This document shows positions 1 through 64,000 of a stretch of DNA of 64,000 nucleotides, piece by piece. How positions within the stretch are numbered: the first letter of the stretch is position 1; every line of letters begins with the position of its first letter. The position numbers and the translations under genes are program-made. The notes under the pieces are model-generated. The model ran no database searches. It was not told where the DNA came from and was given only the letters and a program-made list of their open reading frames with translations. The stretch comes from Nitrosopumilus sp. (lineage in GTDB: Archaea; Thermoproteota; Nitrososphaeria; Nitrososphaerales; Nitrosopumilaceae): NCBI GenBank assembly GCA_965218695.1, contig OZ244651.1, positions 2,232,337 to 2,296,336 of the forward strand. The letters are read 5' to 3'.

Positions 1-719
1 GATCTTGGGCCGTATAGAGCCAGATTCTCTTTTGTTTCGCCAGAATTTCCATATATGGTTGGGACTATTGTCGTGTAATGCTCATAGACGTAAACAAGAT
101 CGGTGGCGGGATTTGTGATTATTTTCCAGTCGTTATGAGATTCCTCCACCATAAAATCATTTTTTACGTTTCTTATTATCGAGTTTGATTCAACATCAAA
201 CATGGCTATACGGTCATACCGGCCATCCAAATCTTTGCCACACGCGTCTCTTTGTACAACATTGTTTGGTTTATCAGAAACATACGAATAGCTTTCAGTC
301 AGCGTCACGAATATTTTTCCATCTATGAATGCGCCACTTGTAGCAATAATCTGCCAAATACCGGGCTCTGTTGGCTTGATTGTTACCGTTGTCTGGGGAG
401 GAAATCCAACATCCCTAACAACAGAAAAGAAACGATAATCATCGGAAATTTGTCCACGCATTCCATAATAGGGTCTGCCGTCAGAAAAATCATCATCAAC
501 AATTTCAAAGCCCTTTGGCAAAATGATTGTAAATTCTGTTGACCATGTTTTTTCATCAGAAGCCTGTGTCCAATTTTCATCATAATTATCAGGTGTGGGA
601 GAGATGATAAGATCAAACTCCTGGCCCAGTACCGGAAGCTCAGATATCTCTATTTGCGTAAATCCCGGAGGAGGAGAAGGCGACGTAGCAAAGGCGTCAT
701 GGGATGCAATTGAGATCAT
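1..719 (-). CDS. hypothetical secreted protein, partial (3' end runs off the window)
   Basis: Absent from the supplied track because it is open at the window edge. Read by hand: plus-strand triplets starting at multiples of 3 from 717 down to 3 contain no TTA/CTA/TCA. The first ATG is the complement of 717-719 (MISIASHDAFATSPSPPPGFTQIEISELPVLGQEF...). In-frame codons upstream, back to the stop at 753-755, read FKIFLVIFVII, which is a signal-peptide h-region without a canonical start. The region is visibly AT-richer than the rest of the window. Confidence 0.45.
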   Translation of the reverse strand, partial: MISIASHDAFATSPSPPPGFTQIEISELPVLGQEFDLIISPTPDNYDENWTQASDEKTWSTEFTIILPKGFEIVDDDFSDGRPYYGMRGQISDDYRFFSVVRDVGFPPQTTVTIKPTEPGIWQIIATSGAFIDGKIFVTLTESYSYVSDKPNNVVQRDACGKDLDGRYDRIAMFDVESNSIIRNVKNDFMVEESHNDWKIITNPATDLVYVYEHYTTIVPTIYGNSGETKENLALYGPR

Positions 720-1042
720 GATGATTACAAAAATGACCAGAAAAATTTTAAATTAATTCAAAAATGAAATCTCTCCAGTACCAACAGCGTATTTTGGGAT
801 CGAGTGGTTATAAGTACACGGTTGGGGCGGTTCTCAGGAGACGGCATATTAGATGATCAGATTGATAGTCCCATAATAGAAGCCATGCGTAATCCCTCCA
901 TTTCGTTGGGTTAAACCAGAAAAACCCAGAAAATATTAAAAATTCTGATTTAATTCTCGCCATGTTAGCCATGTGGGGATCCTGTCCTGCCAGAAATACA
1001 AAATAACGTGCGCAACCTTGCAGCACCACGATGTGCACGGAA

Positions 1043-2356
1043 TTAATTGTTTGAAACGGCGCTGCCGGGGACGTTTGCCTCTTCCCAGTTTATTACCGGC
1101 CCCAGCGTGCTACCTGAAGGAGGTCCTTTCTTCATCTGGTTCCACAGGAGGTCCAGGTTTACGAGTCCGGTTATTATGTTAAATTCCCTGTTAAAGTCGC
1201 CAATCTTTCCCTTGTATGGCGCGGTAAGCCGGCCGTACCGCTTCAGCCTGCCGATGGAGTGCTCCACCTTTACCCTGGCCGAGTTGACGGCGTGGTTGTG
1301 CTCCTTTTCCTCCTTTGTAAAGCGCTTGTGGTTCTTGGTCTTCTTGTGCGGCTGCAGGGTGTTTGTGCCGGGCAGATCCTTTGCGATTCCCTTGTAGCCG
1401 CGGTCAGTAAGGGTGTGGATCCTGTCCTCTTCGGGGGTGTCCTCGTCGCACATGCGGTCCCACCATTTTCCAAACGGCAGCGGGCTCTCCCTGAGCAGCG
1501 TGATGTCGTGGACGGATCCCACGGTGCTGCCGGATATGGCGACTATCACCCCGTTTTCATTTATGCAGACTGTGGTGTTGAGCGTGAATTTCTTCTTCTT
1601 GCCCGAATACATCATGCTCCTCATCTGTTTTTCGTCCGGCCTCTGTATGGGGCAGTGCGTGCCGTCGATCATCATGATGCCCCCGTCAGGCCCGGAAATT
1701 ATTTTTTTGAGATCCTCTTTTGTCTCCGTGCCTGCTATCTCCTTTGATATGTTGGCAGCAGTGGGCAGCGCCGCCTCGAGTACCGCGTCCATGACGTCGA
1801 TGTACCTGGACACGGTCGCCTGGTCTATTCCAAAGAATGCCGCAAGCGCGCCCTGCGTGGGGTTGCCCTTTTTGTACATCAGTGACATGAGTAGCGCGTG
1901 CCTTGGGTACAGCTTGCAGCGGTTCCCGGGATCCGACGCCCTCGTCTCGTCGTTCCTGAAGAGCGGGGATTTGCCGCTTTGTCTTATCCATGCCTCGGCC
2001 CTGTCAAGTATGTACTGGAATTGCCCCCTGCCCTTCAGCGTCGCGTCATGAAGCTTCTTCCCGACGCCGATGACGTCGTCAAACACCTCCACGCGGTGCA
2101 GCAGGGCGGGCTCCCCTGCGGCTCCGGACTCGGAGCCGTCCCGCGTGCTCCACAGGCTTTGCTCGTGCTTGGCGGCTGCCTCCAAGCGCTTGATGTCAGC
2201 GTCCTGGCGCTTGATGTCAGCGTCCTGGCGCTTGATGTCAGCGTCCTGGCGCTTGATCATGTATCTGAGAGCCTTGTTCTCTTTTTGCAGGTCACTTGTT
2301 TCCTGATTCGACAACAGTATGAACCGGCATATTCTGGTTTTAATTGGATGGATCAT
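1043..2356 (-). CDS. DDE transposase, PIF/Harbinger (DDE_Tnp_4)-like
   Basis: 437-aa ORF with the motifs MIDGTHCPIQRP, LTDRGYKG and NSARVKVEHSIGRLKRYGRL, typical of Harbinger-type DDE nucleases. The N-terminus carries (IKRQDAD)x3. Confidence 0.8.
   Translation of the reverse strand: MIHPIKTRICRFILLSNQETSDLQKENKALRYMIKRQDADIKRQDADIKRQDADIKRLEAAAKHEQSLWSTRDGSESGAAGEPALLHRVEVFDDVIGVGKKLHDATLKGRGQFQYILDRAEAWIRQSGKSPLFRNDETRASDPGNRCKLYPRHALLMSLMYKKGNPTQGALAAFFGIDQATVSRYIDVMDAVLEAALPTAANISKEIAGTETKEDLKKIISGPDGGIMMIDGTHCPIQRPDEKQMRSMMYSGKKKKFTLNTTVCINENGVIVAISGSTVGSVHDITLLRESPLPFGKWWDRMCDEDTPEEDRIHTLTDRGYKGIAKDLPGTNTLQPHKKTKNHKRFTKEEKEHNHAVNSARVKVEHSIGRLKRYGRLTAPYKGKIGDFNREFNIITGLVNLDLLWNQMKKGPPSGSTLGPVINWEEANVPGSAVSNN
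2186..2257. repeat. 21-bp tandem repeat, 3.4 copies (GCGCTTGATGTCAGCGTCCTG)
   Basis: Three perfect units at 2186-2206, 2207-2227 and 2228-2248, plus a 9-nt partial unit. It encodes the heptad IKRQDAD inside the transposase N-terminus. Confidence 0.95.
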
Positions 2357-2733
2357 AAATTTTTGACAGCAGGGCTAACATGTCAGCGCGGAGTTTGAAA
2401 AAGTTCCGGATTACGCATATTTTCTAATGCATTCCCCAACCAGGATCAGTTGTAACGCCATACGCTGGGATCAATACGGCAAAAAGGCTGCGGGTTTGGC
2501 CGGAACACACATGAGGACAAATGACCGATACTGATTCAAAATACCGCACGATGCCACCCGGCTCTTCAAAGCCACACCAGAACATGCTTCCGAGACATCG
2601 TGAGGAAATTTTGCATCAATCCCGTACTGAATTAATGTCATTTTGTACAAAAATCGCATCTGGAACCCGTATGAGAATGGCGTTTTCAACACAAGATCAG
2701 TGCATAAACTAAACACTCAGCTGCCAGCTGCAT

Positions 2734-2988
2734 TTGCAGAAGAATCCGGTTGCCTTAAAAGCCTTAACTAAAGACACTAAACTAGATTTGGTCCACTCAG
2801 AGCACAACAGATCAAAGAAGAGCGGTGGGTTTGCCCTGATAATCCTAGGCGCGTTGCTGTTGTTTCTTGCGCCCAACATCTATCCCCAAATGCCCCAGTT
2901 TGGCACCGCCGCCTTGATTGGGGGAATGGTAGTAGGGGGAATCGGGTTCTATCTGAAATTTGTAAGGGGACGTTCAAGGAACAGATAA
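2734..2988 (+). CDS. small membrane protein, hypothetical
   Basis: 84-aa ORF with two hydrophobic helices (FALIILGALLLFLAPNIY and ALIGGMVVGGIGFYL). It lies 21 nt upstream of the next gene. Confidence 0.4.
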   Translation: MQKNPVALKALTKDTKLDLVHSEHNRSKKSGGFALIILGALLLFLAPNIYPQMPQFGTAALIGGMVVGGIGFYLKFVRGRSRNR

Positions 2989-3009
2989 GGAAAGATTCAT
3001 CAATTAGAA

Positions 3010-4347
3010 GTGACACAAAAGAGCGTGAGATTCTTTCCCAGAAAGGACAGCGCAGTCTCCAAGGATAGTGACGAGTACATTGTAAAAGAAGAGCTTGAGG
3101 CACGCTCAGAGGCACTGCAGGCCGAGGTAGACAAGAGTCAAAGTGAACTGGACAGGATTCAAGAGGAACGCGAGGAGAGGCGTGCTGAACTGCAGGACAT
3201 CACTCAAAAGGTTCAGGTAGTAAAGGAAGAGTATAACACGTCAGTCGGCACCCTGATGTCAATCAAGAAGGACCTGAATCAAAGCAGGATGGATCTTGAT
3301 TCCATACACAGGGAACACAAGGAGGTCTCAACTAGGATCAGGAATTCTGAGGTCAGTGTGGAGATTGGCATGAGTCTTTCCAAGGCAAGAGATTTGCTCC
3401 TCAATACAAGGAATGAGATTAGGAAGGCAACGCAGGAGCGCGAGAGGGTAAAGGAGCAGATGGAGCAGGAGAAGACTGTCCTGTCAGGAATCAAGGAGGA
3501 GACCAGGAAGGCAGCAGAGTGCGATGATGCAGGGGAGCAGAAGATTCTATCAGGAATCAAGGAGGAGACCAGGAAGGCAACGCAGGAGCGCGAGAGGATA
3601 AAGGAGCAGATGGAGCAGGAGAAGACTGTCCTGGCAGGAATCAAGGAGGAGACCAGGAAGGCAGCAGAGCGCGATGATGCAGGGGAGCAGAAGATTCTAT
3701 CAGGAATCAAGGAGGAGACCAGGAAGGCAACGCAGGAGCGCGAGAGGGTAAAGGAGCAGATGGAGCAGGAGAAGACTGTCCTGTCAGGAATCAAGGAGGA
3801 GACCAGGAAGGCAGCAGAGCGCGATGATGCAGGGGAGCAGAAGATTCTATCAGGAATCAAGGAGGAGACCAGGAAGGCAACGCAGGAGCGCGAGAGGGTA
3901 AAGGAGCAGATGGAGCAGGAACGCAAAGCCCTGTCCACCGTAAAAAGGGAGCAGATGAAGGCAAAGGAGGAGCTGGAGGAGACCAACGCCATGCTGTATA
4001 ACGCAAAGGAGGACATGGGTAAAAAGACAAAAGTCCAAGAGACAGGTCCCCTTACCATCAAGGAAAAGGAGTTTATTCATGGGAACAGTACTGATCAGAG
4101 AGGTTCTGCAGGGATAATTGAGGCGGCAAGTGCAGTAGTCAGCTCCCTGAAATCAAAACTCAAGGCAACACAGGACAAGATTGATTCGGTCCAGGCTCTT
4201 TTGGAGGAAGAAAGGGAGAAGCATAAAAAGACCAAGCAGAAACTGGAGTCATTCAGGAAGGGCGCAGTCAAGTCAGAACAGAAGTCAGAACAGAAGTCAG
4301 AACAGAAGTCAGAACAGAAGTCAGAACACGGCAAGGATGCATCCTAG
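3010..4347 (+). CDS. coiled-coil repeat protein, hypothetical
   Basis: 445-aa ORF with a GTG start and an extremely E/K/R/Q-rich sequence. It contains 3.3 near-identical 50-aa repeats (KATQERERVKEQMEQEKTVLSGIKEETRKAAERDDAGEQKILSGIKEETR) and a C-terminal (SEQK)4. Confidence 0.7.
   Translation: MTQKSVRFFPRKDSAVSKDSDEYIVKEELEARSEALQAEVDKSQSELDRIQEEREERRAELQDITQKVQVVKEEYNTSVGTLMSIKKDLNQSRMDLDSIHREHKEVSTRIRNSEVSVEIGMSLSKARDLLLNTRNEIRKATQERERVKEQMEQEKTVLSGIKEETRKAAECDDAGEQKILSGIKEETRKATQERERIKEQMEQEKTVLAGIKEETRKAAERDDAGEQKILSGIKEETRKATQERERVKEQMEQEKTVLSGIKEETRKAAERDDAGEQKILSGIKEETRKATQERERVKEQMEQERKALSTVKREQMKAKEELEETNAMLYNAKEDMGKKTKVQETGPLTIKEKEFIHGNSTDQRGSAGIIEAASAVVSSLKSKLKATQDKIDSVQALLEEEREKHKKTKQKLESFRKGAVKSEQKSEQKSEQKSEQKSEHGKDAS
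3421..3920. repeat. 150-bp tandem repeat, 3.3 copies, near-perfect
   Basis: Units start at 3421, 3571, 3721 and 3871, each beginning AGGAAGGCAACGCAGGAGCG. Only a few substitutions differ between units, and the array is in frame within the CDS. Confidence 0.95.
4273..4329. repeat. 12-bp tandem repeat TCAGAACAGAAG, 4.75 copies
   Basis: Perfect units at 4273, 4285, 4297 and 4309, plus a partial unit. It encodes (SEQK)4-SEH at the C-terminus of the coiled-coil protein. Confidence 0.95.
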
Positions 4348-4353
4348 GAACGG

Positions 4354-4803
4354 TCACAGTTCCTTAAAATGCTTGATCCATTTTGATTTGATCTCCTGTT
4401 CTGAGAGGCCCATATGGTACAATGGGGAGAGAACCTGGGAGACCTGTGATACGTCCACCATGATAATTGACCTAATCGGGCTTGTCACGCCACGATCCCG
4501 GTACCGGCTTATGACTGCCTTGCTGAGTGCATCGTCATCATCAAGGATTCTGGCCTGTCCCTGAAACAGGTAGCCTCTGCGTAAGATCGGATCAATTACG
4601 TTAATCTCAACATTGGGATTGCTCTGCAGGTTTTTGACTGTGTCAGGCGAGCAGATGTCTGCAAAGGCCAGAGTCTTTGAGTCCCAGTAGATTATCGTGC
4701 CCTTGGGGGAGACGTTGGGTCTCTGGTCGGGACTCACAGTTGCAACATATCCAAGATTCTGCAGATCCAAAAAAGCGCTTATCTCACTAGTAATCATTGC
4801 CAT
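4354..4803 (-). CDS. pyridoxamine 5'-phosphate oxidase-like FMN-binding split-barrel protein
   Basis: 149-aa ORF. GYVATVSPDQRPNVSPKGTII...NPNVEINVIDPILRRGYLFQGQARIL resembles the PNPOx-like family. The call rests on motif recognition only. Confidence 0.6.
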   Translation of the reverse strand: MAMITSEISAFLDLQNLGYVATVSPDQRPNVSPKGTIIYWDSKTLAFADICSPDTVKNLQSNPNVEINVIDPILRRGYLFQGQARILDDDDALSKAVISRYRDRGVTSPIRSIIMVDVSQVSQVLSPLYHMGLSEQEIKSKWIKHFKEL

Positions 4804-4820
4804 TCATGCACACCACATCA

Positions 4821-4919
4821 CTACCGCATGAGCTCTGTTAGGAACTGGGAGAGAAAGAAGAATCCGATTCCGCCTCCGATTATCGCAATCCAGGCTGCAA
4901 TCTGTTTGGGTTTGGACAT
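4821..4919 (-). CDS. 32-aa single-pass membrane peptide, hypothetical
   Basis: Hand-translated as MSKPKQIAAWIAIIGGGIGFFFLSQFLTELMR. It is below the size cutoff of the track. Confidence 0.25.
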   Translation of the reverse strand: MSKPKQIAAWIAIIGGGIGFFFLSQFLTELMR

Positions 4920-4968
4920 TTGTGTGTGATGTTGCAGGCTCACTATTGAATCTAATTGAGAGGAACAG

Positions 4969-5060
4969 GTACATACTCAGGTCCCCCTCAAACTCAGGCG
5001 TGAATATACGTAAAACAGTACATGTTTACGCCTAGACAATACCGGGACCTGAGTATGTAC
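4969..5060. mobile_element. MITE copy 1 (92 bp, 17-bp TIR GTACATACTCAGGTCCC)
   Basis: Perfect 17-bp terminal inverted repeats, flanked by the 8-bp direct repeat AGGAACAG (4961-4968 and 5061-5068). It matches the copy at 27722-27813 at 91 of 92 positions. Confidence 0.9.
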
Positions 5061-5266
5061 AGGAACAGCCAGGTTGGCAGTGTTTTGTATTGCAGTATGG
5101 CTTGTGACGCCGGATGGTAGGGAGTATCAAGTGTTTGTCGCAGGACGGATGCCCCAGTCAACACGGGCTTGGTTTTCCATGGCGAGTTGCGGCAGGATGA
5201 CGACGGTTCCATATTGGAGAGCCATGCATTCAGACAGTTATAATTAGGATGATTGTGCTCTTGGCA

Positions 5267-5449
5267 TCATTGGTAGGCATCCGGAGTGTTGGAAGGTTTT
5301 TTCTCTTTATAGCAGGAGGCATAGTGGCCATAGTGGTAGGCGCCTTTATGATCAGAGGCACCATGCACATGTGGGACAAGCCAAAAGACGATGATAATGA
5401 CTAAAAGGCATGTATGGTAAACCAGTATCGTAATTGCTTGATGATTCAT
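5267..5449 (-). CDS. small His-rich membrane protein, hypothetical
   Basis: 60-aa ORF with one TM helix followed by HVHGASDHKGAYHYGHY. Its start overlaps the divergent ORF at 5434, so at most one of the two starts is right. Confidence 0.25.
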   Translation of the reverse strand: MNHQAITILVYHTCLLVIIIVFWLVPHVHGASDHKGAYHYGHYASCYKEKKPSNTPDAYQ

Positions 5450-5751
5450 CCATAAGAAGATCGCTGGACATATACGTCAAGAGACGGATTCAGGAAATTC
5501 CAAGTGAGATCAGGCAGACATTTCCAGCCGTAAAGAAGATCTGGAAATGCAGAAGCGATCTGGATTTTATCTACGGGTACTATGTGGGAAAGATTGAGGA
5601 AGGCTCGCTCCACTATCTGCTCAAGGCAACGCGCGCATCCGTCGGGGGCTACGTGGATACCTTTGAAATCAGGGGCGTCATAGAGACGCACAAAAAGGAG
5701 CTGCAGGATGCGATAAGGAACGCGTTAAATCAAACTAGAAATACCACGTGA
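5434..5751 (+). CDS. hypothetical protein
   Basis: 105-aa ORF with a TTG start and no internal Met. The composition looks protein-like. Confidence 0.4.
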   Translation: MLDDSSIRRSLDIYVKRRIQEIPSEIRQTFPAVKKIWKCRSDLDFIYGYYVGKIEEGSLHYLLKATRASVGGYVDTFEIRGVIETHKKELQDAIRNALNQTRNTT

Positions 5752-6175
5752 TGCCAGCATTTGTATGGTAGGCCCGCAGGATGGAGGTTTTGGATTTGAC
5801 CAGTCCAAAAAATACACAAGCGTAGACAATATTGATGAGATCTGTGTCCAATGTCAGGCAGGACAGCATAAAAAATGCCTGAAGAAGGCAAAGCAGCAGA
5901 GTGTCTGCGAGTGCGAGCACTGCATGATTTTTGGTTAGCAGTGTGCCAGGGATGTCATTGATTCTCAGACACTTGCCTGGGAACAGAATCACATGCAGGT
6001 ATACACAGCCAAAATCCGTTGCATTTTTCCGTATTTTTTTTGGTGCTCGGCAGATCTTTTCTGATTTGGCTCCCGTCTGATTCTTTTCAGGATTATGGCA
6101 ACGTGCAGAGCCACACATGGGGGCACCATCCCGGCAAATGTCAGTGCGATGAACCTTGGGGGGTGATTTCAACAC
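5735..6175 (-). CDS. hypothetical membrane protein
   Basis: 146-aa ORF with a hydrophobic C-terminal half. I recognise no family. Confidence 0.2.
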   Translation of the reverse strand: MLKSPPKVHRTDICRDGAPMCGSARCHNPEKNQTGAKSEKICRAPKKIRKNATDFGCVYLHVILFPGKCLRINDIPGTLLTKNHAVLALADTLLLCLLQAFFMLSCLTLDTDLINIVYACVFFGLVKSKTSILRAYHTNAGITWYF

Positions 6176-6219
6176 ATGACGCCGAGAATTTTAATACCAT
6201 TCAATGATATTGATGCATA

Positions 6220-6330
6220 ATGTCAAACGAGTACAAGTTTGAGTGTGAATTCTGTGGAAAGGATTTTGGTGCGGAGGTTGTGGAGCTGGCGCTGCATATT
6301 GGCAGGATGCACGACAGGCCAAGAGACTAG
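6220..6330 (+). CDS. 36-aa C2H2-type zinc-finger mini-protein
   Basis: Hand-translated as MSNEYKFECEFCGKDFGAEVVELALHIGRMHDRPRD, giving the pattern C-x2-C-x13-H-x4-H. The TATA-like TTTTAATA at 6189-6196 lies about 25 nt upstream. The stop TAG (6328-6330) spans the IS630 junction. Confidence 0.5.
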   Translation: MSNEYKFECEFCGKDFGAEVVELALHIGRMHDRPRD

Positions 6331-7438
6331 AGTCACGTTCAGAAATAATTTCGCCTCCCGAAAGGCAACTCGACCGAAAAGCTTTTTGATCGCAGGATTC
6401 CCGGGCCATCACGGACGAGAATGACAGGAAGATACGGGAGCTCACGGAGGCCATGAGGGCAGAGAAGGACGCCAGGATCCGCAACAGGATCATGGCAGTA
6501 CGCGGGGCGCTCGCAGGATACGCCACAAGGGACGCGGCGTACTTTGCAGACGTGGACCGGCGCACGGTGCAGCTGTGGGCGGCGCGGTTCGACGAGGACG
6601 GCATGGATGGCCTCCGGGACGCTCCCGGAAGGGGCAGGCCCCCACGCGTAAAGTACGAGCGGATCAAAAAGCTTGCAGACAGGCTCAGCGGCAAGAACAT
6701 GCTAACCCCGAGGAAGCTGCGGAACTGGATACGCGGGAAACTATTTGCAAGGTACAGCTTGTGCAGCGTGCGCAGGATAATGCGATCCCTTGGGTTCTCG
6801 TCCAAGAGGTCTACCACGGAGTATGCCTCGGCAGCCGGCGGCGGCGACGAGGTAAGGCAGTGGCAGGCTGACGCTGCAGGCACGATATCCGGCGCAAAAC
6901 AGCGTGGATCTACAATCGTGGCGCAGGACGAGTCCATATTCATCAGGATTGGAACGAATGGAAGGAAACCGTGGTCGCGCGTCGGGGATCCCGTGGCCGT
7001 CGGCAGGAGCGGCAGGAGGGACAAGACGATCGTGTACGGCGCGCTTGCCGGGGACGGAACCAGGCTTATGCGGCAGTACGAAAAATTCGACGGCCCGACG
7101 TTCGTGAAATACCTCAAGGAGGTGCGCCGTAAATGGGGCAAGGTCCTGCTCATAACGGACAATGCGAGCCAGCACAAGCACGGGAAGGTGCGGGAATATT
7201 TGGAGGGGCACGACGAAGTGAGGATCCTGTACCTGCCTACCGCGACGCCAAAGCTCAGCGCCGTCGAATCTGTATGGAGGGATGCAAAATACAGGCTGGT
7301 GACCTCCGAACACTACGAGACGCTGGAGGACCTGACGCACGCGGTGTCAGAATATTTCAGGACGTGCTCGATCAAGCTCGACATCTACAGATTCCTGTAC
7401 CGCTGCATATGAGGCGAAATTTTCACTGATCGTCACTC
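6330..7438 (+). mobile_element. IS630-family insertion sequence (1109 bp)
   Basis: 28-bp TIRs GAGTCACGTTCAGAAATAATTTCGCCTC (6330-6357) versus the reverse complement of 7411-7438, matching at 23 of 28 by hand. It is flanked by a TA/TA duplication at 6328-6329 and 7439-7440, as expected for IS630/Tc1. Confidence 0.9.
6453..7412 (+). CDS. IS630-family DDE transposase
   Basis: 319-aa ORF with an N-terminal HTH region and the DDE_3 motifs VAQDESIF, LITDNASQHK and PKLSAVESVWRDAK. Confidence 0.9.
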   Translation: MRAEKDARIRNRIMAVRGALAGYATRDAAYFADVDRRTVQLWAARFDEDGMDGLRDAPGRGRPPRVKYERIKKLADRLSGKNMLTPRKLRNWIRGKLFARYSLCSVRRIMRSLGFSSKRSTTEYASAAGGGDEVRQWQADAAGTISGAKQRGSTIVAQDESIFIRIGTNGRKPWSRVGDPVAVGRSGRRDKTIVYGALAGDGTRLMRQYEKFDGPTFVKYLKEVRRKWGKVLLITDNASQHKHGKVREYLEGHDEVRILYLPTATPKLSAVESVWRDAKYRLVTSEHYETLEDLTHAVSEYFRTCSIKLDIYRFLYRCI

Positions 7439-7785
7439 TAGGCCTCGGACTAGGCCGCAAGGCATGACGGATGTTCCATGGGGAGTCCCCCAAGGCAGGC
7501 CGTAGTAGGGCATTCATAAAACCTGCAGATCAGGCGTCTGCCGGCTTTCAGATGATGCAGGCATGAACTCCTTGTTCGGGTTTTTCGTGCGTCAAAATGT
7601 ATACAGGAACAGTCTGCCCCAAATCAGGATTGGCCGGCTGGGCACGTCATAGTACCCGAAGGCACGCAACGTCGGTTGGTCCGTGACTGTTTTTCCTGGG
7701 ATATATGATAATATATATTACTTTCTGGGTTTTAGAATTTTAAGACGATATTAAAAAATATATACTACCATATTACTAGAAGCCC

Positions 7786-8070
7786 ATGCATATGAAATAC
7801 GAGATGGGTCAAATGAGGCAAGAGATTGCCAATCTGCGTGCCGCATGCGGGAAGGGCGATGCAGCCAGCACGTTCGGAGACCGATGCATGACGACCACCG
7901 GATCACCACACGGAGAATTCCGGATCATGGCAGGTACCCAACGTAATCCACTATTCATGACCCACACACACGACAGGCATATCACAGTATACCGATGCCA
8001 GGAGACAGGCACAGACTCGTGCAGCCTGTGGGGAGTCGTTGGCTTCAGGTGTGAGGAGATCGATGACTAG
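7786..8070 (+). CDS. hypothetical protein
   Basis: 94-aa ORF preceded by a very AT-rich stretch (7700-7785) that could hold a promoter. Confidence 0.35.
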   Translation: MHMKYEMGQMRQEIANLRAACGKGDAASTFGDRCMTTTGSPHGEFRIMAGTQRNPLFMTHTHDRHITVYRCQETGTDSCSLWGVVGFRCEEIDD

Positions 8071-8351
8071 TGCCCTATTTTCTGGTGTCGATTAATGACG
8101 AGAAGGAGACAGAGTATGTCTGTCTGGAGGCAGAGACCCCGCTCAAGGCAGTCAGGGCAGTCGAGATAGACGACAAAAAGTATGCAGGAAAGACCCATGT
8201 GGAAGTAAGATGCTGGCTTATGAACCACATAATGGAAAATTCCTCTGCCATCCATAGGATGATAAAACAACCCGAAAAATATTACAAAAGCCTCGCCGTC
8301 GCACACATGATATTCCCAGGCGTATGGACATCTGCAGAGGATGATGACTGA
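8070..8351 (+). CDS. hypothetical acidic protein
   Basis: 93-aa ORF with a GTG start that abuts the stop of the previous ORF. Confidence 0.35.
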   Translation: MPYFLVSINDEKETEYVCLEAETPLKAVRAVEIDDKKYAGKTHVEVRCWLMNHIMENSSAIHRMIKQPEKYYKSLAVAHMIFPGVWTSAEDDD

Positions 8352-8532
8352 TACTGCCTCCTGGGACGCCGTTTCCGGCTTGGACAGGGCGCGCAGCCTG
8401 CCAGGTCCATGGCACAGACAAGCAGACAGACGCCGATGCGGCAAAATCCGCACACGCCAAGCACGACAATTTAACCAAATTCCCACACGCCCGAATAGGG
8501 CATTGACTGCAAAGGAATCGAGGACAGAGAAG

Positions 8533-9045
8533 CTATGCGCCGGGATTCGGCGTTGCAGCTAGCGTGCCGAGGATTTTGTCAATCTCGTAAAGTGCTATCT
8601 TGTCCCGCCCGATCAGGTCAAATTTCTGCAGGATTGCTTCAAACTTTGTCTCCTCGTGGGTCTGTTCAGCCACAAACCATTCAAGAAATGTACGCGTGGA
8701 ATAATCCCCTTCCCTTTGTGCAATGGCAACCATGTTGTGAATCGCCTTGGTGACTGCCCGCTCGTTTTCCAGGGAAATTTTCATGACGGATTCTAGGGAT
8801 TCAAAGGAGCTGGCCGGTGCGTCAATGGAGAGGGGCGCGGCACAGGCCCCCATCTCATTCAGGTAGCGAATTATTTTAATCATGTGGGCTCGTTCCTCGT
8901 CGGACTGGGCATAAAAGTATGCAGCAGCGCCCCCATATCCGGTAGTCTCAGACCATGATGCCATTGCAAGATAGACGTTCGATGCAGCAGACTCGAGTCG
9001 GACCTGATTGTCCAGTGCCTGTTTCAATTCGTCAGATATTCTCAT
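8533..9045 (-). CDS. ftn: ferritin (non-haem, Ftn-like)
   Basis: LESAASNVYLAMASW...AQSDEERAHMIKII...ENERAV...FLEWFVAEQTHEE gives the ferroxidase-centre pattern. The track ORF runs to 9090, but MRISDELKQ (ATG at 9045) matches the usual ferritin N-terminus. Confidence 0.85.
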   Translation of the reverse strand: MRISDELKQALDNQVRLESAASNVYLAMASWSETTGYGGAAAYFYAQSDEERAHMIKIIRYLNEMGACAAPLSIDAPASSFESLESVMKISLENERAVTKAIHNMVAIAQREGDYSTRTFLEWFVAEQTHEETKFEAILQKFDLIGRDKIALYEIDKILGTLAATPNPGA

Positions 9046-9259
9046 GATGAATGGCGTGAAGCACTCAATTAAAAACCATTCCCAGAACAACGGGTGTGTC
9101 CTAGAGGCATAGTAGTGGCCAAAGCAATCCGATCACCCTCTGCCAATAATTCCGAAAACTACCGAGCCTCATGAAATAATTTGTCCATCCGTGCTGTGAC
9201 TGGCAGGCCTGAATGTCTCCGGGCATACATTCAGATCACAGGCATGCTCATATCCGCTC

Positions 9260-10384
9260 ATGATGACTGTTGTCAAGAAAAAGCAAGGCGCTGCCGACCC
9301 CGGCAGTCGCACAAGGACAGTTCCCGCAGCCGGACCGGCATCAGGGCAAAAGAGGCTCAAGACGGGATCCATGTTCATGCCGAACGTGAGCGAAAAGAGG
9401 CTGGTGCGGATGTGTGCAAAAGAAAAGAACAAACTGGCCAAGCTCAGGCTGCTTGCGTGCATCATGAGAAAGCAGAGCCATAGCATCAGGGAGATCTGCA
9501 GGAAGCTTGTCATGCCGTATTCCACCGTGCGCGACTGGCTGGTGCGGATGCAGGAGCGGGGATTGAGGGCCAGGTTCAACAGGGTGCGGCATGGCAGGAA
9601 AAGCAGGCTGCCCAAATCATTCCTCAGGACGGTTCGGTCGTGGCTCAAGAACAGGCCAAAAAAGTACGGGTTCGAGTCAGGCTCCTGGCAGCTCAACTTG
9701 GTGTTGGAGATGATCCGGCGGAGGTTTGGAACGGACTGCTGCTGCAAGGAACGCACGCTGCGAAGGATGCTCAAAAGGATCGGGTTCTCCTACCGAAAGG
9801 CAAGGCCGGTTCCGCCCAAGTCAGCCTCCAAAAGCGAACAAGAAGAGTTCAAGGCGGCAGCCGGCAGGAGGGCAAAGGAACTGGTCACTGAGGGGTACGA
9901 CGTGTTCGTCGAAGACGAGGCCGCAGACGGCATGTCGCAGGAACCGGGCTACGGGTGGAGGCCCAAGGGAGGACGCGACGAGATCCAGACCGGGTTCTCA
10001 AAAAAGGGTGTAAGCCTGCTTGGCATCATGGGCACGGATACCCTCTACGTCCGCATGGCAGATTCTGCAAACTCCGAGACGTTCAAGGGGTTCCTCGGGG
10101 ACGTGCGCAAGAAGCACCCGAAATTCTACATGGTCCTGGACAACGCGTCGTACCACAAGTCGCACACGGTCCGGGAATACGTGGCCGGCACAGGCGGGGA
10201 CGTGGAGATGGAATTTCTCCCGCCCCGCACGCCGCAGCTTAACCAAATTGAAAACGTCTGGAGGGACCTCAAGAAGCGCCTTGCCGGCAGGTACTTCAAA
10301 TCCACAGAGGAACTAAAGGCGGCGATAACGGCAATCCTTGAAAAAGAGATGGGCAATCGACTCGTTGGTTATCTGGTAAATTAG
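9260..10384 (+). CDS. IS630-family DDE transposase (second, diverged copy)
   Basis: 374-aa ORF with VFVEDEAAD, MVLDNASYHKS and PQLNQIENVWRDLK. A likelier start is the internal MFMPNVSEKR. A sequence near 9159-9185 (TA-CCGAGCCTCATGAAATAATTTG) resembles the left end of IS630 copy 1. I could not pair it with a right end, so the element boundaries are unresolved. Confidence 0.85.
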   Translation: MMTVVKKKQGAADPGSRTRTVPAAGPASGQKRLKTGSMFMPNVSEKRLVRMCAKEKNKLAKLRLLACIMRKQSHSIREICRKLVMPYSTVRDWLVRMQERGLRARFNRVRHGRKSRLPKSFLRTVRSWLKNRPKKYGFESGSWQLNLVLEMIRRRFGTDCCCKERTLRRMLKRIGFSYRKARPVPPKSASKSEQEEFKAAAGRRAKELVTEGYDVFVEDEAADGMSQEPGYGWRPKGGRDEIQTGFSKKGVSLLGIMGTDTLYVRMADSANSETFKGFLGDVRKKHPKFYMVLDNASYHKSHTVREYVAGTGGDVEMEFLPPRTPQLNQIENVWRDLKKRLAGRYFKSTEELKAAITAILEKEMGNRLVGYLVN

Positions 10385-10607
10385 CCACATTAGCGTGAAA
10401 ATTCATTCTTGCGTGTGAAATAATACGGATCCTTGTTTGCATGTGGCCTGATTTCTGTGCAGGCCGTGGCTTCAACCACGTCAGGTTTGACAAGATGCAT
10501 GATTATGTGGTTAATTTAGACAAAGGTGAGCGGATTGTTCTGGCCTATACTAGGCATATACCCCCGGATGACAAAAGATATGGATCGGCGGATCACGGCA
10601 TCGCCTA

Positions 10608-11570
10608 ATGACTACAAAGAAACGCGACCAACGACAGTACGATTTGGTTCAGCAGTACCTGTCGGGCCTCATGCTGAATACCGTGCTGGGAATAATCAAG
10701 AATCTTGGGGATCCGTACGCCGTCAGGCCCGGCCTGGGCGGCATGACGGCATACCCGCCTGGCGCCATGGCAGCTGTCTGCATCATGCTTGAGGCACAGC
10801 GCACGACCTACCGTAAGATGGTCGGCATCCTCCGAAACAATAGCGCCATGGCAGCCAAGATGGGCCTAGAGAAAATTCCCTCCAAGAGCACGATAGCACG
10901 CGCCTACGGCCTGATCCCGGAATGGTACCTGGCAGAGGCACACCGGATTGCCATCAGGGAGGTGGAGGCAGGCTCCCTGGCAGCAGACGGTACCGGATAC
11001 TCGTACCTGCGGTTTGTCAGGTGGTTTGACGTCAGGACCGACAGTTTTCGTACCAGAAAGGGATGGGTCAAACTGCACGCAATCGTGGACATACGCACCA
11101 GGGTGATAATCGACTGCATGGCAACTGACAGCGCAGTGGCAGACATAAACGGGCTGTACGCGATGCTCGGCAGGTTAGGCCGGGGCACCGGCGACTTTTG
11201 CCTGGATTCTGCATACCTGGCAAGGCTAATGTGCAACATGATATCTGCGATGGGAATGGTACCCCGCATCAAGCCAAAATCCAACACCATACGCAACGCC
11301 AGGGGAAGCCAGTCGTGGCGCGAGATGGTAAGCCTGTACATGGATGAACGGGACAGGTTTGACTCGGAATACCACCAGCGCAGCATCATCGAGGCAGTCT
11401 TTGCCGCCCTCAAGAAGATGTACGGGGACAGCACCAGGTGCCGAAAACACGAGAACCGGACAAGGGAGACTGCGATCCGTGTCATGTGCTACAACATCGA
11501 GCTCGTGGCCAGATTGCAGGCAAAAGACGGCAGGCTCACACAGGATCAAATCGCGACACTTGCAGCGTAA
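10608..11570 (+). CDS. IS5/IS4-superfamily DDE transposase (DDE_Tnp_1-like)
   Basis: 320-aa ORF with AADGTGYS, CLDSAYLA and YHQRSIIEAVFAALKKMYG. It is a paralogue of the ORF at 14837-15805. GTCTTGACACGCGCC at 11578-11592 resembles that element's terminus, which suggests a right end near 11592 (low confidence). Confidence 0.8.
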   Translation: MTTKKRDQRQYDLVQQYLSGLMLNTVLGIIKNLGDPYAVRPGLGGMTAYPPGAMAAVCIMLEAQRTTYRKMVGILRNNSAMAAKMGLEKIPSKSTIARAYGLIPEWYLAEAHRIAIREVEAGSLAADGTGYSYLRFVRWFDVRTDSFRTRKGWVKLHAIVDIRTRVIIDCMATDSAVADINGLYAMLGRLGRGTGDFCLDSAYLARLMCNMISAMGMVPRIKPKSNTIRNARGSQSWREMVSLYMDERDRFDSEYHQRSIIEAVFAALKKMYGDSTRCRKHENRTRETAIRVMCYNIELVARLQAKDGRLTQDQIATLAA

Positions 11571-12014
11571 CCGGCGCGTCTTGACACGCGCCTCCTAGCG
11601 GAGCCTCCGCACAGTGTCTTGGATTTGGGGGATTTTATGGGTTGTGGAGGATCGATGGTGCGGCACTGTTGGCGTCGACGGGTTCTGGCACCAATCGTGT
11701 CTTTGGCATTCTGGTACATGGGATGGCATTTTTTATTACTAGGACACACCCCAGAACAACCGGACACGTGTTTCGGCCCAGCACAAGGATTCATTGTGCA
11801 AAAATTTGAACCGGTTAGAATCAACGGTAGTGTGAAAGAAGTCATGCATGGTGGCCATTGAAGGCCGGTATTTCACTATTGGAAATAGCCCAAAACGGAT
11901 CATCACGCTTGTGCTTTATCTCGTCTTCTTGTCACTCATGCCTCATCCCTTGACACATTCCAAAAGCGTGCAATGCCGAGCGTTGCCATTCTAGCGGAGA
12001 TTATCCCACACACA

Positions 12015-13037
12015 TTATGCAATTTTTTTAGAGTTCACAAAGACGCCCTTGCGGGATGTGACCCTGCCTATCTCATGGCTTGAGATCCCGTGTTCCTTGA
12101 AGATCGACATGATGCCTGCGGCCTGATCTCCGGGCGCAATCACGCAAAACCCCACGCCCATGTTAAACGTCCTGTACATCTCCTCTGGCTCCACCCCCTG
12201 CTCCTCTATGAGCCTCATGATGGGAGGCATCTCCGGCAGGGAGTCTATCTCATAGCCTGTGTCCTTGAGGCGCAGCAGCTTGGTAAACGAGCCACCCGTT
12301 ATGTGTGCCAGTCCGTCCACTTGGCACTTTTGAACGATCTCAAGAACGGACTTGGTGTATATTGCAGTGGGCTCCAAAAGCGCATCCCCTATGGTTCCAA
12401 CCCCCTTGATGCTGTCTGTTATGGAGTACTTTGGAAAGAGTGCCTTTCTTGCAAGCGAGTAGCCGTTTGAATGAATTCCCGTGCTGCCTGCCCCTATGAT
12501 CACATCGCCTGGCGCTATCCTGTCTCCCAGTATCATCTGGTCCTTCTCAACCAGCCCCACCACCATTCCGGCCAGATCGAATGCAAAACCGTCACCATTA
12601 ATCACATCAGGCATTATCGCAGTCTCCCCGCCGACAATCGGCACTGCTGATCTCTCTGCCCCCTTGACCAGCCCCTCCATAATCTCCCGGATAATGCGTT
12701 GGTCGTTTCTGTTTGCTGCGATATAGTCCACAAAGGATATCGGCGTCGCGCCGATGCATATCACGTCGTTGACATTCATTGCGATGCAGTCAATGCCTAT
12801 TGTATCATACCTGTCCATCATGCCTGCGATCATCACCTTGGTTCCAACGCCGTCAGTATGCGTGGCCAAAAGGGTGCCGCCTGCAATCTCCACAACCCCG
12901 GCATAGTGTCCAAAGCCGTGGGCGATCCTTACCTTACTTTGAAGATTGTGCGTTGATGCAATCATCCGGCCAATCTCGGTCTGACTCTGCTTGATCTGGG
13001 AGATGTCCACGCCTGCATTCTTGTATGTCAGCGGCAT
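12015..13037 (-). CDS. purM: phosphoribosylformylglycinamidine cyclo-ligase (AIR synthetase)
   Basis: 340-aa ORF with YKNAGVDI, THTDGVGTKV and GIDCIAMNVNDVICIGA. Confidence 0.92.
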   Translation of the reverse strand: MPLTYKNAGVDISQIKQSQTEIGRMIASTHNLQSKVRIAHGFGHYAGVVEIAGGTLLATHTDGVGTKVMIAGMMDRYDTIGIDCIAMNVNDVICIGATPISFVDYIAANRNDQRIIREIMEGLVKGAERSAVPIVGGETAIMPDVINGDGFAFDLAGMVVGLVEKDQMILGDRIAPGDVIIGAGSTGIHSNGYSLARKALFPKYSITDSIKGVGTIGDALLEPTAIYTKSVLEIVQKCQVDGLAHITGGSFTKLLRLKDTGYEIDSLPEMPPIMRLIEEQGVEPEEMYRTFNMGVGFCVIAPGDQAAGIMSIFKEHGISSHEIGRVTSRKGVFVNSKKIA

Positions 13038-13059
13038 GATGAGGTGCCTGTCTTCTTTG

Positions 13060-13066
13060 AATAAAA
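13060..13066 (-). promoter_or_regulatory. TATA-like box of purM
   Basis: The minus strand reads TTTTATT, 23-29 nt upstream of the ATG at 13037. The IS end lies only about 15 nt further upstream. Confidence 0.4.
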
Positions 13067-13376
13067 GAATTTGCGTGGACTCAGTTAACGCAGAAGTAGC
13101 AACAATTTAGTGCATGATTGGATAGAATGCCTATTCCAATACCCATGTTGAAAGCCTCAAACATGCCAATGTCTTGTCCTGCCTGCATGATCTAGATGCA
13201 TGGCGTGGGCATGGCGGTACCGGGTGTCGGTGGCCGTGCCCATGGGCAAAAGACAAACATTCAGTGGCACGCTGGATACGTTTGAAGGCAAAACGCAGTA
13301 CTGCGTCCGGTTCTTCGGAATGGCTACGCACCGTCCGTCCGTCCGTCCATTCCTGCAAGAGACGGCCCTGCGGAAT

Positions 13377-14639
13377 CTACTTCAGGGGTGGCAGGGTGCC
13401 TTGGATGCGGCGGCCGGCCGCGCATCCGGCAGCGTGGCAGATGCAGCACGGATCCGGCGGCTTGTGCCTGGCAAGATCCCGGGGAATGGTCATCAGCAAA
13501 AGGATTGCCTTCATGTCAATCTGCCTCATTGTCAAATACACCCCGCTGCCGCCTGACATGCCCGGATTGCGTGTCAGCTCGGCATTTGCCAGAACCCACA
13601 CGTTGTACAGGATCATCGAGTAGAGAAAACAGAACAGCCGTGCGGTACTGGAGGTACTGCGCGTCCTTACCCTTTGGCTCTCCACCATCCTGTATCCCGT
13701 TTCTATGACCCACCTCTTGGAGTACAGGTCTGGCTTGATTCCGGGCACGCTTGTGGCAAACGCGATGTATTCCTCCTCGGGCTTTTTGCCGCCTGATTTC
13801 CTGCTTTTTCTTTTGCGTTTTGTTATTATCATGGTGTATTCCTCGTAGTCGTTCTTGGTCTTTGCTATGCGGAACCTGGACACTGCCATGCGCTCCCCGC
13901 GATCAAACTGCGCGATGGCCCGGATCACGTTGGTCGTGTTGACGCATGGCATGAGAAAGTCCACGCCCGTCTCATGCAGTGTCCGGATGACGTCGGTGGA
14001 AAAGAATTCGCGGTCAAGCATGGCAACCCCGATTCTGACCCTGTTGTCCCTGCACGTTTTGATGATCCGCCGTACAAAATCAGAGGCGTCTTCAAGGGCG
14101 GGCATGTGAATCACGCCAAGCGCAAGGTTCATCCTCCTGTTGACGCACTGCGCCGTGACGTAGCGCTCAAAACTGCCCGTCTTGCCCTTGCTCTTTGAGC
14201 GCACTACGTCTTCGTTGTGGTTGGAGTCCCAGCGGGGTATCAGGTGCATGTCTATGGCCACGTCCATCTTCCTGCCTGCAAGCATGCCCAGCTCCTGCAA
14301 CCTGTCCAGCTGGACGCCTATCTTTTCGTTAAACGCCTTGATCAGCTGATCCCTCTTGATCCTGGATATCGTGTCCCGGATCCACTCGCCGCTGACGGCC
14401 CGGCGGTGGGATTTTTTCAGCCCCGACAGGAAGGTCGTGGCATTGCGCATGGCAGACGCGTATCCAAAGGCCGAGACGCCAAGCAGCGCAGCTGCCACCA
14501 TGACCCTGTGAAAATCGGCCGGCCCGTACGTGGTGTTGTGCCTTTTGGGGGGCGGAATTCCGGGATCAAACGTCTCCGATACCCCGTCCATGACCGGCCC
14601 GCCCATCATGGCCGGATTGTTTTTCAGGGAACGCCGCAT
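13377..14639 (-). CDS. IS4-family (ISH8-like) DDE transposase, 5' region interrupted by the nested IS
   Basis: 420-aa ORF with DVAIDMHLIPRW, AMLDREFFS and YSKRWVIETGYRMVE. The reading frame continues in frame across the nested IS into 15889-15968. Confidence 0.8.
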   Translation of the reverse strand: MRRSLKNNPAMMGGPVMDGVSETFDPGIPPPKRHNTTYGPADFHRVMVAAALLGVSAFGYASAMRNATTFLSGLKKSHRRAVSGEWIRDTISRIKRDQLIKAFNEKIGVQLDRLQELGMLAGRKMDVAIDMHLIPRWDSNHNEDVVRSKSKGKTGSFERYVTAQCVNRRMNLALGVIHMPALEDASDFVRRIIKTCRDNRVRIGVAMLDREFFSTDVIRTLHETGVDFLMPCVNTTNVIRAIAQFDRGERMAVSRFRIAKTKNDYEEYTMIITKRKRKSRKSGGKKPEEEYIAFATSVPGIKPDLYSKRWVIETGYRMVESQRVRTRSTSSTARLFCFLYSMILYNVWVLANAELTRNPGMSGGSGVYLTMRQIDMKAILLLMTIPRDLARHKPPDPCCICHAAGCAAGRRIQGTLPPLK

Positions 14640-15888
14640 GCGGGGCGTTGTCCACCTTTTGATAATCCTGCTCTATTTCACACTATTTTTGGTTCATTTT
14701 GGCATCCCAAACCTGGACTCTGAAGGGGTTTCTGGTGTCGGCAGGCTTGCGGTTGGTCGTTTTTGAGCCGTTTTCATCTAGTGGTGCATGGCATCCGCTG
14801 GAACCGGAAACCGGCATTCTGCCCCTACCGGGACCCCTATGCTATCAGGTTGTAGCAGATGCTTCGCAGGATTATCTGGAGTCTCTGCATGGGAAACGTC
14901 TTTGCGGCCACGACGGAACCGAACCTCTCCTTCATGGATGAGAACACGGACTCGACAAGACTGCGCTGGTGGTACACCTTCTCGAACCCTTCCCGATCCC
15001 GCCTGAACCAGCGGAGCATCTCTGCCCTGGGATTGAAGCCCTTTGCGGTGTGGTTCTTGCGGGGCCAGATCACCGGTTTTCTGCCGCTGTCGTAGATCAT
15101 CTTGCAGTTTGCGTGCGCGTCATACGCCGAATCCAGCATGACGTGCCCGTCGCCGTCTGGCGTGCGGGCAAACATCTTCCGGAATATCGGCGAGTCGTGG
15201 GCAAGTCCGGGCGTCACCATGCATGCGGCGATCCTTCCGTGCGGGGCTACCAGTATGTGCAGCTTGACGAACTGACGCCTGGGTATGATGCCCTTCTTGG
15301 CATCCTCCCAGTCGGCGTAGATGTTGATGGAAAATCCGCTTGCGTCCCCAAGGAGCGGACCGTGAGCGTCACTCCCTGCCTGTCCCAGGATCACTTCCAT
15401 CAGAATCTTCTGCTTTTCTGCCAGCCTCTTGGCTGCCGCATGCAGGCACGATTTGGACGGAACGGCTTTTAAGCCGCAGACGTGCAGTGAACCTGGGTTT
15501 GCCTCGAGGTACGAGACGTGTTCCCGGTACGAGTTGCCGCGAAACTCCTTGTCCATGAGGCAGATCAAGTAGGAGATCATGCGCCGGTCCTTGTCGGACT
15601 TGGGCTTGCAGATCTCGTACAGGATGGTGGTAAGGGCAAGGATTCCGATTGACACTCGTTTCCCCTCCCCACTCCTTCGCATCTCGTATTTTTTGCTGTA
15701 GCCTTTCGGGCGCACCCATTTCTTCTTGTCTTCCTTGTCTCTGTTCTTTGCTTTCCTCTTTTTTCTATTGGAATTCATTAATTGTGGGCAGGATCGGTGA
15801 TCCAAAACTTTTCGGATGTCTGACGCTAATGATCTTTAAGCGTAACGCTGCTTTTTTGAGGAAGATGTGGACAACGCCCCGCATGCGG
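14634..15888 (-). mobile_element. IS5/IS4-type insertion sequence nested in the ISH8-like element
   Basis: A perfect 22-bp inverted repeat CCGCATGCGGGGCGTTGTCCAC at 14634-14655 pairs with its reverse complement at 15867-15888. The outer 10 nt are themselves palindromic, so the split between TIR and TSD (for example GCATGC) is ambiguous. Confidence 0.85.
14837..15805 (-). CDS. IS5/IS4-superfamily DDE transposase
   Basis: 322-aa ORF with GDASGFS, MLDSAYDAH and YHQRSLVESVFSSMKERFG. Confidence 0.85.
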   Translation of the reverse strand: MDHRSCPQLMNSNRKKRKAKNRDKEDKKKWVRPKGYSKKYEMRRSGEGKRVSIGILALTTILYEICKPKSDKDRRMISYLICLMDKEFRGNSYREHVSYLEANPGSLHVCGLKAVPSKSCLHAAAKRLAEKQKILMEVILGQAGSDAHGPLLGDASGFSINIYADWEDAKKGIIPRRQFVKLHILVAPHGRIAACMVTPGLAHDSPIFRKMFARTPDGDGHVMLDSAYDAHANCKMIYDSGRKPVIWPRKNHTAKGFNPRAEMLRWFRRDREGFEKVYHQRSLVESVFSSMKERFGSVVAAKTFPMQRLQIILRSICYNLIA

Positions 15889-16358
15889 TTCTGCGGGCCG
15901 GGCATGGCAGTCACTTCGGGTTTCGCCGCCTGCCTGATGCAGCGCCGTTTCCGGCAGCAGCCGTGCAAACCTTAAATCCCAATTCCGTGAATCCGATATG
16001 GTGTGTGAGCCCGTTCATGGTGGTTCATTGACGGGTACTCTCACTCCATTCTTTTAAGCTGCAATGACATGTAATTTGCACCTGCCGGCAGCTATTTTTG
16101 GCAACGCCTGCAGATTCAGTGCGGATGCGCACGAGATGGCGCGGGCGTGTCCTGCATGTCAGGCAGGATCTTTTACTTCTGTGTTAACTGGGACTGGCTC
16201 TCCTGAGTCTGGATGGTTTTAGTTGACTGTGATGGAAGAGTGGCAAATGCCGTTAGAACTGGAGTTACTGTTCTGGATTTTAGGCATATTGCCCATCACA
16301 GTCACTAGTACCAAGATGCTAATCTAATATATTTAATGCGGGGGAATACACGCATGGT

Positions 16359-16775
16359 ATGGCCACAATTGACGTCGAAGTGGAGATCAACGCCACGCCC
16401 GATGCAGTATGGGAGATAGTCTCGGATGTGGACTCTGAGCCAAGATTTTGGAAGGGAACAAAGGAGATCAGAAACATATCCAAGGAGGGAGACAAGATTC
16501 ACAGGGAGATTACGATCGCATTCAGGGATCAAAAATGCCTGCAGGACGTTCAGATGTACCCCAAGGAGAGGATCGAGGCAAGATTTGTCAAGGGCATCAT
16601 CGACGGGGACAAGACGATACTGCTGGTGCCAAGAGGCGACAACACCATACTCCGCACCACATGGAACATAAGGCTGACAGGCATGATGGGGATATTTACA
16701 GGCATGATTAAAAGCCACATCAAGAGCGGAACCGAGCAGGCCATGCACAGCATCAAGGCTGAAATCGAGAGATGA
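16359..16775 (+). CDS. SRPBCC (START/polyketide-cyclase-like) ligand-binding protein
   Basis: 138-aa ORF. The N-terminal IDVEVEINATPDAVWEIVSDVDSEPRFW is typical of the SRPBCC fold. Confidence 0.7.
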   Translation: MATIDVEVEINATPDAVWEIVSDVDSEPRFWKGTKEIRNISKEGDKIHREITIAFRDQKCLQDVQMYPKERIEARFVKGIIDGDKTILLVPRGDNTILRTTWNIRLTGMMGIFTGMIKSHIKSGTEQAMHSIKAEIER

Positions 16776-16778
16776 TTC

Positions 16779-17993
16779 ATGGATCCGGTAGCTGACATCC
16801 TCAACTATCTGCTGGCCGCGATTCTTGTTGGGGTATGCGGGGCATGGGTGTTTCTCATCAAATCAATGACGAACTCATTCAGGCTGACCCCGTACCTTGA
16901 CAGGTTTACAGACACCTCAAAGTCACGCCCCCGGGTATCTGTAATAATTCCTGCAAGAAACGAGGAGGGATTTGTCGGAAGATGCCTGGAGTCCCTTGCC
17001 ATCCAGGATTATGAGGATTACGAGATAATTGTAATCGACGACTCGTCTGAGGATGGCACATGGGACATAATCTCAGAGTTTGCCCAGAGATACCCCAATG
17101 TGGTCCCGGTCTCTGCAAGGCCCAAGCCAGAGGGGTGGATGGGAAAGAACTGGGCATGCATGGAAGGATACAGGAAGGCCACAGGGGATCTTTTGCTGTT
17201 TACGGACGCAGATACAAGACACTCCAAAAAGGTGATATCGATGGCAGCAGCCCACCTAATCTCGTCTGACCTGGATGCCCTGTCGGTAATTCCAAGGATG
17301 CTGACGCTGGATGTCTGGACTAGGATCACGCTTCCGATGATCTCGACGTTTCTGCATACCCGGTTTTCTGCATTGAACGTGAACAATCCGGCAAAGAAGA
17401 CAGGCTACTTTTTTGGAAGCTTTTTCATACTTTGGAGGAAGACCTACGAGGGCATAGGGACGCACGAGGGGGTAAGGCAGGAGATAATCGAGGACGGCGC
17501 CCTTGGCAGGAAGGCAAAGGAGATGGGACACAAAATAAGGATGGTGAGGGGGGAGCACCTGATAGAGGCAATCTGGGCCAGGGACAGGGGCACGCTGTGG
17601 AACGCCCTGAAGAGACTGATGGTTCCCCTGTATCTCCAGGACGGACGGATGGCAGTGGGGATATTTGTCGCAGTCACATTTTTGCTGTTTGTGCCGTTTC
17701 CAGTATTCGCCGCGTCAGTAGCGTCCATGCAGGATGCCACGTCAGCAGGCGTGCTGTGTGCGGCGGCAGGAGCCGCATCCCTGCTGATCCACATCGGGGC
17801 GCTGATTGAGACAAGGGTCGGACTCGGACTGAGATCCGTCTATGCGCTGGCTGCGCCTCTGGGGGGACTGGTAGTCACGCTGGGTTTCCTAAGCGGCCTG
17901 CTTCAGGCAAACAGTTCGTCTTCCGTGACATGGAGGGGAAGAAGCTACTCCAAGACGGATCACAGCCAGGCACAGTCAGGAGTACGCATCTAA
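16779..17993 (+). CDS. family-2 glycosyltransferase, membrane-bound
   Basis: 404-aa ORF with VSVIIPARNEE, IIVIDDSSEDGT and FTDADT (DxD), plus N- and C-terminal TM helices. It starts 4 nt after the SRPBCC gene. Confidence 0.8.
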   Translation: MDPVADILNYLLAAILVGVCGAWVFLIKSMTNSFRLTPYLDRFTDTSKSRPRVSVIIPARNEEGFVGRCLESLAIQDYEDYEIIVIDDSSEDGTWDIISEFAQRYPNVVPVSARPKPEGWMGKNWACMEGYRKATGDLLLFTDADTRHSKKVISMAAAHLISSDLDALSVIPRMLTLDVWTRITLPMISTFLHTRFSALNVNNPAKKTGYFFGSFFILWRKTYEGIGTHEGVRQEIIEDGALGRKAKEMGHKIRMVRGEHLIEAIWARDRGTLWNALKRLMVPLYLQDGRMAVGIFVAVTFLLFVPFPVFAASVASMQDATSAGVLCAAAGAASLLIHIGALIETRVGLGLRSVYALAAPLGGLVVTLGFLSGLLQANSSSSVTWRGRSYSKTDHSQAQSGVRI

Positions 17994-18148
17994 AAATTAA
18001 GGCAGGAGTCCTGCCCGCACCCACATGCGCAGGTAAACGTGTGTCCGTGCATGGCATATCGGATTCGGCGTGTTGTTTTGACCAGAGAGCCTGCCAGAAG
18101 AATCCAACAACATAAGCCTTTTAGATAGAAAACCGATCCAAAGACCAC

Positions 18149-19414
18149 ATGGGCGTCTCAAGCCAGCTGACCGTCGTCATAGTTGGTGCAATAATAGCAG
18201 CTGCAATCGTGGCAGTACCATTCATTACACCTGTAAAACAGGACACCGGGATTATCTCCGATCCCGGATTGGTAGTCGTTCCGGCAGAACCCGCAGAGGC
18301 GACAGGCCAGCAGACGCTGGAGGCAGTGTCTGCCCTGTCAGAGAAGGTGTCTGCCCTGTCAGAGAAGGTGTCTGCCCTGTCGGGGCAGGGTGGATCTACG
18401 GAAGGCATTCCCTTAGGGACTGCATCGAATGCTCCAACGGAGGCCTCCCTAATGGAGATATTTGAGAGAGCAGAGCCTGGAGTGGTCAGGGTCAACGTAG
18501 AGAGGGTGATCATGGATAATGAAGGGCAGACGGTGGGATCAGGATTCGTCTTTGACACGGAGGGGCACGTCATCACCAATGCACACGTAGTCCAGGACGC
18601 ACAAAAGGTGGTAGTCACATTTCTTGACGGAAGATCATACAAGGCAGAGATCATAGGGGCAGACGAGTCTGCTGACGTTGCAGTAATCAGGGTGGATGCA
18701 GACGCATTGCTTTTGCATCCGCTGATGCTTGGCAACTCATCCAATCTCCGCGTGGGGGAGTCAGTGGCGGCCATAGGAAATCCGTTTGGCCTGTCAGGAT
18801 CAATGACGGCAGGGATAATCAGCCAGCTAGGAAGGCTCCTTCCGTCAAACACGGGATACTCCATACCGGACGTAATCCAGACAGACACTGCAATCAATCC
18901 TGGGAACTCCGGCGGTCCGCTTTTGAACATGATGGGGGAGACTGTGGGGATCAACACTGCAATCCAGTCGGCCACAGGGGAATTTACAGGTGTGGGATTT
19001 GCAATTCCTTCACAGACCATCAAAAAGATAATACCCATACTGATCGAGACCGGGGAGTACAGGCACCCGTGGGTTGGAATCTCAGGAACCGACATCTATC
19101 CGGATTTGGCCGACGTTTTAGGACTGGAAGAGTCCATAGGATTCCTGATCGTGACTGTCGTGGAGGACAGCCCTGCATTCAATGGGGGGCTCAGGGGTTC
19201 AGACGAGACCATCCAGGCTGACGGGACAGACTATCAGGTAGGCGGGGATGTCATATTATCGGTGGACGGAACAGACGTCAGAAAGATCGATGACATCCTG
19301 ATACACCTTCAGAGGGTAAAGACGGTAGGAGACGAGATGGTTTTGGGAATTCTAAGGGACGGCCAGACCATTGATGTTACAATCGTGCTGCAGGCAAGGC
19401 CTGGCCCGAACTAG
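18149..19414 (+). CDS. HtrA/DegP-family serine protease with PDZ domain
   Basis: 421-aa ORF with a TM anchor, triad contexts TNAHVV, DVAVIRVD and GNSGGPLL, and a C-terminal PDZ-like region. Confidence 0.9.
   Translation: MGVSSQLTVVIVGAIIAAAIVAVPFITPVKQDTGIISDPGLVVVPAEPAEATGQQTLEAVSALSEKVSALSEKVSALSGQGGSTEGIPLGTASNAPTEASLMEIFERAEPGVVRVNVERVIMDNEGQTVGSGFVFDTEGHVITNAHVVQDAQKVVVTFLDGRSYKAEIIGADESADVAVIRVDADALLLHPLMLGNSSNLRVGESVAAIGNPFGLSGSMTAGIISQLGRLLPSNTGYSIPDVIQTDTAINPGNSGGPLLNMMGETVGINTAIQSATGEFTGVGFAIPSQTIKKIIPILIETGEYRHPWVGISGTDIYPDLADVLGLEESIGFLIVTVVEDSPAFNGGLRGSDETIQADGTDYQVGGDVILSVDGTDVRKIDDILIHLQRVKTVGDEMVLGILRDGQTIDVTIVLQARPGPN
18326..18381. repeat. 21-bp tandem repeat GTGTCTGCCCTGTCAGAGAAG, 2.7 copies
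   Basis: Perfect units at 18326-18346 and 18347-18367, plus a 14-nt partial unit. It encodes the heptad VSALSEK in the HtrA linker. Confidence 0.95.
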
Positions 19415-19508
19415 ATACGTTTCATGATGGCCCACATGCATCGCCGGCACTGGCAGAGGGGTCTGAATCGACACAAGCATAAATACAGCCAACCCGGAAT
19501 CCATTCTA

Positions 19509-20678
19509 TTGAACAAGCTTGTATTAAACTCGGAGAGTTTAAACGGCATATTGGATAACAGGGCAGTCACGCGTCAGGAACTAGTCGAAATTTATCAAGA
19601 TGCCACAAGGAATCCTGGCGAGCTGTTCTCAACGGCACAGACCCTGCGAAGGAGGTTCAAGGGGGACGCAGTCACGTTCTCAAAAAAGGCGTTCCTCAAC
19701 ATAGTCAACCTGTGCAGGGACACATGCACGTACTGCACATACAAGGCAGAACCCGGGGAGGAGAAGGCATCGATGATGTCATGGCAGCAGACTACAGACA
19801 TGCTGCATCTTGCAAAAAGATACAGGTGCGTAGAGGCGCTTTTTGTTACCGGCGAGAGCCCGGAACACAGATACGCCGAGGCGCGGGAGTGGCTGGCAGA
19901 CAACGGGTTTGGAACCACGGCAGAGTACCTGATTCACGCGTCAGAGGCCGCACTGGAGATCGGCTTGTTCCCACACACAAACGCAGGAAACCTGAGCATG
20001 GAGGACATGAGGGAGTTGAAAAAGACGAACGTCTCCATGGGCCTGATGCTTGAGAACGTAAGCGAGAGGCTGACTGAGAGGGGAATGCCCCATCACATGG
20101 CGGCAAGCAAGAGGCCGGAGGCCAGAATGCAGACGCTCGTGGATGCGGGAAGGCTTCAAATCCCCATGACTACGGGAATACTGATTGGCATAGGAGAGAC
20201 TGCAGAGGAGACCATCGATTCCCTTCTTGCAATAAGGGACATTCATCACAGGCATGGAAACATACAGGAGATAATTCTGCAGAACTTTCAGCCAAAACCA
20301 GATACCGGGATGCACGGCTGTCCGCCTGCCGGCCACGACCACTTTAAGATAATTGTGGCCCTTGCAAGAGTCATCATGCCTGAGATGAACATCCAGATTC
20401 CGCCCAACCTCTCCCCCGAATCATACCAAGAGTTCCTCACAGTCGGGATAAACGACTGGGGCGGGATATCCCCAATTACGCCGGATCATGTCAATCCGGA
20501 GTTTGCATGGCCCGAGATCGGCACGGTGGAGAAGAGATCGGCAGACGCAGGATTCAGGCTCGGCTGCAGGTTTCCGGTGTATCCGGAGTTCCTTGGAATG
20601 ATCGGCGGCAGGCTCAGGGAGAAGATCTCAGCAATCGAAGACGGGAAGGGACTTGTAAGGGAGGAGTACTGGAGATGA
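19509..20678 (+). CDS. cofG: FO synthase subunit 1 (7,8-didemethyl-8-hydroxy-5-deazariboflavin synthase)
   Basis: 389-aa ORF with the radical-SAM motif CRDTCTYCTY. TTG start, with no in-frame Met before residue 89. Confidence 0.85.
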   Translation: MNKLVLNSESLNGILDNRAVTRQELVEIYQDATRNPGELFSTAQTLRRRFKGDAVTFSKKAFLNIVNLCRDTCTYCTYKAEPGEEKASMMSWQQTTDMLHLAKRYRCVEALFVTGESPEHRYAEAREWLADNGFGTTAEYLIHASEAALEIGLFPHTNAGNLSMEDMRELKKTNVSMGLMLENVSERLTERGMPHHMAASKRPEARMQTLVDAGRLQIPMTTGILIGIGETAEETIDSLLAIRDIHHRHGNIQEIILQNFQPKPDTGMHGCPPAGHDHFKIIVALARVIMPEMNIQIPPNLSPESYQEFLTVGINDWGGISPITPDHVNPEFAWPEIGTVEKRSADAGFRLGCRFPVYPEFLGMIGGRLREKISAIEDGKGLVREEYWR

Positions 20679-21937
20679 CGGTTACAGAGGCACTTCTCAG
20701 GAATGCAGACCCGGTCATCGCAGGCATTTTGGACAGGGCACTTTCTGACAGGGAGGTATCTGCCAGAGACGGACTGGCGCTGTACGGCGCTACGGGCACG
20801 GACTTTCATCTTGTAGGGATGGCAGCCGACGAGATCAGGAGGAAGAGGATCGGGGATGTTGTGACGTACGTGGTAAACAGGAACATCAACTTTACAAACG
20901 TCTGCATAAAGCAGTGCGGCTTTTGCGCATTCAGCAGGGACTTTAGGGAGGAGGAGGGCTACCTTCTTCCAGTCGAGGAGATCGTCCGGAGGGCAAAGGA
21001 GGCCCACAGCCTGGGGGCAACCGAGGTCTGCATCCAGGCAGGACTGCCGCCGGACATGCCAGGCGACATGTACGAGAACATCTGCAGGGAGATCAAGAGG
21101 GAGATTCCGGATATCCACATACACGGATTCTCACCAGAGGAGATCCTTTACGGCGCACAGAGACTGCAGGTACCGGTGAGGGAGTTTCTCAAAAGGATGA
21201 AGGATGCGGGGATCGGCACCCTGCCCGGGACATCAGCTGAGATCCTCAACCAGGAGCTGAGGGACAAGATATCCCCGGGAAGGATAAGCGTGAGGGACTG
21301 GGAGCACGTGATCAAGGAGGCGCACAGAATCGGGATAAACACCACGTCCACGATGATGTTCGGGCACCTGGAGACCCTCAAGGACAGGATAGAGCACATC
21401 GTGAGGCTGAGGGATATCCAAAAGGAGACGGGAGGGTTCACGGAGTTTGTGCCGCTGGACTTTGTCCATAACGAGGCGCCCATGTACACCCGCCACATCC
21501 ACGAGGGAATCAAGCCGGGCGGCAGCGGCAACGACGTGCTCCTCACACACGCCATTGCGAGAATCATGCTCAACAACTCCATCAACAACATACAGATGTC
21601 ATGGGTAAAGGAGGGGCAGAAACTCTCCCAGCTGCTGCTCATGTGGGGCGCAAACGACTTTGGCGGAACGCTGATCAACGAGAGCATATCCACGTCTGCA
21701 GGCGCAGACCACGGGCAGCTGCTAAGGCCCATGGAGATCAGAAGGATGGCAAGGGAGATAGGAAGGGTTCCGGCCGAGAGGGACACCGTGTATAACATCC
21801 TGAAAAGGTTTGACGGGGAGGACGAGGGCATGGAGGAGAAGGGACTGGATGCAGTCACAGACACGTCCCGCTTTGGATCATACGCGGAGCTGATAAAGAT
21901 CAACAGGTTCAACTACAAGAATCCAAGAAAGAGTTGA
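20675..21937 (+). CDS. cofH: FO synthase subunit 2
   Basis: Radical-SAM motif CIKQCGFCAF. The track ORF starts at 20507, but MTVTEALL (ATG at 20675) overlaps the cofG stop as ATGA. Confidence 0.85.
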   Translation: MTVTEALLRNADPVIAGILDRALSDREVSARDGLALYGATGTDFHLVGMAADEIRRKRIGDVVTYVVNRNINFTNVCIKQCGFCAFSRDFREEEGYLLPVEEIVRRAKEAHSLGATEVCIQAGLPPDMPGDMYENICREIKREIPDIHIHGFSPEEILYGAQRLQVPVREFLKRMKDAGIGTLPGTSAEILNQELRDKISPGRISVRDWEHVIKEAHRIGINTTSTMMFGHLETLKDRIEHIVRLRDIQKETGGFTEFVPLDFVHNEAPMYTRHIHEGIKPGGSGNDVLLTHAIARIMLNNSINNIQMSWVKEGQKLSQLLLMWGANDFGGTLINESISTSAGADHGQLLRPMEIRRMAREIGRVPAERDTVYNILKRFDGEDEGMEEKGLDAVTDTSRFGSYAELIKINRFNYKNPRKS

Positions 21938-23289
21938 CCTCCCTAGAGGATGCGCTGACCCATTCGAGGAACGCAGGAATCGACGAGTGCGAGATAGTCC
22001 GCGCGACAAGAAGGGTCACCACAGTACGAATAACCGATTCGGCAATAGCAGAAGTCAAGCAGGGCCTGGATGACAGGTACGGAATCAGGCTGATTCACCA
22101 GAAGAGGATTGCCTCTATTCAGACGGCCAGCAGCGATGATCTGCGGGGATCCGTTGACGATGCGCTGAATTCGTCAAAGAGCCTCAGGCCCAGGGAGTTC
22201 TGGGGCGGGCTGCCGCACGCAGCACGTCCCGTGCAGCTCGAGGGTACGTTTGATGAGAGACTCAGGGACGTCTCGGGGGCAACGGCTGCAGACATTGCAC
22301 AGGACATGATAAACTCGGCTGCAGACGACAGGGTTGACACCGTTACAGGATCGCTTAACATAGTCTCGGAGCGTTTTGAGATAGAAAATTCCAACGGACT
22401 GCACCACGCAGACGATGCAACGTACATTGCAGGAATCATCAATGCAGACTCTGAACACGGAGTCGTGCCGGTATCCGGCATCGGCCACTCCAGTGCAAGA
22501 ACCCTGTCGGGCTTTTCGGCAGGACGTGCAGGACAGGACGCAAGGGAGATGTGCATCGGGTCAATAAACCCGCAGAAGATAGAGCCTGCAAGATACTCGG
22601 TAATACTTGAGCCGTATTCGGTGGGAGAGCTGCTCTCGTTTGTCGTCGCGCCAAACTTCAACCTCAAGACGTTTGCAGAAAAGAGGAGCTGCTTTGCAGG
22701 CAGGATTGGGGAGAGGATTGCAGCAGAGGAACTGAGCATGGCCGACGACCCACACATGCCAGAGGGGATAGGGACAAGATCCATAGACGACGAGGGCGTG
22801 GGCACCCAAAAGAGGCTGCTCATAGACAGGGGCGTCATGAGGGGCACCTTTTCAAACATGCTTGACGGCTACAGGGAGGGGACAGAGTCGTCTGGAAACG
22901 CCACAAGGCATGGCATCCCGATGGGCCGAAGCTGTGATCCAGTTCCGGACTCTGCTGCACACAACCTGACAATAGAACCCGGCAGAATGTCCCAAGACGA
23001 GATGATAAGGGATACCAGAAGAGGGCTGCTGGTCGGGAGGCTCTGGTATACGTATCCGGTAAATCCCATCAGGGGCGACTTTTCATGTACGGCAAGAAGC
23101 GGGATAAGGATAATCAAGGACGGCACAGTTGTTCCAGGAGTGCCAGTCAGGATAATACACAACCTACATGCCATGCTTGGCAGCATCTCGGGGATTGGAA
23201 GCGACCAGAGAAGCGTCATTCAATGGGCATCGCGCCCGGCAGCCGCACCGTCAGTCAGGATAGACGGCGTCCCGGTAGAGGCCATATGA
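21934..23289 (+). CDS. pmbA: PmbA/TldE-family peptidase component
   Basis: 451-aa ORF with the family-typical N-terminus (...VTTVRITDSAIAEVKQG...) and C-terminal GDFS...IKDG. It lacks HExxxH. Its TTG start overlaps the cofH stop (TTGA). Confidence 0.8.
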   Translation: MTSLEDALTHSRNAGIDECEIVRATRRVTTVRITDSAIAEVKQGLDDRYGIRLIHQKRIASIQTASSDDLRGSVDDALNSSKSLRPREFWGGLPHAARPVQLEGTFDERLRDVSGATAADIAQDMINSAADDRVDTVTGSLNIVSERFEIENSNGLHHADDATYIAGIINADSEHGVVPVSGIGHSSARTLSGFSAGRAGQDAREMCIGSINPQKIEPARYSVILEPYSVGELLSFVVAPNFNLKTFAEKRSCFAGRIGERIAAEELSMADDPHMPEGIGTRSIDDEGVGTQKRLLIDRGVMRGTFSNMLDGYREGTESSGNATRHGIPMGRSCDPVPDSAAHNLTIEPGRMSQDEMIRDTRRGLLVGRLWYTYPVNPIRGDFSCTARSGIRIIKDGTVVPGVPVRIIHNLHAMLGSISGIGSDQRSVIQWASRPAAAPSVRIDGVPVEAI

Positions 23290-23492
23290 GGAGTCACCAC
23301 CCCTCTTTGAAGAATGCCAGGGCCAAGTATGCAGCAGCAGCAGGCAGCAGCATAACCGCCCCCAGCCTGTCTTATTCCCGTACCGTGTGACTTGACATGC
23401 ATTGAAACAATCACTCTCTCCCCCCAAAAGAGAGTCCCATCGGCAGAATGCATGCCCAGGCAGATCCCGGATCCTGACACGTGGCCGGCTCC

Positions 23493-23544
23493 GGTTCTGT
23501 GAAGTTGTAGGTACATAGGCATGAATATGGATCTTCTCCAGATT
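23493..23544 (+). repeat. left 52-bp terminal inverted repeat
   Basis: GGTTCTGTGAAGTTGTAGGTACATAGGCATGAATATGGATCTTCTCCAGATT. Confidence 0.9.
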
Positions 23545-23600
23545 GATGCTCGGGAGGGCACTGTTCAGAATTGTGGATCAATGTTAAATCATGCCAAGCC

Positions 23601-23720
23601 AGATCATCTATGGTAACCCGTCCCCGGACCTATCCTTGCCTTGCGTCCGGCTTGCCACTTTGTGTATGCCTTTTGCCCTCTTAAGCATTATCTGCGGACA
23701 GAATCCTGCCAGATCCGCAG
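23601..23720. repeat. about 120-bp repeat arm shared with 34047-34319
   Basis: AGATCATCTATGGTAACCCGTCCCCGG...CTTAAGCATTATCTGCGGACAGAATCCTGCCAGATCCGCAG aligns by eye with both inverted arms of the palindromic element at 34047-34319. Confidence 0.75.
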
Positions 23721-23773
23721 AAGATACGGCTGTTTGCCCCGCGACGTGACATGCATAATCCCTTCCGGGGGGT

Positions 23774-23792
23774 CTGGGGGGCGTCCCCCCAG
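23774..23792. other. perfect GC hairpin (8-bp stem CTGGGGGG/CCCCCCAG, 3-nt loop)
   Basis: Seen directly in the sequence. It lies about 90 nt downstream of the IS110-type gene on the minus strand. Confidence 0.6.
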
Positions 23793-23881
23793 CATTCATG
23801 TAAAAACATCCCGTCATTCCCATAATTTGTGCACAGCATCCGCTATATCCGGCAGGTCTGCTGACGTCACCGGTTCTGCGT

Positions 23882-24955
23882 CTACACCCTCATCAGCTTC
23901 TTCATCTTGGTGCGGTACAGCGTCTTGTTCCTGTCCACGTACAGGGTGCCGTCCGACAGCATATGCCATATGATCGTCAGCATCTTGTTTGCGACGTGCG
24001 TCATGGCAATGTACGGCTTGTGCCTCTTGATCAGGCGGGCATAGTACCCCTTCATCCTCACGTCGTGGTGCGCTGCGACCATCGCGCACTGGATCATCAC
24101 CCAGTTGACCTTCCGGTTCGAATCCTTCTTCATCCTGCCGTGGTACAACGTGTCGCCGGACTGGTGGAGCGTGGGACACATCCCGGCCCAAGACACGAGC
24201 TTCTTTGGGCTGTCAAACCTTTCGATGCCGTCGATCTCCGCTGACACGAGTGCAACCGAGAACACGCTCATCCCCGTCATGCTCAGTATTTTGGAGCTGT
24301 AGCTGCCGCTGACGTAGCGCCTGATCTCGCCTTCGGTCTTTTTTATCTCGCCGTTGTAGTGCCTTATCCTGGATATGCAGCGGTCAAGGACGAACCTGTC
24401 GTGGACGCTTCCCATGTCCGCCCCCACGAGGTATTCCAGTACCTTCTCGCTCCAGACGTCTTGTCCACCGTCCTTGGGGCTGATGTCGTACTTGTCAGTC
24501 AGCGTGTGCCCGAAGTTGATCTCGCTTGTCCTGTCCTGCACCAGACGGATCTGGTATCTGATGACCTGCTTTATCCCACGGGATTCCGTGGATCCTATGT
24601 GGCATGCGGGAACCAAATCGGCCCTGAGCAGGTGGGCAAGCGTCCTTGCGTCGACGGTGTCGTTCTTTATGCTGGCCCACGCGATTGCCTTGATCTTGAA
24701 CGGGTTGGCAAGGTCGATGGGGATTCCCGCCTGCTCAAACGCGTCTGCCGTCTTTATCCAGTGGTTTCCGGTAGACTCGCAGACCGCCCTGCACTGCCCG
24801 TATTCGGTCCTGGCACTTGCCGCAAACTCGGAGGCGCCTGCCACGGTGTTGGCGTACGAGGATTCCTCGAGAATGTTTCCCTTTGAATCCATTATGCACG
24901 TGACGCACTTCCTCTTTCCAATGTCTATTCCGATACTCTTTTCTATTTTTCTCAC
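23882..24955 (-). CDS. IS110-family DEDD recombinase/transposase
   Basis: 357-aa ORF with IGIDIGKRK, CESTGNHW, NDTVDARTLAHLLRADL and the C-terminal LVSWAGMCPTLHQSGD (Transposase_20-like). Confidence 0.88.
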   Translation of the reverse strand: MRKIEKSIGIDIGKRKCVTCIMDSKGNILEESSYANTVAGASEFAASARTEYGQCRAVCESTGNHWIKTADAFEQAGIPIDLANPFKIKAIAWASIKNDTVDARTLAHLLRADLVPACHIGSTESRGIKQVIRYQIRLVQDRTSEINFGHTLTDKYDISPKDGGQDVWSEKVLEYLVGADMGSVHDRFVLDRCISRIRHYNGEIKKTEGEIRRYVSGSYSSKILSMTGMSVFSVALVSAEIDGIERFDSPKKLVSWAGMCPTLHQSGDTLYHGRMKKDSNRKVNWVMIQCAMVAAHHDVRMKGYYARLIKRHKPYIAMTHVANKMLTIIWHMLSDGTLYVDRNKTLYRTKMKKLMRV

Positions 24956-25149
24956 CTCCCTTTTGCTTGTGGCAGGCCGGAAGCTGCAAACATCTATCAG
25001 GGCTCGGAACCCAGTAACACAGCAGCTCGGATGGCCCCATTCACTAAACAGGCCTTGATGGCCATGATCTGATAGGGGTCGGCCCGCTACGTATGGTGGG
25101 CGTGTGGGGTTATCATGCGTTCACCAAAAATGAACAGTACCTACTGGAA

Positions 25150-26913
25150 GTAATTGTTTCGCTTTTTGAAGTAACCGGATGGCCTAGCGGACATCCATGG
25201 TACCGGGAATGAATCTAATAATTTCGTACTCGGGATGACAAAGTTAGACCATCGCGATCCAAGTACGAGTGGGTGCCAGTCCCTTCGATCTTTGGAAATG
25301 AAGGAACCAGCACGCCGAACATGCTTGGAGGCGGAGGAATTTAAGGCAATGCACGAACACTCCTTGCCGCAAATCCCGCTGGATGCCGGGGCGTGCATGG
25401 AACCAGGGTGCAGGTGCTGCCTGCACTGGGCAAAAATGTTCGGCGACGTGCTAGGCCCAACCCGCAAGATCCTGGAGGCAGCCTGCGAAATTGCAGGCGA
25501 GTCGGGCGCAGACTGGAAGGAGGCCGGGCGCCTGCAGGCGCTCGTCTCGTCCCTCACAGAGGACAACAAGAGGTACGCCAAGACAAACAGGGATCTCAAC
25601 GCCAAGGCAAACGGGATCAGCGTCCCCGCGCCCAAGAAGAAGGCCGGTCAGGGAAAGAAGGCCGCCGGCAGGCCCAAGGGGCAGAAACCCACCGTCAACT
25701 GCAGGCCAAAGCGCGTGGACCGCGTCGAGGAGATCGACTGCAAGGAGTGCCCCGACTGCGGCGGCGGGCTCTCTGGGAGGGTGACTGCCGAGTACGATCG
25801 CATCGTGACTGTCATGCGCGTCCTGTTGGAGAACGTCAGGTACGTCATCAAGCGGCGCTGGTGCCGCGTGTGCAAAAGACAGGTCTCCGGGAGGGTTCCC
25901 GGCGCGGCAAAACACGCGCGCCGTTCATCAAACTTTGACGCGGTCATGACGTCCCTGAACATGAATGGCATGTCGCATGCCAGGACCGCAGAATTTGGCG
26001 GCGACGCGTTGGGGCACGTAACCTCGCGCTCGTCTGCCTACCGCGGCAAGATCAGGCAGGCCGGGCGCATGGCGCCGGAACGCGATTCGGTAAGGGAGCG
26101 CGTGCTGGAGGCGCCACACCTGAACGTAGACGAGTTTCACTGGCCGCTGGGCGGCAAGCGCGGCTACGGGATAGTGGCTCTGGCAAAAAATCACTGCCTC
26201 GTGGAGGTGGCCGACTCGCGGGACATCAAGACGCTCCGCCAGACGCTCCCGGGCTACCGGGGAACCATAACGCAGGACTCGTATCCCGGGTGGCTCCACG
26301 TGGGATCGTGCCGCCAGATGTGCGTGTGGCACCAGGAACGCCTGGTGCAAAAGGACGTCCTGACCAACCCCGGGGGTGACGTTCCGGCGTTTCTGGACAG
26401 GCTGTCGGCAATCCACATGAAGATTTACCGCGCCTCCAGGATCAAGGACCGGCACCCAAGGATCGTCGCTGCCCGCTGCATAGACGCGGAGCTGCGCGAG
26501 CTGATGAACGAACCGTTTGCAGGCGACGGGGACGGCACCATCGCCCGGCACAAGAAGAGGTACCCGCGGGAGGGATATTTCATGACCACCTGCCTGCACG
26601 TGGACGGCATCGAGCCTGACAACAACGCAGTCGAGAGGGCCAACCGGAGGTTCGTGGCCGTAAGGAGCGACGGGGGCGGGAACCGCTCCAGGAAGGGCAT
26701 GGATGCCAACTCGATCCTGTTCACGCTGCTGGCAACTGACAGGATCAACAAGGACAGCTTCTTTGATCACCTGGTCCGCTCGTCTTCCGGGGACGGATGA
26801 GGCGCCGTCCGACGGCACGTGCAGTGCGTCACGGGGAAAAAGAGTCCACGGTAAGGGGAAGGCTGCACCCGCTCCGCTGCCAAGCAGCCCACTTCAAAAA
26901 GCGAAACTATTAC
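25150..26913 (+). mobile_element. IS66-family insertion sequence, single-ORF type (1764 bp)
   Basis: TIR GTAATTGTTTCGCTTTTTGAAGT (25150-25172) matches the reverse complement of 26891-26913 at 22 of 23. The 8-bp TSD is TACTGGAA (25142-25149 and 26914-26921). Confidence 0.9.
25235..26800 (+). CDS. IS66-family transposase (TnpC-like)
   Basis: 521-aa ORF with the zinc-ribbon CPDCGG...CRVCK and the motifs NVDEFHW, TQDSYPGW and DNNAVERANRRFV. Confidence 0.88.
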   Translation: MTKLDHRDPSTSGCQSLRSLEMKEPARRTCLEAEEFKAMHEHSLPQIPLDAGACMEPGCRCCLHWAKMFGDVLGPTRKILEAACEIAGESGADWKEAGRLQALVSSLTEDNKRYAKTNRDLNAKANGISVPAPKKKAGQGKKAAGRPKGQKPTVNCRPKRVDRVEEIDCKECPDCGGGLSGRVTAEYDRIVTVMRVLLENVRYVIKRRWCRVCKRQVSGRVPGAAKHARRSSNFDAVMTSLNMNGMSHARTAEFGGDALGHVTSRSSAYRGKIRQAGRMAPERDSVRERVLEAPHLNVDEFHWPLGGKRGYGIVALAKNHCLVEVADSRDIKTLRQTLPGYRGTITQDSYPGWLHVGSCRQMCVWHQERLVQKDVLTNPGGDVPAFLDRLSAIHMKIYRASRIKDRHPRIVAARCIDAELRELMNEPFAGDGDGTIARHKKRYPREGYFMTTCLHVDGIEPDNNAVERANRRFVAVRSDGGGNRSRKGMDANSILFTLLATDRINKDSFFDHLVRSSSGDG

Positions 26914-26969
26914 TACTGGAACAAGAAAAGGGTGCGTTAGGACTTTTCCTGCTTGTCGACCCGTGTTTT

Positions 26970-27287
26970 CTATATGGAATTCCATGACATTATGATGGGA
27001 GGACCGAAACAGGCCGGACCTATGGAAACCGCCTGCCCGCCCGTGAGGCCAATGCCGATGACTACCATGGGCATCACGTACCACCACTTGAACCTCTTTG
27101 CCTTCCATACGCCGACTGTCGCCATCGTGGCGAATATCGCCGTCGCGGCCGGCCCTAGGCACCACACTACCCCTGGAAAGTTCAGCCACATAACAATCAT
27201 GGCCAGTTGGTACGCGGCCCCGATTATGCCCGCGCCGGCAAACCACGCGTATGCATTTCTGGTAAAAAAAAGGAGGGTGGGATGCAT
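26970..27287 (-). CDS. small polytopic membrane protein, hypothetical (cargo of the TIR element)
   Basis: 105-aa ORF with about three hydrophobic helices. Confidence 0.35.
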   Translation of the reverse strand: MHPTLLFFTRNAYAWFAGAGIIGAAYQLAMIVMWLNFPGVVWCLGPAATAIFATMATVGVWKAKRFKWWYVMPMVVIGIGLTGGQAVSIGPACFGPPIIMSWNSI

Positions 27288-27311
27288 CAGTCTACTGTGT
27301 AAAAGAAGGCA

Positions 27312-27350
27312 CTGGTAAATTTAGGTGATTAGATCACCCTAATTTACCAG
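27312..27350. other. imperfect palindrome / hairpin
   Basis: CTGGTAAATT-TA-GGTGAT tag ATCACC-CT-AATTTACCAG gives a 10-bp plus 6-bp stem with a 2x2 internal loop. It is followed by a C10 run at 27360-27369 and lies just downstream of the 27369-27566 ORF. Confidence 0.5.
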
Positions 27351-27368
27351 AGTCACTGACCCCCCCCC

Positions 27369-27566
27369 CTAGGCTTTCAAGAGATCGCGGATCAGATTGG
27401 CAGAATCTGCCTTCTTTTGTTGTTTCAGGTGGGCCTTGTTGCTACTGTGTATCACCCAAGCTATCAGACAACTGGCTACGAGTCCTATGGCAGATCCGAT
27501 TATTGTACCCAATTCTATCAATTCTAACAATGAAAGCCCGAATATTGGACTTATGTCCGTTATCAA
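27369..27566 (-). CDS. small membrane protein, hypothetical (cargo of the TIR element)
   Basis: 65-aa ORF with a hydrophobic N-terminal half and a K/Q-rich tail. Confidence 0.35.
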   Translation of the reverse strand: MITDISPIFGLSLLELIELGTIIGSAIGLVASCLIAWVIHSSNKAHLKQQKKADSANLIRDLLKA

Positions 27567-27666
27567 TGAGAAGTATCCATGCTTGGCACTTATGTGAAGT
27601 ATTTTTTCGTCACCGAACTCAATTCAGAGAAGACTCATTTCCAGCTCCCGTAAACCCGACAGAACC

Positions 27667-27718
27667 AATCTGGAGAAGATCTATATTCATGCCTATGTAC
27701 CGATAACTTCACAGAACC
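27667..27718 (-). repeat. right 52-bp terminal inverted repeat
   Basis: AATCTGGAGAAGATCTATATTCATGCCTATGTACCGATAACTTCACAGAACC. Confidence 0.9.
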
Positions 27719-27721
27719 CCG

Positions 27722-27813
27722 GTACATACTCAGGTTCCCCTCAAACTCAGGCGTGAATATACGTAAAACAGTACATGTTTACGCCTAGACAATACCGGGA
27801 CCTGAGTATGTAC
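27722..27813. mobile_element. MITE copy 2 (92 bp)
   Basis: Differs from copy 1 by one substitution. The 8-bp TSD is GAACCCCG (27714-27721 and 27814-27821). That TSD is made of the last 5 nt of the 52-bp TIR plus the first 3 nt of its TSD. Confidence 0.9.
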
Positions 27814-27831
27814 GAACCCCGGCTCCGCAGG

Positions 27832-27863
27832 TTTATAATGCAGTGTACCGTACTATACGGTAC
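27832..27863 (+). promoter_or_regulatory. TATA box plus perfect palindromic operator candidate
   Basis: TTTATAA at 27832-27838. GTACCGTA-cta-TACGGTAC at 27845-27863 abuts the ATG at 27864. Confidence 0.5.
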
Positions 27864-28208
27864 ATGCAATCAAGACTCACGTGTATGACCCCGGAAGTGG
27901 CGGATCAGTTTGGAGACTTTATCATAAAGAGGGCCGAGCAGACACAGGACGTGGTAAGGGCAAGAACGAGGGATTTTAGCATGCTGTCCCTGCTGAAACT
28001 GCTGTATCAGCTCAGGGGCAGTCCCATGTCGTTTGTAGAGCTGTATACAAGGTCGGAGATCAGAATGAAGAGATCATTCCTGAATTACCTGCACCTGTGT
28101 GTGGACTATAACTTTGTCAAGAGGGAGGCAGTCGGATGCCGGGTAAGATACTCCATCACGTGCAGGGGGAGGACCATGCTGGATCTCTTCACGCAGAAAG
28201 ATAATTAG
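27864..28208 (+). CDS. winged-helix DNA-binding protein, putative regulator
   Basis: The track ORF starts at GTG 27843. ATG 27864 lies about 29 nt from the TATA centre and would give a leaderless mRNA. SLLKLLYQLRGSPMSFVELYTRSEIRMKRSFLNYLHLCVDYNFVKRE resembles a wHTH. Confidence 0.55.
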   Translation: MQSRLTCMTPEVADQFGDFIIKRAEQTQDVVRARTRDFSMLSLLKLLYQLRGSPMSFVELYTRSEIRMKRSFLNYLHLCVDYNFVKREAVGCRVRYSITCRGRTMLDLFTQKDN

Positions 28209-28230
28209 GCAGATCAGGCAGTACAAGATC

Positions 28231-28956
28231 ATGCAGAATGAATTTCCCGAGGCGGAGGTCTTTGAGACAAGAGACGTGGAGATGAACAGTCCGGTAATAT
28301 TTGCAGGATTCGTAGGGGCCGGCCTCGTAGGCCCGGTAGCAATAGACCACATAATCAAGGAGCTGGAGATGGACGAGGTGGGAGTGATAAGATCAAAGTA
28401 TCTCCCCCCGTCCACTGTCTTTATGAGGGGAAGGCTTCGCCATCCGTTCAGATTCTACGCAAACAAGAACGGAACAATCTGTGCAATAATCTGCGAGGTG
28501 ACCCTGAGGATGGACGGACTGTACTCGATGATATCGACCATTCTGGACTGGGCTGCATTGAAAGGCTCAAGGGAGATTGTGATTTTGGACGGGGTTGCAA
28601 GTGAGGCGCATGACAACAAGGCGTACTGCGCAGCAGAGGATGACTTGATCAGGACAATGGCAGACAAGGACATCAACATGATACCGCAGGGGTTCATTAC
28701 GGGTATGCCGGGAGGCATACTCAACGAATGCCTAGTAAGAGAGATCCAGGGCATAGCCCTGCTGGCAAAGGCAAACGACATGGAGCCTGATTCGGCGGCG
28801 GCGGCAACGCTCGTTGAGGCGCTTGGTAGGTTCTACGAGATTGACATAGATGCCACCGGACTGCGTGAGGAGAGCGAGAGGATTCAGTCAGAGTTCACCG
28901 AGCTCTCTGACAAGTATGTAAAGCATAGAAGAGAGATAACCGGGATGTACATGTGA
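28231..28956 (+). CDS. PAC2-family protein (proteasome-assembly-chaperone-like, COG1938)
   Basis: 241-aa ORF. NSPVIFAGFVGAGLVGPVAIDHII...RHPFRFYAN resembles archaeal PAC2 proteins. Confidence 0.65.
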   Translation: MQNEFPEAEVFETRDVEMNSPVIFAGFVGAGLVGPVAIDHIIKELEMDEVGVIRSKYLPPSTVFMRGRLRHPFRFYANKNGTICAIICEVTLRMDGLYSMISTILDWAALKGSREIVILDGVASEAHDNKAYCAAEDDLIRTMADKDINMIPQGFITGMPGGILNECLVREIQGIALLAKANDMEPDSAAAATLVEALGRFYEIDIDATGLREESERIQSEFTELSDKYVKHRREITGMYM

Positions 28957-29025
28957 GGGTATGGCTTCACAGACGGGAGACGCCGGTTCGAAATTCATTT
29001 TAAGCCGGGGATACACGCGTATGTC

Positions 29026-29355
29026 ATGCCAGATGTCACGTATGATGATTTTGCCAAACTCGACATCCGGGTAGCAAGAATCGTTGCAGCCCAGCCCATA
29101 CCTGGAAAATCAAGGATTCTCAAGGGACGGATTGATCTGGGAGACGGGGATCAGCGTGATGTGATTATAGGGGGCGCACAGTATTTTCAGCCCGACGAGA
29201 TTGTAGGGATGACGGCAGTGGCGGTTGTAAATCTGGAACCAAAGAGGCTGGCCGGAGTCGAGTCAAGCGCAATGCTGCTAGCCGCAGACGTAAACGACAA
29301 GCCGTTCTGGCTTACCGTATCCGGGGATGCTCCTCCTGGAAGCCCCGTAAAGTAA
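29026..29355 (+). CDS. tRNA-binding domain protein (CsaA/Trbp111-like)
   Basis: 109-aa ORF with FAKLDIRVARIV...VVNLEPKRLAGVESSAMLLA. Confidence 0.8.
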   Translation: MPDVTYDDFAKLDIRVARIVAAQPIPGKSRILKGRIDLGDGDQRDVIIGGAQYFQPDEIVGMTAVAVVNLEPKRLAGVESSAMLLAADVNDKPFWLTVSGDAPPGSPVK

Positions 29356-29471
29356 GTCGGTCGGTCGGCCGGCCGGCTGCCAACGGCAGATCATGCACGC
29401 CCCCGACGAATACGGCACAGGCAGTACCCAGGCATGGGCGGTGATCTTAAATGAAAAAGTTGGATCTATGA

Positions 29472-30032
29472 CTAGTCATAAATCATTAGATTCTTCTCTT
29501 CTAGCATCGAATGAAGGTTGTTCACTGACCGGTAAACGTCGGGCTCTTTTTTGGCACCCGTACAGACAAGCTTTCCTGAGGAAAATAGCAAAATGACTGT
29601 CTTGGGGTCTAGCATTCTATGAATGAGTCCTGGAAACTGTTCTGGCTCGTACATGCTTCGCGGCAGCGTCCTTGCGGCCTGTTCAAGATGAATCCTTCCA
29701 CCTAGGTTGATCGATGCTACGATGTTCTGAATCTCTACTACTGCGTCCTTCTTTACCTTGATTCCGCCCTTGCGGAGCTTTTGAACCACCGTCTTGACTG
29801 CCTTTCTTGCCATCTCCTCTGATTTGGAGCCTGTACATACCATCTTTCCCGAGGTGAAGATCAGTGTCGCAGTCTTGGGTACCTTGAGTCTGAAGACCAG
29901 TCCGGGAAACTGATCCGGATGGTACTCTACGTCCGGAAACGTCCTTGTGATCTCGTTGAGATCCATCTTTTGATCCACAGATGCCGAGGCTACAACATTT
30001 TCCACACTTACAATAGGTTTCGTTTGTGGCAT
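29472..30032 (-). CDS. tbp: TATA-box-binding protein
   Basis: 186-aa ORF with two direct repeats, each carrying QFPGL...SGK(M/L)VCTG(S/A)K. Confidence 0.95.
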   Translation of the reverse strand: MPQTKPIVSVENVVASASVDQKMDLNEITRTFPDVEYHPDQFPGLVFRLKVPKTATLIFTSGKMVCTGSKSEEMARKAVKTVVQKLRKGGIKVKKDAVVEIQNIVASINLGGRIHLEQAARTLPRSMYEPEQFPGLIHRMLDPKTVILLFSSGKLVCTGAKKEPDVYRSVNNLHSMLEEKNLMIYD

Positions 30033-30124
30033 ATTCCGCTTTTTGGTATTTGAACTATAATAAAAAAGTGCTTTTCTCGTCCGGTATTAGACATGCTTTT
30101 TAAGGAAAGTGTGCTCGCAGGGCG

Positions 30125-31480
30125 ATGACCCGGGAAAAGAGGCCCAAGAGGCACGACAAGATGCTGGAATTGGAGTCCGTGGTGCGCTGGCGGGGGCAGC
30201 TCAACGAGAGCGGCATCAGCAGCGGCATAAAAATCAACACCTACACGCGCGCCGTCTACCTGTCCAAGCTGTACCATTTCAACGAGTGGCTGGTCAAGCG
30301 CGAGTTCACCGTGCGCGTGCCGGTCGTAAAAAGCAAAAGGACGGTCCGCGAAAGCAGGCGGATGCCGTTTGCCAACGTGGAGGTGCTGCTCCACTTCGGC
30401 GAGGACGACAACGCCAAGAAGGTAAAGAGGATCGTTCAGGACTACCTGGCGGTGCTGCGCGACAGGGGGCTGTCCAACTCCACCATGGCCGGAGCGTGCT
30501 CGGCCATCAAGTCGTACTTTGACACGAACGACGTGGTAGTCAACGTCAAGCCACATTCGCTCAAGAGAAACGGATCAGTGGCTGTCGACGAGACCAAGCT
30601 GACGCTGCCGGAATTCTACAAGATGATGACCGTCGGCAAGATGAACCACCTGACGCGCGCCGTCCTCATGGTAAAGTTCCAGGCGGGGCTGGACAGGAGC
30701 ACGCTCGCCGACAGGTTCAACTTCCACGCGTACGCGCAGATCGCGAAGTTCTGCGGGACCAAGAACCACCGCGAATGGAGCCTCGACAAGTGCCCGATCC
30801 CGATCAGGCTCGTGCGGGTAAAGACCGGCGTCCAGTTCACCACCTTCATAGACCGCGACGCGCTGGCGGCGCTCAAGGACTACCTGGCGTGGAGGGAGGA
30901 AAATCACCCGTCGCACGATCCCGACGGCCCGATCTTCATCACCACGAAGGGCGAGCCGGTGTCCGTCGAGTGGGTGTCGCACACGTTCGCGAAGGGGGCC
31001 AAGTACTCCATGACGCAAAAGCGCCTGGGCCCACGCAAGGTCAAGCTGACGTCGCACTCCGTGCGCCACCTGCTCAAGACGACCCTCATCACCTGCGGGT
31101 GCGACCGATACGTGGCAGACTACGCCATCGGGCACGCGCCCGACACCTATGAAAGGCCGGATCTGTGTCCGGACAAGCTGAGGCGCGAGTACGCCAAGGC
31201 GTCGCACGCGATCAACATAATCTCCAAGGCCGCATCGAAGATAAACGACATGAGACCCGCAAACGCCATGGAAAAGGATCTGGAGGCAAGCAAGGCCAAG
31301 GTAGAGGAGTTGGAAAAGAAGGTCAACGAACTGAAGGCCGAGATTGCCAAGAAGAACGCCAGAAGCGCAGACGCCGTATCCAAGCTCGACATGGTGGTAA
31401 GGGCGATCATCGACGCGTCAGGCGATCCCGACGGGGACTTCCGCCAGAACCTCAAGGACAGGCTCGGCGGACTGCCTTAG
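30125..31480 (+). CDS. tyrosine recombinase / integrase
   Basis: 451-aa ORF with the catalytic-region motifs LTSHSVRHLLKT (HxxR) and AIGHAPDTYE (H...Y), followed by a coiled-coil C-terminal tail. Confidence 0.8.
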   Translation: MTREKRPKRHDKMLELESVVRWRGQLNESGISSGIKINTYTRAVYLSKLYHFNEWLVKREFTVRVPVVKSKRTVRESRRMPFANVEVLLHFGEDDNAKKVKRIVQDYLAVLRDRGLSNSTMAGACSAIKSYFDTNDVVVNVKPHSLKRNGSVAVDETKLTLPEFYKMMTVGKMNHLTRAVLMVKFQAGLDRSTLADRFNFHAYAQIAKFCGTKNHREWSLDKCPIPIRLVRVKTGVQFTTFIDRDALAALKDYLAWREENHPSHDPDGPIFITTKGEPVSVEWVSHTFAKGAKYSMTQKRLGPRKVKLTSHSVRHLLKTTLITCGCDRYVADYAIGHAPDTYERPDLCPDKLRREYAKASHAINIISKAASKINDMRPANAMEKDLEASKAKVEELEKKVNELKAEIAKKNARSADAVSKLDMVVRAIIDASGDPDGDFRQNLKDRLGGLP

Positions 31481-31649
31481 CGTGCCTTGACTCCAACGCG
31501 ACTCTCAATCTGCAAGAGACGGGATAATTGCGGGTTGTTCCGTGCGGACGCGATGCTTGCCCTCAGTAACCAACAGATTAGGCAACGCATGAAACAGAAA
31601 CGGCAGGCACAGTCAAAAATACTGGTTCAAATGCGGCAACCATAAAGTC

Positions 31650-31979
31650 CTACTCGTCATCCTTTTCAATACCCCTTTTCCTGTCGTAACGGCGGATGAT
31701 TACTGGCAAGATTGCGCCTGCCATGAAAAGCGGACTGGCAGTGACTAAGAACGTGAGAAAGAATACGTGCCTTTCCGTTTTTATCTCGCACGGCCACGTG
31801 ATTCCGTCCACCGAACATGGCGGAATCTGCATTTGCCATTGGGGGCAAGGTTGCATGATTCCGTTCACCTCATACCAGCAATTGTCAGAATTGTGCCTGA
31901 CGGCAGGCTCCAGAGGGAGTGCCAGCGCAAGATATGCGATCACGGCCACCGGGAGCAAGAAGAAAAACCCCCATGACAA
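31650..31979 (-). CDS. Cys-rich small membrane protein, paralogue A (possibly frameshifted)
   Basis: 109 aa from a TTG start, closely similar to the protein at 52815-53183. The conserved ATG (MKTGHKIILV, near 32003) is out of frame by 1 nt because of an extra base in a G5T5 run (plus strand A5C5, 31963-31972). Confidence 0.55.
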   Translation of the reverse strand: MSWGFFFLLPVAVIAYLALALPLEPAVRHNSDNCWYEVNGIMQPCPQWQMQIPPCSVDGITWPCEIKTERHVFFLTFLVTASPLFMAGAILPVIIRRYDRKRGIEKDDE

Positions 31980-32000
31980 GAATAATCTTGTGCCCGGTTT

Positions 32001-32267
32001 TCATTTTTTGATCCTCCACAATGCCAAGACGCCCATGCAGGCAAACGACACACCCAGCATGAGGAACCCAGCCGGTTCTTCTGGCACGACGTCAAAAAGA
32101 TTTGTGGACGCCGACGTTCCAAAGAAGTTGAGCCCACTAATGTGTGATGACTCGTTGTTGCAATCTGGCAGCATTTCGCATGTGAGCCAAACAACGTGTG
32201 GCACCTGAGGCCAAACTGCAAAGAAGGCCAGAGTCGTGATTGCCGGGGCTTTGTACCGATTTCTCAT
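32001..32267 (-). CDS. small secreted protein with a PEP-CTERM-like C-terminal tail
   Basis: 88-aa ORF with a signal peptide (MRNRYKAPAITTLAFFAV) and the C-terminal VPEEPAGFLMLGVSFACMGVLALWRIKK. Confidence 0.5.
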   Translation of the reverse strand: MRNRYKAPAITTLAFFAVWPQVPHVVWLTCEMLPDCNNESSHISGLNFFGTSASTNLFDVVPEEPAGFLMLGVSFACMGVLALWRIKK

Positions 32268-32289
32268 CTTCTGAATTTCGGCTTCGTTT

Positions 32290-33888
32290 GTAACTGTGTA
32301 GTTTTTTGATCAAATGCTGAATTCCATGTCTCCAAGAAACTATGTATTTTTTTGACATAGGACCAGACCCTCGCGCAGGACCGTGCCAAGATCATCTCCC
32401 CTTGCCTTGCATGTCTGCTTGATGCTCATCAGCGTGGCAATGGCGTCTGCGCCCTTCTTTGACCTGCTCCCGTTGCTGTTCTTGCGCAGGATGACGCACG
32501 GCCTGATGGCCCGCTCTGCCCGGTTGTTGTGGTATTCGACATCGTCTGTCTCCAGAAACGCAAACAGGTGATCCCTTTCCCGCACCAGCCTCTTGCGCAT
32601 CCTGTTGCAGTGCTTGCAGTCGCGGTTCTTCTCGAGCCTGCCTATCATGGACGCGATGCGACGATCCAGCCTCTTCTTTGCGGCAAGCGCGTCTGCCCCT
32701 CCCGGAACGGCGCCGTCGACGTGCGAGTCCCGCAGTATCGCGCGCAGCGTCCTTGCGTGCCGACGGTAGTCCTGGCCGGGATTCTTGTATCTCAGGGTGG
32801 CCTTGACGTCCCGGACGTAATGCAGGTGGCACTTTTGGTGCATGGCTCCTATGACGTTCCACGCTCCCCACGAGTCAGACGTCACGCATCCCGGGTAGTC
32901 CTTGCCGAGCATCTTTTTTGGAACCTTCGAGTTCCTGCGGCGGTGCACCTCGTAGATTACGGCGTACCTTGTTACCACCGCCCACAGCCAGTAGTTCGTG
33001 CCGTCGACGCGCCAGACGGACTCGTCCCCGTTTATCGCAGGCGAGTTTCTTACCTCCTCCTTGATCTTCTCGTACAGCGGCCCGAGCTCCCGGGCCATCC
33101 TGCACACCATACGGTTTATCGCAGATTCCGTGATTCTTGCCGAGTACATCATCATGACAATATTGCATATTCTGAGGTCTGACATGCCGTGCAGCCTGAG
33201 GATGACCATCATTATCATAAAGTTGATCCCGTACCTGGAGTTTGGCAGTGCCAGCGGAGTCCTGCCGGACACGGTCTTCTTGCAGTTCCTGCAACGTCTT
33301 CTCTTTACTGTCACCTTGATGTGCTTTAGTTCCGTCTTGGCAGCCTCCCTTACCACCTTTGTGTACGTGGATACGCACTCGGAGAGGTCGGAGCTGCCGC
33401 AGTTGTCGCACGTGTGGGGATCTGCCGTCTCCTCTGCGTCTATTCTTTCAGGACGCGCAAGGCCCGTGCGCCTGTGGACGCTTGGCTTGCCCTTGGCCTT
33501 TGTGCGGCGTCTGGCACTGCCCGTCTTTTTGTCAGGTTTTGCGCCGATGCTCCTTGCAACGGCAGCCGATATGGTGCCCCTTGCTTCCTGCAACTCTGCC
33601 GTGAGGTCCTGGATCTGCCTGAGGGCGGCAGCGTAAAGATCAGTGAGTTTGGCTATCTGCTGGTCCTTTTTGGCCAGCTGCCCTGCCATCATCTCCACTT
33701 TTTCCTCCAGTTCTGCAATCCTTGACTCGGAATTATCATCAGACATAATGCAAACCGTGGGAACTGATGATCTAAAAATTGGAATGGAGAGAAAAACTCG
33801 ATCAAGTGATTAAAAATAGTTTCAAAAAAACTACACAGACGTTTGTAGGCATGGAATTCAACATTTGATCAAAAAACTACACAGTTAC
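32290..33888 (-). mobile_element. IS66-family insertion sequence, single-ORF type (1599 bp)
   Basis: 39-bp TIR GTAACTGTGTAGTTTTTTGATCAAATGCTGAATTCCATG matches the reverse complement of 33850-33888 at 38 of 39. The 8-bp TSD is CTTCGTTT (32282-32289 and 33889-33896). Confidence 0.92.
32340..33746 (-). CDS. IS66-family transposase (TnpC-like)
   Basis: 468-aa ORF with an N-terminal coiled coil, CDNCGS...CRNCKK, NGDESVWRV, VTSDSWGAW and HNNRAERAIRPCV. Confidence 0.88.
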   Translation of the reverse strand: MSDDNSESRIAELEEKVEMMAGQLAKKDQQIAKLTDLYAAALRQIQDLTAELQEARGTISAAVARSIGAKPDKKTGSARRRTKAKGKPSVHRRTGLARPERIDAEETADPHTCDNCGSSDLSECVSTYTKVVREAAKTELKHIKVTVKRRRCRNCKKTVSGRTPLALPNSRYGINFMIMMVILRLHGMSDLRICNIVMMMYSARITESAINRMVCRMARELGPLYEKIKEEVRNSPAINGDESVWRVDGTNYWLWAVVTRYAVIYEVHRRRNSKVPKKMLGKDYPGCVTSDSWGAWNVIGAMHQKCHLHYVRDVKATLRYKNPGQDYRRHARTLRAILRDSHVDGAVPGGADALAAKKRLDRRIASMIGRLEKNRDCKHCNRMRKRLVRERDHLFAFLETDDVEYHNNRAERAIRPCVILRKNSNGSRSKKGADAIATLMSIKQTCKARGDDLGTVLREGLVLCQKNT

Positions 33889-33918
33889 CTTCGTTTAATT
33901 ATAATGGTTCCGAGTGTC

Positions 33919-34319
33919 GGTTCTGTAACGTTATCGTGTGCTGTGTATGGATCTTCTCCGGGTTGGATCGCGGTTGAGGCTACACATTCACGGGGGCTCT
34001 TCAAACAAGACGGTCTGACGCATATCGATTGGATGAATTTTGTCTAAGATCCACATCTATGTTAACCCCTCCCCGGGCTTGTCCAAGTTTTGCGTCCAGC
34101 TTGTCATATTGAGTATGTTTTTTTCCTTCTTAAGCGTTACCTGCATGCAGAATCCTGCCAGATCCGCGGGACAACAAGATCCAAACCTTGCCGTTTTCTG
34201 CAAATTTGACTGAATTCTTCTTGCAGGTAACGCTTAAGAAGACAAAGGGCATACCCAAAGTGACAAGCTGGACGCAAAACACGGATGAGTCCGGGGAGGG
34301 GTTACATATATGTGGATCT
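33919..34319. repeat. degenerate third copy of the 52-bp TIR end module, followed by a 273-bp palindromic element
   Basis: 33919-33970 (GGTTCTGTAACGTTATCG...TATGGATCTTCTCCGGGTTGGATCG) resembles 23493-23550. 34047-34150 and 34214-34319 are inverted copies of each other, and both resemble 23601-23720. Confidence 0.7.
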
Positions 34320-34440
34320 GGAATGCCCTGTGGAGCATTTCTGGTGATCCTACTGATTGGTTTGCTGAAATCTTCGCCTTAGTCTGGCTTTCTTTGTAAT
34401 TCTCTGTCGTGATTAAAGAAAAAGATTAGTTGTCTACGTC

Positions 34441-35004
34441 TTATCCGCCTCTTCCCAGATGTTCTGTTATCTTTTCTAGGTCCAGAGCCTCGTCATCCCA
34501 TTGTTCATGGTATTTACCATTTTCACGTAGAACAAATGTAGATTGAATTCCTTGTGAATCATAGTATGTTCCATGTACTAAATCATCTACGGGATTATCC
34601 AGATAAACCAAGACTTGAGCATCTCTCTCGAATGTTGGAACCGGTTCAAATTTGGTTGTGACTTGATTGTGCGTTCCACCTACAGTCCTTACTGTGATAA
34701 GAGCACCTTCTAGCCCATCATCGCCCAAAAGAACATCGGTTACACGAAGATCAGTCAGTGTAAAGACCTTGGGGAAGACCAATTCACCTACACTAAAGTA
34801 GGTAAGATATGTCCTTGAATCATCTACGATGCCTTTAACGGCGATATCGGCTTTTTCTGCCATTTTTTCTGCTGTGCCTTCGACCATAAACCCATGTGTT
34901 TTACTTTCATGAGGTATGTATCCCATCACTGCGACAGTAAAAACCAACATGACCGTTAGAGAAACTCCAATGGCTGGAATGGACACCAATTTTTTACGGC
35001 TCAT
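34441..35004 (-). CDS. membrane-anchored hypothetical protein (AT-rich island cargo)
   Basis: The likely start is MSRKKLVSIPAIGVSLTVMLVFTVAV (ATG at 35004); the track ORF extends to GTG 35034. I recognise no family. Confidence 0.55.
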   Translation of the reverse strand: MSRKKLVSIPAIGVSLTVMLVFTVAVMGYIPHESKTHGFMVEGTAEKMAEKADIAVKGIVDDSRTYLTYFSVGELVFPKVFTLTDLRVTDVLLGDDGLEGALITVRTVGGTHNQVTTKFEPVPTFERDAQVLVYLDNPVDDLVHGTYYDSQGIQSTFVLRENGKYHEQWDDEALDLEKITEHLGRGG

Positions 35005-35304
35005 TTTCAGTATTTTCCTTGAATTTCTGATCACCTAAATTTGCCAGTGCCATGTAACATTATCAGGTGCCAAGCATGGAATATGAATTTTCTCTGAAAT
35101 GGTGTGGTGGATGGAGAAAGGCATTTTATGGGAACTGGTAATGCGGTCCACCCCGTTGGAAGTATGAGCAGCTCTCTGTCTTCAACTTGGCAATTCTTCG
35201 TGCACGCCTCTGCATAATATTCCATCGATGAGTATGCTCTTGGTGTGGTAGAAGACTGATGTTGGATCCGTCGGAATGTGTTTCCCGTCAGGTGGATCTT
35301 CTGG

Positions 35305-36054
35305 CTACTGCTCCCATGCTCTTGCCTGTGCCTCTTCGAGGTACCTGTCGCAGTCATCACCGTCTTCTATCAGGATACAATCGCCGTACTCGCCGACGAC
35401 TAGCCAGTAGTATAGGTCTGCTTCGCGCATCTCATACGGGGGACGTCCAAGCAGTGTTTGGGTCTCCACAATCTCCAGTATCTCCGGTGCCAGCACACTC
35501 ATGCTGCCAAACATGTCCTCCAGGCTTTCACTGACCGCGCCTACTGGGTATTCTGCCTCCAGGTATGCGTGAAGTTTTTGCAGCGGCTCCAGATCAGGCT
35601 GCTGGTACGTTCCGGCCAGCTTGCTTTCATGTATTACGAGTGCTGCCACCTTTTCCGGATTTACTACCGCGTCTGTCAGTACAACAAAGTTGGTTGTACG
35701 TATACCCAAGTTGATGGATTCCTCCATGTGTGGGTTGCCTTTGCTTGCCTCCAGCCTTTCGTTCCAGCGGGTATAATTCCACCTGATCTCTTCTATTCCG
35801 TCAAAGTGTTCAACTAACGCAGGGGACATTTCGTACGGTATGCGGTAGCCGTCAAAGATCTTCCCGTTTGAGATGGATTCATGCCTCAACTCGGCTATTG
35901 ACCGCTCTTCCTGTGTTTCCTCGCTCGGGGCATCTGCCAGCCCGTCATCATTTCCTACAAAGGACAGTCCGGCCTGCACTACCAGAAGCAATGCCACAAC
36001 TGCAAGCATTCCAGCTAGGATTAATTTTTTGCCAGTCATTGCCTTTTTGTTCAT
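35305..36054 (-). CDS. secreted/anchored hypothetical protein (AT-rich island cargo)
   Basis: 249-aa ORF with the signal anchor MNKKAMTGKKLILAGMLAVVALLLVV and an acidic mature part. Confidence 0.6.
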   Translation of the reverse strand: MNKKAMTGKKLILAGMLAVVALLLVVQAGLSFVGNDDGLADAPSEETQEERSIAELRHESISNGKIFDGYRIPYEMSPALVEHFDGIEEIRWNYTRWNERLEASKGNPHMEESINLGIRTTNFVVLTDAVVNPEKVAALVIHESKLAGTYQQPDLEPLQKLHAYLEAEYPVGAVSESLEDMFGSMSVLAPEILEIVETQTLLGRPPYEMREADLYYWLVVGEYGDCILIEDGDDCDRYLEEAQARAWEQ

Positions 36055-36387
36055 TGTTGATGTGGGAAAGTTTGGTTTAATAGGCTTTGATTAAAGATCT
36101 GTGGGCTCTGGTAAGTTTTGGTGATCTGTCGTTCACTGTTCAAAAGTGTGTTTTGGGATATTCTCAGGATTCGGTTCCGCCGCATTTCATCAGGGCGTTC
36201 GAAAGTGTCATGCCCCCAATAATGTGGTTCAAAAGTGAACTGAGTCACATTCACACCTTGGTGGTAGATTTTCGTGATCTCAGTACGATCTTTTGAGTAA
36301 CAAATGAGAGATCACTAGAATTTGCCAGAGCCATCGGCACCATACGCACATACAGGTCGGGGGCTTATATCGATAAGTATACAACCT

Positions 36388-37719
36388 TTACAGTTGTAAA
36401 GTCGTGCGTACCGCGTTGTTCCACGCCATCTTGTGGACGTACTTGATCCTGTAGTCGTCTTCCACGAGTCCGGCGTACAGTTTAACGAATCCGTCCATGT
36501 CGTCCAAAAGCGACAAGGCCCATTTGATGCCGTCCAAGACGCTAGATACAATCACTTGGCAGCCGTGTTCCATCCCGATCCGTTCCGCTTCCAGCACTGC
36601 CGCTCCCATGTCGCCGACCGGCGTAGCGGCCAGCAGTCTGTATTTGTTGGCAGATGGGGCTTTGGAACCGCCTCTTACGCGCCGCACGATCACTGGGGTG
36701 ATCGACTTTCCAGGCCGGATCTCGACTAACTCGTAGACGAATCCGGTATCTGGATCGAACTCCTTCACGTGCCCGAACGCGCTAGCTCCCGTACCGCGCA
36801 CAACCGTCTCGGTTACCGACGCGCCGCCCCACGCGCCGTTTCCAGCAGCTTCCCTGTAGGCAGCATGAACTGCCAGCGTAGGAAGTCTTATCCTTGCCTG
36901 GTCGCCGCACTTGAAGTGCTTTTCAAGTATCCTTTCCACATCATTTGCAGTCAGGCCTACGGGCCTGTCGAGTTTTGCCTTCCCTATCTCGCGCAAGTCA
37001 ACCAAGACCTTGAGCGCGTAAACCAGAAGGTCTCTCGGATTGGCCTTGCCGTCCTCCACGTGGCCCAGCATGGACAAGAACGCCTCCCTGACTCCCCCGC
37101 CACCGATGTCGCCGGGATATTCAAATCCATACGGCGCCTTCCAGTCAAACGAATGATCAGACCACCCCGATCTCCGATCCGCAGAGAAGCCGTTGGACTC
37201 CAGAAACGGCGTGACAGTCCCGGCATCCAGATTGCGCCCGGAATAGCCGCCCGGAATGTCTGAGCGGTGCAGCCGCACGTCCTGTCCGGGATCGGTGCAT
37301 TTCTTGAGCAACGACGTGATCATGACCGTGACTGCCGCCCCGTTGCCTGACGACGCCACCGTTTCCACCATTTCCTTGGCCAGCTTGTACGGTGCGTGCC
37401 CGCCACCGGAGGCAGCTATATTCAGGCATTCTCGGAGAATATGACGTGCATTCATCATTTTTGCAGGGAAGAAATGGCATATAAGCGCGGCACTCAGCGT
37501 CAGGAGGTAGCGGCTGGCGGCAATCCTCCGGGAACTGACGTTCTCTGCGGACTGGACATAAATCTTGTATTGCTCAAGAATGTCTGCGGTAAAGGAGCCA
37601 TCATATGTTTTCTTGGTCTTGCGAACCAGATCCTCGTCCTGTCGGTCAGTCACGCACATAGTGGGCGGATGGTCGGGTGGCTTGCCTGCATCGTGTAGTC
37701 GCTCTTGCACCAACCACAT
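36388..37719 (-). CDS. orphan 443-aa protein of unknown family
   Basis: Long ORF with protein-like composition. An alternative start is MCVTDRQ at 37659. The segment FDPDTGFVYELVEIRPGK is reminiscent of a PD-(D/E)xK-type nuclease signature, but I cannot assign a family. Confidence 0.6.
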   Translation of the reverse strand: MWLVQERLHDAGKPPDHPPTMCVTDRQDEDLVRKTKKTYDGSFTADILEQYKIYVQSAENVSSRRIAASRYLLTLSAALICHFFPAKMMNARHILRECLNIAASGGGHAPYKLAKEMVETVASSGNGAAVTVMITSLLKKCTDPGQDVRLHRSDIPGGYSGRNLDAGTVTPFLESNGFSADRRSGWSDHSFDWKAPYGFEYPGDIGGGGVREAFLSMLGHVEDGKANPRDLLVYALKVLVDLREIGKAKLDRPVGLTANDVERILEKHFKCGDQARIRLPTLAVHAAYREAAGNGAWGGASVTETVVRGTGASAFGHVKEFDPDTGFVYELVEIRPGKSITPVIVRRVRGGSKAPSANKYRLLAATPVGDMGAAVLEAERIGMEHGCQVIVSSVLDGIKWALSLLDDMDGFVKLYAGLVEDDYRIKYVHKMAWNNAVRTTLQL

Positions 37720-37901
37720 CTGCGCCCGTCTTTCCAGATGTTTACTTCAAACCATTCCATTGCTGTCTCGTCATCGGGAAACTTTTCAAACAGTTCTGTC
37801 AGGGTTATCCCCTTGCCGATGCGGTCTTGGGGCGGTCTGGGCACGTACCCGTTCTGGTAACTGCTTAGGTTCACGCCTAGGCTCGTCTTGCAATTGGTCA
37901 A
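37650..37901 (-). pseudogene. IS1595-family transposase relic (N-terminal zinc-ribbon segment only)
   Basis: GITLTELFEKFPDDETAMEWFEVNIWKDGRRCGWCKS matches the N-terminal Zn-ribbon region of IS1595/ISXO2-like transposases. No DDE domain follows, and the 5' part is interrupted by a MITE. Confidence 0.6.
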
Positions 37902-37950
37902 GTTTACGCCTGCTAATCCTGAAATTCACGTACGAACCTAAGCAGTTACC
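37856..37950. mobile_element. 95-bp MITE with IS66-like termini
   Basis: Perfect 17-bp TIR GGTAACTGCTTAGGTTC (37856-37872) pairs with GAACCTAAGCAGTTACC (37934-37950). The flanking 7-bp direct repeat is CCGTTCT (37849-37855 and 37951-37957). The terminus GTAACTG.TTAG resembles the TIR of the IS66 at 32290. Confidence 0.8.
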
Positions 37951-37999
37951 CCGTTCTGCGACGAATGATTTAATTTAGAACCGCGACAGGTAGCATCTA

Positions 38000-39121
38000 G
38001 TGAATTTTACAGACATCGGTCTTGACCAAATCTTCTCAACAGGCGACGACACCAACCCCCTGCTGATGCTGGTCTGGATCCTGCCGATAATCCTCTTTGT
38101 GTTCTACGGACAACGGATCCAGCTGTATGTGACCTCGGGGGAGATCAACAAGGCCATCAAGAAGCTTGACGGGTTCAGGACAGAGGCCAGAACCGAACTA
38201 ATCAACTATGTGAATCAGAACCTAGAGCCAAAAGACGATCCGGTAAGGAAGATTAACCGCTTTCTGGACTATTTCACGATCATGCCAGTAGACATGGATC
38301 CTGCAGGCATAGTGGAAAAGGTCAGGCACACAGTCAGATCCAGGGAGGACTACACCAGGGAGCATGCACGGTCACTCTCGCCTGGAGTCGGTGATCTGGA
38401 ACTGAGCAAGGTTCAGACCCTAATCGAGATTGCATCCTCGCTGCAGATGATTCACAAGATCATCAACCACATGTTCCTGACTGCAAAGAGACAAAACAAC
38501 TATCCGCTGATCCTGCCCCTGCAGATGATTCTCCCATTCATAATGGAGCATGCAGTGGCGATGAAGGAGGCAATCCCCGCATTCAAGTCAGGACAGCCCA
38601 TAGGCGACGGGATAGGGCCCATGGTGGTTGGAAGAATGATGTTGGAGAGCAAAAAGGAGGCAGCGGCGTTTCAGACGGTTCTGGCAAGGACCGAGTTTGA
38701 GGGCAGGACGGTGCTTCTCCTGAAGGCAAAGGGGCCTGACTCCACTGTGGGACGGCCTGCAGACGCGCTGGAGGGCATCATCTCCAAGGACAGGATGGAC
38801 ATGATAATAATGGTCGATGCGGCACTAAAGATGGAAGGTGAGGAGTCTGCGTCCGTGGCGCACGGGTTTGGCGCGGCAATAGGAGGAATCGGGACGGAGA
38901 GGTTTCAGATCGAGGCGGTTGCAACCGACAACGGCATCCCGGTACTCTCGATTGTGGTAAAGCAGTCGGTCCGGGAGGCCATAACCCTCATGACCAGGAA
39001 CATATCCAATCAGGCAGACAACGTGCGATCCCAGGTGTATGAGATGATTCTTGAAAATACCCGGCCGGGCCAGTCAGTACTGGTGATTGGCGTGGGCAAC
39101 ACGGCAGGAGTTCTGCAATGA
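38000..39121 (+). CDS. conserved archaeal membrane-anchored protein (DUF1512-like)
   Basis: 373-aa ORF with a GTG start and an N-terminal TM (LLMLVWILPIILFVFYGQRIQ). The family name is from memory. Confidence 0.55.
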   Translation: MNFTDIGLDQIFSTGDDTNPLLMLVWILPIILFVFYGQRIQLYVTSGEINKAIKKLDGFRTEARTELINYVNQNLEPKDDPVRKINRFLDYFTIMPVDMDPAGIVEKVRHTVRSREDYTREHARSLSPGVGDLELSKVQTLIEIASSLQMIHKIINHMFLTAKRQNNYPLILPLQMILPFIMEHAVAMKEAIPAFKSGQPIGDGIGPMVVGRMMLESKKEAAAFQTVLARTEFEGRTVLLLKAKGPDSTVGRPADALEGIISKDRMDMIIMVDAALKMEGEESASVAHGFGAAIGGIGTERFQIEAVATDNGIPVLSIVVKQSVREAITLMTRNISNQADNVRSQVYEMILENTRPGQSVLVIGVGNTAGVLQ

Positions 39122-39300
39122 TTCACATGGAGAGGAAACTCACCAGAGAGTACACCGTTGAAAAGTGCACAAAGTGCGGCTCCTTGGAACAGAGAAAGTT
39201 TTCTGCAGGTGACATTCTGTTCAACGTATCTGGCAAATGCGCCTCATGCGACGGCGCGATGCGCATCGAGAAGATCTTTGGCGAGACGCTATTCTACTAG
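39118..39300 (+). CDS. small zinc-ribbon protein
   Basis: 60-aa ORF with CTKCGS...CASCDG. Its start overlaps the preceding stop. Confidence 0.5.
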   Translation: MIHMERKLTREYTVEKCTKCGSLEQRKFSAGDILFNVSGKCASCDGAMRIEKIFGETLFY

Positions 39301-39310
39301 ACTGTCATTA

Positions 39311-40222
39311 TTATGCCTCGGTGGTGATGGTCACGCCGTTCTCGTTTGGAATAAACGTGTGTTCTGCCTGGGCCACCCTCTGCTCGTGTATCTCTACAAG
39401 GACTGGATATGCCTTGACTGCCTTCTTTTTAACCAGAAACTCCAGCAGTCTTCTTGCCTCGGCCCCCTCAAACTCTTCTGTCAGCCACCTAAGCGCAAAG
39501 GGCAGCATGTTAAAGCTCTCCCAGATAAAGTCAAGCATCCTATCTGCCTCCTTGTCCTTTGTCCTTTTACGGGAGTTCAAGGCAAAGATGTTCTTTGTCT
39601 TTCCGTTCCTGACGAATCCTCCCCCGTTCTTGGTTGTGACAAACGGCTCGCACGCATAGGCTGCGCCGCTTGAAAGTGAAAATCCTCCAATCGACCACGT
39701 GTTTGGGATGGTCTTTCCTGCGTGTATGGTGTACTGGTCCAGCGAATGGCCGCTGAGGTTTATGATGGGTTTGGCCCCCATCTGCTTTATCGTCGACTCG
39801 ATGGTCCGTCCGATATCCCTTGCCTTTACGTCTGCCTTTATCATCGCCATCGCGTTCTTCAGTGCCTTCTCGGATGCCTCAACAAGGCCGTCATATCGGG
39901 TATCATAGCACACAGTCACTGCCGTGTCTGCAATGTATCCGTTTATCTGCGCCCCAAGGTCAATCTTAACCAGATCGGTGTCCTTGATGGTGATTGGATC
40001 GTTTGGTTCTGCCGTATAGTGTGCTGCAACCTCGTTGATGCTGGTGTTTACCGGAAACGCACACTTTGCGCCCCTGCTTCTAATCTGGCCTTCCACCTCC
40101 TCACATATCTCATAAACTGTCATTCCAGTCCAGTCTTTTGCCCTGACCATCTCCCTTACCTGGGATGCAATCTTTCCGGCCTTGAGATAGTCGTCTGTCT
40201 GCATATCATGGATTCCCTGCAT
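39311..40222 (-). CDS. map: methionine aminopeptidase, type 2 (archaeal)
   Basis: 303-aa ORF with the archaeal/eukaryotic MetAP2 layout, including the C-terminal inserted helical domain. Confidence 0.88.
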   Translation of the reverse strand: MQGIHDMQTDDYLKAGKIASQVREMVRAKDWTGMTVYEICEEVEGQIRSRGAKCAFPVNTSINEVAAHYTAEPNDPITIKDTDLVKIDLGAQINGYIADTAVTVCYDTRYDGLVEASEKALKNAMAMIKADVKARDIGRTIESTIKQMGAKPIINLSGHSLDQYTIHAGKTIPNTWSIGGFSLSSGAAYACEPFVTTKNGGGFVRNGKTKNIFALNSRKRTKDKEADRMLDFIWESFNMLPFALRWLTEEFEGAEARRLLEFLVKKKAVKAYPVLVEIHEQRVAQAEHTFIPNENGVTITTEA

Positions 40223-40276
40223 GCCATTAAAATGATTATCTGTGAGGCTTAAATTGGGTTGTTTTTAGGATTCGTT

Positions 40277-40350
40277 GGGATCGTGGTCTAGCTTGGTATG
40301 ATTCTGCGTTTGGGACGCAGAGGTCGCGCGTTCAAATCTCGCCGATCCCA
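40277..40350 (+). tRNA. tRNA-Pro (anticodon UGG)
   Basis: Hand-folded. Acceptor stem GGGATCG/CGATCCC. Anticodon stem CTGCG/CGCAG with loop TT-TGG-GA. T arm GCGCG-TTCAAAT-CTCGC with one C-U mismatch. Discriminator A, and no encoded CCA. Confidence 0.8.
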
Positions 40351-40493
40351 TATGTTATAACCGAGCCAAGACGTGGTGTGGGTGCCGGGCAATGAAGAAG
40401 AGTTAGAGTGATGATGATGATTATACAGTGAAATAACCCAATTGGCACTGAGCTCCGGCATGTTTTTATGAATTCCAGCATCCATTACTCCTG

Positions 40494-40739
40494 TTGAATT
40501 TTGAAAGACGAGACATAATCCTGATTGTGGGGCTTTTGCTGTTCATGATTGGGTTGATGCCGTTCATGCCTCCAATTTATGCGGTCCTCATAGTGATTGC
40601 CATGTATTTTGGAATCAAGGTGTACGTGGGACAGCGGAAACGGTCGATACTGCGCGACACAGGAGAGGGAATATGCATGGAGTGCGGCTCCAAGGTATCC
40701 GGCAAGAAGTGTCCTGTCTGCGACGCAGAGGAACAATGA
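40494..40739 (+). CDS. small membrane protein with C-terminal zinc ribbon
   Basis: 81-aa ORF with a TTG start, two TM helices and CMECGS...CPVCD. Confidence 0.45.
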   Translation: MNFERRDIILIVGLLLFMIGLMPFMPPIYAVLIVIAMYFGIKVYVGQRKRSILRDTGEGICMECGSKVSGKKCPVCDAEEQ

Positions 40740-40869
40740 GCTTGCAGGGAAGCCATGCCGGTCAGAATCCGAATCATTCCCCCATTATGGGGGAAAGATG
40801 TATAACTTTAACAACAAGCTCAATTTTTACTATTTCTATTTTAAAATGATATTGATGGTACAAAAAACA

Positions 40870-43002
40870 ATGATGGCTCGGAGTCTGTATGTGATACCCT
40901 TTCTGATCCTGTTTGGGGCCGTAGCGTATGCCCAGACCGGGGAGGCACCTGCAGACGATGCCTCACAGTCGCCCTTGATGGTGGATACGGACATGTCCGA
41001 GTATATCCATGGCGACACAATCATAATGTCTGCCCATACGTCGGTGCCCATTCCAGACGAGTTCCTGTCGTACTACGTCAGTGATCCCAACGGTCAGGTG
41101 ATCCACAGGGAAACGATAGGTGGTTCTGGCGGCAATTTTGACAACCGCATATTTCTCACCGGCAATCTTGTATACGGGACCTATGTGATCACGGCCGACT
41201 ACGGCGACCAGCACGCCTCTGCAACCTTTGAGGTGACAGGCCCCGTGGTTCCCGACGTCATCCAGGTGGCAGCCTCACTGACTGTTGACTCAGACGTGGA
41301 CGTTTACGTGACAGGAGACACCATGCTATTTAGCGGGGTAGTCGAGGACATCGATTCCTACAGCGCCAGCACCCCGGTAAGGATCACCATATCCTACGAC
41401 GCTGCTGCGTCTGCCGGCATCAGCAGGCAGACTGGCAGCACATCCGATTATATCGTTACGTCCTTCCCTGACGGCACGGGCAGTTTTTCAGCACAGGTCA
41501 AGGCAGTCTCAAACCTCTTTGGTACAGGAAACTATGTTGTCACTGCCACATATATTGACGGCACTGCCACAGACGCGTTCCAGGTTGTAGAACCCCTGGA
41601 TCTGGACAATGCTGCAATTACTACTGACAGAGACGTGTACGGGTATGGACAGGCAGTACACCTGAACGGCACGATTCCACCAAGCGCAGTCACCTCGCTT
41701 GACATCACGCTGACGCGCCCTGACGGGACAGTCGAGGAGCATCAGGCAGACATCAGCGACCAGAGATTCTCATGGTCATGGACCGTTCCAATCACCCAGC
41801 CCGCAGGCGGCTCTGACCCCCTGGGCATTCTTGGCTTTTACACCATAGGCATCTCCGCGGAGGACACCGACAGGGAGATCATCTTCAAGGTATCAGAAGA
41901 TCCCGAAAACGACTCACTCACAGAGATTCCAATCCTTGTCCGCACCGACAAACCCGTGTATCTGGTGGAGGAGACGTTCAGCGTAACCGGAAATGTGATC
42001 GTGGGCGACCAGGGAGACGCACTTGCGCCGGACAGGGTCACAATACAGGTAAATGACGGGGTGTTCTCGTTCAGGCACATCTATGAGGCACAGGTATATC
42101 CTGATCAGGGCGGCAAGTTCTCAAGCGTCTTTGACATACCGATAACGGTGTTTGAGGAAGGCACGTACTTTGTAAGGGCAATTTATGGGGATTCGCGGGC
42201 AGAGACCTCGTTTGATGTAGTCAGCGAGATTGACCTTGATGCCGGGGAACACGTCTCGGTGTTTGCATCCCCGGACAAATCCAGGTACAATCCCGGAGAT
42301 GCCATCGTAATCACTGGGGGCACGAACAAGCCTGCGGACATAACAGAGTTTGATGTGAGCATAATTCAGATATCAGGGACCACGTGCGAGCCCGATGTCT
42401 GCCAGACGGCATCTGCAGCTCCGGGCGAATCCGGACTGTTCACACACACGTTCGTCATTCCGGACACCGAATCGGCCATAGGAAAGTACGCAGTTGTCGT
42501 GGATGCCGGGGTTGACACAGTATCGACCCAGTTCCAGATAGTCGGGGAGACGCCTGACCCCAGGGTAATATTTGAAAAGGGCCACAGGATACCCGAAAGA
42601 ATGATTACCGTCACCACAGGAGAGAGGACGGTAGACGGCACCGCATTTGAGCCCAGGGTTGTCTTTGGCTCGGTGGTCACTGCAACCGGAAGCAGCACGT
42701 CTGATGTAAACCTCAGGGTTCTAAGCGATGCGGGAACGTGCATCATAGGCACGGCAGACGACTGTCTTGTGTCCGAGTCCACCCGAAGGCCAGGGCAGAT
42801 ATATGACACTGTGGATGTCGACGGGATGATGCTCAACGTGCGGTACAGCGGTCCGGACGTGCAGGTGGAAAAGTTTACGATTCTGCCTGAATCCGACGAT
42901 GCCTCCCTGCCGGATGCCGGCTGGAATGTCGAGGTGGTAAAGGCCGACGAACAGGTCTCGCGGTTCTACTACAAGGTCACGTACAGGACGGCGGCACAGT
43001 AA
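40870..43002 (+). CDS. secreted protein with repeated Ig-like/MG-like beta-sandwich modules
   Basis: The track ORF starts at 40597. MMARSLYVIPFLILFGAVAYAQ (ATG at 40870) is a signal peptide preceded by the AT-rich TTTTAAAA. The module starter recurs at least 5 times (TDMSEYIHGDTI, SDVDVYVTGDTM, TDRDVYGYGQAV, TDKPVYLVEETF, PDKSRYNPGDAI). Confidence 0.7.
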   Translation: MMARSLYVIPFLILFGAVAYAQTGEAPADDASQSPLMVDTDMSEYIHGDTIIMSAHTSVPIPDEFLSYYVSDPNGQVIHRETIGGSGGNFDNRIFLTGNLVYGTYVITADYGDQHASATFEVTGPVVPDVIQVAASLTVDSDVDVYVTGDTMLFSGVVEDIDSYSASTPVRITISYDAAASAGISRQTGSTSDYIVTSFPDGTGSFSAQVKAVSNLFGTGNYVVTATYIDGTATDAFQVVEPLDLDNAAITTDRDVYGYGQAVHLNGTIPPSAVTSLDITLTRPDGTVEEHQADISDQRFSWSWTVPITQPAGGSDPLGILGFYTIGISAEDTDREIIFKVSEDPENDSLTEIPILVRTDKPVYLVEETFSVTGNVIVGDQGDALAPDRVTIQVNDGVFSFRHIYEAQVYPDQGGKFSSVFDIPITVFEEGTYFVRAIYGDSRAETSFDVVSEIDLDAGEHVSVFASPDKSRYNPGDAIVITGGTNKPADITEFDVSIIQISGTTCEPDVCQTASAAPGESGLFTHTFVIPDTESAIGKYAVVVDAGVDTVSTQFQIVGETPDPRVIFEKGHRIPERMITVTTGERTVDGTAFEPRVVFGSVVTATGSSTSDVNLRVLSDAGTCIIGTADDCLVSESTRRPGQIYDTVDVDGMMLNVRYSGPDVQVEKFTILPESDDASLPDAGWNVEVVKADEQVSRFYYKVTYRTAAQ

Positions 43003-43036
43003 GTTCCAAATACTGCCTGCCACGTACTCTGGTAAG

Positions 43037-43534
43037 ATGAATCTTCAGGTTCTGATGTTCCATCAGGACGACCCAAGAAAGTGCACGGCTGCAAAGATGG
43101 TAAGGTTTGGCCTTGCCAGAAGCATCCAAAGGATTGGCAGGAGGGGGCTCGTGCTGGACCCGTTCTCAGACCAGGTACTGCTTCCCCGGGACAGGTTCCT
43201 GGTCAACGCCATAATCGGGATCGACTGCTCCTGGAGCCTTGCAGAACGGGAGTTTTCAAGACGGTTTGGCCGCATCCGCAGAAGGCTTCCGCCACTGCTT
43301 GCAGGAAACCCTGTCAACTATTCCAAACTCGGCAAGCTGACAACTGTCGAGGCACTGTCTGCGGCCCTGACAATTATGGGATTTCAGGAGCAGGCCGCCG
43401 ACCTGCTTGGCAAGTTCAAGTGGGGCCACACGTTTCTTGATCTCAACAGGCACCTCCTCGAGGAGTACTCTGGGCTTGAAGACCAGGCACAGATAGAGGA
43501 AATCCTGAAAGAGTACCGCCTCGTGCAGACATGA
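43037..43534 (+). CDS. tsr3: 16S rRNA aminocarboxypropyltransferase Tsr3 (DUF367)
   Basis: 165-aa ORF with HQDDPRKCTAAKM...GIDCSW...LLAGNPVNYSKLGKLTTVEA. Confidence 0.8.
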   Translation: MNLQVLMFHQDDPRKCTAAKMVRFGLARSIQRIGRRGLVLDPFSDQVLLPRDRFLVNAIIGIDCSWSLAEREFSRRFGRIRRRLPPLLAGNPVNYSKLGKLTTVEALSAALTIMGFQEQAADLLGKFKWGHTFLDLNRHLLEEYSGLEDQAQIEEILKEYRLVQT

Positions 43535-43620
43535 TGGTTGCCTCCTTGCCAGACCGAGGGGGCATGTGGCATCAAAATATTCATAAGCAATATCTATGAG
43601 GAAGGACGGAGTTATTCCAG

Positions 43621-44586
43621 ATGAGATATGTACTTGCCCTGGCTCTGATACCGCTCCTTGCATACACTCCGAACGCGTTTTCAGAGGGTCTTGAGGTGTT
43701 TACATCAAGCTCGGTGTACTCTCCCGTGCACAACCTGCAGATCTACGGAACCGCGCTTCCAGAAGAGAACCTGATAATACGCCTCTTTGCCCCGGACGGC
43801 TCGATTGCAAAGTTTGACCAGATAACGACAGAGCACGACGGCAGATTCAACTACAACCTGCTGGAGTGGCCCGAGCCCACCGTCGGATTCCCCTACGGAA
43901 CGTACACGGTGGAGGTGATCAGCACGGTGCAAAACGGCCTGTCAGAGAGCGTCGATGTAAAGTTTTCATCCACAGCAGAGCTGCGCGATGTGCCGGTGGA
44001 AAGGCACGTCACGGTGTCGGTGTTTGCGCCCGAGACTGCCGCAATCAACCAGCCAATCAGGGTGTTTGTACAGACTACCAGCGACGGCCTGTTGCTTGGG
44101 AACAGCCCGGAAGACCTGCTTGATGATACGCACGTCCATCTGCCGTCAGGCGTCTCAGTCAAACTCTCAGACTCCTTTGAGACGCTGCACCGGGGACTGC
44201 ACTTTGTGGATTACGTCCCGGTAGAGGAGGGCACGCATGTCTTTCATGTCGTGGCATTCACTCAGGGAACCACCTCGCACGGCTCTACTGCCACCAACGT
44301 ACTCAGACAGGATCTTGGCGGAATATCCGATCAGATAGTCCGGCTCAACTCCGTACTTGACGAGACCTCAGCCGAGCTTGACGTGCTAAAGTCCCAGATT
44401 GCAGACTTTGATGTGACCCTTGACCAGGCAAGCGACACCATAAACAACAGTACCGGGGCCATCAGGGACTCGGTGGACTTTATCAGCGAGGCCTCAACCC
44501 AGCTCAACTCGCTGCTCTTCCCAATCATTGCATCAATAGGAATCATAGTGGCGCTGCAGATAGCCATCATTGCCAGAAGAAGATAG
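43621..44586 (+). CDS. secreted protein with Ig-like N-domain, coiled coil and C-terminal TM anchor
   Basis: 321-aa ORF with the signal peptide MRYVLALALIPLLAYTPNAFS and the C-terminal LLFPIIASIGIIVALQIAIIARRR. Confidence 0.65.
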   Translation: MRYVLALALIPLLAYTPNAFSEGLEVFTSSSVYSPVHNLQIYGTALPEENLIIRLFAPDGSIAKFDQITTEHDGRFNYNLLEWPEPTVGFPYGTYTVEVISTVQNGLSESVDVKFSSTAELRDVPVERHVTVSVFAPETAAINQPIRVFVQTTSDGLLLGNSPEDLLDDTHVHLPSGVSVKLSDSFETLHRGLHFVDYVPVEEGTHVFHVVAFTQGTTSHGSTATNVLRQDLGGISDQIVRLNSVLDETSAELDVLKSQIADFDVTLDQASDTINNSTGAIRDSVDFISEASTQLNSLLFPIIASIGIIVALQIAIIARRR

Positions 44587-44613
44587 TTATACCAACACCT
44601 ACAAAAGGATGAC

Positions 44614-47600
44614 GTGCACCGGTTCATTCTCATGCTGACAGCACTTGTGCTTTTTGTAGCTGCTGCAGCTGATGCAGCTGATGCGTATGCCATCTCGATA
44701 GACGAGGTGCCCGGCGCGCTCCAGCAGGACATCATACTTCCCGACAGCCGGATCATCCAGATGGAGTACGAGTTCAACCCCAATGCCGCAAAGAGATACA
44801 TAGTGTTTGGCGGATGGCAGGCAGACGCGCCGCTGCTGCCGTACGGGACAGGTTATGATGCAGGGTTCCTTACAGTCTCGGTGCTGTCCGAGGAGGAGGC
44901 CCTGTTTCTGGCAAGACAGGGGTACCACGTGATCGAGGACTTTAAGCTGGACTTTCACGCCGGGGGCGTGCTACAGGACGGATCAAGGACGGTCCAGATA
45001 GCCGGCCTTGATAGGCCGGAGTACGATGCGGCAGGGGCCGGGGTGACAGTTGCAATAATTGATACCGGAGTCGACTTTTCAAATCCGGACATACGGCACT
45101 CGCTTGCACGCGACGGCATAGGCCACCCGGTAATGCTCGACCCGGACGGACAGGGGATAGTGATCACCAACTCCACGTTCTTTGGGAACATAGATGACAA
45201 CGGAATAATCAGGAACTACGACAGGGCGCTTCCCGAAAACGTGACCTCGTCTGTGTATGTCAATGACGATGGGGTGTTTTTGGATTTATCGCAGGGCGGC
45301 AGGGGCACGACGATCCAGGTGTACAACTCGTTTTATCCGGACATAGGGTCATCGCCGGTACTTGACGGCACCATCATCAATGACATGAAGATCGGCGATG
45401 ACAACAGGGACTACATAAGATCGATGAGCGGGATGTACCATCTTGGCGCCATGTACCAGGGGTACCTGTCCGGATCGCTTGCAGGGATGCAGGTGGTGCC
45501 GGTGCTGGTGGTGGATTCGGTGGTGCCCGGGGTGTACGATACGGTAATTCCCGATCTGAGCACGTCATGGAGCGACTATACCCGGAACAGCCTGGAGGAC
45601 GGCCAGATGCCAGAGTACGACTTTGACTTTACTGACGAAAAGCCAATAGTGCTTGGGAGCGGAAACGAGTTTCTGGTGTATGACTCGGACGAGGACGGCA
45701 TGGATGATTACAGTGCAGGCACCGTGGGGGCACGGGTCCTGGACATATACGATGTGATGGATATGAACGTGACTGACTTTGATGATGTCCTGGGGGCCGT
45801 AAACGGGACACTGCTGCCTGCGCTGGATCCTGACGGGATGTTCTTTGGAGTGATGACTGACTTTGCAGGCCACGGGACGGCCAGCGCATCAGTCATAGCC
45901 TCAAGCGGCCAGATGTCCTACGACCTCTACAATGACACCCAAAAGTACTCGCTGCCCGGAGTGGCGCCGGATGCAAGCATACTGCCGGTCAAGGTGCTGT
46001 GGTTTGGGGACGTGGTGTATGGCTGGCTGTGGGCGGCAGGATTTGAAGAGAACGACGGTGCATGGAAGTTTTCAGGAGCGCCAAGGGCAGACATACTCTC
46101 AAACAGCTGGGGGATCTCGGCATTCCCGCGAATCGGGGTGTTTCCGGGGTATGATTCGTTGTCCCTGCTGCTAGGAATACTTGCAACCCCGCACTCGCTG
46201 GACGATGACTATCCGGGGGTGCTGATGGTCACAAGCGCAGGAAACGCGGGGCACGGATACGGCACCATGGGTCCGTCTGCATCGTCGCCGCTGGCTGTAA
46301 CTGTTGGCGCCACAAACAACAACGTCATAGTGGGGTACAGCACGCTCAAGGACCAGCCGCGGTTTGGAAACACCACCGAGCACCTGAACCACATAATAGA
46401 CTTTTCAAGCAGGGGTCCTGGCGCCATAGGGTTTCCCAAGCCTGACACTGTGAGTGTCGGGGCATACGGGTTCGTCCCAAAGACTGTAACCAGCATCGAG
46501 ATAGAGTCGACTGCCGGGCCGTTTTCAACGTATGGCGGGACCAGCATGGCAGCGCCGATGGTTGCCGGAATTGCCGCAGTCGTGATGGGGGAGATGACTG
46601 CGCAGTCACATGACCACGACCCGCTCCTGATTAAGAGCATACTCATGTCGACTGCGACTGATCTGGGCAATGATCCGTTTGTACAGGGATCAGGCCTGGC
46701 AGACGCAGGAACGGCCCTTGACTACGTCCACGGGAACCGGGGCGTGTTTGTGGTGGACAATACTGCCTCGTATGACAATATTCGGAACGTGCTTGATCCT
46801 GCAATGACACAGTTCAATATGACAGCAGCGCACATTGAGGAGTTTGAGTTTCCGACGCGTCCTGCCCCCATGACCAGCTGGTTTGCAGGGCATCTCCTGC
46901 CAGGCGATCGGACGACTGCCTCATTTACCATACGGAACCCGGGAGACGAGGAGCTGTCAGTCAGGGTGATTCCCCAGGAACTGTCGCTGATCGAGAGCGG
47001 GTTCTACAAGGGGGACACGGCAGTGCGCAAGCTGGACCCCGTACTGGAGGCGACTGACGGGTATGCTCCAAACTATATCCGGCTTGCCGACATACAAAAC
47101 CAGACAAGCACTGCAGACTTTTTCGACAGGAGCGATCCGATTCCCGAAGAGACCTCGCTGATGGTGCTAAACGTGCACTTTCCGTTTGGCGAATTCATGA
47201 ACAAGACGGCAGACGTCTATGCCGATGATCTGAGGATCTCGTCTTTGTACGTGTATGACTGGGTGGATGCAGACGCAGACTCCAAGGTGGCAAGCAGCGA
47301 ACTGTCGCTTGTGAACAGGGGCGGCTCCTGGGGCACGGTACAGGAACTGAGGGTGTCGGATCCTGCAGAAAAGTTCGAGGGGACTCCACTGGTGGGGGTG
47401 TATCCTGTTCCTGAAAAGTACTCTTACTGGGTCGGCGCCATAAACCAGAACGCGACATCGATGGAGTATACCATCTCTGCAAGCTACTACGAAAGGGACG
47501 ACTGGTCCATGGTGTGGCCCGGACAGGACACGGTGAATGTTCCGCCCGGGGGGTCTACAACAGTCGATGTGACGCTGGTGGTCCCCGATGATACGGAGAC

Positions 47601-48726
47601 GGGGGTGTATCAGGGATTTGTGCGGTTTGAGGGGGACACGCACGTGGCAAACGCGCCGGTCTCATTTGCAGTCAGGAACCCCGTGTCAGAAGACGACCCG
47701 TCGATGCTGATCATGGGAGTCGAAGGCGGCGATCCAATGTACGGGAACGGGTACACAAAGGGCGCATTTGACATGACAGGCCGCTACATGACAGGCGACT
47801 GGCGGCAGTACTATTTTGACGTGCAAGACGAGTCCATCAACTCTGCGGCAATCAAGATATCGTGGGCAAGTGAGGATACAAGCATTGCAGCGTTTGTAGC
47901 GGATCCGACAGGCCAGATAATACACACAAACGTCCCATCAGGAGTATTCGGGCACTTCCTCAACTGGCCCTCAATTGACTGGCTGGGCACATCACCGTTC
48001 AGCGGCGGAGGCGGATTCTTCCCGGTGGACGACAACAACGAACATCTAACCGTTCTGCACGTGCCGATAAACCAGACCGGCACATACACGCTGCTGACAC
48101 ACTCGACCCTGTTTGGCGGGGATGCCATTACCGAACCCGTCACGCTTGCAGCCCTGTTTACAAGCATCTTTGAAAATGATATTCCGGAGGATGTGGCTGA
48201 GGATGTGGCTGAGGATGTGGCTGAGGATACGGTAGAAGACACCCCAACGGATATCCCGGACAATGCAGGGAACACAAGCAGTTCTGAGGTTGACACGGAT
48301 GAGGCTGTAGGTGATGAGACTGCAACCCGGCAGGATGACGACGGGGTGATAAGGGAGTCTGATGATTCGGATACAATATCCAAGGACGTAACCGGGGAAT
48401 CTGGAATGCCGGAACTGGAATCAGGCCTGCTGACAATAGAGCCAGAGGCAGTCACGGAGCCTAGTGCGGTGGAGAGGCCCGATGGGGCGGTGGAGCCGGA
48501 CACGTCCGGCATTGGCGACAGGCCTGATGATAATGACGTGGCACCAGAGGACGGCGTAGTAGAATCTGGAAGCGACGCAGGCTCTGAATCAGGATTTGAT
48601 GGGAATTCATCTGAACCGTATCTGATTGGGATTGCCGTTGGTGCAGGGGTTACGATTGCAGTGGTGGTCGGCATTGTTCTGGTGCTTAAAGAAAGAAAGG
48701 CCAAGTGGCTGCCTGCAGCGAAATAA
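44614..48726 (+). CDS. subtilisin-like (S8) serine protease, very large, C-terminally anchored
   Basis: 1370-aa ORF with a GTG start and a signal peptide. The triad contexts are VAIIDTGVD, HGTASASVIA and GGTSMAAPMVAG. It has an acidic low-complexity tail and a terminal TM followed by KERK. Confidence 0.9.
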   Translation: MHRFILMLTALVLFVAAAADAADAYAISIDEVPGALQQDIILPDSRIIQMEYEFNPNAAKRYIVFGGWQADAPLLPYGTGYDAGFLTVSVLSEEEALFLARQGYHVIEDFKLDFHAGGVLQDGSRTVQIAGLDRPEYDAAGAGVTVAIIDTGVDFSNPDIRHSLARDGIGHPVMLDPDGQGIVITNSTFFGNIDDNGIIRNYDRALPENVTSSVYVNDDGVFLDLSQGGRGTTIQVYNSFYPDIGSSPVLDGTIINDMKIGDDNRDYIRSMSGMYHLGAMYQGYLSGSLAGMQVVPVLVVDSVVPGVYDTVIPDLSTSWSDYTRNSLEDGQMPEYDFDFTDEKPIVLGSGNEFLVYDSDEDGMDDYSAGTVGARVLDIYDVMDMNVTDFDDVLGAVNGTLLPALDPDGMFFGVMTDFAGHGTASASVIASSGQMSYDLYNDTQKYSLPGVAPDASILPVKVLWFGDVVYGWLWAAGFEENDGAWKFSGAPRADILSNSWGISAFPRIGVFPGYDSLSLLLGILATPHSLDDDYPGVLMVTSAGNAGHGYGTMGPSASSPLAVTVGATNNNVIVGYSTLKDQPRFGNTTEHLNHIIDFSSRGPGAIGFPKPDTVSVGAYGFVPKTVTSIEIESTAGPFSTYGGTSMAAPMVAGIAAVVMGEMTAQSHDHDPLLIKSILMSTATDLGNDPFVQGSGLADAGTALDYVHGNRGVFVVDNTASYDNIRNVLDPAMTQFNMTAAHIEEFEFPTRPAPMTSWFAGHLLPGDRTTASFTIRNPGDEELSVRVIPQELSLIESGFYKGDTAVRKLDPVLEATDGYAPNYIRLADIQNQTSTADFFDRSDPIPEETSLMVLNVHFPFGEFMNKTADVYADDLRISSLYVYDWVDADADSKVASSELSLVNRGGSWGTVQELRVSDPAEKFEGTPLVGVYPVPEKYSYWVGAINQNATSMEYTISASYYERDDWSMVWPGQDTVNVPPGGSTTVDVTLVVPDDTETGVYQGFVRFEGDTHVANAPVSFAVRNPVSEDDPSMLIMGVEGGDPMYGNGYTKGAFDMTGRYMTGDWRQYYFDVQDESINSAAIKISWASEDTSIAAFVADPTGQIIHTNVPSGVFGHFLNWPSIDWLGTSPFSGGGGFFPVDDNNEHLTVLHVPINQTGTYTLLTHSTLFGGDAITEPVTLAALFTSIFENDIPEDVAEDVAEDVAEDTVEDTPTDIPDNAGNTSSSEVDTDEAVGDETATRQDDDGVIRESDDSDTISKDVTGESGMPELESGLLTIEPEAVTEPSAVERPDGAVEPDTSGIGDRPDDNDVAPEDGVVESGSDAGSESGFDGNSSEPYLIGIAVGAGVTIAVVVGIVLVLKERKAKWLPAAK
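48187..48222. repeat. 12-bp tandem repeat GAGGATGTGGCT x3
   Basis: Three perfect units encoding (EDVA)3 in the acidic tail of the protease. Confidence 0.9.
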
Positions 48727-48919
48727 GCCCAGGATTATACACAGTCATGCATCCGCGCTGTAGGTGTCTCTGACAAAGATCTCCGCGAGCAGGTTGTTGT
48801 CAATGTGGATCCGCCCTTCCCGAGCAGTCCATGCAGGTCACGCTGACGTCTGCGCAAACACGAACTTTGACGCATGTGCCTTGCGCGGCAAAGTTGCTGC
48901 TGTGAGAGAATGTGGGAAT

Positions 48920-51397
48920 TTATACCTTCACGGATTGCCGTCTCTTGTAGACGCCAAGATATATGCCAATTCCGACTGTTATTGCAACCAGGAGGGCGAT
49001 CCATATCCCGTACTCGGGTCCGGTCTCCACAACCTCAATTTCAGTGACGGTTTGGGTGGGCAGACTGGTGCTGTCATCAACCACAAGAAAACTCGACTCG
49101 TAAAAGTCGGGTTTTAGGACCGACTCTGACACTGCAAATATCTTGATGTTGCCTGCGCCGATTCCAAGGCTTTGCGTATCCTCTGCAGCCACCGTGATCA
49201 CGGTACGGTCTGCACTTATCTCCTGGGTCTGGGACATCACCTCCCCACTGCTGCTTGTCAGAAAGTAGATGATTGAATCTGCGCCATCGGTACCTATCTC
49301 GATCTCAAGGGCCTCTCCCTTTTGAACGATGTCTGCTACATCGGCATATTGGATGGTGGGGAACTTGACCTCCTCAAACTTTGACCACTGGCCTGCCGGG
49401 AACGGGTATGACTCGTCATCAAATGCGCTGACACGGATTGTCCTTGCCTCCGGACTGTATGAATTCAGGTAGAACGGGCCGTTGCTTATCACTGCATGAT
49501 CATTTTCTGCAATCCATGCTGCAGACGCGCCGTACCGGTCCTGAAGGTATTCTGTATCCAAGCCATCCAGTGCGGCAGGCACATGTCCCTCATCGTTGAA
49601 CTCCAGCAGGGACTCCCTTACGAGGCCTGCATCGTTTGGAATCAGCAGTGAAAGCCAGCTGATGCCCTTGCTTGTGGCAGCTGATCTTGAAAATGACGCC
49701 TTTCCGTCAATCACCACGTCTTCCATGGCTGCTGTGATCTCCCACGGTACGGAGCTCCACAACGAGGCCCAGTCTGCAATCTCGTTTTCATCAAAGTGCC
49801 AATAGTCCACGTAGACCTCGATGGTGTCATCATCGACAGGATTTACGCCGATTATTGTCTGGGTGTACTGGGAGGCCCTTGGCGTAAATGACGAGTCAAA
49901 CGTCTTGTCGTTTTCACCGGCCTCGCTTCCCCATTCCATCACAAAATAAAGCGAGTACATGATATCGTTCATGTCCATCCATTCCCCGTTGTGCCATTTG
50001 CTGAACTTGAAGTCAAATGTAGCCTTGCTTGTGGCAGACGCGTTGTGTGGCACATTGGTCCACTCCTGCAGCAGCGGATCCCATGTTATTGCCCCGTCCG
50101 GAAGATCCAGCTTGCCGTCCGGCCCTGCAGTCTCAACCTGGTAGTCTGCCCTTACCGGAAACGTCTCCCCGGTGTACGGATGCTTGAATGTTGCAGGATC
50201 CGACAGGATGCCCCATATGTGATTGCTGTAGACGTCTGTCAGGCCGGCCACCGGATTCCACGAACCCTGGTAGATGTGCTTGACTCCTATGGCGATGTCC
50301 CCGTCATCGCTTCTTGCATTAATCGGGGTGAACCTGGTTGGAATTCCTGCGCCAAAGTCGTTGATTATGCCCGAGGTGCCCTCATTTACCACATACTGGT
50401 CAGTATTGCTTGCAAGAAAGACCCTCACAGACTCTGAAATGCCCTCGGTAACCCCGTCCTGAATCAGGGAGGCCCTCTCTTCGGCGTCCGAATAGTTTCC
50501 GGTGTATATGTTCTGGGTCAGCAAATCCAGCTTTTCATTTTCATAGTTCCAGTACGTCGGATCGTTGAATCCTGGCATGTTTGAGAACCACGGGGCATAC
50601 ATCTGTCCGATTCCGACGGAGTCATACCTTACAAATGCAGAACTGCCCCATCCTTCCGTGTACAGGTGCCATTGCAGGCCGGCCGGATCCGAGCCATAGA
50701 CCACGGCAAAGGCCTTGTTGAGATCACCAAAATCCCTGTTGACTGTGAATCCCATTCTTTCCAGCTCTGATGCCAGAATCTCGCCTATGGATTTTCTGAT
50801 CGGATCATCGCTTCTGATAAATATCGTAACCTCGACTGGCACAGAGTCTGCCAACCACACGCCATCTGTCTTGACTGCCCCACGCTCAATCATGGATTTT
50901 GAGATAATCTCTTCTGCAAGCGCCGGATTGTATACAAAGTTAAACCCCTCCACCTGCTCAATGACTGTCAGGTACTCCGGGTGTGACGGATCATAGTATG
51001 ACACGGTTGGCGCACCAAACCCCCCCATCAGCTCGTTTACAAACAGCTTCCTATCGACCAGATAGTTCAGTGCAAATCTGGCATCCCTGTCGGCAAATGG
51101 GTTGAGCTGTTCGGTTTCGGCCGGATTTACAAGCATGCTAAACGAACCGCCAGTAGAGTTAAACACGTGCAGCCCCCGCTGGGCATCCTTTCCCTCCAGC
51201 CTGTCTGAGGGAATGGCCCAGTAGTAGATGTCCAGGTTCCCGTTCCGGACCTCCTCCAGCGCTATGTTCTCATCCAGATACTGGATAAACTTGATGGAAT
51301 CCACGTACGTGCCCTGGTCTGCAAACGCCTCTCCAAACACGGCCACACTAAGAATAATCGGTACTGCCACCAGCCACTTCATCATAGTGTCATCCAC
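48920..51397 (-). CDS. ABC-transporter solute-binding protein, family 5 (peptide/nickel type), with C-terminal extension and anchor
   Basis: 825-aa ORF with a signal peptide and NPFADRDARFALNYLVDRKLFVNELMGG, typical of SBP_bac_5. The C-terminus reads GPEYGIWIALLVAITVGIGIYLGVYKRRQ. Confidence 0.85.
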   Translation of the reverse strand: MDDTMMKWLVAVPIILSVAVFGEAFADQGTYVDSIKFIQYLDENIALEEVRNGNLDIYYWAIPSDRLEGKDAQRGLHVFNSTGGSFSMLVNPAETEQLNPFADRDARFALNYLVDRKLFVNELMGGFGAPTVSYYDPSHPEYLTVIEQVEGFNFVYNPALAEEIISKSMIERGAVKTDGVWLADSVPVEVTIFIRSDDPIRKSIGEILASELERMGFTVNRDFGDLNKAFAVVYGSDPAGLQWHLYTEGWGSSAFVRYDSVGIGQMYAPWFSNMPGFNDPTYWNYENEKLDLLTQNIYTGNYSDAEERASLIQDGVTEGISESVRVFLASNTDQYVVNEGTSGIINDFGAGIPTRFTPINARSDDGDIAIGVKHIYQGSWNPVAGLTDVYSNHIWGILSDPATFKHPYTGETFPVRADYQVETAGPDGKLDLPDGAITWDPLLQEWTNVPHNASATSKATFDFKFSKWHNGEWMDMNDIMYSLYFVMEWGSEAGENDKTFDSSFTPRASQYTQTIIGVNPVDDDTIEVYVDYWHFDENEIADWASLWSSVPWEITAAMEDVVIDGKASFSRSAATSKGISWLSLLIPNDAGLVRESLLEFNDEGHVPAALDGLDTEYLQDRYGASAAWIAENDHAVISNGPFYLNSYSPEARTIRVSAFDDESYPFPAGQWSKFEEVKFPTIQYADVADIVQKGEALEIEIGTDGADSIIYFLTSSSGEVMSQTQEISADRTVITVAAEDTQSLGIGAGNIKIFAVSESVLKPDFYESSFLVVDDSTSLPTQTVTEIEVVETGPEYGIWIALLVAITVGIGIYLGVYKRRQSVKV

Positions 51398-51461
51398 ATG
51401 TAATCATATATTAATGCCGCTGAATCCCGCGGGTAGTTGGAACTTGCCAGCACCCAAAGCC

Positions 51462-52595
51462 TACGTTGTACAAAAAGTAGTTCCTCCCCTAGCCAATGGA
51501 GCCGGCGTGTTTGGAAGCAAGATCAGCCTGGTGTTGAGTGGAAGCAGGGGTGTGTGGGCAAGAACGATGTACTCCAATCGGTGGCGGCATATGGGAACCC
51601 GGAGAGTACGCATCATGAAAAAGCTGGACGAATCGAAGGTAAGGTGGATACTTTCGGAGAAGGACAAGGGATCCACCAATTCATGCATCTCCAAGGCCAT
51701 GGGTGTGTCGCCGCGGTGGATAAGGAGGCTGTATTCCAGGTACAGGGGACAGGAACGCAGCAGCGTGGCATATCCGATGCACACGGGCAGGCCCGCATGC
51801 GGCCTTCCCGGCCGGAAGGAACACTCCGCGGTACTGTGCGCCAAGGGCAATGACCATGTTGGGGCCGTACGCCTGCACGGGTGCATAAGGGACGTCACCG
51901 GAATAAATATTCCATACAACCGCATACACATGGTATTGCGTGACGAGGATCTGGCTGCCAGACAGCCCAACAAGAGCAAGCGCCGCAAGTGGATCCGCTT
52001 TGAGCGCACCTACTCCAACTCGATGTGGCACACCGACTACAAGCTGCTTGACGACGGCAGGTGGTTCCTGTGTTACGAGGACGACGCCTCGCGGTTCGTG
52101 ACTGCGTACGGCACGTTTGAGCGCGCAACGGCAGAAAACGCCCTGTCGGTATTGGACGAGGCGATAAGAAACCACGGCAAGCCTGCATCCATAATGACTG
52201 ACCGCGGATCCCAGTTCTACGCCACCGCATCAGAGGCAAAGAAAAAGGGTGCATCCGAGTTCGAAAAGAGGCTGGCAGAGCTTGGCATCAAGCAGATTCT
52301 GGCAGGCGTGAGGCACCCGCAGACCAACGGCAAGCTGGAGAGGCTGCACGGGGAGATCCAGCGGAAGCTGCCCGAATTTGAGGCGATAATGATGCGCAAG
52401 AGCGACCCGGTGGACCTCTTCATGCAGTGGTACAATTACGACAGACCGCACATGTCACTTGGCCTAGACGGGGAGGAGACGCCAGCCCAGGCGTTTGTGC
52501 GCAAGATGCCACCCAAAGGAGAGATAGTAATAGACGAGCAGACAGGGGAGGAGTATCATGTGGAGTAAGGGAGGAACTACTTTTCGTATTCCACA
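51462..52595 (+). mobile_element. IS481-like (rve integrase-core) insertion sequence
   Basis: Inverted repeats TAC-AAAAAGTAGTTCCTCCC (51469-51488) and GGGAGGAACTACTTTTC-GTA (52569-52588) match at 19 of 20. A 13-bp direct repeat AGCACCCAAAGCC lies at 51449-51461 and 52596-52608, 7 nt outside each repeat. Confidence 0.75.
51615..52568 (+). CDS. IS481/IS3-type transposase (rve core)
   Basis: The track ORF starts at 51228 inside the neighbouring gene, and MKKLDESKVRW (ATG at 51615) is the plausible start. Motifs are WHTDYKLL, IMTDRGSQF and HPQTNGKLERLHGE. Confidence 0.85.
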   Translation: MKKLDESKVRWILSEKDKGSTNSCISKAMGVSPRWIRRLYSRYRGQERSSVAYPMHTGRPACGLPGRKEHSAVLCAKGNDHVGAVRLHGCIRDVTGINIPYNRIHMVLRDEDLAARQPNKSKRRKWIRFERTYSNSMWHTDYKLLDDGRWFLCYEDDASRFVTAYGTFERATAENALSVLDEAIRNHGKPASIMTDRGSQFYATASEAKKKGASEFEKRLAELGIKQILAGVRHPQTNGKLERLHGEIQRKLPEFEAIMMRKSDPVDLFMQWYNYDRPHMSLGLDGEETPAQAFVRKMPPKGEIVIDEQTGEEYHVE

Positions 52596-52814
52596 AGCAC
52601 CCAAAGCCACCCACACATGTTTGATGCGTCTGCACCGTCTCCAATTGAACTCGGACAGGCAATAATCAAGATGCAGTTTCCAAGACATGGGGCTTTGAAT
52701 TTGGACTACGATGTTTGTTGTTCCAAAGTCGCAACCGGCAGATCCGGCAACGCACGAAGCAGAAACGGCAGGTACGCTCAAAGGAGATGGCGCAGGTACC
52801 GCAACCGCAAAGTT

Positions 52815-53183
52815 CTACCCTTTGTCTCTTTCAATACCCCTCTTCCTGTCGTAGCGACGGATAATTATTGACAGGACGGCGCCTGTTATGAAAAGCGGGC
52901 TGGCAGTGACCAAGAATGTGAGAAAGAATACGAACCTTTCGGTTTTTATCTCGCATGGCCACGTGATTCCGTCCACCGGACATGGTGGAATCTGCGTTTC
53001 CCATGGGGGGCAAGGCTGCATGATCCCGTTTACCTCATACCAGCAGTTGTCAGAATTGTACGTGGCGGCAGGCTCCAGAGGGAGCACCAGCGCAAGAGAT
53101 GCGATCGTAGCTGACGGGAGCAAAAAGAAGACCCCCAGGACAAGAATAATTTTGTGCCTAGTTTTCATTTTCTGATTCCCCAC
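52815..53183 (-). CDS. Cys-rich small membrane protein, paralogue B (intact)
   Basis: The probable start is MKTRHKIILVLGVFFLLP at 53168. The conserved core is NSDNCWYEVNGIMQPCP.W..QIPPC.VDGITWPCEIKTER, followed by a TM and RRYDRKRGIE. Confidence 0.6.
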   Translation of the reverse strand: MGNQKMKTRHKIILVLGVFFLLPSATIASLALVLPLEPAATYNSDNCWYEVNGIMQPCPPWETQIPPCPVDGITWPCEIKTERFVFFLTFLVTASPLFITGAVLSIIIRRYDRKRGIERDKG

Positions 53184-53187
53184 TAGC

Positions 53188-53679
53188 CTAGATTGAAATG
53201 ATGCTCAATACGGAATCCTTGGTGATGTTGTTCTGCTGGACAAACCCGGCTGTGACTTCAAGGACATAGAATGCATTACCGTCGGGGACGATGCTTGTGC
53301 ATGTCGTAATCTCAAGGGCGGTCTTGCACGGGGGAACGTCCTCTGCTATATGGACCACCATGCCGTCCTGATCAAACCAGATCATGTCAAGGGCGAACTG
53401 CATGTTGAGCATCCAGATGGAATGGGGGCCCGGGTCATCAAAGACAAATATCATGCCCTGATCAGACGGGAGTGGGTCCTGGAACATCAGTCCCCGAACC
53501 CGCCTTGGGTCAGTGTCTGCAATCTGGACCTCAAGGGGGATGTCGTCTATCAGGATTGTTCCCCTGGGAAACTCGACGGATTCGAGCTTGCTTTCGCTTG
53601 GGATGGATATCAGCCCCACGATGCCAATGATTACAGCGGCAATCGAGATTGGCACCAGTGCCTGCGTCCTGGTGGTCAC
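53188..53679 (-). CDS. DUF192-family protein
   Basis: 163-aa ORF with a TM anchor and ...RVRGLMFQDPLPSDQGMIFVFD...IWMLNMQFALDMIWFD. Confidence 0.7.
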   Translation of the reverse strand: MTTRTQALVPISIAAVIIGIVGLISIPSESKLESVEFPRGTILIDDIPLEVQIADTDPRRVRGLMFQDPLPSDQGMIFVFDDPGPHSIWMLNMQFALDMIWFDQDGMVVHIAEDVPPCKTALEITTCTSIVPDGNAFYVLEVTAGFVQQNNITKDSVLSIISI

Positions 53680-53780
53680 AAACTAGGTTGGGGTGCCTCC
53701 TTTTTAAAACTAGGCTGTCAGGGCGTATGTGCAGTCGGCATGCCGTCCTGCAGGGGTTTGGGATGAGCATGCAGGACTGG

Positions 53781-54146
53781 TCAGAGTACCGATTCCTTGA
53801 AGCTGCGAATGGTGCCGATTGTGTTTTTTGTCTCATGTCCTATATCGGTAATGGTTGTACCGTTGTACTTTTTGTCAAAATACCTGCCTGTTGCAATCAT
53901 GGCGCCGCCTACTGCGCAGCTGACAAACGTTGGCTCCGGAATCCAGATCATGGCCAGTCCGAGCTTTTGGAGTTTCTTGCCAGGTGCCGGGGCCTTTTGA
54001 AGTGCGCCAAGCGAGCCGGCCACGTGCCGGTCGCCCACCTGGGCAACATCAGAGTACATGCTTGCCATTCTGTGCACAGACGCAGAATGCCGTCTGAGTT
54101 TGTCCAGTCGTTCCTTTAGGAGATCTGTCATACAGTGTGCCATCAT
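53781..54146 (-). CDS. hypothetical protein
   Basis: 121-aa ORF. I recognise no family. Confidence 0.35.
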   Translation of the reverse strand: MMAHCMTDLLKERLDKLRRHSASVHRMASMYSDVAQVGDRHVAGSLGALQKAPAPGKKLQKLGLAMIWIPEPTFVSCAVGGAMIATGRYFDKKYNGTTITDIGHETKNTIGTIRSFKESVL

Positions 54147-54431
54147 GGAATGAATAGTTAAGATTCAATGATCAAATACGATCACTACGAGGTCAATAAA
54201 GGATAACAAAATTTCCAGAGCGTCACTGTACAGCCCGTCCGGGAAACACGTGCATGCTGGTCTGGAGGGAGTCGCCAGAGGAAGAGGCACCATGCAGGAG
54301 AAGGGCTCATCCATTGGACCAAGGCAGGTACGGCCAATTCTGCAAGCAGTCATGCCCGGTTTTGGGGAATGCCTGAATATGCACGACTGAAGGGGACATC
54401 CAATTATACTAGAATCAGCCAAAGGGATTAG

Positions 54432-54896
54432 ATGAGCGACAAGAGCGTAAGAAGGCTTGACTCAATCAAGGCCGCCCACCGTCTGGAGAGGACCAAGTCA
54501 AGCGCCAGGATGGAGGACTATCTGGAGATAATCTCCGAGCTGATAGAGCTGAAGGGGTATGCGACCATGCAGGATGTCTCAATGTACATGAACGTCAGCG
54601 CGCCAAGCGTGACCAAGATGCTCAAGCGGCTTGACGAGAACGGGTTTCTAGAGTATGAAAAGTATCACGGCATCAACCTGACACGCAAGGGAGCGCAGGT
54701 GGCAGAGGGAATCAGGCAGAGGCACAGTACGCTGCTGGAGTTTTTTGAGATACTGGGAATAGAGTATGACATGGCAAGCCAGGATGCCGAGGGAATCGAG
54801 CACCACCTCAACCCAGAGACGACAAGGCAGCTGGGAAAGTTTGTTGCGTTTCTGAAATCAAACCCGGAGATCATCAAGGAGTTCAATAGTCTCTAA
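54432..54896 (+). CDS. DtxR/MntR-family metal-dependent transcriptional repressor
   Basis: 154-aa ORF with MEDYLEIISELIELKGYATMQDVSMYMNVSAPSVTKMLKRLDENGFLEY...HHLNPET. Confidence 0.85.
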   Translation: MSDKSVRRLDSIKAAHRLERTKSSARMEDYLEIISELIELKGYATMQDVSMYMNVSAPSVTKMLKRLDENGFLEYEKYHGINLTRKGAQVAEGIRQRHSTLLEFFEILGIEYDMASQDAEGIEHHLNPETTRQLGKFVAFLKSNPEIIKEFNSL

Positions 54897-56730
54897 GGCA
54901 GACCCGGATGTCGTCAGACGACTTCAGGCCGGTGATCTTGTGGGCAGTCTCAGAGCGGCGCGGTATCTTTATCTGTCCCCGCCTGCCTATCCGCACAGGT
55001 CCCAGGGATTCATCGCCTGCATAGAGGTCTGCATGCATCGAGGCGTACCTCTTGCTGACAGTCAGGAATACTGCACCCCGCGACTCCGAGAAGGCGAACG
55101 GAAGGTCGCCGGACTCTGTAGCAGCAGCAGCATCATCATCATCCCCGGACTCCCTCTTGACGATATCAACATGGATGTTGAGGATCTTTTGAATCGACTC
55201 GATGTTGGAGCCGCCGCGGCCGATGATTGACCTGATGGACCGCTCATCCACTGACACCCTTGCCCTGTTCTCAGATACCAGTTCCACCTGCACGCCCGGA
55301 TCATACATTCGAAAGGTGTCCTTGATCCTCTCTTCTGCAAGCTTTTGGAGGCCCGCCTTCTGGGACTTGCCTGCAACCGGCACGATTACGTTCTCCTCGC
55401 CAAACGTATAGATCTCGTGCTCAAGCGTGTTGTCATCAAAGTCCCGTACCTCTATTACCGGCCTTGCCAGATCAGACTCGGTCATCCCCGAGGGGACCTT
55501 CACCTTCAGCTCCAGGTCGTAGACCTTTTTGATTCTGCCGTCCATCACAAAGATTACAGTATCCAAAACGTTGGGGATTATTCCAAGTTCGATCTTGCCT
55601 ATGAAGCGCTGGATTGCGTCTAGGGGCGAGTTTGCATGGATCACCCCCACCAGTCCTACCCCGGACATCCTCATGTCTGCAAACGTTCCAAAGTCCTCCC
55701 GCCGCCTTACCTCGTCAAATATGGTATAGTCCGGACGCACGAGCAGCAGGATGTCGGCTGCATTCTCAAAGCTTCCGTCGAGCTTGCCGTACTGGGTTAC
55801 TCCCGAGTCAACCTGCAGATCCCTTGGGGACTCGAATGTCTTGACTATCTTGCCTTGCTGGTGGTAAAAGTTTCCGATGCTCGAGGCAAACGTGCTCTTC
55901 CCGGAACCGGGTGCGCCCGATATCACGATTCCCTCTGCCCTGTCAGTAAGGCGCACCATCAGCTTGTCAGATACCGAATAGTCCTCAAGGGTGAGTCTTG
56001 CTATCGGGTGCACTATTGTTATCTCGATCGATTCTGAAAACGGCGGACGCGTTATGGCTATGCGGTAGTCCAGGTACTGTACGACAGATGCCCCGGTCTT
56101 TGAGATCTCGACTGTGCCGTCGTCTGAGGCGTCAGCCAGGTCCAGTATCTGCGAGGAGATGAGGTTCAGGTACTCTGCAGACAGCGTCTCGTCGCCTATG
56201 ACGGCCAGCAGGAACGCGCCAGGCCGTCCCCTCTTTGCCATGGGCTTCTGGTTCTCCTTGAGGTGCACGCTCATGGTCTCAGAGTCAAAGAACTTTAGGA
56301 ATTCCAGGGTTGTGCTGTGGCCGGCATCCCTCAAAAGGACGGTCCGTATTCCCTGCGCCCGGGCCACCAGGTGCTGGACACGGTCTGACGTGTAGAGTAC
56401 CGCCCCGCTGTCCCTGGCCATGTCTATGACAAGGGCGTCTATTCTTCCCCCGGCGGCAAGCACGATGTCGTCGCCTGAGGGATGATCCCCCCTTGTCGCA
56501 ACCTGCAGGCCGTAGCTGCCGGATATGTCTGCAAGCCTCTGCATCTTCTTGAGCCCCTCAAACCCCTGCTCCCTGTTCATGGACGCCTGGGACTGCAGCT
56601 CGTCGACGACTGCCTGCGGTATGATAATCTCGGAGTTGCGTATGGAGCCGGACTCGATCTGGGCGATGAGCTGGCCGTTGATTATGACGCTTGTGTCTGC
56701 CACTATCTTGGACATTATGCTCATGAGCAC
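54883..56730 (-). CDS. PIN-domain ATPase with C-terminal KH domain (COG1855-type)
   Basis: 615-aa ORF with an N-terminal PIN-like VADTSVIINGQL, the Walker A motif GAPGSGKST, and a KH GxxG motif (IIGRGGSNIE). Confidence 0.8.
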   Translation of the reverse strand: MLMSIMSKIVADTSVIINGQLIAQIESGSIRNSEIIIPQAVVDELQSQASMNREQGFEGLKKMQRLADISGSYGLQVATRGDHPSGDDIVLAAGGRIDALVIDMARDSGAVLYTSDRVQHLVARAQGIRTVLLRDAGHSTTLEFLKFFDSETMSVHLKENQKPMAKRGRPGAFLLAVIGDETLSAEYLNLISSQILDLADASDDGTVEISKTGASVVQYLDYRIAITRPPFSESIEITIVHPIARLTLEDYSVSDKLMVRLTDRAEGIVISGAPGSGKSTFASSIGNFYHQQGKIVKTFESPRDLQVDSGVTQYGKLDGSFENAADILLLVRPDYTIFDEVRRREDFGTFADMRMSGVGLVGVIHANSPLDAIQRFIGKIELGIIPNVLDTVIFVMDGRIKKVYDLELKVKVPSGMTESDLARPVIEVRDFDDNTLEHEIYTFGEENVIVPVAGKSQKAGLQKLAEERIKDTFRMYDPGVQVELVSENRARVSVDERSIRSIIGRGGSNIESIQKILNIHVDIVKRESGDDDDAAAATESGDLPFAFSESRGAVFLTVSKRYASMHADLYAGDESLGPVRIGRRGQIKIPRRSETAHKITGLKSSDDIRVCLRDY

Positions 56731-56899
56731 GGCAGGCGCCCTAAATTACTTTTCTAAGGCCGTCTCGCGAGGGGCCGGGGAGTCATGCCCCCAGAAGGTG
56801 CGCCTGCCGGGCCACTCCCTGGAATGCTTGAAGAAAACAGACCTGTCAGACTAAAATAACTTACACTGTCAGAAAAAACCTCATTCCAGAATACATGCC

Positions 56900-57034
56900 A
56901 TGCAACCAGACAGAAACCACCGGTTCTACAAGGATTGCGCAGAATACTTTGAGTACCTGCGGAAGAAATGCGCCACCGACTACGGCTTTGAGGACGAGTA
57001 TTACTTTACCATGCCTGCCATATCGGGCAGGTGA
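56900..57034 (+). CDS. 44-aa hypothetical mini-protein
   Basis: Hand-translated as MQPDRNHRFYKDCAEYFEYLRKKCATDYGFEDEYYFTMPAISGR. It is below the track cutoff. Confidence 0.3.
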   Translation: MQPDRNHRFYKDCAEYFEYLRKKCATDYGFEDEYYFTMPAISGR

Positions 57035-57071
57035 GCAAAAGACTTACCAGTGCATGCATTCCACGTAGGAT

Positions 57072-58481
57072 ATGAACCAGGACCTACAGGAGATGGCAGA
57101 CAGGGCAGTAAGGTATGCTGCAGACTCTGGTGCCAGGTACTGCGACGCCAGGGCAGAAGAGTACGAGATGGGTGCAGTGCGGATTGAAGACGGCCAGACC
57201 GACCATGCCAACATCACCAGGGACAGCGGCGTCGGGGTGAGGCTGACAGGATCCGGCTCTTGGGGGTTCTTCTCGGTTACGTGCCCGCAGTCATTCGAGC
57301 AGATTAGGCGCGGCATAGACGGCATCCTGGAAAGGTCATCAGGTTCCGGAATAGGCCTGTATCCGGGTACCGCCGCAAAGGCCGGGGTGGTGGACTATCC
57401 GGTCTTGAAGAGGCCGGACATGGAGGAGATGATACGGGTCGGGGTACAGTGCGGCAAGACGATGCTTGGCGTTCCGGGGGTCATAAAGTCGACTGTGGTC
57501 CCGCAGTACTCCAGGTGTTCAAAATACTTTGCAAGCAGCGAGGGTGCAGAGATTCTGCAGAACTTTACCGACGTGACGGTACACATGGCTGCCACCGCAC
57601 ACGATTCCGGACTGACGCAGTCAGTGGATGCGGTCGAGGGCGGAAGGGGAGGAATGGAGATGATTACAGACCATGACAGGGCATACCAGACCGCACAGGA
57701 CATTGCACAAAAGGCATCGCAGCTGACCGGCGCAAGGCCGGCAGCAGAGTCCAAGGCCACGACGGTGGTGATGAATCCGGACTTTGTAGCGCTGCTTGCC
57801 CATGAGATATTGGGCCACCCTTCAGAGGCCGACAGGGTGCTTGGAAGGGAGATGGCATGGGCCGGCGGCGCATGGTGGAAGGGCATGACGGGCCAGAGGA
57901 TCGGCTCAGAGGAGCTCAACGTGTTTGATGATCCCACCATCAGCGGAAGCCTGGGATGGTACCGGTTTGACGACGAGGGGGTCAGGACAGAGAGGACTCC
58001 CCTCGTGCAGGACGGGGTCCTGACAGGCCACATGCAGAGCAGGGAGACGGGGAGCGTCTTTGGCACAAGGCCGACGGGAAACATGAGGGCTGCAGACTAC
58101 AGGCACATGCCGCTCATCCGCATGGCCTGCACCTGCATCGGGGGCGGCACCCAGAGCCCAGAGGAGATAATAAGAGGAGTCAAAAGCGGATACCTGATAT
58201 CGAACATGAAGGTGCCGTCAATCGACATGAGGCGGCACAACTGGAGCATCTCGTGCCAGTATGCGCACAGGATAGAGGACGGCGTCATAACGGACCTGTG
58301 CAGGGACGTGATAGTGGTGGGGAATGCGCCGGAGTTCTTCAAGTCGATTGATGCGTGCGGGAGTGACTTTGCCGTAAGGCCGATCACCAACTGCGGCAAG
58401 GGCGATCCGATGCAGGCTATGGGGATGGGAAACGGCGGCCCCACGATCCGGGGAACGGCGACAGTCAGGAGTGCAGGCTAG
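57072..58481 (+). CDS. tldD: TldD-family metallopeptidase
   Basis: 469-aa ORF with the HExxxH motif in LAHEILGHPSEADR. Confidence 0.85.
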   Translation: MNQDLQEMADRAVRYAADSGARYCDARAEEYEMGAVRIEDGQTDHANITRDSGVGVRLTGSGSWGFFSVTCPQSFEQIRRGIDGILERSSGSGIGLYPGTAAKAGVVDYPVLKRPDMEEMIRVGVQCGKTMLGVPGVIKSTVVPQYSRCSKYFASSEGAEILQNFTDVTVHMAATAHDSGLTQSVDAVEGGRGGMEMITDHDRAYQTAQDIAQKASQLTGARPAAESKATTVVMNPDFVALLAHEILGHPSEADRVLGREMAWAGGAWWKGMTGQRIGSEELNVFDDPTISGSLGWYRFDDEGVRTERTPLVQDGVLTGHMQSRETGSVFGTRPTGNMRAADYRHMPLIRMACTCIGGGTQSPEEIIRGVKSGYLISNMKVPSIDMRRHNWSISCQYAHRIEDGVITDLCRDVIVVGNAPEFFKSIDACGSDFAVRPITNCGKGDPMQAMGMGNGGPTIRGTATVRSAG

Positions 58482-59072
58482 ATGGACAGGCTGGAGATCC
58501 TAAGGCAGGAGGTGGTATCCTGTACAGGATGCAAGCTTCACAAGACCAGGATCCGCGCAGTCCCGGGCGTCGGGAATCCTGCATCAGATGTCATATTTAT
58601 CGGGGAGGCCCCCGGGAGGACAGAGGACATGAGAGGCCAGCCGTTTGTCGGGGCCGCAGGCCAGAGGCTCTCCCAAGCACTGGAGGCTGCAGGAACGTCA
58701 AGGGACGCAGTATACATTACAAACGTTGTAAAGTGCAGGCCGCCGGACAACAGGGTTCCGGATGCCGCAGAGAGGGAGGCGTGCAGGAGGCACCTTGACG
58801 AGGAGATGCAGGCAATAAGGCCGAGGATAGTCTGCATCATGGGCAATACCGCGTTTGGCTCCATACTGGGCAGGACCGGCATAGGCAAGGTCAGAGGCAA
58901 GATGTGCAGAATGGGTGATCAGCTGTACTTTCTCACCGTGCATCCGGCAGCCACCCTGTACAAGCAGGAACTGGTCGGCGTGCTGAACGGGGACATTGCA
59001 AGGCTCTTTGAGATAGTCAAGGATATGAGGAGGGGCATAGATGTCAGGGCGGACATTGAATATCCTTCCTAG
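58482..59072 (+). CDS. udg: uracil-DNA glycosylase, family 4
   Basis: 196-aa ORF with CTGCKLH and IGEAPGRTEDMRGQPFVGAAGQRL. It starts at the base after the tldD stop. Confidence 0.88.
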   Translation: MDRLEILRQEVVSCTGCKLHKTRIRAVPGVGNPASDVIFIGEAPGRTEDMRGQPFVGAAGQRLSQALEAAGTSRDAVYITNVVKCRPPDNRVPDAAEREACRRHLDEEMQAIRPRIVCIMGNTAFGSILGRTGIGKVRGKMCRMGDQLYFLTVHPAATLYKQELVGVLNGDIARLFEIVKDMRRGIDVRADIEYPS

Positions 59073-59610
59073 GGAGTTTTACATGCAGGGTACGGTCCTG
59101 GCCGCAAGAAGCCTTCTGGGAAAGAGGCTGGTCAGGAGGACAGGCGGCGGCGAGATCTCAGGAATCATCACGGAGACTGAAGCCTACGGGCACGCAGATG
59201 ATCCGGCAAGCCATGCATTCAGGGGCGCCACCGAGAGGAACAGGGTGATGTTCGGAGAGGTTGGCACGGCATATGTCTACTTTACGTATGGAATGCACTT
59301 TTGCTTTAACGTGGTGGCAAGGGACGGGGCGGCCAAGGCAGGCGCGGTCCTCATCCGCGCAATCAGGCCCGAGAGTGGCATGGAGATAATGCTTCAGAAC
59401 AGAAGGGTCCGCGATGTAAGGATTCTTTCAGACGGGCCTGCAAAGCTGACGCAGGCGCTGTGCATCACACGGGAACACTCCGGGATCGACCTGACAGCAG
59501 GCCCCCTCCTGTTCATTGCAGAGGGCATCAGGGCAGACAGGATTGCAGCCTCGCCGCGCGTGGGGATCAGAAAGGCGACAGACAGGCTCTGGAACTTTAA
59601 GATGGGCTAG
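59041..59610 (+). CDS. DNA-3-methyladenine glycosylase (AAG/Mpg family)
   Basis: 189-aa ORF with LPREFY...ARSLLGKRLV...ITETEAYGHADDPASHAF...YFTYGMHFCFNVV. It overlaps the udg 3' end by 32 nt. Confidence 0.85.
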   Translation: MSGRTLNILPREFYMQGTVLAARSLLGKRLVRRTGGGEISGIITETEAYGHADDPASHAFRGATERNRVMFGEVGTAYVYFTYGMHFCFNVVARDGAAKAGAVLIRAIRPESGMEIMLQNRRVRDVRILSDGPAKLTQALCITREHSGIDLTAGPLLFIAEGIRADRIAASPRVGIRKATDRLWNFKMG

Positions 59611-60245
59611 TTGCGATCATCGGCATCATCATCAAGAGTCCACGGGGCGACCCTCCCAAGGATTCTATGCCAGTCCAGCTTTAGGAGCAGTATTACGACT
59701 GCGCTCATCGAGGCACCAAATATTATGATGCCGATGTATACTGGTGTTGCGTCGTTGACGTTTGCCAGGAACGGCTCTGCAAGGGACAGGCCGAGGTGGT
59801 GGGATACAAACACGATGACATAACTCAGGACAATCTTTCCTGTAAGGGTAGCCACAAAGAAGCGTACAGGGTTGTACCGGGCAAGTCCCAGCGGGACGTA
59901 TACCAGATCGTCAGGGATGGGCGTGGCTGCTGCAAAGAATGCAGCCCCCGCACCATACCTCTTGACCAGCCTCTCAAACGGCCGCATCCGGTGCCTGGTA
60001 TTTTCGTTGATTATTCGCCGTCCCCCGTAGCTTGCATAGAAGATTATCTGCTTTGCAGCAGTGGCAGTAACAGCAGAGAGTATCGCCAGGACGTGCAGGT
60101 CGTACTGGTCGCCCACCGACATGGTCGCAAGCAGCAGGAATCCGGGCAGCGGGACAAACGGGACAAGCGAGCCGATAAAGTTTACAAGCCCGAGACTCAG
60201 ATAGCCGACCTCGGGGGCAAACGGGAACAGATCGACAAGGTCCAC
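59607..60245 (-). CDS. DedA/VTT-domain membrane protein
   Basis: 212-aa polytopic ORF with ...FAAATPIPDDLVYVPLGLARY... Confidence 0.7.
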   Translation of the reverse strand: MDLVDLFPFAPEVGYLSLGLVNFIGSLVPFVPLPGFLLLATMSVGDQYDLHVLAILSAVTATAAKQIIFYASYGGRRIINENTRHRMRPFERLVKRYGAGAAFFAAATPIPDDLVYVPLGLARYNPVRFFVATLTGKIVLSYVIVFVSHHLGLSLAEPFLANVNDATPVYIGIIIFGASMSAVVILLLKLDWHRILGRVAPWTLDDDADDRN

Positions 60246-60546
60246 AATCAGATCTCTTTCATGTGTTAATTAAAAGACTCTATGTGCAGGTGTTCTGCAA
60301 AGGCTGCAGATGGCCGAATGCCTCTCCCGGCTGACGCTGCGTGCAGGTGTCATGAGCCTCCCTCCTCCCCCTAGAGAGCGTCTGCCGGACAGTCCCGGAT
60401 GCGGCCATGGCCTGCTTTGGGGGCAGTACCGCGCCGTCATGCACGGTTCTGATCTGCATGCACTGCCAAAGGCGATCTGGCATATCATCCAGGACAGCAT
60501 GGGCAAGGGAAGCACTTTTTACCATATGCCATTTTTGCAAGAAACC

Positions 60547-60918
60547 ATGAGGATACTTGCAGTGGATGACGATCCGGACATCACACAGATGTTGGAAATG
60601 ATCGTCAAGTCCCTTGGGCACGAGTTTGACTCGGCATACGGAGGCAGGGAGGGTTTTGAGAAGATCCGCAATGGGGCGTATGACCTGGTATTCCTGGATC
60701 TCTCGATGCCGGACTTTATGGGATCGGACGTGGTAGAGACCTTGATCGAGCATGACCTGATGAACCGACAAAAGATAGTACTGTTTACGGCCTTTTATCT
60801 CGGAACGGGGCATCTGGAGAGGGAACTACAAAAAAAGGGCATCCACTCAGTCATGACAAAGCCTGCCGACATAGACCAGATCATAGACAAGATAAACGAG
60901 GTAGGGAAAGGGGCATAG
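60547..60918 (+). CDS. CheY-like response-regulator receiver protein (stand-alone)
   Basis: MRILAVDDDPDI...DLVFLDLSMPDFMG...MTKP. The track ORF starts at 60310, but the receiver fold begins at ATG 60547. Confidence 0.8.
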   Translation: MRILAVDDDPDITQMLEMIVKSLGHEFDSAYGGREGFEKIRNGAYDLVFLDLSMPDFMGSDVVETLIEHDLMNRQKIVLFTAFYLGTGHLERELQKKGIHSVMTKPADIDQIIDKINEVGKGA

Positions 60919-60930
60919 CCGCCGTTTGAG

Positions 60931-60951
60931 GTGGTGGTGGTGGTGGTGGTG
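60931..60951. repeat. (GTG)7 microsatellite
   Basis: Seen directly, 13 nt downstream of the receiver gene stop. Confidence 0.95.
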
Positions 60952-61185
60952 GCCGGACACGGGTCATGCATGGCCGCCTCGTGCGTTGCACCATACGAAT
61001 TCGGTCTGGACACTAAAAGAACGGACGCATCTGTTCACAATACCGGTGGTCAGGCCAGGTTTTTGCGTGTCCCGGAGATCACCGGAACCGCGCCAAAGCG
61101 GTATGATCTTGAGGCATTTTCGGCAACATCTGCAGACCCGTCTCCTTGGATAAGGATTAAAATATTATGCCCTGATGGGAATGGT

Positions 61186-61563
61186 ATGATAGGGCAGACC
61201 TTTGATGGCATCTGCAGCGAGATAGCTACATTCAGCCCGTACATCAGGTTTGTGGGCGTCATAGACGGGGATGGCCATCTTTTGGCGTACAGGAGGAGGT
61301 CGAACATGGTGCCGCTGCTGAACCAGCAGAATACCACGCGCCAGTTTACGCACATTGCCGTAAAGACGGGCATGGAAAAGTCCTTTGACACGAGTCTTGG
61401 AGAGGTGGAGTTTGTCTGGGAGGAGAGAAGAAGGGTTCAGACTATCTCCTTTGGGGTAGGATCCTTGAGGGTGTGGCTGTCAATTGACAAGAAGGTAATC
61501 AGATCAGAGGTGCTCAGAATCATCGACTCCTGCCTGCCAATAGTAAGAAAGTTTTCAGAATAG
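61186..61563 (+). CDS. hypothetical protein (about 125 aa)
   Basis: MIGQTFDGICSEIATFSPYIRFVGVIDGDGHLLAYRR... begins at ATG 61186, about 20-25 nt after the TATA-like TTAAAATATT (61157-61166). The longer track ORF starts inside the microsatellite. Confidence 0.5.
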   Translation: MIGQTFDGICSEIATFSPYIRFVGVIDGDGHLLAYRRRSNMVPLLNQQNTTRQFTHIAVKTGMEKSFDTSLGEVEFVWEERRRVQTISFGVGSLRVWLSIDKKVIRSEVLRIIDSCLPIVRKFSE

Positions 61564-61620
61564 TCCTGCTGCAGGATCATCCCCCGTATATCATGCACCG
61601 GGCATCACGGATATGCGGAT

Positions 61621-62592
61621 TTATTCTGCAGCAGGGCTCTTCTCTTCAAGCCAGCAGCGCACGTATCCGGTACCGGTCTTGAACTTTGGCGGAACCTCCT
61701 TGCATTTTTCAACTGCCAGGGGGCACCTGTCAATGAACCTGCACATGGTGGGGGCATCAAGCAGGCTCGGGGGTATTCCGGGGATTGATTTTGGCCTGTC
61801 GCCCCTCAGCCTCGGAATCGACTGCAGCAGCCCCTGCGTGTACGGGTGTCTTGGGTTATTGTAGACCTCTTCTGAGGTGCCAAACTCTACAATGTGCCCG
61901 CCGTACATCACTGCAACCTTGTCTGCAATCTCGGAGAGGACTGCCAGGTCATGCGTGATGAGTATGAACGAGACGCCCTGTTTCTTTAGGGATTTTAGCA
62001 GGTTGACTATCTGGGCCTGAATCAGGACGTCAAGGGCGGTGGTAGGCTCGTCGGCAATCACTATGCTCGGCTTGAGCAGCAGGGCCATTGCAATGACTAC
62101 GCGCTGCTTCATTCCGCCGCTAAGCTCGTGCGGGTACTTGCGGAGGACGGCCGGGTCAAGGCGGACGGACTGGACTGCATCAGATATTGCGCCGTCAAAG
62201 TCGCCTTCGAACCTGTGCCGCTGCAGGATCTCTATGAACTGATCCCGGATCGTAAAGACCGGATCCAAGGAGTTCATTGCGCCCTGGAACATCATGGAGA
62301 TCTTCTTCCACCTGTACCCAGAATCAAACGCAGACTCCTCCATGTCCAGAAGCGAGCGTCCGTCGAGGGTTATCCTGCCCTGCACCGTTCCGCCCGAGAT
62401 CATCCGGATTACCGACAGGCCCAGCGTGCTCTTTCCGCATGCGCTCTCGCCTGCGATTCCCATCGACTCCCCGTCGTGCAGATCAAAGTCTGCATCATCT
62501 ACTGCATATACCGGGCCTCCGGACGTGGCATACGTTACGCAGAGTCCGCGGGCATCTAGCAGTGCCATGTCCTCAGATCCAAGTTGTAGCAT
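61621..62592 (-). CDS. ABC-transporter ATP-binding protein, oligopeptide/dipeptide (OppD/DppD) type
   Basis: 323-aa ORF with Walker A GESACGKST, signature LSGGMKQRV, Walker B IVIADEPTTALD, and the C-terminal NPRHPYTQGLLQSIP. Confidence 0.9.
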   Translation of the reverse strand: MLQLGSEDMALLDARGLCVTYATSGGPVYAVDDADFDLHDGESMGIAGESACGKSTLGLSVIRMISGGTVQGRITLDGRSLLDMEESAFDSGYRWKKISMMFQGAMNSLDPVFTIRDQFIEILQRHRFEGDFDGAISDAVQSVRLDPAVLRKYPHELSGGMKQRVVIAMALLLKPSIVIADEPTTALDVLIQAQIVNLLKSLKKQGVSFILITHDLAVLSEIADKVAVMYGGHIVEFGTSEEVYNNPRHPYTQGLLQSIPRLRGDRPKSIPGIPPSLLDAPTMCRFIDRCPLAVEKCKEVPPKFKTGTGYVRCWLEEKSPAAE

Positions 62593-62713
62593 CTGCCTTC
62601 ATTAAGGGATATAAACAACACCGTCAGAGACTGATTGGATTGGAACATTTAGCATGCATGGAGGAGTGGTCTGCAGCGTACCCGGTACCGGGACGCCTCG
62701 GGGGCGGCAGGCC

Positions 62714-64000
62714 ATGACGTTTGTCAAGACGCACGACATAGCAGATATCGGCGCAGGGATGATCGGGGAGCGCGTGGTCCTCGGGGGCTGGGTCGAGGAT
62801 CTTAGGAAGATGGGCAAGATGTCATTCATCACGCTCCGGGACGTGTCGGGAATATCCCAGGTGATCGTAAAGGGGGAGACAAACGAGGGCATGGGAGAGA
62901 TCAACAGGCAGAGCACAGTCAGGGTGAGCGGAACGGTCCAGGAGACAAGGGCCAGGGACTATTCGTTTGAGATTAATGCAGATGCCGTGGAGGTGCTGGG
63001 AAGGGCCGTCCATCCGCTTCCGGTCGACCCGATTGGCAGGCTGGAGAGCAACATCGATACTAGGCTGAACCATCGCGCCCTGGACATGAGAAACCAAAAG
63101 ACTGCATCAATATTCAAGATGAGGCACCACGTGCTGCAGTCCCTGCGCAGCACCCTGACACAAAAAAAATTCATAGAGATAACGACGCCCAAGATCATCG
63201 GCAGCGCAAGCGAAGGGGGCGCCAACCTGTTCTCGCTGGAATACTTTGGAAAGACGGCATACCTGGCACAAAGCCCGCAGCTGTACAAGGAGCAGATGAC
63301 CATCGGGCTGGAGAGGGTCTTTGAGATATCAAACTTTTACCGTGCAGAAAACTCCCACACGGGCAGGCACCTGAGCGAGTTTACCAGCATAGACATAGAG
63401 GCAGCATTCATGGACTATGACGATGTCATGGACGTGCTGGAGGGCCTGGTGACTGCAGTGTACAAGTCTGCATCAGAGAACTGCAGGGCAGAGCAGGAGG
63501 CCATCGGGAATACCATCAGCGTCCCAAAATCTCCGTTTGAGAGGATCACGTACGGGCAGTGCGTCGAGGAGCTCCGCGTGGAGGATCAGAAGGTGGAGTT
63601 TGGAGACGACCTGCTGGATTCGCATCTGAGAATAATAGGAAAGAGGCATCCGGGATTCTTCTTTTTGACGGACTGGCCGATACGGCTCAAGCCGTTTTAC
63701 ATCATGGAGAAGGACGAGGATGCCACCGTCTCCCGCTCCTTTGACCTGCAGTACGGGTACCTGGAGCTGTCGTCCGGAGGCACGAGGCTTCACGATCCCG
63801 AGGTGCTAAAGGGCAGGCTGAAGGAGCAGGGGCTTGACCCGGCCCAGTTTACAGACCACCTCAAGGCCTTTGACTGGGGGATGCCGCCGCATTCCGGATG
63901 GGGGATGGGGCTGGACAGGCTGATGGCCACCATAATCGGGGTGGACAACGTCCGCGAGGTCGTGCTGTATCCGAGGGATCCGGACAGGCTCAGGCCGTAA
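62714..64000 (+). CDS. aspS: aspartyl-tRNA synthetase (archaeal type)
   Basis: MTFVKTHDIADI... (ATG at 62714) with the class-II motifs FYRAENSHTGRHLSEFTSIDIE and GWGMGLDRLMATIIG. The stop TAA occupies the last three bases of the window. Confidence 0.9.
   Translation: MTFVKTHDIADIGAGMIGERVVLGGWVEDLRKMGKMSFITLRDVSGISQVIVKGETNEGMGEINRQSTVRVSGTVQETRARDYSFEINADAVEVLGRAVHPLPVDPIGRLESNIDTRLNHRALDMRNQKTASIFKMRHHVLQSLRSTLTQKKFIEITTPKIIGSASEGGANLFSLEYFGKTAYLAQSPQLYKEQMTIGLERVFEISNFYRAENSHTGRHLSEFTSIDIEAAFMDYDDVMDVLEGLVTAVYKSASENCRAEQEAIGNTISVPKSPFERITYGQCVEELRVEDQKVEFGDDLLDSHLRIIGKRHPGFFFLTDWPIRLKPFYIMEKDEDATVSRSFDLQYGYLELSSGGTRLHDPEVLKGRLKEQGLDPAQFTDHLKAFDWGMPPHSGWGMGLDRLMATIIGVDNVREVVLYPRDPDRLRP

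Follow-up and report, generated by a model that had tools for sequence, protein, structure and literature searches.

The window analysed here is a stretch of 64,000 nucleotides (C1:2232337-2296336) from a genome of 2.63 Mb in nine contigs (52.8% G+C). This genome encodes an archaeal AmoA and therefore belongs to an ammonia-oxidising archaeon. Two copies of a 92 bp element without an open reading frame, termed MITE-A, reside in the window (Table 1), and the frames listed across copy 1 are spurious read-through. Copy 1 lies in the space separating two small genes that diverge from each other, at a distance of 44 bp upstream from the start codon (ATG, 4917) of a small minus-strand ORF that is conserved in the closest sequenced relative, a species of the same genus (termed G002). 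Copy 2 is located 18 bp upstream of a TTTATAAT box (27832-27839) preceding a gene that is also conserved in G002.

Table 1. Elements and sequence features considered in this study. Positions refer to the window unless a contig (C1, C9) is named.
Feature	Position	Strand	Remarks
MITE-A copy 1	4969..5060	+	92 bp; identical to four other genomic copies
Target-site duplication, left of copy 1	4961..4968		AGGAACAG; sequence read directly
Target-site duplication, right of copy 1	5061..5068		AGGAACAG; sequence read directly
Left terminal inverted repeat, copy 1	4969..4985	+	GTACATACTCAGGTCCC, 17 bp; fits GTAYnnACTCAGGTCC
Right terminal inverted repeat, copy 1	5044..5060	-	GGGACCTGAGTATGTAC on + strand; perfect complement of 4969-4985
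Inner inverted repeat, left arm	4995..5000	+	AGGCGT; pairs with 5028-5033 in DNA and RNA folds
Inner inverted repeat, right arm	5028..5033	+	ACGCCT; within GCCTAGA-like subterminal motif
MITE-A copy 2	27722..27813	+	92 bp; one substitution, C to T at 27736, in left terminal inverted repeat
Target-site duplication, left of copy 2	27714..27721		GAACCCCG; read directly
Target-site duplication, right of copy 2	27814..27821		GAACCCCG; read directly
Window IS66-family element	25150-26913		ends GTAATTGTTTCGC (GTAATTG...), TSD TACTGGAA; not partner of 92 bp MITE
Window IS66-family element	32290-33888		ends GTAACTGTGTAGTT (GTAACTG...), TSD CTTCGTTT; not partner of 92 bp MITE
Type I IS	C1 1539637-1541310 and C1 1881726-1883399		99.8% identical to each other; intact, 505 aa
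Type II IS			three copies; disrupted
Type III IS	C1 132629-134249		intact, 500 aa
Type IV IS	C9 30222-31863		intact, 499 aa
MITE-B			82 bp; about five full copies
MITE-C			92 bp; two to four copies

An earlier note on this DNA, made from the letters of the window, had described the two copies as differing by a single base, and direct reading together with a repeat search bears this out. Specifically, the copies are 99% identical, and their sole difference is the substitution at element position 15. The same note ascribed perfect 17 bp terminal inverted repeats (TIRs) to each copy, which is correct for copy 1 (17 of 17 positions match) and has to be amended for copy 2 (16 of 17), where the substitution falls within a TIR. 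The inner inverted repeat that it pointed out is present, and its GCCTAGA-like subterminal motif is common to two further MITE families, B and C. Likewise, the 8 bp target-site duplications (TSDs) are perfect at both copies and differ between them, as had been reported.

The proposal that the whole element can fold into a single long hairpin holds for both nucleic acids. Folding of MITE-A yields -24 kcal/mol (z -8.2) as DNA and -47.6 kcal/mol (z -11.2) as RNA, and in each case none of 200 shuffled sequences performs as well. An Rfam search with MITE-A identified no family at the gathering score, the only hit, a chance hairpin match, reaching 19.5 bits where the threshold is 100 bits.

BLAST analysis of the whole genome with the 92-mer, a count that the earlier note had recommended, revealed 13 full-length copies of MITE-A, far more than chance would give, together with fragments and a single diverged relic. 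Five of the copies are identical to one another, and the nine unbroken copies carry a mean of 1.5 differences per 92 nt, which agrees with the recent mobilisation that had been proposed. Ten copies have perfect and mutually different 8 bp TSDs at first inspection, and this number rises to 12 of 13 when nested insertions are taken into account. A 93 bp variant, the eleventh copy with a TSD, has the duplication AAGATCGC. Another copy, at C1 27199-28587, is interrupted by an ISH3-family IS and has the outer TSD CATGTGCC. The copy at 2065218, seemingly devoid of a TSD, represents the right-hand portion of a copy that two nested ISs have divided (2061622..2065309); the left 11 nt of this copy are found at 2061622, and both outer flanks read ATTGTTCC.

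The only copy without a recognisable duplication (C1 937728-937819) begins with A rather than G, and has the flanks CTTTTGGT and TGGTGGAT. An IS66 copy is present on either side, and this place has probably undergone a rearrangement or another nested event. The flanks of MITE-A copies are unrelated to each other, and thus no longer repeat includes the 92-mer, and its ends are real ends. Two objections anticipated in the earlier note, that other genomic copies might lack TSDs and that the 92-mer might lie inside a longer conserved repeat, are therefore answered by these data. An exact-pattern scan of a genome-contig collection with the 41 nt core of the MITE produced no matches outside its own genome. 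Furthermore, a metagenome scan with the exact 17 nt TIR returned nine contigs with one match each and no inverted pair, as expected by chance for a collection of this size.

Comparison with G002, in which the flanks are 85-97% identical to those of the source genome, permits the insertions to be placed in time. The G002 orthologue of window copy 1 is uninterrupted and carries a single 8-mer, AGGGACAG, and no element; alignment of the two loci leaves a 100 bp gap that corresponds to the MITE and one TSD. The G002 site orthologous to copy 855255, which resides upstream of pyrG, is also uninterrupted. For window copy 2 the right flank alone is orthologous, and the left flank is another mobile element that is absent from G002. 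MITE-A is absent from 39 of 41 relatives, and G002 contains only one truncated copy (89% identity) and one diverged copy. The empty sites and this absence indicate expansion after the two species separated, so that, judged from these alignments, the spread of MITE-A postdates the split from the closest sequenced relative. Multiple copies, variable 8 bp TSDs and orthologous empty sites also confirm that true transposition, not segmental duplication, had been diagnosed correctly in the window.

A third orthologous position is occupied in both species. The orthologue of copy 1949304 (C1 1949304-1949395) in G002 (C1:583380-583800, locus L046) is occupied by a different, related 92 bp MITE that bears a nested element. 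Both MITEs start at the same flank base, and the TSDs are TATTAGCT here and AATGGCAC in G002. This position may be an insertion hot spot.

Occupation of that site in both species, from the same flank base onwards, raises the question of whether old insertions were later homogenised, in which case gene conversion or segmental duplication among old copies, and not recent transposition, would have made the copies nearly identical. We judge this to be very improbable. The TSDs at this very site differ between the species, and the clean emptiness of the two other orthologous sites in G002 largely refutes the idea. Furthermore, the flanks are unrelated at all copies, the perfect TSDs are each copy's own, and the older families B and C have not been homogenised (87-97% identity).

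The restored insertion sites of 11 MITE-A copies were examined for coding potential. In 10 of these, the longest spanning open frame is shorter than 150 aa; the eleventh copy falls in a long open frame but precedes the real start of pyrG by about 50 bp. Among random genome positions, 86% are within frames of at least 150 aa. In addition, an AT-rich octamer is present within 30 bp of the MITE sites more frequently than near random non-ORF positions (7.45 versus 6.55 of 8; resampling P about 0.0008). A by-eye scan of the MITE flanks for a TATA-like motif was not convincing. MITE-A insertions are found only in intergenic, AT-rich, promoter-proximal DNA, and this pattern may reflect either target choice or the survival of harmless insertions.

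The window contains no transposase gene with the MITE termini, and the local IS66 copies share only GTA with the MITE, both as originally stated. To search for a longer element with these ends, as had been suggested, the genome was scanned for the MITE-A TIR with mismatches allowed. Seven elements of 1.62-1.67 kb, bounded by GTAYnnACTCAGGTCC, were identified elsewhere in the genome, all outside the window. Their TSDs are 8 bp long, except for one of 9 bp. Each contains one ORF of about 500 aa encoding an IS66-family transposase (PF03050, 1.6e-25; NF033517, 1.9e-48), and thus the hint drawn from the 8 bp TSD, that an IS66-family enzyme is involved, leads to a clade of that family with matching ends. 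The MITE-A ends agree with the consensus at 14 of 14 specified positions on both sides, and 14-15 of 17 positions are identical between the partner IS ends and the MITE-A TIR.

The score with NF033517, the NCBI model for IS66, is 165.5 bits and so falls below the curated cut-off of 180 bits, which indicates that the partner clade is divergent. In a partner element of 1674 bp, the single ORF takes up 1518 nt and leaves no room for tnpA/tnpB accessory genes. The partner elements sort into four types, and four copies are intact (Table 1). Their transposase combines a CxxC...CxxC zinc finger with a DDE domain. Among 12 relatives, the zinc-finger cysteines and the residues D277-E278, D327-G328 and N428-N429-E432-R436 are invariant or nearly so, and the D-E, D-G, QRCWxH and NNxxExxIR signatures are kept to the same degree.

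The clade is rare among relatives and was found in 2 of 151 genomes of the order. Transposase relatives in other assemblies are 57-63% identical and often multicopy, and three of these were fetched: two have the end consensus at both ends, and the third (L038) at one end only. A search of the genome-contig collection with the 505 aa transposase gave no confirmed relative. As far as sampled, the partner clade is restricted to ammonia-oxidising archaea. A 1389 bp element with exact MITE ends (C1 27199-28587) was considered as an autonomous parent and rejected, since it is a MITE copy with a nested ISH3-family IS. The nested IS measures 1292 bp, has its own TIRs and a 5 bp TSD, and is one of 15 near-identical copies.

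MITE-A is accompanied by smaller-scale relatives. Families B and C have the same ends and 8 bp TSDs as MITE-A and are older and smaller, with 87-97% identity. A CTAGGC(A/G) motif, located about 10 nt inwards from one of the TIRs, is likewise common to them and MITE-A. A fourth related MITE family, again 92 bp in length, is present in G002.

An 8 bp TSD is not unique to IS66, and MITE-A is essentially one hairpin, so the question arises whether another transposase family that makes 8 bp TSDs (e.g. ISL3, IS1595 or hAT-like) or a REP/PATE hairpin might be involved, the likeness to IS66 being coincidental. This is scarcely credible, given that both ends agree fully with the consensus and that members of the transposase clade from several assemblies retain it. 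The resident ISH3-family IS carries CAGTCTTCCCAG at its ends and makes 5 bp TSDs, and the ends of the other IS66 types differ as well. No TSD is made by REP or IS200/IS605-derived elements, which are marked by subterminal hairpins and a linked Y1 transposase. The perfect TSDs and the DDE-type TIRs do not fit an IS200/IS605-derived PATE or a REP, and the resident ISH3 ends, CAGTCTTCCCAGAAGTA, and their 5 bp TSDs do not fit an ISH3-derived MITE.

The relationship to the partner clade has a defined extent. Beyond the 17 bp TIR, the interior of MITE-A does not significantly resemble the ends of any resident IS (z < 2, shuffles with the TIR fixed). Similarity that is limited to the TIR indicates that MITE-A did not arise recently by deletion within a resident IS, and comparison of the sequences relates it to the IS66 clade at the level of the ends only. 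Furthermore, no resident IS reproduces the MITE termini exactly, since the ISs have GC, GG or AC at positions 5-6, where the MITE has AT. The closest termini, GTACATCCTCAGATCC / GTACATCCTCAGGTCC, belong to a gene-less 893 bp relic on contig C4 that lacks a DDE domain.

These features are those expected if MITE-A derives from the IS66 clade and had a master of its own, with GTACAT... termini, that has since disappeared. The resident types I-IV would then be inactive on MITE-A, the C4 relic would be a possible remnant of the master, and the family would be the fossil of a recent burst. The original master may indeed have been lost and the MITE-A family may now be immobile, and overall we consider this scenario unlikely. 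Clade members that look functional vary freely at positions 5-6 (GC, GG, AG, AC), even between the two ends of one element, and these positions are therefore unlikely to decide recognition. Moreover, one MITE-A copy directly abuts an intact type I IS at a distance of exactly one TSD. The 93 bp variant, which has a hybrid end, possesses its own TSD, implying mobility after secondary events.

We consider it probable instead that MITE-A is a non-autonomous transposon moved in trans by the transposase of the ISBst12-like IS66 clade. According to this model, MITE-A would consist of two 17 bp transposase-binding ends and a short palindromic filler, without a gene. The DDE transposase of the clade, supplied in trans, would recognise GTAYnnACTCAGGTCC ends and bind both TIRs. 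The TIRs would then be joined to a target cut with an 8 bp stagger, and repair of the staggered cut would give rise to the 8 bp duplication. Among the resident elements, type I, of which two intact and nearly identical copies exist, is most likely to act as helper. Observed directly are the anatomy of MITE-A, its copy number, TSDs, empty sites and intergenic distribution, the termini that it shares with the clade, and the presence of intact transposase genes in which the catalytic signature is conserved. We infer, rather than observe, the mobilisation in trans, the transposase copy responsible and the mode of movement, be it cut-and-paste or copy-and-paste.

The immediate neighbourhood of MITE-A and type I IS noted above is one of several arrays with a shared duplication. 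At C1 1539629-1541418, the order is GCGGCGTC, type I IS, GCGGCGTC, MITE-A and GCGGCGTC. A second array (C1 2180853-2184266) consists of AGTAAAAT, MITE-B, T GGTAAAAT, type II IS, GGTAAAAT, a further type II IS and GGTAAAAT. In G002 (locus L028 542-2306), AGATCATG is followed by a type II IS, AGATCATG, an old MITE and AGAACAGG. Elements of the clade thus stand head-to-tail, and what separates them is exactly one duplication, the same as on the outer sides.

With about 27 elements in 2.6 Mb, such abutting arrays are not attributable to chance. They are seen only for this clade: two other IS66 types, with 16-34 ends surveyed, show no abutting ends, and none were found in 300 other genomes of the family. 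A dimer model could explain IS-IS junctions but cannot produce an IS-MITE junction. Insertion targeted to the 8 bp beside a resident cognate end would explain all arrays, in which case the ends of IS and MITE would be handled by the same enzyme.

A second type of encounter takes place within the MITE ends. A 2192 bp IS66-family element (ends GTACGCGTTCACCTCCCCCC) is inserted at exactly TIR positions 4-11, once in MITE-A and twice in MITE-B (C1 2061622-2065309, 274192-276471 and 2120775-2121990). In G002, a derivative of this element of about 177 bp is present at the same TIR position of a related MITE (L046 61-337), giving four independent cases of insertion at positions 4-11 of clade MITEs. 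The 2192 bp element also resides twice at one position of an ISH3 TIR (1074772, 2132329). GTA or CTA is found just outside the TSD in 7 of 9 insertions of the element or its derivative. By its sequence, the 93 bp MITE-A variant (GTAC+C+ATACTC...) looks like the tip of the 2192 bp IS fused to MITE-A from position 4 onwards. A fusion that has its own TSD would mean that mobilisation resumed after the hit.

We tentatively propose, as a possibility that we rate slightly short of even, that the clade targets new insertions to the 8 bp flanking resident cognate ends, that the 2192 bp element hits TIR positions 4-11, and that in both cases a transposase recognises resident ends as pseudo-substrates. 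The mechanism of IS66 transposition is poorly known. If true, this proposal would provide a first mechanistic handle on it, with synapsis involving a resident end, or intermediates of the junction type, as possible routes. Direct support for the action of the same enzyme on MITE and IS would also follow.

End-targeted insertion and IS tandem junctions are features of IS30, IS911/IS3 and IS21. The clade arrays, known here from sequence, resemble those junctions in their end-to-end arrangement and in a TSD-sized spacer that has the sequence of the outer TSDs. In contrast to those systems, the clade arrays include heterologous partners, namely an IS beside a MITE. We found no description of end-targeted insertion or tandem junctions for IS66 in the literature searched.

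The partner clade can be compared with known IS66 elements in a similar manner. The ISBst12 group of the IS66 family (ISfinder) has a single transposase gene and no tnpA/tnpB, and classical IS66 ends read GTAA.... The clade resembles the ISBst12 group, as that group is generally described, in its single ORF of about 500 aa with PF03050, zinc finger and DDE/CWxH/NNxxE signatures. Ends that begin with GTA and TSDs of 8-9 bp are further points of agreement. In contrast, its consensus GTAYnnACTCAGGTCC differs from the classical GTAA... ends and from both IS66 types in the window.

MITE-A is a MITE in every respect tested. Examples from prokaryotes include MITEPsy1 of Pseudomonas syringae (PMC3189936) and MITEAba12 (PMC6382973). 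Like these and the SM elements of Sulfolobus, MITE-A is short (<100-150 bp), non-coding and equipped with TIRs that match an IS of the same genome; it shares with them a TSD of the length typical of the IS family, multiple copies, a mostly intergenic location and the capacity to form a hairpin. Its partner, a single-ORF clade of the IS66 family, sets it apart from the known prokaryotic MITEs. No description of an IS66-derived MITE or of a MITE in Thaumarchaeota was found in the literature searched, an absence that is no proof of novelty.

MITEs as such are well known, and MITE-A alone would be a textbook case. Its value is that of a clean, datable example, for which a sister species offers empty sites and a helper can be named. 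The arrays with shared duplications, together with the position-specific hits on MITE ends, constitute natural evidence on IS66-type target choice. For annotation, the consensus GTAYnnACTCAGGTCC permits MITEs of at least four related families, together with the partner ISs, to be masked in these genomes.

For an archaeon of 2.6 Mb, the genome carries a very heavy load of mobile DNA. In whole-genome tblastn searches, IS66-family transposases of several types had more than 100 matches and ISH3-family transposases about 75. This richness provides a record of element-on-element interactions. In a 2026 survey, a Nitrosopumilus genome was the most IS-rich archaeon, with an IS content of 14.95% (PMC13343696), and that genome might be the same as, or similar to, the one analysed here. 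The source genome is also larger than the relatives listed in the genus (0.7-2.2 Mb).

The 1292 bp ISH3-family IS encodes a 396 aa transposase, makes 5 bp duplications, and has about 15 copies that are 99.7-100% identical (C1 27274-28565, 312599-313890 and 13 other places), which indicates a very recent burst. One copy is inside MITE-A and one is in the tip of a MITE-C, and a different ISH3-type IS is inside a MITE-B (1979570-1981125), so that ISH3-family hits on clade MITEs number three.

Finally, positions 3415-3920 of the window comprise three tandem 150 bp repeats that are 97-98% identical and unrelated to the MITE. The repeats are contained in an ORF of 445 aa (3010-4347) that is coiled-coil-like and ends in a KSEQ repeat tail.

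Follow-up and report, generated by a model that had tools for sequence, protein, structure and literature searches.

MIC231 of Bacillus cereus is an example of a mobile insertion cassette (MIC). The MIC category is used by ISfinder/ISsaga (PMC3129680) and, together with MITE-like elements that carry cargo, provides the closest described counterpart of the main element analyzed here. Two further systems bear on the element nested within it. IS621 is guided by a bridge RNA whose first loop binds the target and whose second loop binds the donor, the core being included; in either loop it is the 5' side that pairs with the bottom strand (Durrant et al. 2024, PMC11208160). Tn21-family transposons receive insertions of IS4321 and IS5075, both of the IS1111 group, in their terminal inverted repeats (TIRs) (Partridge and Hall 2003, cited in PMC11208160).

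We analyzed a stretch of 64,000 nucleotides, hereafter the window, from a Nitrosopumilales-type ammonia-oxidising archaeon. One block of this window, at 23485-27826, comprises four independent insertions at a single intergenic site: an element with long TIRs, an IS110-family element, a 92-bp MITE and an IS66-family insertion sequence. With high confidence, we regard the block as the product of four successive insertions, in which the long-TIR unit is non-autonomous and the IS110-family element is of the bridge-RNA type.

Four insertions and their empty sites

The block sits in the gap between a TldD/PmbA-type peptidase gene and a gene pair, a small ORF and PAC2; a TATA-like box follows 5 bp downstream of the insertion site. 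Seven related contigs (L010-L016, ~93% DNA identity) run colinear with the window as far as 23484 and resume at 27819, so that the whole block is absent; at the empty site they hold a single octamer, CCTGCCCC, equivalent to the CCGGCTCC of the window. Aligned across the junction, the window excised in silico reads CGTGG--CCGGCTCCGCAGGTTTATAATGCA against CGCGGGACCTGCCCCACAGGTTTATAATGCA in these relatives. The relatives stand at the species level: exact copies of PAC2 were used to seek a strain-level empty site and returned the same contig only, and species-level relatives were used instead. A metagenome contig that is 99.9% identical (L001) lacks only the IS66 element.

The outermost element is bounded by a left TIR at 23493-23550 (+ strand, beginning with GGTTCTGTGAAGTT) and a right TIR at 27661-27718 (- strand), each of 58 nt. 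The arms are complementary at 53 of 58 positions (91%) and differ at the other 5; extending the arms past 58 nt gives pairing at chance level (260/2000 shuffles). A 53-nt core of the TIR has 2 matches in the window, with 0 expected from 100 shuffles, and a second GGTTCTGT motif lies just inside the right arm, at 27659-27666. Long inverted repeats had been described before at 52 nt with 49 matches; the repeats themselves hold, with no chance matches expected, and their length is corrected to 58 nt, with 53 matches. Directly outside the left arm lies the exact octamer CCGGCTCC (8 bp, 23485-23492). Its right counterpart is split between 27719-27721 and 27822-27826 by the MITE plus the MITE's own duplication; once these are removed the same octamer flanks both ends, in agreement with the earlier reading.

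The 92-bp MITE (27722-27813) is non-coding, with 17-nt ends (GTACATACTCAGGTYCC), and is flanked by its own 8-bp duplication GAACCCCG at 27714-27721 and 27814-27821, as had been noticed before. Of the 8 bp duplicated, 5 come from the extremity of the long TIR and 3 from the octamer that flanks it. Another copy of the MITE, at 4969-5060, is identical at 91 of 92 positions and has a different duplication, AGGAACAG (4961-4968 and 5061-5068), which confirms that the MITE represents a family. It is also present in L001.

The IS66-family element (25150-26913, + strand, 1,764 bp; PF03050, 3.6e-14) has 23/24-nt ends that start with GTAA (GTAATTGTTTCGC...) and a 521-aa transposase gene of the DDE_Tnp_IS66 type (25235-26800, + strand). 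It is flanked by an exact 8-bp duplication, TACTGGAA, at 25142-25149 on the left and 26914-26921 on the right, and L001 has a single copy of TACTGGAA at its empty site; the 23-bp TIRs and the 8-bp duplication reported earlier are both confirmed. The element is still polymorphic in the population. It lies 22 bp from the left end of the IS110-family element, a distance that becomes 26 bp when TTGG is assigned to the target instead of to IS110. The accessory tnpA and tnpB ORFs of canonical IS66 were not found in it, the only ORF of more than 200 aa on the transposase strand being the transposase itself; it thus fits the single-ORF (ISBst12-like) subgroup.

The remaining insertion, an IS110-family element of 1,517 bp counting one copy of its TG core (23605-25121, - strand), sits 112 bp inside the left end of the long-TIR element as a separate insertion. 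The earlier description of a three-layer nest must therefore give way to four layers. Without the IS66 element the long-TIR element measures 2,454 bp, close to the ~2.46 kb first given; without IS110, IS66 and MITE it is reduced to 937 bp, which include no transposase but two ORFs, one of 105 aa and the other a truncated ORF of DUF4760 type.

The repeats and duplications of the block are exact, and none is attributable to chance. In the history that we propose, the 937-bp transposase-less element with 58-nt TIRs inserted first, duplicating CCGGCTCC. Such a duplication is the mark left by a DDE transposase, here acting in trans, that cuts with a stagger; the insertion is observed and the enzyme presumed. 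The 1,517-bp IS110-family element entered second, 112 bp inside the left end, by its own mechanism and with neither TIRs nor duplication. Third, the MITE inserted across the junction between the right TIR and its flanking duplication, creating GAACCCCG; fourth and most recently, the IS66-family element inserted near the left end of IS110, creating TACTGGAA. The nesting, the duplications and the order in which the long-TIR unit came first and the IS66 and MITE later are upheld by the empty sites in L001 and L010-L016.

Termini, cargo and source of the long-TIR element

A third terminus, solo and diverged, lies at 33919-33976 (+ strand; GGTTCTGTAACGTTATCG...TATGGATCTTCTCC...). It scores 44 against a shuffle mean of 14.7 (0/2000 shuffles), and no partner arm was found for it within the window. 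This terminus was overlooked in the earlier note. As it is related to the two TIRs, the long-TIR ends belong to a repeat family; a profile of the three known termini reads GGTTCTGTRAMGTT...GATCTTCTCC. A 19-mer of the long TIR gave two matches, both in Methylophilaceae, in a genome-collection scan of 596 Gb, where about four are expected by chance on our estimate. The terminal 27-nt pattern had zero matches in the metagenome scan, a degenerate pattern covering all three termini had zero in metagenome contigs and zero in viral contigs, and the 937-bp ancestral element had no blastn match among plasmids. Counting the window, the retrieved loci and the genome-collection, metagenome, viral and plasmid searches together, the element is represented by one complete copy and one solo terminus, and an autonomous element with matching ends was found neither in these searches nor in the window or the 19 retrieved loci. 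With one complete copy and no such autonomous element, the mobilization in trans of the long-TIR unit is presumptive, and the unit is not assigned to a family. Short matches to the inner TIR (TCTGGAGAAGATC) in L004 and L007 fall in a different MITE family of ~245 bp and are probably due to chance.

The cargo consists of two ORFs, as the earlier note had it, and to call both of them membrane-protein passengers was too generous. The 105-aa small membrane ORF (26970-27287, - strand) is open in three copies (83% and 67% amino-acid identity), among which dN/dS is 0.48-0.73, and is weakly constrained. Together with its promoter palindrome it occurs in two other contexts (L007 and L008), both without long TIRs; the palindrome upstream of it (27312-27350) combines two ends, placed back to back, from another family of MITEs (GGCTCTGGTAAATTTAGGTGATC). 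The 65-aa ORF (27369-27566, - strand) is a gene fragment. It covers the N-terminal third of a gene for a DUF4760-type membrane protein of ~170-175 aa, whose full-length relatives (170-175 aa) match PF15956. Its truncation adjoins a C10 tract at 27360-27369, and the C-terminal part of the gene is absent from the window. The interior of the long-TIR element is mosaic debris. Given arms that differ at 5 of 58 positions and a truncated interior gene, the element may be dead.

A composite transposon was rejected, since the arms are only 58 nt with no pairing beyond and the right arm has its inner GGTTCTGT motif in direct rather than inverted orientation. ISH6 also has a GGT end and an 8-bp duplication. 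It duplicates an AT-rich 8-bp motif, AANATNTT (PMC3942029); the duplication of the long-TIR element, also 8 bp, is CCGGCTCC, and ISH6 was for this reason rejected as the source family. The other transposase genes of the window (1043-2356, 6453-7412, 9260-10384 and 13377-14639) have no ends related to the long TIR.

A refinement of the preferred history, which we hold only tentatively, is that the long-TIR element derives from an IS66 ancestor with long TIRs and is mobilized by an IS66-type transposase encoded elsewhere in the genome. Its 8-bp duplication is like that of both IS66 copies in the window, the second of which (32290-33888; DDE_Tnp_IS66, ends starting with GTAA, 8-bp duplication) carries 64-nt TIRs. 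The long TIR aligns colinearly and in the same register with the left TIR of this second copy, with 11/16, 13/22 and 17/30 identities (18/2000 shuffles); about ten comparisons were made, so that the p of ~0.01 for this likeness is borderline. However, the outermost four bases are GGTT in the long TIR and GTAA in IS66, the match to the right TIR of the second copy is not significant (206/2000) and the solo terminus shows none (~1000/2000). Moreover, no IS66-type gene with GGTTCTGT ends was found in the window or the retrieved loci. The earlier note saw matching ends on none of the window's DDE transposases; this was nearly right, the qualification being the weak alignment with the 64-nt TIRs of the neighboring IS66.

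The IS110-family element and its guides

The IS110-family element has ends of its own. Its right end (23605-23881, - strand) is a conserved, non-coding stretch of 277 nt that finishes in ...GGGTTACCATAGA-TG; a 357-aa DEDD recombinase gene follows (23882-24955, - strand; PF01548, 4.6e-22; PF02371, 1e-19), with DEDD_Tnp_IS110 and Transposase_20 domains, and then a 166-nt left end (24956-25121, - strand) that is predicted to encode a bridge-RNA-like transcript. The element runs from AACGCATG... to ...CATAGA, with TG at both junctions and flanks that are unlike, TTTTGG versus ATCTGG. In the orientation of the recombinase, the left target and core read TTTTGG-TG (25122-25129, - strand), and the right target ATCTGG lies at 23599-23604. 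There are no long TIRs at these ends and no duplication beyond the TG core, and a subterminal inverted repeat of ~10 nt is present (ATGATAACCC / GGGTTACCAT). Six relatives of the recombinase (L002, L003, L004, L017, L018 and L019), located in unrelated contexts without long TIRs, lose similarity at the same ends and share with the window locus only 23605-25127.

The predicted fold of the left-end RNA comprises two stem-loops and an outer stem, whose two strands lie within 25080-25090 and 24969-24979. In loop A (25035-25078) there is a 5'-side guide UCAGAUC inside 25062-25078 and a 3'-side guide GUUUAG-UG-AAU inside 25035-25050; loop B (24982-25028) contains GAUAGAUG and matches the element's own ends. 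In the RNAalifold consensus of 7 sequences, 6 pairs are kept through changes on both sides. Two variable segments of loop A match the DNA that flanks the TG core at the insertion point (TTTTGG-TG-ATCTGG), as bridge-RNA logic would have it. This match was evaluated by comparing own with permuted guide/flank pairs, over seven elements only. The 3' flank pairs with the 5' segment of its own loop A at 5-7 of 7 positions (mean 6.2), versus 2.5 in mismatched pairs. In six elements the 5' flank has 4-6 contiguous matches upstream of the TG, versus a cross-pair mean of 0.8; in the window copy, positions -2 and -6 are mismatched with the left guide and the other 5 of 7 match it. Guide and flank thus covary across the seven elements; the bridge RNA would presumably be expressed, and the recombinase catalytically active. 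An Rfam scan of 23000-28300 with E up to 1 gave no match, so that no curated bridge-RNA model recognizes this left end.

The repeated proximity of IS110 and long-TIR sequences could have another meaning, namely that this IS110 lineage specifically targets the long-TIR family, as IS4321/IS5075 target Tn21-family TIRs, and that the nesting is no accident. Two co-occurrences are seen in the window, one 112 bp inside the left TIR and one in which a right-end palindrome lies ~130 bp inside the solo terminus, and members of IS110/IS1111 are known to target the TIRs of other elements and REP sequences (works cited in PMC11208160). We consider it improbable nonetheless: the two loci have unlike target sequences and non-homologous spacers around them, five relatives (L002, L004, L017, L018 and L019) sit in unrelated sequence, and both loci lie in strain-specific, IS-dense DNA where a chance co-occurrence is likely.

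Less credible still is the view that the recombinase and the long TIRs make up a single unit, an unusual IS110-type element that acquired long TIRs and makes an 8-bp duplication. The recombinase gene does lie between the long TIRs, to which no other transposase belongs, and a fragment of the same IS110 right end occurs ~80 bp inside the solo terminus at 33919. Yet the stretch shared with the six relatives comes without such TIRs, and the element has its own guide-matched target and no duplication beyond TG. The spacers between terminus and IS110 are unrelated between the two loci (524/2000 shuffles), and the flanks abutting the IS110 end differ, TGGATC versus ATCTGG; a common junction of terminus and IS110 end at both loci is rejected. 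Since its ends are shared by six relatives and its flanks match its own RNA guides, the element is a separate layer, the third being the MITE and the fourth the IS66, and not an IS110 with long TIRs. Of the two possibilities raised earlier, a TIR element invaded by an IS110 is retained and an unusual IS110 with long TIRs is abandoned, on the grounds of its own ends (23605/25121), the six TIR-less relatives and the guides. Quite as implausible is an explanation of the 58-nt repeats as fragments of duplicated host sequence, or as unrelated solo ends that bracket host DNA: the cargo is found elsewhere without TIRs and one complete copy of the element is known, but both arms are immediately bordered by an exact duplication of 8 bp, seven related contigs lack the entire block to the base, the family has a third terminus and no host gene in the window matches the arms.

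Significance and comparison with known systems

The block is a neat but unexceptional accumulation of mobile DNA, and its elements belong to known kinds; it leaves the current understanding of transposition unchallenged. It is chiefly of use as a clear worked example, in which four insertions at a single intergenic site can be ordered from their duplications, the order being confirmed by empty sites at both population and species level. It also shows that an ammonia-oxidising lineage of Nitrosopumilales type carries active and varied mobile elements: two MITE families, IS66 elements with very long TIRs, IS110 elements of the bridge-RNA type and a transposase-less cassette. In the set of seven IS110 elements, guides and targets are naturally paired for a lineage of archaeal bridge RNAs whose core is TG and whose guide order is swapped; this may interest groups mining bridge recombinases. 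A broader and distinctly speculative proposal, which we think doubtful, is that the unit with 58-nt TIRs and the solo end at 33919 belong to an archaeal family, so far undescribed, of non-autonomous transposons with cargo, mobilized by a divergent single-ORF IS66-type transposase with long TIRs and acquiring and shuffling small membrane-protein genes and gene fragments among ammonia-oxidising archaea. As a separate part of this proposal, the nested IS110 lineage would be a bridge-RNA variant, marked by its TG core, swapped guides and IS1111-like subterminal repeats.

Both IS66 copies have the DDE_Tnp_IS66 domain, the GTAA ends and the 8-bp duplication of the IS66 family. In contrast to canonical IS66 they are without tnpA and tnpB, and the 64-nt TIRs of the second copy are unusually long.

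The IS110-family element resembles IS621 in its DEDD recombinase with a Transposase_20 domain and in having neither TIRs nor duplication. The likeness extends to the two predicted stem-loops with internal loops in a non-coding left end, to a first loop that matches the target flanks on opposite strands and a second that matches the element ends, and to a core dinucleotide repeated at both junctions. The core, however, is TG here and CT in IS621, the strand assignment is swapped in both loops, which leaves membership of the IS110 family unaffected, and the hosts of this lineage are archaeal. The long right end (277 nt) and the subterminal inverted repeat of ~10 nt are traits of the IS1111 group, yet the guides are in the left end. 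Like IS4321/IS5075, the element lies inside another transposon near its end; unlike them, it is 112 bp inside that end and not in the TIR, and no family-specific targeting is seen, as spacers and targets differ.

In terms of IS nomenclature, the long-TIR element is a non-autonomous unit similar to a mobile insertion cassette. It differs from MICs in that no cognate IS was found for it and that it is represented by one full copy and one solo end, as well as in its unusually long TIRs (58 nt), its partly truncated cargo and its ammonia-oxidising archaeal host. With MICs it shares TIRs, a target-site duplication, the lack of a transposase of its own, the presence of unrelated ORFs and a presumed mobilization in trans by a cognate IS.

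A nest of insertions at a site empty in close relatives

The host is a Nitrosopumilales-type archaeon whose PAC2 protein shares ~78% identity with Nitrosopumilus proteins and 93% with those of three genomes, the closest ones. In seven contigs of the closest genomes, a TldD/PmbA-type gene is followed, ~260 bp on, by a small ORF and the PAC2 gene, and blastn aligns these contigs colinearly with the window at ~93% identity as far as 23484, the match resuming at 27819. The intervening block is framed by a long inverted repeat. Its arms (23493-23550 and 27661-27718), delineated by a repeat scan and by direct reading of the region, are 58 nt long and 91% complementary; past 58 nt, they pair no better than expected by chance (260 of 2000 shuffles). 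Exactly two places in the 64-kb window match the 53-nt core of the repeat; 0 of 100 dinucleotide-preserving shuffles contained a match. The octamer CCGGCTCC lies directly outside the left arm (23485-23492), and its right copy (27719-27721 plus 27822-27826) is split by a 92-bp MITE (27722-27813) that has 17-nt inverted ends and GAACCCCG on both sides. Once every insert is deleted in silico, the window junction, CGTGG--CCGGCTCCGCAGGTTTATAATGCA, aligns with the relatives' CGCGGGACCTGCCCCACAGGTTTATAATGCA, where only one octamer is present. Contiguity of the empty site in relatives was the refutation test proposed in the earlier note; a single octamer in seven contigs decides it in favor of insertion. 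The repeats, duplications and nested inserts described there were fully confirmed, all coordinates included.

Inside this long-TIR unit, an ORF of 357 aa (23882-24955, minus strand) encodes an IS110-family recombinase with both family domains, whose closest relatives share ~64-74% protein identity. In six relatives compared with their flanks (L002/L003, two copies in L004, L017, L018 and L019), DNA similarity to the window is limited to 23605-25127 and ends at the same bases each time; their surroundings are unrelated and carry no long TIRs. TG is present at both junctions in all elements compared. The element measures 1,517 bp with one TG counted (23605-25121, minus strand), and its target, in recombinase orientation, reads TTTTGG-TG-ATCTGG. 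The IS110 element is autonomous and merely a guest of the long-TIR unit, not its transposase. Of the two alternatives left by the earlier note, a TIR element invaded by an IS110 is upheld, and an IS110-type element with long TIRs is contradicted by relatives that end at the same bases without TIRs. The nest has four layers instead of three, the IS110 being a separate insertion.

Insertion of the long-TIR unit postdates the split from the ~93%-identical relatives. The MITE is younger than the unit, because its duplication spans the TIR tip together with the older duplication. The IS110 and an IS66-type element (copy 1, 25150-26913, with 23/24-nt ends starting GTAA and flanked by TACTGGAA) are also both later than the unit. 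In a metagenome contig of 10 kb (L001), which matches the window at 99.9% identity to the left and right of IS66 copy 1, that copy is missing and a single TACTGGAA remains; the insertion is therefore recent and still polymorphic in the population. IS66 copy 1 is the latest insertion, or at least the sole one still polymorphic.

A second copy of the 92-bp MITE (4969-5060), identical at 91 of 92 positions, has its own, different 8-bp duplication, AGGAACAG. Just downstream of each copy stands a TATA-like sequence, TTTATAATGCAGT and TTTGTATTGCAGT (27814-27844 and 5061-5096). The two sequences are similar, with a score reached by 45 of 2000 shuffles; with only two copies, this may reflect either a preference for promoter-proximal sites or chance. 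A TATA-like box, TTTATAAT (27832-27839), stands 5 bp downstream of the whole 4.3-kb nest and just before the small ORF/PAC2 pair; the box and its downstream sequence (27827-27842 region) are kept in relatives. On the other side of the nest, a GCA/CAG trinucleotide repeat (~23325-23350) just 3' of the TldD/PmbA-type gene differs in length among the related genomes (L010-L016).

Cargo and kinship of the long-TIR unit

Without IS110, IS66 and MITE, the unit comprises 937 bp of mosaic interior and no transposase. Its two small membrane ORFs, read as possible passenger genes in the earlier note, are debris and not two intact genes: one is truncated, and the other belongs to a module found elsewhere without TIRs. 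For the 65-aa ORF (27369-27566), the match to DUF4760-type membrane proteins of 170-175 aa is confined to their N-terminal ~65 residues, and the remainder of the gene is nowhere in the window. In L001, a low-coverage contig (2x), the DUF4760-type fragment (4702-4897) is matched in two frames (two tblastn pieces), which points either to a genuine frameshift, as would suit a pseudogene in decay, or to a mistake in the assembly. The 105-aa ORF (26970-27287) has two homologues (83% and 67% identity) at loci with different neighbors and no 58-nt TIR; the ~440 bp that they share with the window take in the gene, the sequence 3' of it and a palindrome upstream. The ORF is uninterrupted in each of the three copies (dN/dS 0.48-0.73) and is probably a real gene under weak constraint. 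A C10 tract (27360-27369) lies exactly between the end of the truncated ORF and the start of the 105-aa gene module, and may mark a rearrangement or recombination junction.

Two ends of a separate MITE family, placed back to back, make up the palindrome (27312-27350); members of this family are ~245 bp long and have 24-nt ends, GGCTCTGGTAAATTTAGGTGATC, and an internal foldback structure. In L007, two such MITEs (5660-5907 and 6362-6609) lie in inverted orientation on either side of the 105-aa gene; in the window and L008 (5935-5981), only the back-to-back pair of ends is left upstream of it (39-47 bp). L004 carries a further member (190-388).

A third terminus of the long-TIR family (33919-33976) is solo and diverged, with a 6-nt deletion, and its alignment score was reached by 0 of 2000 shuffles; the long-TIR ends therefore form a small repeat family. 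It sits in a strain-specific 7.9-kb island (30077-37949), absent from relatives and standing in place of ~1.5 kb of their sequence. The island starts with a gene for a 451-aa tyrosine integrase (30125-31480), adjoining the TBP gene, and also contains a second IS66 copy, an IS110 right-end palindrome and several ORFs without Pfam match; the sole tRNA gene of the window (tRNA-Pro, 40276-40351) does not lie at the island's edge. No further long-TIR copies came from scans of genome, metagenome or viral collections or from a search of plasmids, and no autonomous partner was found among the window's other transposase genes or the 19 fetched loci. An established category that suits the unit is that of mobile insertion cassettes, or cargo-carrying MITE-like elements, moved in trans by a cognate IS (PMC3129680). 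Its right end holds a second GGTTCTGT motif (27655-27666, minus strand), 52 nt inside the terminal one and in direct orientation; absent from the left end, this inner motif might serve as another binding site for a transposase.

Several DDE families would be consistent with an 8-bp duplication. The best lead, tentative and less likely right than not, is that the unit belongs to the IS66 family. Both IS66 copies of the window make 8-bp duplications, and copy 2 (32290-33888; 468-aa transposase, PF03050 at 1.5e-34; CTTCGTTT at 32282-32289 and 33889-33896), located 22 bp from the solo terminus, has unusually long TIRs of 64 nt, the left of which is colinear with the long TIR in the same register (18 of 2000 shuffles). 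However, the tips differ (GGTT in the long TIR, GTAA in IS66), and the remaining comparisons, out of about ten in total, were not significant. The earlier statement that no DDE transposase in the window has matching ends must be qualified for this left TIR; it holds for the other genes, whose ends are unrelated. Four further transposase genes (1043-2356, 6453-7412, 9260-10384 and 13377-14639) comprise one DDE_Tnp_4 (IS5-like), two DDE_3 (IS630-like) and one DDE_Tnp_1; the 64-kb window totals seven, including two IS66 and one IS110, alongside at least two MITE families. ISH6 is an unlikely family for the unit, since it duplicates an AT-rich motif (PMC3942029).

The palindrome of the island (34047-34319, 273 bp), ~130 bp inside the solo terminus, repeats the terminal ~115-135 nt of the IS110 right end twice, in inverted orientation (76-80% identity with 23605-23720). 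It contains no recombinase gene and no left end, and may have arisen by rearrangement or as a non-autonomous derivative. That IS110 sequences accompany long-TIR termini at two loci might suggest specific targeting of the family by this IS110 lineage, but we consider this very improbable: the terminus-to-IS110 spacers are unrelated (524 of 2000 shuffles), the flanks abutting the IS110 end differ (TGGATC and ATCTGG), and other IS110 relatives are located in unrelated DNA. In DNA so rich in IS elements, we take their occurrence together to be coincidental.

A bridge-RNA-like left end in the IS110 lineage

Nested insertions are ordinary in IS-rich archaeal genomes, and every component here is of a known kind; what is modestly new is the long-TIR cassette family and a putative archaeal variant of bridge RNA. 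A seven-sequence consensus of the IS110 left end, the 166-172 nt upstream of the recombinase gene, is predicted to fold into an outer stem around two stem-loops, with six pairs kept through changes on both sides; no Rfam model matches it. Within the first stem-loop, the unpaired internal loop includes two hypervariable segments. The 5' segment is antisense to the core G and to bases 1-6 of the 3' flank of the same element, with 5-7 of 7 Watson-Crick pairs (mean 6.2, against 2.5 for guide and flank from different elements). The 3' segment reads in the same sense as the sequence directly upstream of the left-junction TG, with 4-6 contiguous matches in six elements (cross-pair mean 0.8); in the window copy, 5 of 7 positions agree, and -2 and -6 are mismatched. 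In the second loop, GAUAGAUG matches the right end CATAGA-TG, and GUGUU is able to pair with the start of the left end (AAYRC).

In IS621, the first loop binds the target and the second the donor, each pairing with both strands, core included (PMC11208160), and the guide/flank logic of the archaeal left end appears to be the same. The lineage differs from IS621 in its TG core, in the swapped order of the two guides inside each loop, in its long right end of 277 nt (23605-23881, minus strand) and in a ~10-nt subterminal inverted repeat (ATGATAACCC / GGGTTACCAT). Guides placed in the left end (24956-25121, minus strand), as in the window, L002, L004, L017, L018 and L019, are a trait of the IS110 group, whereas the 277-nt right end and the subterminal repeat recall the IS1111 group, so that this archaeal lineage mixes traits of both.

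What the first reader, a model, noticed from the sequence alone, without database searches (positions are those of the whole stretch)
23601..25149. Archaeal IS110-family recombinase with long structured non-coding flanks: candidate bridge/seek-RNA locus
In 2024, IS110/IS1111 elements were reported to encode a non-coding bridge RNA (also called seekRNA) in a non-coding end, which base-pairs with both target and donor DNA. Here the DEDD recombinase gene (23882-24955, minus strand) has about 190 nt of non-coding DNA upstream (24956-25149, then cut by the IS66). It has about 280 nt downstream (23601-23881). The downstream part contains a perfect 8-bp GC hairpin (23774-23792) and a 120-nt arm that recurs as a palindrome at 34047-34319. 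Possible element ends are ATGGTAACCC (23609-23618) and GGGTTATCAT (25107-25116), which are inverted at 9 of 10 positions. The IS66 insertion at 25150 may have clipped or displaced this RNA. Bridge RNAs have mostly been studied in bacteria.
Basis: partly seen in the sequence, partly recalled or inferred. Interest (0 to 1): 0.62.

Follow-up and report, generated by a model that had tools for sequence, protein, structure and literature searches.

The report
Archaeal jumping gene with bridge RNA
This is an intact IS110/IS1111-type insertion sequence of an ammonia-oxidising archaeon, and its upstream non-coding end encodes a ~120-130-nt bridge (seek) RNA whose loops match both the insertion site and the element's own ends, so it is a known kind of RNA-guided jumping gene in an unusual layout.

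Summary
The element spans window 23607-25121 on the minus strand and is flanked by a TG core on each side. It has an intact DEDD+Ser recombinase gene.

Its 5' non-coding end holds a structured RNA at 24965-25098. A closing stem encloses two stem/internal-loop/hairpin modules.

A covariance model built from it finds about 140 copies in 30 of 301 Nitrosopumilaceae genomes. 28 of the 31 base pairs show compensatory changes.

All four loop strands covary with DNA:
- TBL 5' side with the right flank;
- TBL 3' side with the left flank;
- DBL 5' side with the first 5-6 nt of the element;
- DBL 3' side with the last 5 nt plus TG.

Permutation counts were 0/5000 for three of these and 2/5000 for the fourth. 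Unoccupied target sites in the same genome fix the core as TG.

Corrections:
- The IS66 element does not cut this element; 26 bp of flank lie between them.
- The RNA is upstream only. The 275-nt downstream end is conserved but has no bridge-RNA fold.
- Guide order and the 10-bp subterminal repeats are IS1111-like, yet the RNA sits upstream of the gene. Distant bacterial relatives carry the same RNA downstream.

No expression data could be obtained.

The parts
23605..23606 (-). Right copy of the TG core dinucleotide (reads CA on the + strand); next to it is the right target ATCTGGC...
   Evidence: Empty-site comparisons in the same genome; coordinates checked.
23607..23881 (-). Right end (RE), a 275-nt non-coding stretch. 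It is conserved (81-86% identity to the other copies) and its function is unknown. It ends ...GGGTTACCATAGA.
   Evidence: Indels break every reading frame. No bridge-RNA-like hit. Fold z-score -0.97.
23610..23619 (-). RE subterminal inverted repeat, GGGTTACCAT.
   Evidence: Conserved in all copies and matches the LE repeat at 9 of 10 positions.
23774..23792 (-). 8-bp G/C hairpin inside the RE.
   Evidence: Read directly from the sequence; conserved in copies. Its role is unknown.
23882..24955 (-). IS110-family DEDD/Ser recombinase gene, 357 aa, intact. Catalytic residues are D11, E60, D99, D102 and S266.
   Evidence: Pfam and NCBIfam hits. Residues aligned to the IS621 catalytic residues.
24965..25098 (-). 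Bridge RNA as delimited by the covariance model. The closing stem P1 pairs 25080-25090 with 24969-24979.
   Evidence: Model R1 scores 147.7 bits, E 3.5e-39. The single-sequence MFE fold reproduces the five helices. Covariation.
25064..25074 (-). Target-binding loop, 5' side: UAUCAGAUCAU. It is complementary to the top strand of core+RT (TG-ATCTG).
25039..25050 (-). Target-binding loop, 3' side: UGUUUAGUGAAU. It has the same sense as LT + TG + the first nucleotides of the element (handshake-type AAU).
   Evidence: The window copy matches its own left target at 4 of 6 positions plus the core.
25013..25021 (-). Donor-binding loop, 5' side: UGUGUUACU. UGUGUU pairs with the first 6 nt of the element (AACGCA; 5 Watson-Crick pairs plus 1 wobble).
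24988..24999 (-). Donor-binding loop, 3' side: UGAUAGAUGUUU. AUAGA-UG has the same sense as the last 5 nt of the element plus the core.
25107..25116 (-). LE subterminal inverted repeat, ATGATAACCC. It is an A/T-rich heptamer about 25 nt upstream of P1 and a possible archaeal TATA box (inferred).
25122..25123 (-). Left copy of the TG core. The element terminus is at 25121.
25124..25149 (.). 26 bp of flank, including the left target TTTTTGG, between the element and the IS66 terminus at 25150.
   Evidence: The IS66 transposase ORF 25235-26800 hits PF03050.

Best explanation
Window 23607-25121 (minus strand) is an intact insertion sequence of the IS110/IS1111 family in a Nitrosopumilus-type archaeon.

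Its left end encodes a bridge RNA. A closing stem (P1) encloses a target-binding module (P2, internal loop, P3 hairpin) and a donor-binding module (P4, internal loop, P5 hairpin).

**Target loop**
[quoted passage not shown] It continues with AAU, which matches the first bases of the element (handshake type).

**Donor loop**
- The 5' strand pairs with the first 5-6 bases of the element.
[quoted passage not shown] It continues into 1-3 handshake bases.

**Shown here by computation**
- The element boundaries and the TG core.
- The RNA fold.
- All four guide-DNA relations.
- The catalytic residues.

**Inferred from the IS621/IS1111 literature**
- The element excises as a circle joined ...CATAGA-TG-AAYRCATG....
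- The DEDD/Ser recombinase, loaded with the RNA, recombines the TG core of that junction with the TG core of a matching target. No target duplication results.

**Also inferred**
- The RNA is transcribed from a TATA-like heptamer inside the left subterminal repeat.
- This lineage arose from an IS1111-type ancestor, with the RNA downstream of tnp, by a shift of the recombination junction around the circle.
For: **Protein**
- PF01548+PF02371 and NF033542 at 199 bits.
- D11, E60, D99, D102 and S266 align with the IS621 catalytic residues.

**Boundaries and core**
- There are 6 full-length and more than 10 partial copies in the genome, about 79% identical to the window copy.
- Three independent unoccupied or intact target families fix the junctions as LT-TG-AAY...AGA-TG-RT.

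**RNA structure**
- In the 9-sequence alignment 97.5% of cells are paired, and 7 pairs show compensatory change against 0-1 in the slid controls.
- In the 90-sequence alignment 28 of 31 pairs are compensatory, with 265 compensatory cells against 19-51 in the slid controls.
- The single-sequence MFE fold reproduces the architecture.

**Distribution**
- 30 of 301 family genomes and 11 of 27 genera have hits.
- There are weak hits in 3 other families of the phylum.
- An open frame of at least 320 aa directly follows the RNA in 64 of 122 loci.

**Guide covariation, cognate versus non-cognate**

| Guide and DNA | Cognate | Non-cognate | Permutations |
|---|---|---|---|
| LT | 4.38 of 7 | 1.90 | 0/5000 |
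| RT | 4.28 of 7 | 2.49 | 0/5000 |
| RD | 4.45 of 6 | 3.04 | 0/5000 |

- LT and RT figures are; the RD figures are.
- For LD, 8 of 11 independently anchored junctions match 5 of 5, with five different pentamers (2/5000).

**Same RNA logic elsewhere**
The same RNA logic, TG core and flank matches are seen downstream of tnp in Atribacteria and Planctomycetia relatives, which carry 14-bp subterminal repeats.
Against: - No transcript, circle junction or protein-RNA data exist.
- Rfam has no matching family, so the model was built from the same family it was then tested on. The large alignments are fitted to that model.
- The donor 5' guide does not pair with the core (AC where CA is expected). In four copies it reads UGGGUUAC, which fits the right subterminal repeat better than the left terminus.
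- The window copy is a singleton lineage in this genome. Its left-target guide matches its own site at only 4 of 6 positions.
- Some elements (L044, L058, L062, L064) show weak right-target matches.
Confidence: 0.9

Rival explanations
1. The guide RNA is of the classical IS1111 type and lies in the long downstream end (23607-23881), as the first reader also considered. The upstream structure would then be only a leader of the recombinase mRNA.
For: The element has subterminal inverted repeats and a long, well conserved RE of 275 nt. Distant relatives carry their RNA downstream.
Against: The RNA model finds nothing in the RE beyond the G/C hairpin at 6.9 bits, E 4.8. The RE fold is no better than shuffles, z -0.97. 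Relatives with the upstream RNA have REs too short to hold such an RNA, about 30-130 nt. All four guide relations map to the upstream RNA.
Confidence: 0.02
2. The upstream structure is a cis-regulatory 5' leader, for example controlling translation or stability of the recombinase mRNA, and has no guide role. The matches to flanks would arise because the element prefers related sequences for protein-based reasons.
For: No terminator-like T-run separates the structure from the start codon, so it is probably co-transcribed with tnp (read from the sequence).
Against: The variable loop positions change together with the flanks in about 90 distinct guide sets, while the stems stay paired. A protein-only target preference would not make internal loop bases track each copy's flanks on both strands.
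Confidence: 0.03
3. The family is RNA-guided, but the window copy itself is an inactive relic.
For: It is the only member of its sublineage in the genome, 79% identical to the others. Its left-target guide matches its own site at 4 of 6 positions and its handshake bases at 2 of 3. The only other trace of this sublineage is a 123-nt remnant in another genome (L131). A very recent IS66 copy sits 26 bp away.
Against: The ORF is full length with all catalytic residues. The RNA scores 147.7 bits with every helix intact. Both termini, both cores and both subterminal repeats are present.
Confidence: 0.3

Closest known systems
IS621 bridge RNA system (IS110 group; Durrant et al. 2024 PMC11208160; Hiraizumi et al. 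2024 PMC11208158)
   Same: It has a DEDD RuvC-like domain plus a Tnp domain with a catalytic Ser. The RNA is encoded upstream of the recombinase. Two internal loops each have one strand pairing with the top strand and one with the bottom strand. A core dinucleotide is shared by target and donor and covered by the guides. Handshake-type bases lie 3' of the 3'-side guides.
   Different: - The guide order is reversed: here the top-strand complement comes first.
- The core is TG, not CT.
- The subterminal repeats are 10 bp, not 2-3 bp.
- Both modules are enclosed by one closing stem, instead of a 5' stem-loop followed by TBL and DBL in series.
- The donor 5' guide does not cover the core.
- Protein similarity is low: phmmer E 9e-10, mainly in the N-terminal domain.
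IS1111-family seekRNAs (ISEc11, ISPa11, ISKpn4; Siddiquee et al. 2024 PMC11187229)
   Same: It has subterminal inverted repeats. [quoted passage not shown] Natural reprogramming occurs between relatives. Distant relatives of this element (L029, L028) have the same RNA downstream of tnp together with 14-bp repeats.
   Different: The RNA is upstream of tnp, not downstream. The repeats are 10 bp. The terminal extensions beyond the repeats are 5 nt (left) and 3 nt (right), counted without the core. The host is archaeal.
ISMtsp17 and other IS1111-family members with an upstream non-coding region (noted as exceptions in PMC11187229)
   Same: They combine IS1111-type features with the long non-coding region upstream of tnp.
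   Different: Only the location was noted there. No RNA, guides or archaeal members were described. Relatedness to the present clade was not tested.
[quoted passage not shown]
   Same: Four copies in this genome, and copies in another genus, sit at a fixed position inside the terminal inverted repeat of an IS5-like element. The protein aligns over residues 8-340 at 22% identity.
   Different: The RNA model gives no hit in IS4321. The target element and the host domain are different.

Membership tests
IS110/IS1111-family RNA-guided insertion sequences | Recombinase with an N-terminal DEDD RuvC-like domain and a C-terminal Tnp domain carrying a catalytic Ser | tested here: met
   PF01548 at 4.6e-22 and PF02371 at 1e-19. 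NF033542 at 199 bits against a cutoff of 140. D11, E60, D99, D102 and S266 align with the IS621 catalytic residues.
IS110/IS1111-family RNA-guided insertion sequences | A non-coding end encoding a structured RNA with two guide-bearing internal loops | tested here: met
   There are five helices. 28 of 31 pairs show compensatory changes over 74 distinct sequences. The 9-sequence MAFFT alignment is 97.5% paired. MFE fold.
IS110/IS1111-family RNA-guided insertion sequences | Target loop strands complementary to opposite strands of the left and right target around a shared core | tested here: met
   Cognate against non-cognate matches are 4.38 vs 1.90 (LT) and 4.28 vs 2.49 (RT), with 0/5000 permutations each.
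IS110/IS1111-family RNA-guided insertion sequences | Donor loop strands matching the two element termini | tested here: met
   RD(1-6) against the DBL 5' side gives 4.45 vs 3.04, 0/5000. LD(-5..-1)+TG against the DBL 3' side is perfect in 8 of 11 independently anchored junctions. Caveat: the 5' guide does not pair with the core.
IS110/IS1111-family RNA-guided insertion sequences | Site-specific insertion at a core dinucleotide present once in the empty site and at both junctions, with no longer target duplication | tested here: met
   Three target families each have unoccupied or intact sites, with TG at both junctions.
IS110/IS1111-family RNA-guided insertion sequences | The RNA is expressed, binds the recombinase and is required for transposition; a circular intermediate exists | not testable with these tools
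No biochemical data are available.
IS1111 subgroup | Subterminal inverted repeats of about 7-17 bp | tested here: met
   ATGATAACCC and GGGTTACCAT match at 9 of 10 positions and are conserved in all copies.
IS1111 subgroup | Guide RNA encoded downstream of tnp in a long RE | tested here: not met
   The RNA is at 24965-25098, upstream of tnp, and none is found in the RE. Distant relatives L029 and L028 do have it downstream.
IS1111 subgroup | [quoted passage not shown] | tested here: met
   The TBL 5' side is the reverse complement of core+RT. The TBL 3' side has the same sense as LT+core.
IS1111 subgroup | The transposase falls in the IS1111 clade | tested here: inconclusive
   It aligns at 22% identity over residues 8-340 with IS4321/IS5075. 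Against IS621 the N-terminal domain scores 28 bits and the C-terminal domain 12 bits. No reference tree could be built.
IS110 subgroup (IS621-like) | Bridge RNA in the LE upstream of tnp | tested here: met
IS110 subgroup (IS621-like) | [quoted passage not shown] | tested here: not met
   The order is reversed relative to the tnp orientation (compared with PMC11208160). The repeats are 10 bp.
Any Rfam family | A match at or near a curated gathering score | tested here: not met
   The only hits were two chance-level hits at E of 2 or more.

The most novel reading that the evidence does not exclude
This Nitrosopumilaceae clade is a third layout of bridge-RNA insertion sequences. It keeps IS1111-type RNA logic and subterminal repeats, but the RNA module has moved to the left end by a shift of the recombination junction around the circular form. 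An archaeal TATA-like promoter sits inside the left subterminal repeat, so guide and recombinase expression would not depend on forming the circle junction. The element would still be active and naturally reprogrammed in ammonia-oxidising archaea. The conserved 275-nt right end would be a lineage-specific functional module.
Probability: 0.35. Interest if true: 0.6.

Novelty: new variant of a known kind. Interest (0 to 1): 0.5.

Why it matters
Bridge/seek RNAs have been characterised in bacterial elements. In the papers I could search, archaeal IS110-family recombinases were counted but their RNAs were not described.

This family gives about 90 natural guide sets in one archaeal family. The core, termini and all four guide registers are defined, so the rules can be tested directly.

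It also links the IS110 and IS1111 layouts. The same RNA occurs downstream of the gene in bacterial relatives and upstream here, which fits a simple relocation of the junction.

As far as I know, ammonia-oxidising archaea have no established genetic tools. A native, compact, programmable recombinase with an RNA that folds and is presumably expressed in these cells is an obvious candidate to try.

The habit of inserting into the terminal repeat of another insertion sequence explains part of the nested-transposon patchwork in this genome.

Tried and rejected
- **Rfam.** Both the gathering-threshold scan and the permissive scan of the flanks gave only two chance-level hits.
- **AT core.** My first reading of the junctions, a core of AT, was rejected once unoccupied sites showed the core is TG and that AAT belongs to the element.
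- **RNA in the right end.**
  - The model search with filters off found nothing there.
  - Folding gave z -0.97.
  - Alifold showed hardly any covariation because the sequence is too conserved.
  - The small ORFs there (71 and 52 aa) were rejected because indels between copies break the frames.
- **Noisy LD test.** The donor left-guide test with loose anchors (an 8-mer with up to 1 mismatch in a 1-kb window) gave many false junctions. I redid it with perfect, unique anchors.
- **Recombinase alignment.** The first alignment included 7 mis-framed sequences, which blurred conservation. The catalytic residues were read from the IS621 alignment instead.
- **IS4321.** The RNA model gave no hit on IS4321.
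- **Reference tree.** No IS110-versus-IS1111 tree was built because no reference sequences of the IS110 group could be fetched.
- **MITE reading.** The RE-RE palindrome at 34054-34312 is unlikely to be a mobilisable MITE, because the inverted symmetry continues into the flanks.
Full report
**What is in the window**

The ORF 23882-24955 (minus strand, 357 aa) hits Pfam DEDD_Tnp_IS110 and Transposase_20. It also hits NCBIfam NF033542 'IS110 family RNA-guided transposase' at 199 bits against a cutoff of 140. In a phmmer alignment with the IS621 chain of PDB 8wt6, D11, E60, D99, D102 and S266 fall on the DEDD and Ser catalytic positions.

The window is G000:C1:2232337-2296336. The closest relatives found in public genomes are Nitrosopumilus MAGs at 74%, 71% and 65% amino-acid identity. 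One of these is in the same GTDB genus as the window's genome, so 'archaeal' is right.

**Copies and boundaries**

The genome holds six full-length copies and more than ten partial ones, about 79% identical to the window copy. Similarity to them runs from about 23605 to about 25127. That region stops short of the IS66-type element, whose terminus is at 25150 and which has 100% identical copies elsewhere. Its ORF 25235-26800 hits PF03050.

I first read the core as AT. That reading was wrong. Three independent sets of unoccupied or intact sites in the same genome show the pattern LT-TG-RT becoming LT-TG-[AAYRCATGATAACCC...GGGTTA(A)CATAGA]-TG-RT:
- two unoccupied paralogs of the target of copies c392k and c2049k;
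- the intact terminal repeat TAGCGTGT-TG-CATAATT of a 1115-bp IS5-like element with 8-bp duplications (DDE_Tnp_1);
- an intact site GAGGTTGG-TG-CGTAATTC.

In window coordinates the element is 23607-25121, with TG cores at 23605-23606 and 25122-23 (read on the minus strand). A 26-bp stretch of flank separates the element from the IS66.

**The RNA**

The left ends of the copies, aligned in the tnp orientation, show compensatory changes in five helices:
- a closing stem P1 (GUGRCGGGCYG/CRGCCUGYCAC);
- P2 (CCCC/GGGG);
- P3 (GGYC/GRCC);
- P4 (GAGCUGC/GCAGCUU);
- P5 (GGRYU/AGYCC).

On a 9-sequence MAFFT alignment, 97.5% of cells pair. Seven pairs change on both sides, against 0-1 when the partners are slid. 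The single window sequence folds into the same architecture.

A covariance model (R1) matches the window at 24965-25098 on the minus strand, full length, at 147.7 bits, and nowhere else in the window. It finds about 140 matches in 30 of 301 genomes of the family, covering 11 of 27 genera. It gives weak matches in three other families of the phylum.

On 74 distinct sequences, 28 of 31 pairs show changes on both sides, with 265 such cells against 19-51 in the slid controls. That alignment is fitted to the model, which favours it.

An open frame of at least 320 aa directly follows the RNA in 64 of 122 loci.

**The guides**

The two internal loops are the variable parts: 94 distinct loop combinations occur among 122 matches. 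I fetched 110 loci and defined each junction from a loop other than the one under test.

| Loop strand | DNA partner | Cognate | Non-cognate | Permutations reaching observed mean |
|---|---|---|---|---|
| Target loop 3' strand (7 nt before UGAAU) | left flank, same sense | 4.38 of 7 | 1.90 | 0/5000 (87 unique pairs) |
| Target loop 5' strand | right flank, reverse complement | 4.28 of 7 | 2.49 | 0/5000 (69 unique pairs) |
| Donor loop 5' strand | first six bases of the element | 4.45 of 6 | 3.04 | 0/5000 |

The target-loop figures are and the donor 5' figures.

Examples of the donor 5' strand tracking the first bases of the element are AAAGCC/AGCUUU, AAGGCA/AGCCUU, AAGACA/UGUCUA, AATGCA/UGCGUU and GAAGC/GCUUC.

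The donor loop 3' strand repeats the last five bases plus TG. In 8 of 11 junctions anchored only by a perfect right-target match the five bases agree exactly, with five different pentamers: ATAGA, ATGGA, ATAGG, ACAGA and ACAGG (2/5000). The three failures include two cases where my loop extraction was wrong.

Both 3' strands continue past the core. AAU after the target guide matches the first bases of the element. The bases after the donor guide match the right target in some copies (CAU/CAT in four copies). This is the arrangement called handshake guides for IS621 (PMC11208158).

For the window copy:

| Strand | RNA | DNA partner | Match |
|---|---|---|---|
| TBL 5' | UAUCAGAUCAU | TG-ATCTG | core + 5 nt |
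| TBL 3' | UGUUUAGUGAAU | TTTTGG-TG-AAC | 4 of 6 + core + 2 of 3 |
| DBL 5' | UGUGUU | AACGCA | 5 Watson-Crick + 1 wobble |
| DBL 3' | AUAGA-UG | ATAGA-TG | complete |

**Comparison with what is known**

[quoted passage not shown] Here the order is the reverse relative to the recombinase gene.

Siddiquee et al. report exactly this reversed order for IS1111-family seekRNAs, which lie downstream of tnp. They note that a few IS1111-type elements have the long non-coding region upstream (PMC11187229). The present element has the IS1111 hallmarks of subterminal repeats and guide order, but the RNA is upstream.

Distant relatives at 28-30% identity carry a weakly matching RNA downstream of tnp:
- Atribacteria L029, 27.6 bits, E 5e-6;
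- Planctomycetia L028;
- a marginal match in Thermoplasmatales L031.

L029 and L028 have 14-bp subterminal repeats. By eye they show the same closing stem, the TG core and loop strands matching their own flanks (GTTTAGCTG; GTAaTTGAT).

The simplest reading, which is an inference, is that the junction moved around the circular form. The RNA would then have changed from the last to the first module of the linear element.

Where the recombinase sits between the IS110 and IS1111 clades could not be settled. IS4321 gives no hit with the RNA model.

Archaeal IS110 recombinases are known: 662 in one survey, attributed to several transfers (bioRxiv 2024.06.21.599552). A 2026 preprint catalogues 32,190 predicted bridge RNAs with 86 models of diverse shape (10.64898/2026.10.21.760802). 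This RNA family may therefore sit unnamed in such catalogues. I found no description of it.

**Promoter (inference)**

In all lineages an A/T-rich heptamer (TGATAAC, TGTAAAC, GTATATC, GTAAATG or TGATAAAAAC) lies at element positions 8-14. P1 starts about 25 nt further on. That is the usual spacing between an archaeal TATA box and the transcription start. No T-run separates the RNA from the start codon, so the RNA may be cut from the 5' part of the tnp transcript.

**The right end**

The 275-nt right end is at least as conserved as the gene, 81-86% identical to the other copies. It contains the G/C hairpin and two T-runs, has no conserved reading frame, and shows no fold beyond chance. Relatives with the same upstream RNA have much shorter right ends, so it is not needed for the basic mechanism. 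Its role is open.

**State of the window copy**

It is the only member of its sublineage in the genome. A 123-nt remnant at 92% identity, with the same target-loop 5' strand, exists in another genome of the genus. Everything needed is intact, but its left-target guide fits its site imperfectly. I put about 0.3 on it being inactive.

Other copies differ from one another by 1-5% (for example c776k/c1622k at 98-99% and c241k/c239k at 97.8%) and have open frames. They sit in the terminal repeats of IS5-like elements, which speaks for fairly recent activity of the family here.

**Limits**

The donor 5' guide does not cover the core. In four copies it reads UGGGUUAC, which equals the right subterminal repeat, so its exact partner needs an experiment.

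Noticed in passing
G000:C1:1128412-1129526 and 1877365-1878479 (outside the window); occupied sites at C1:241662, 776520, 240550, 1621543: Four copies of the IS110-type element sit 10 bp inside the terminal inverted repeat (TAGCGTGT-TG-CATAATT) of a 1115-bp IS5-like element with 8-bp target duplications. Copies in another genus (L079-L083) target the same kind of repeat. This resembles IS4321/IS5075 targeting Tn21 ends.
   Followed up: partly
window 34054-34167 (-) and 34196-34312 (+): Two copies of the last ~115 nt of the right end lie in inverted orientation with their termini pointing outward. The inverted symmetry continues into the flanks (TGTGGATCT). This looks like an inverted duplication of right end plus flank rather than a mobilisable MITE.
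   Followed up: partly
G000:C1:194229-195453 and the matching insertion in the copy at C1:2048089-2049313: The same 1225-bp IS (320-aa ORF with DDE_Tnp_1 and DUF772) is inserted at right-end position 183 in two IS110-type copies that carry different guides. This implies either a preferred site or recombination between copies.
   Followed up: no
G000:C1:393593-394848 and C1:630372-630422: A 1256-bp element with an HTH_32/HTH_33/LZ_Tnp_IS481 ORF interrupts the left end of copy c392k at position 37. A second left-end fragment (c630k) is interrupted by a sequence with the same end, TACCAGCAA.
   Followed up: no
window 23493-23545 and 27666-27718: A 53-bp inverted repeat at 94% identity brackets the IS110-type element and the IS66 element. 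The window copy therefore sits inside a larger TIR-bounded element.
   Followed up: no
L029:1713-1860 and L028:1483-1579: In Atribacteria and Planctomycetia relatives (28-30% protein identity) an RNA with the same closing stem and loop logic lies downstream of the recombinase gene. These elements have 14-bp subterminal repeats (AGAACTC + T-run) and a TG core. By eye their loop strands match their own flanks.
   Followed up: partly
window 23607-23881: The 275-nt right end is more conserved than the coding region between diverged copies and has no conserved frame. Relatives lack most of it. Its function is unexplained.
   Followed up: partly
G000:C1:1020754-1020869 and 2369312-2369427: The right-target guide of copies c392k and c2049k matches these unoccupied paralogous sites (GTGAATTT) better than the site they occupy (GTGAACTT). 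Its register is shifted by one base relative to other copies.
   Followed up: no
L027 (MAG labelled Candidatus Kaiserbacteria, sponge sample RHO2): A 48%-identical recombinase with a ~75-nt right end ending ...TTTACATAGA-TG sits on a contig binned as a bacterium. It comes from the same sample as a Thaumarchaeota MAG (L037). This could be mis-binning or transfer.
   Followed up: no
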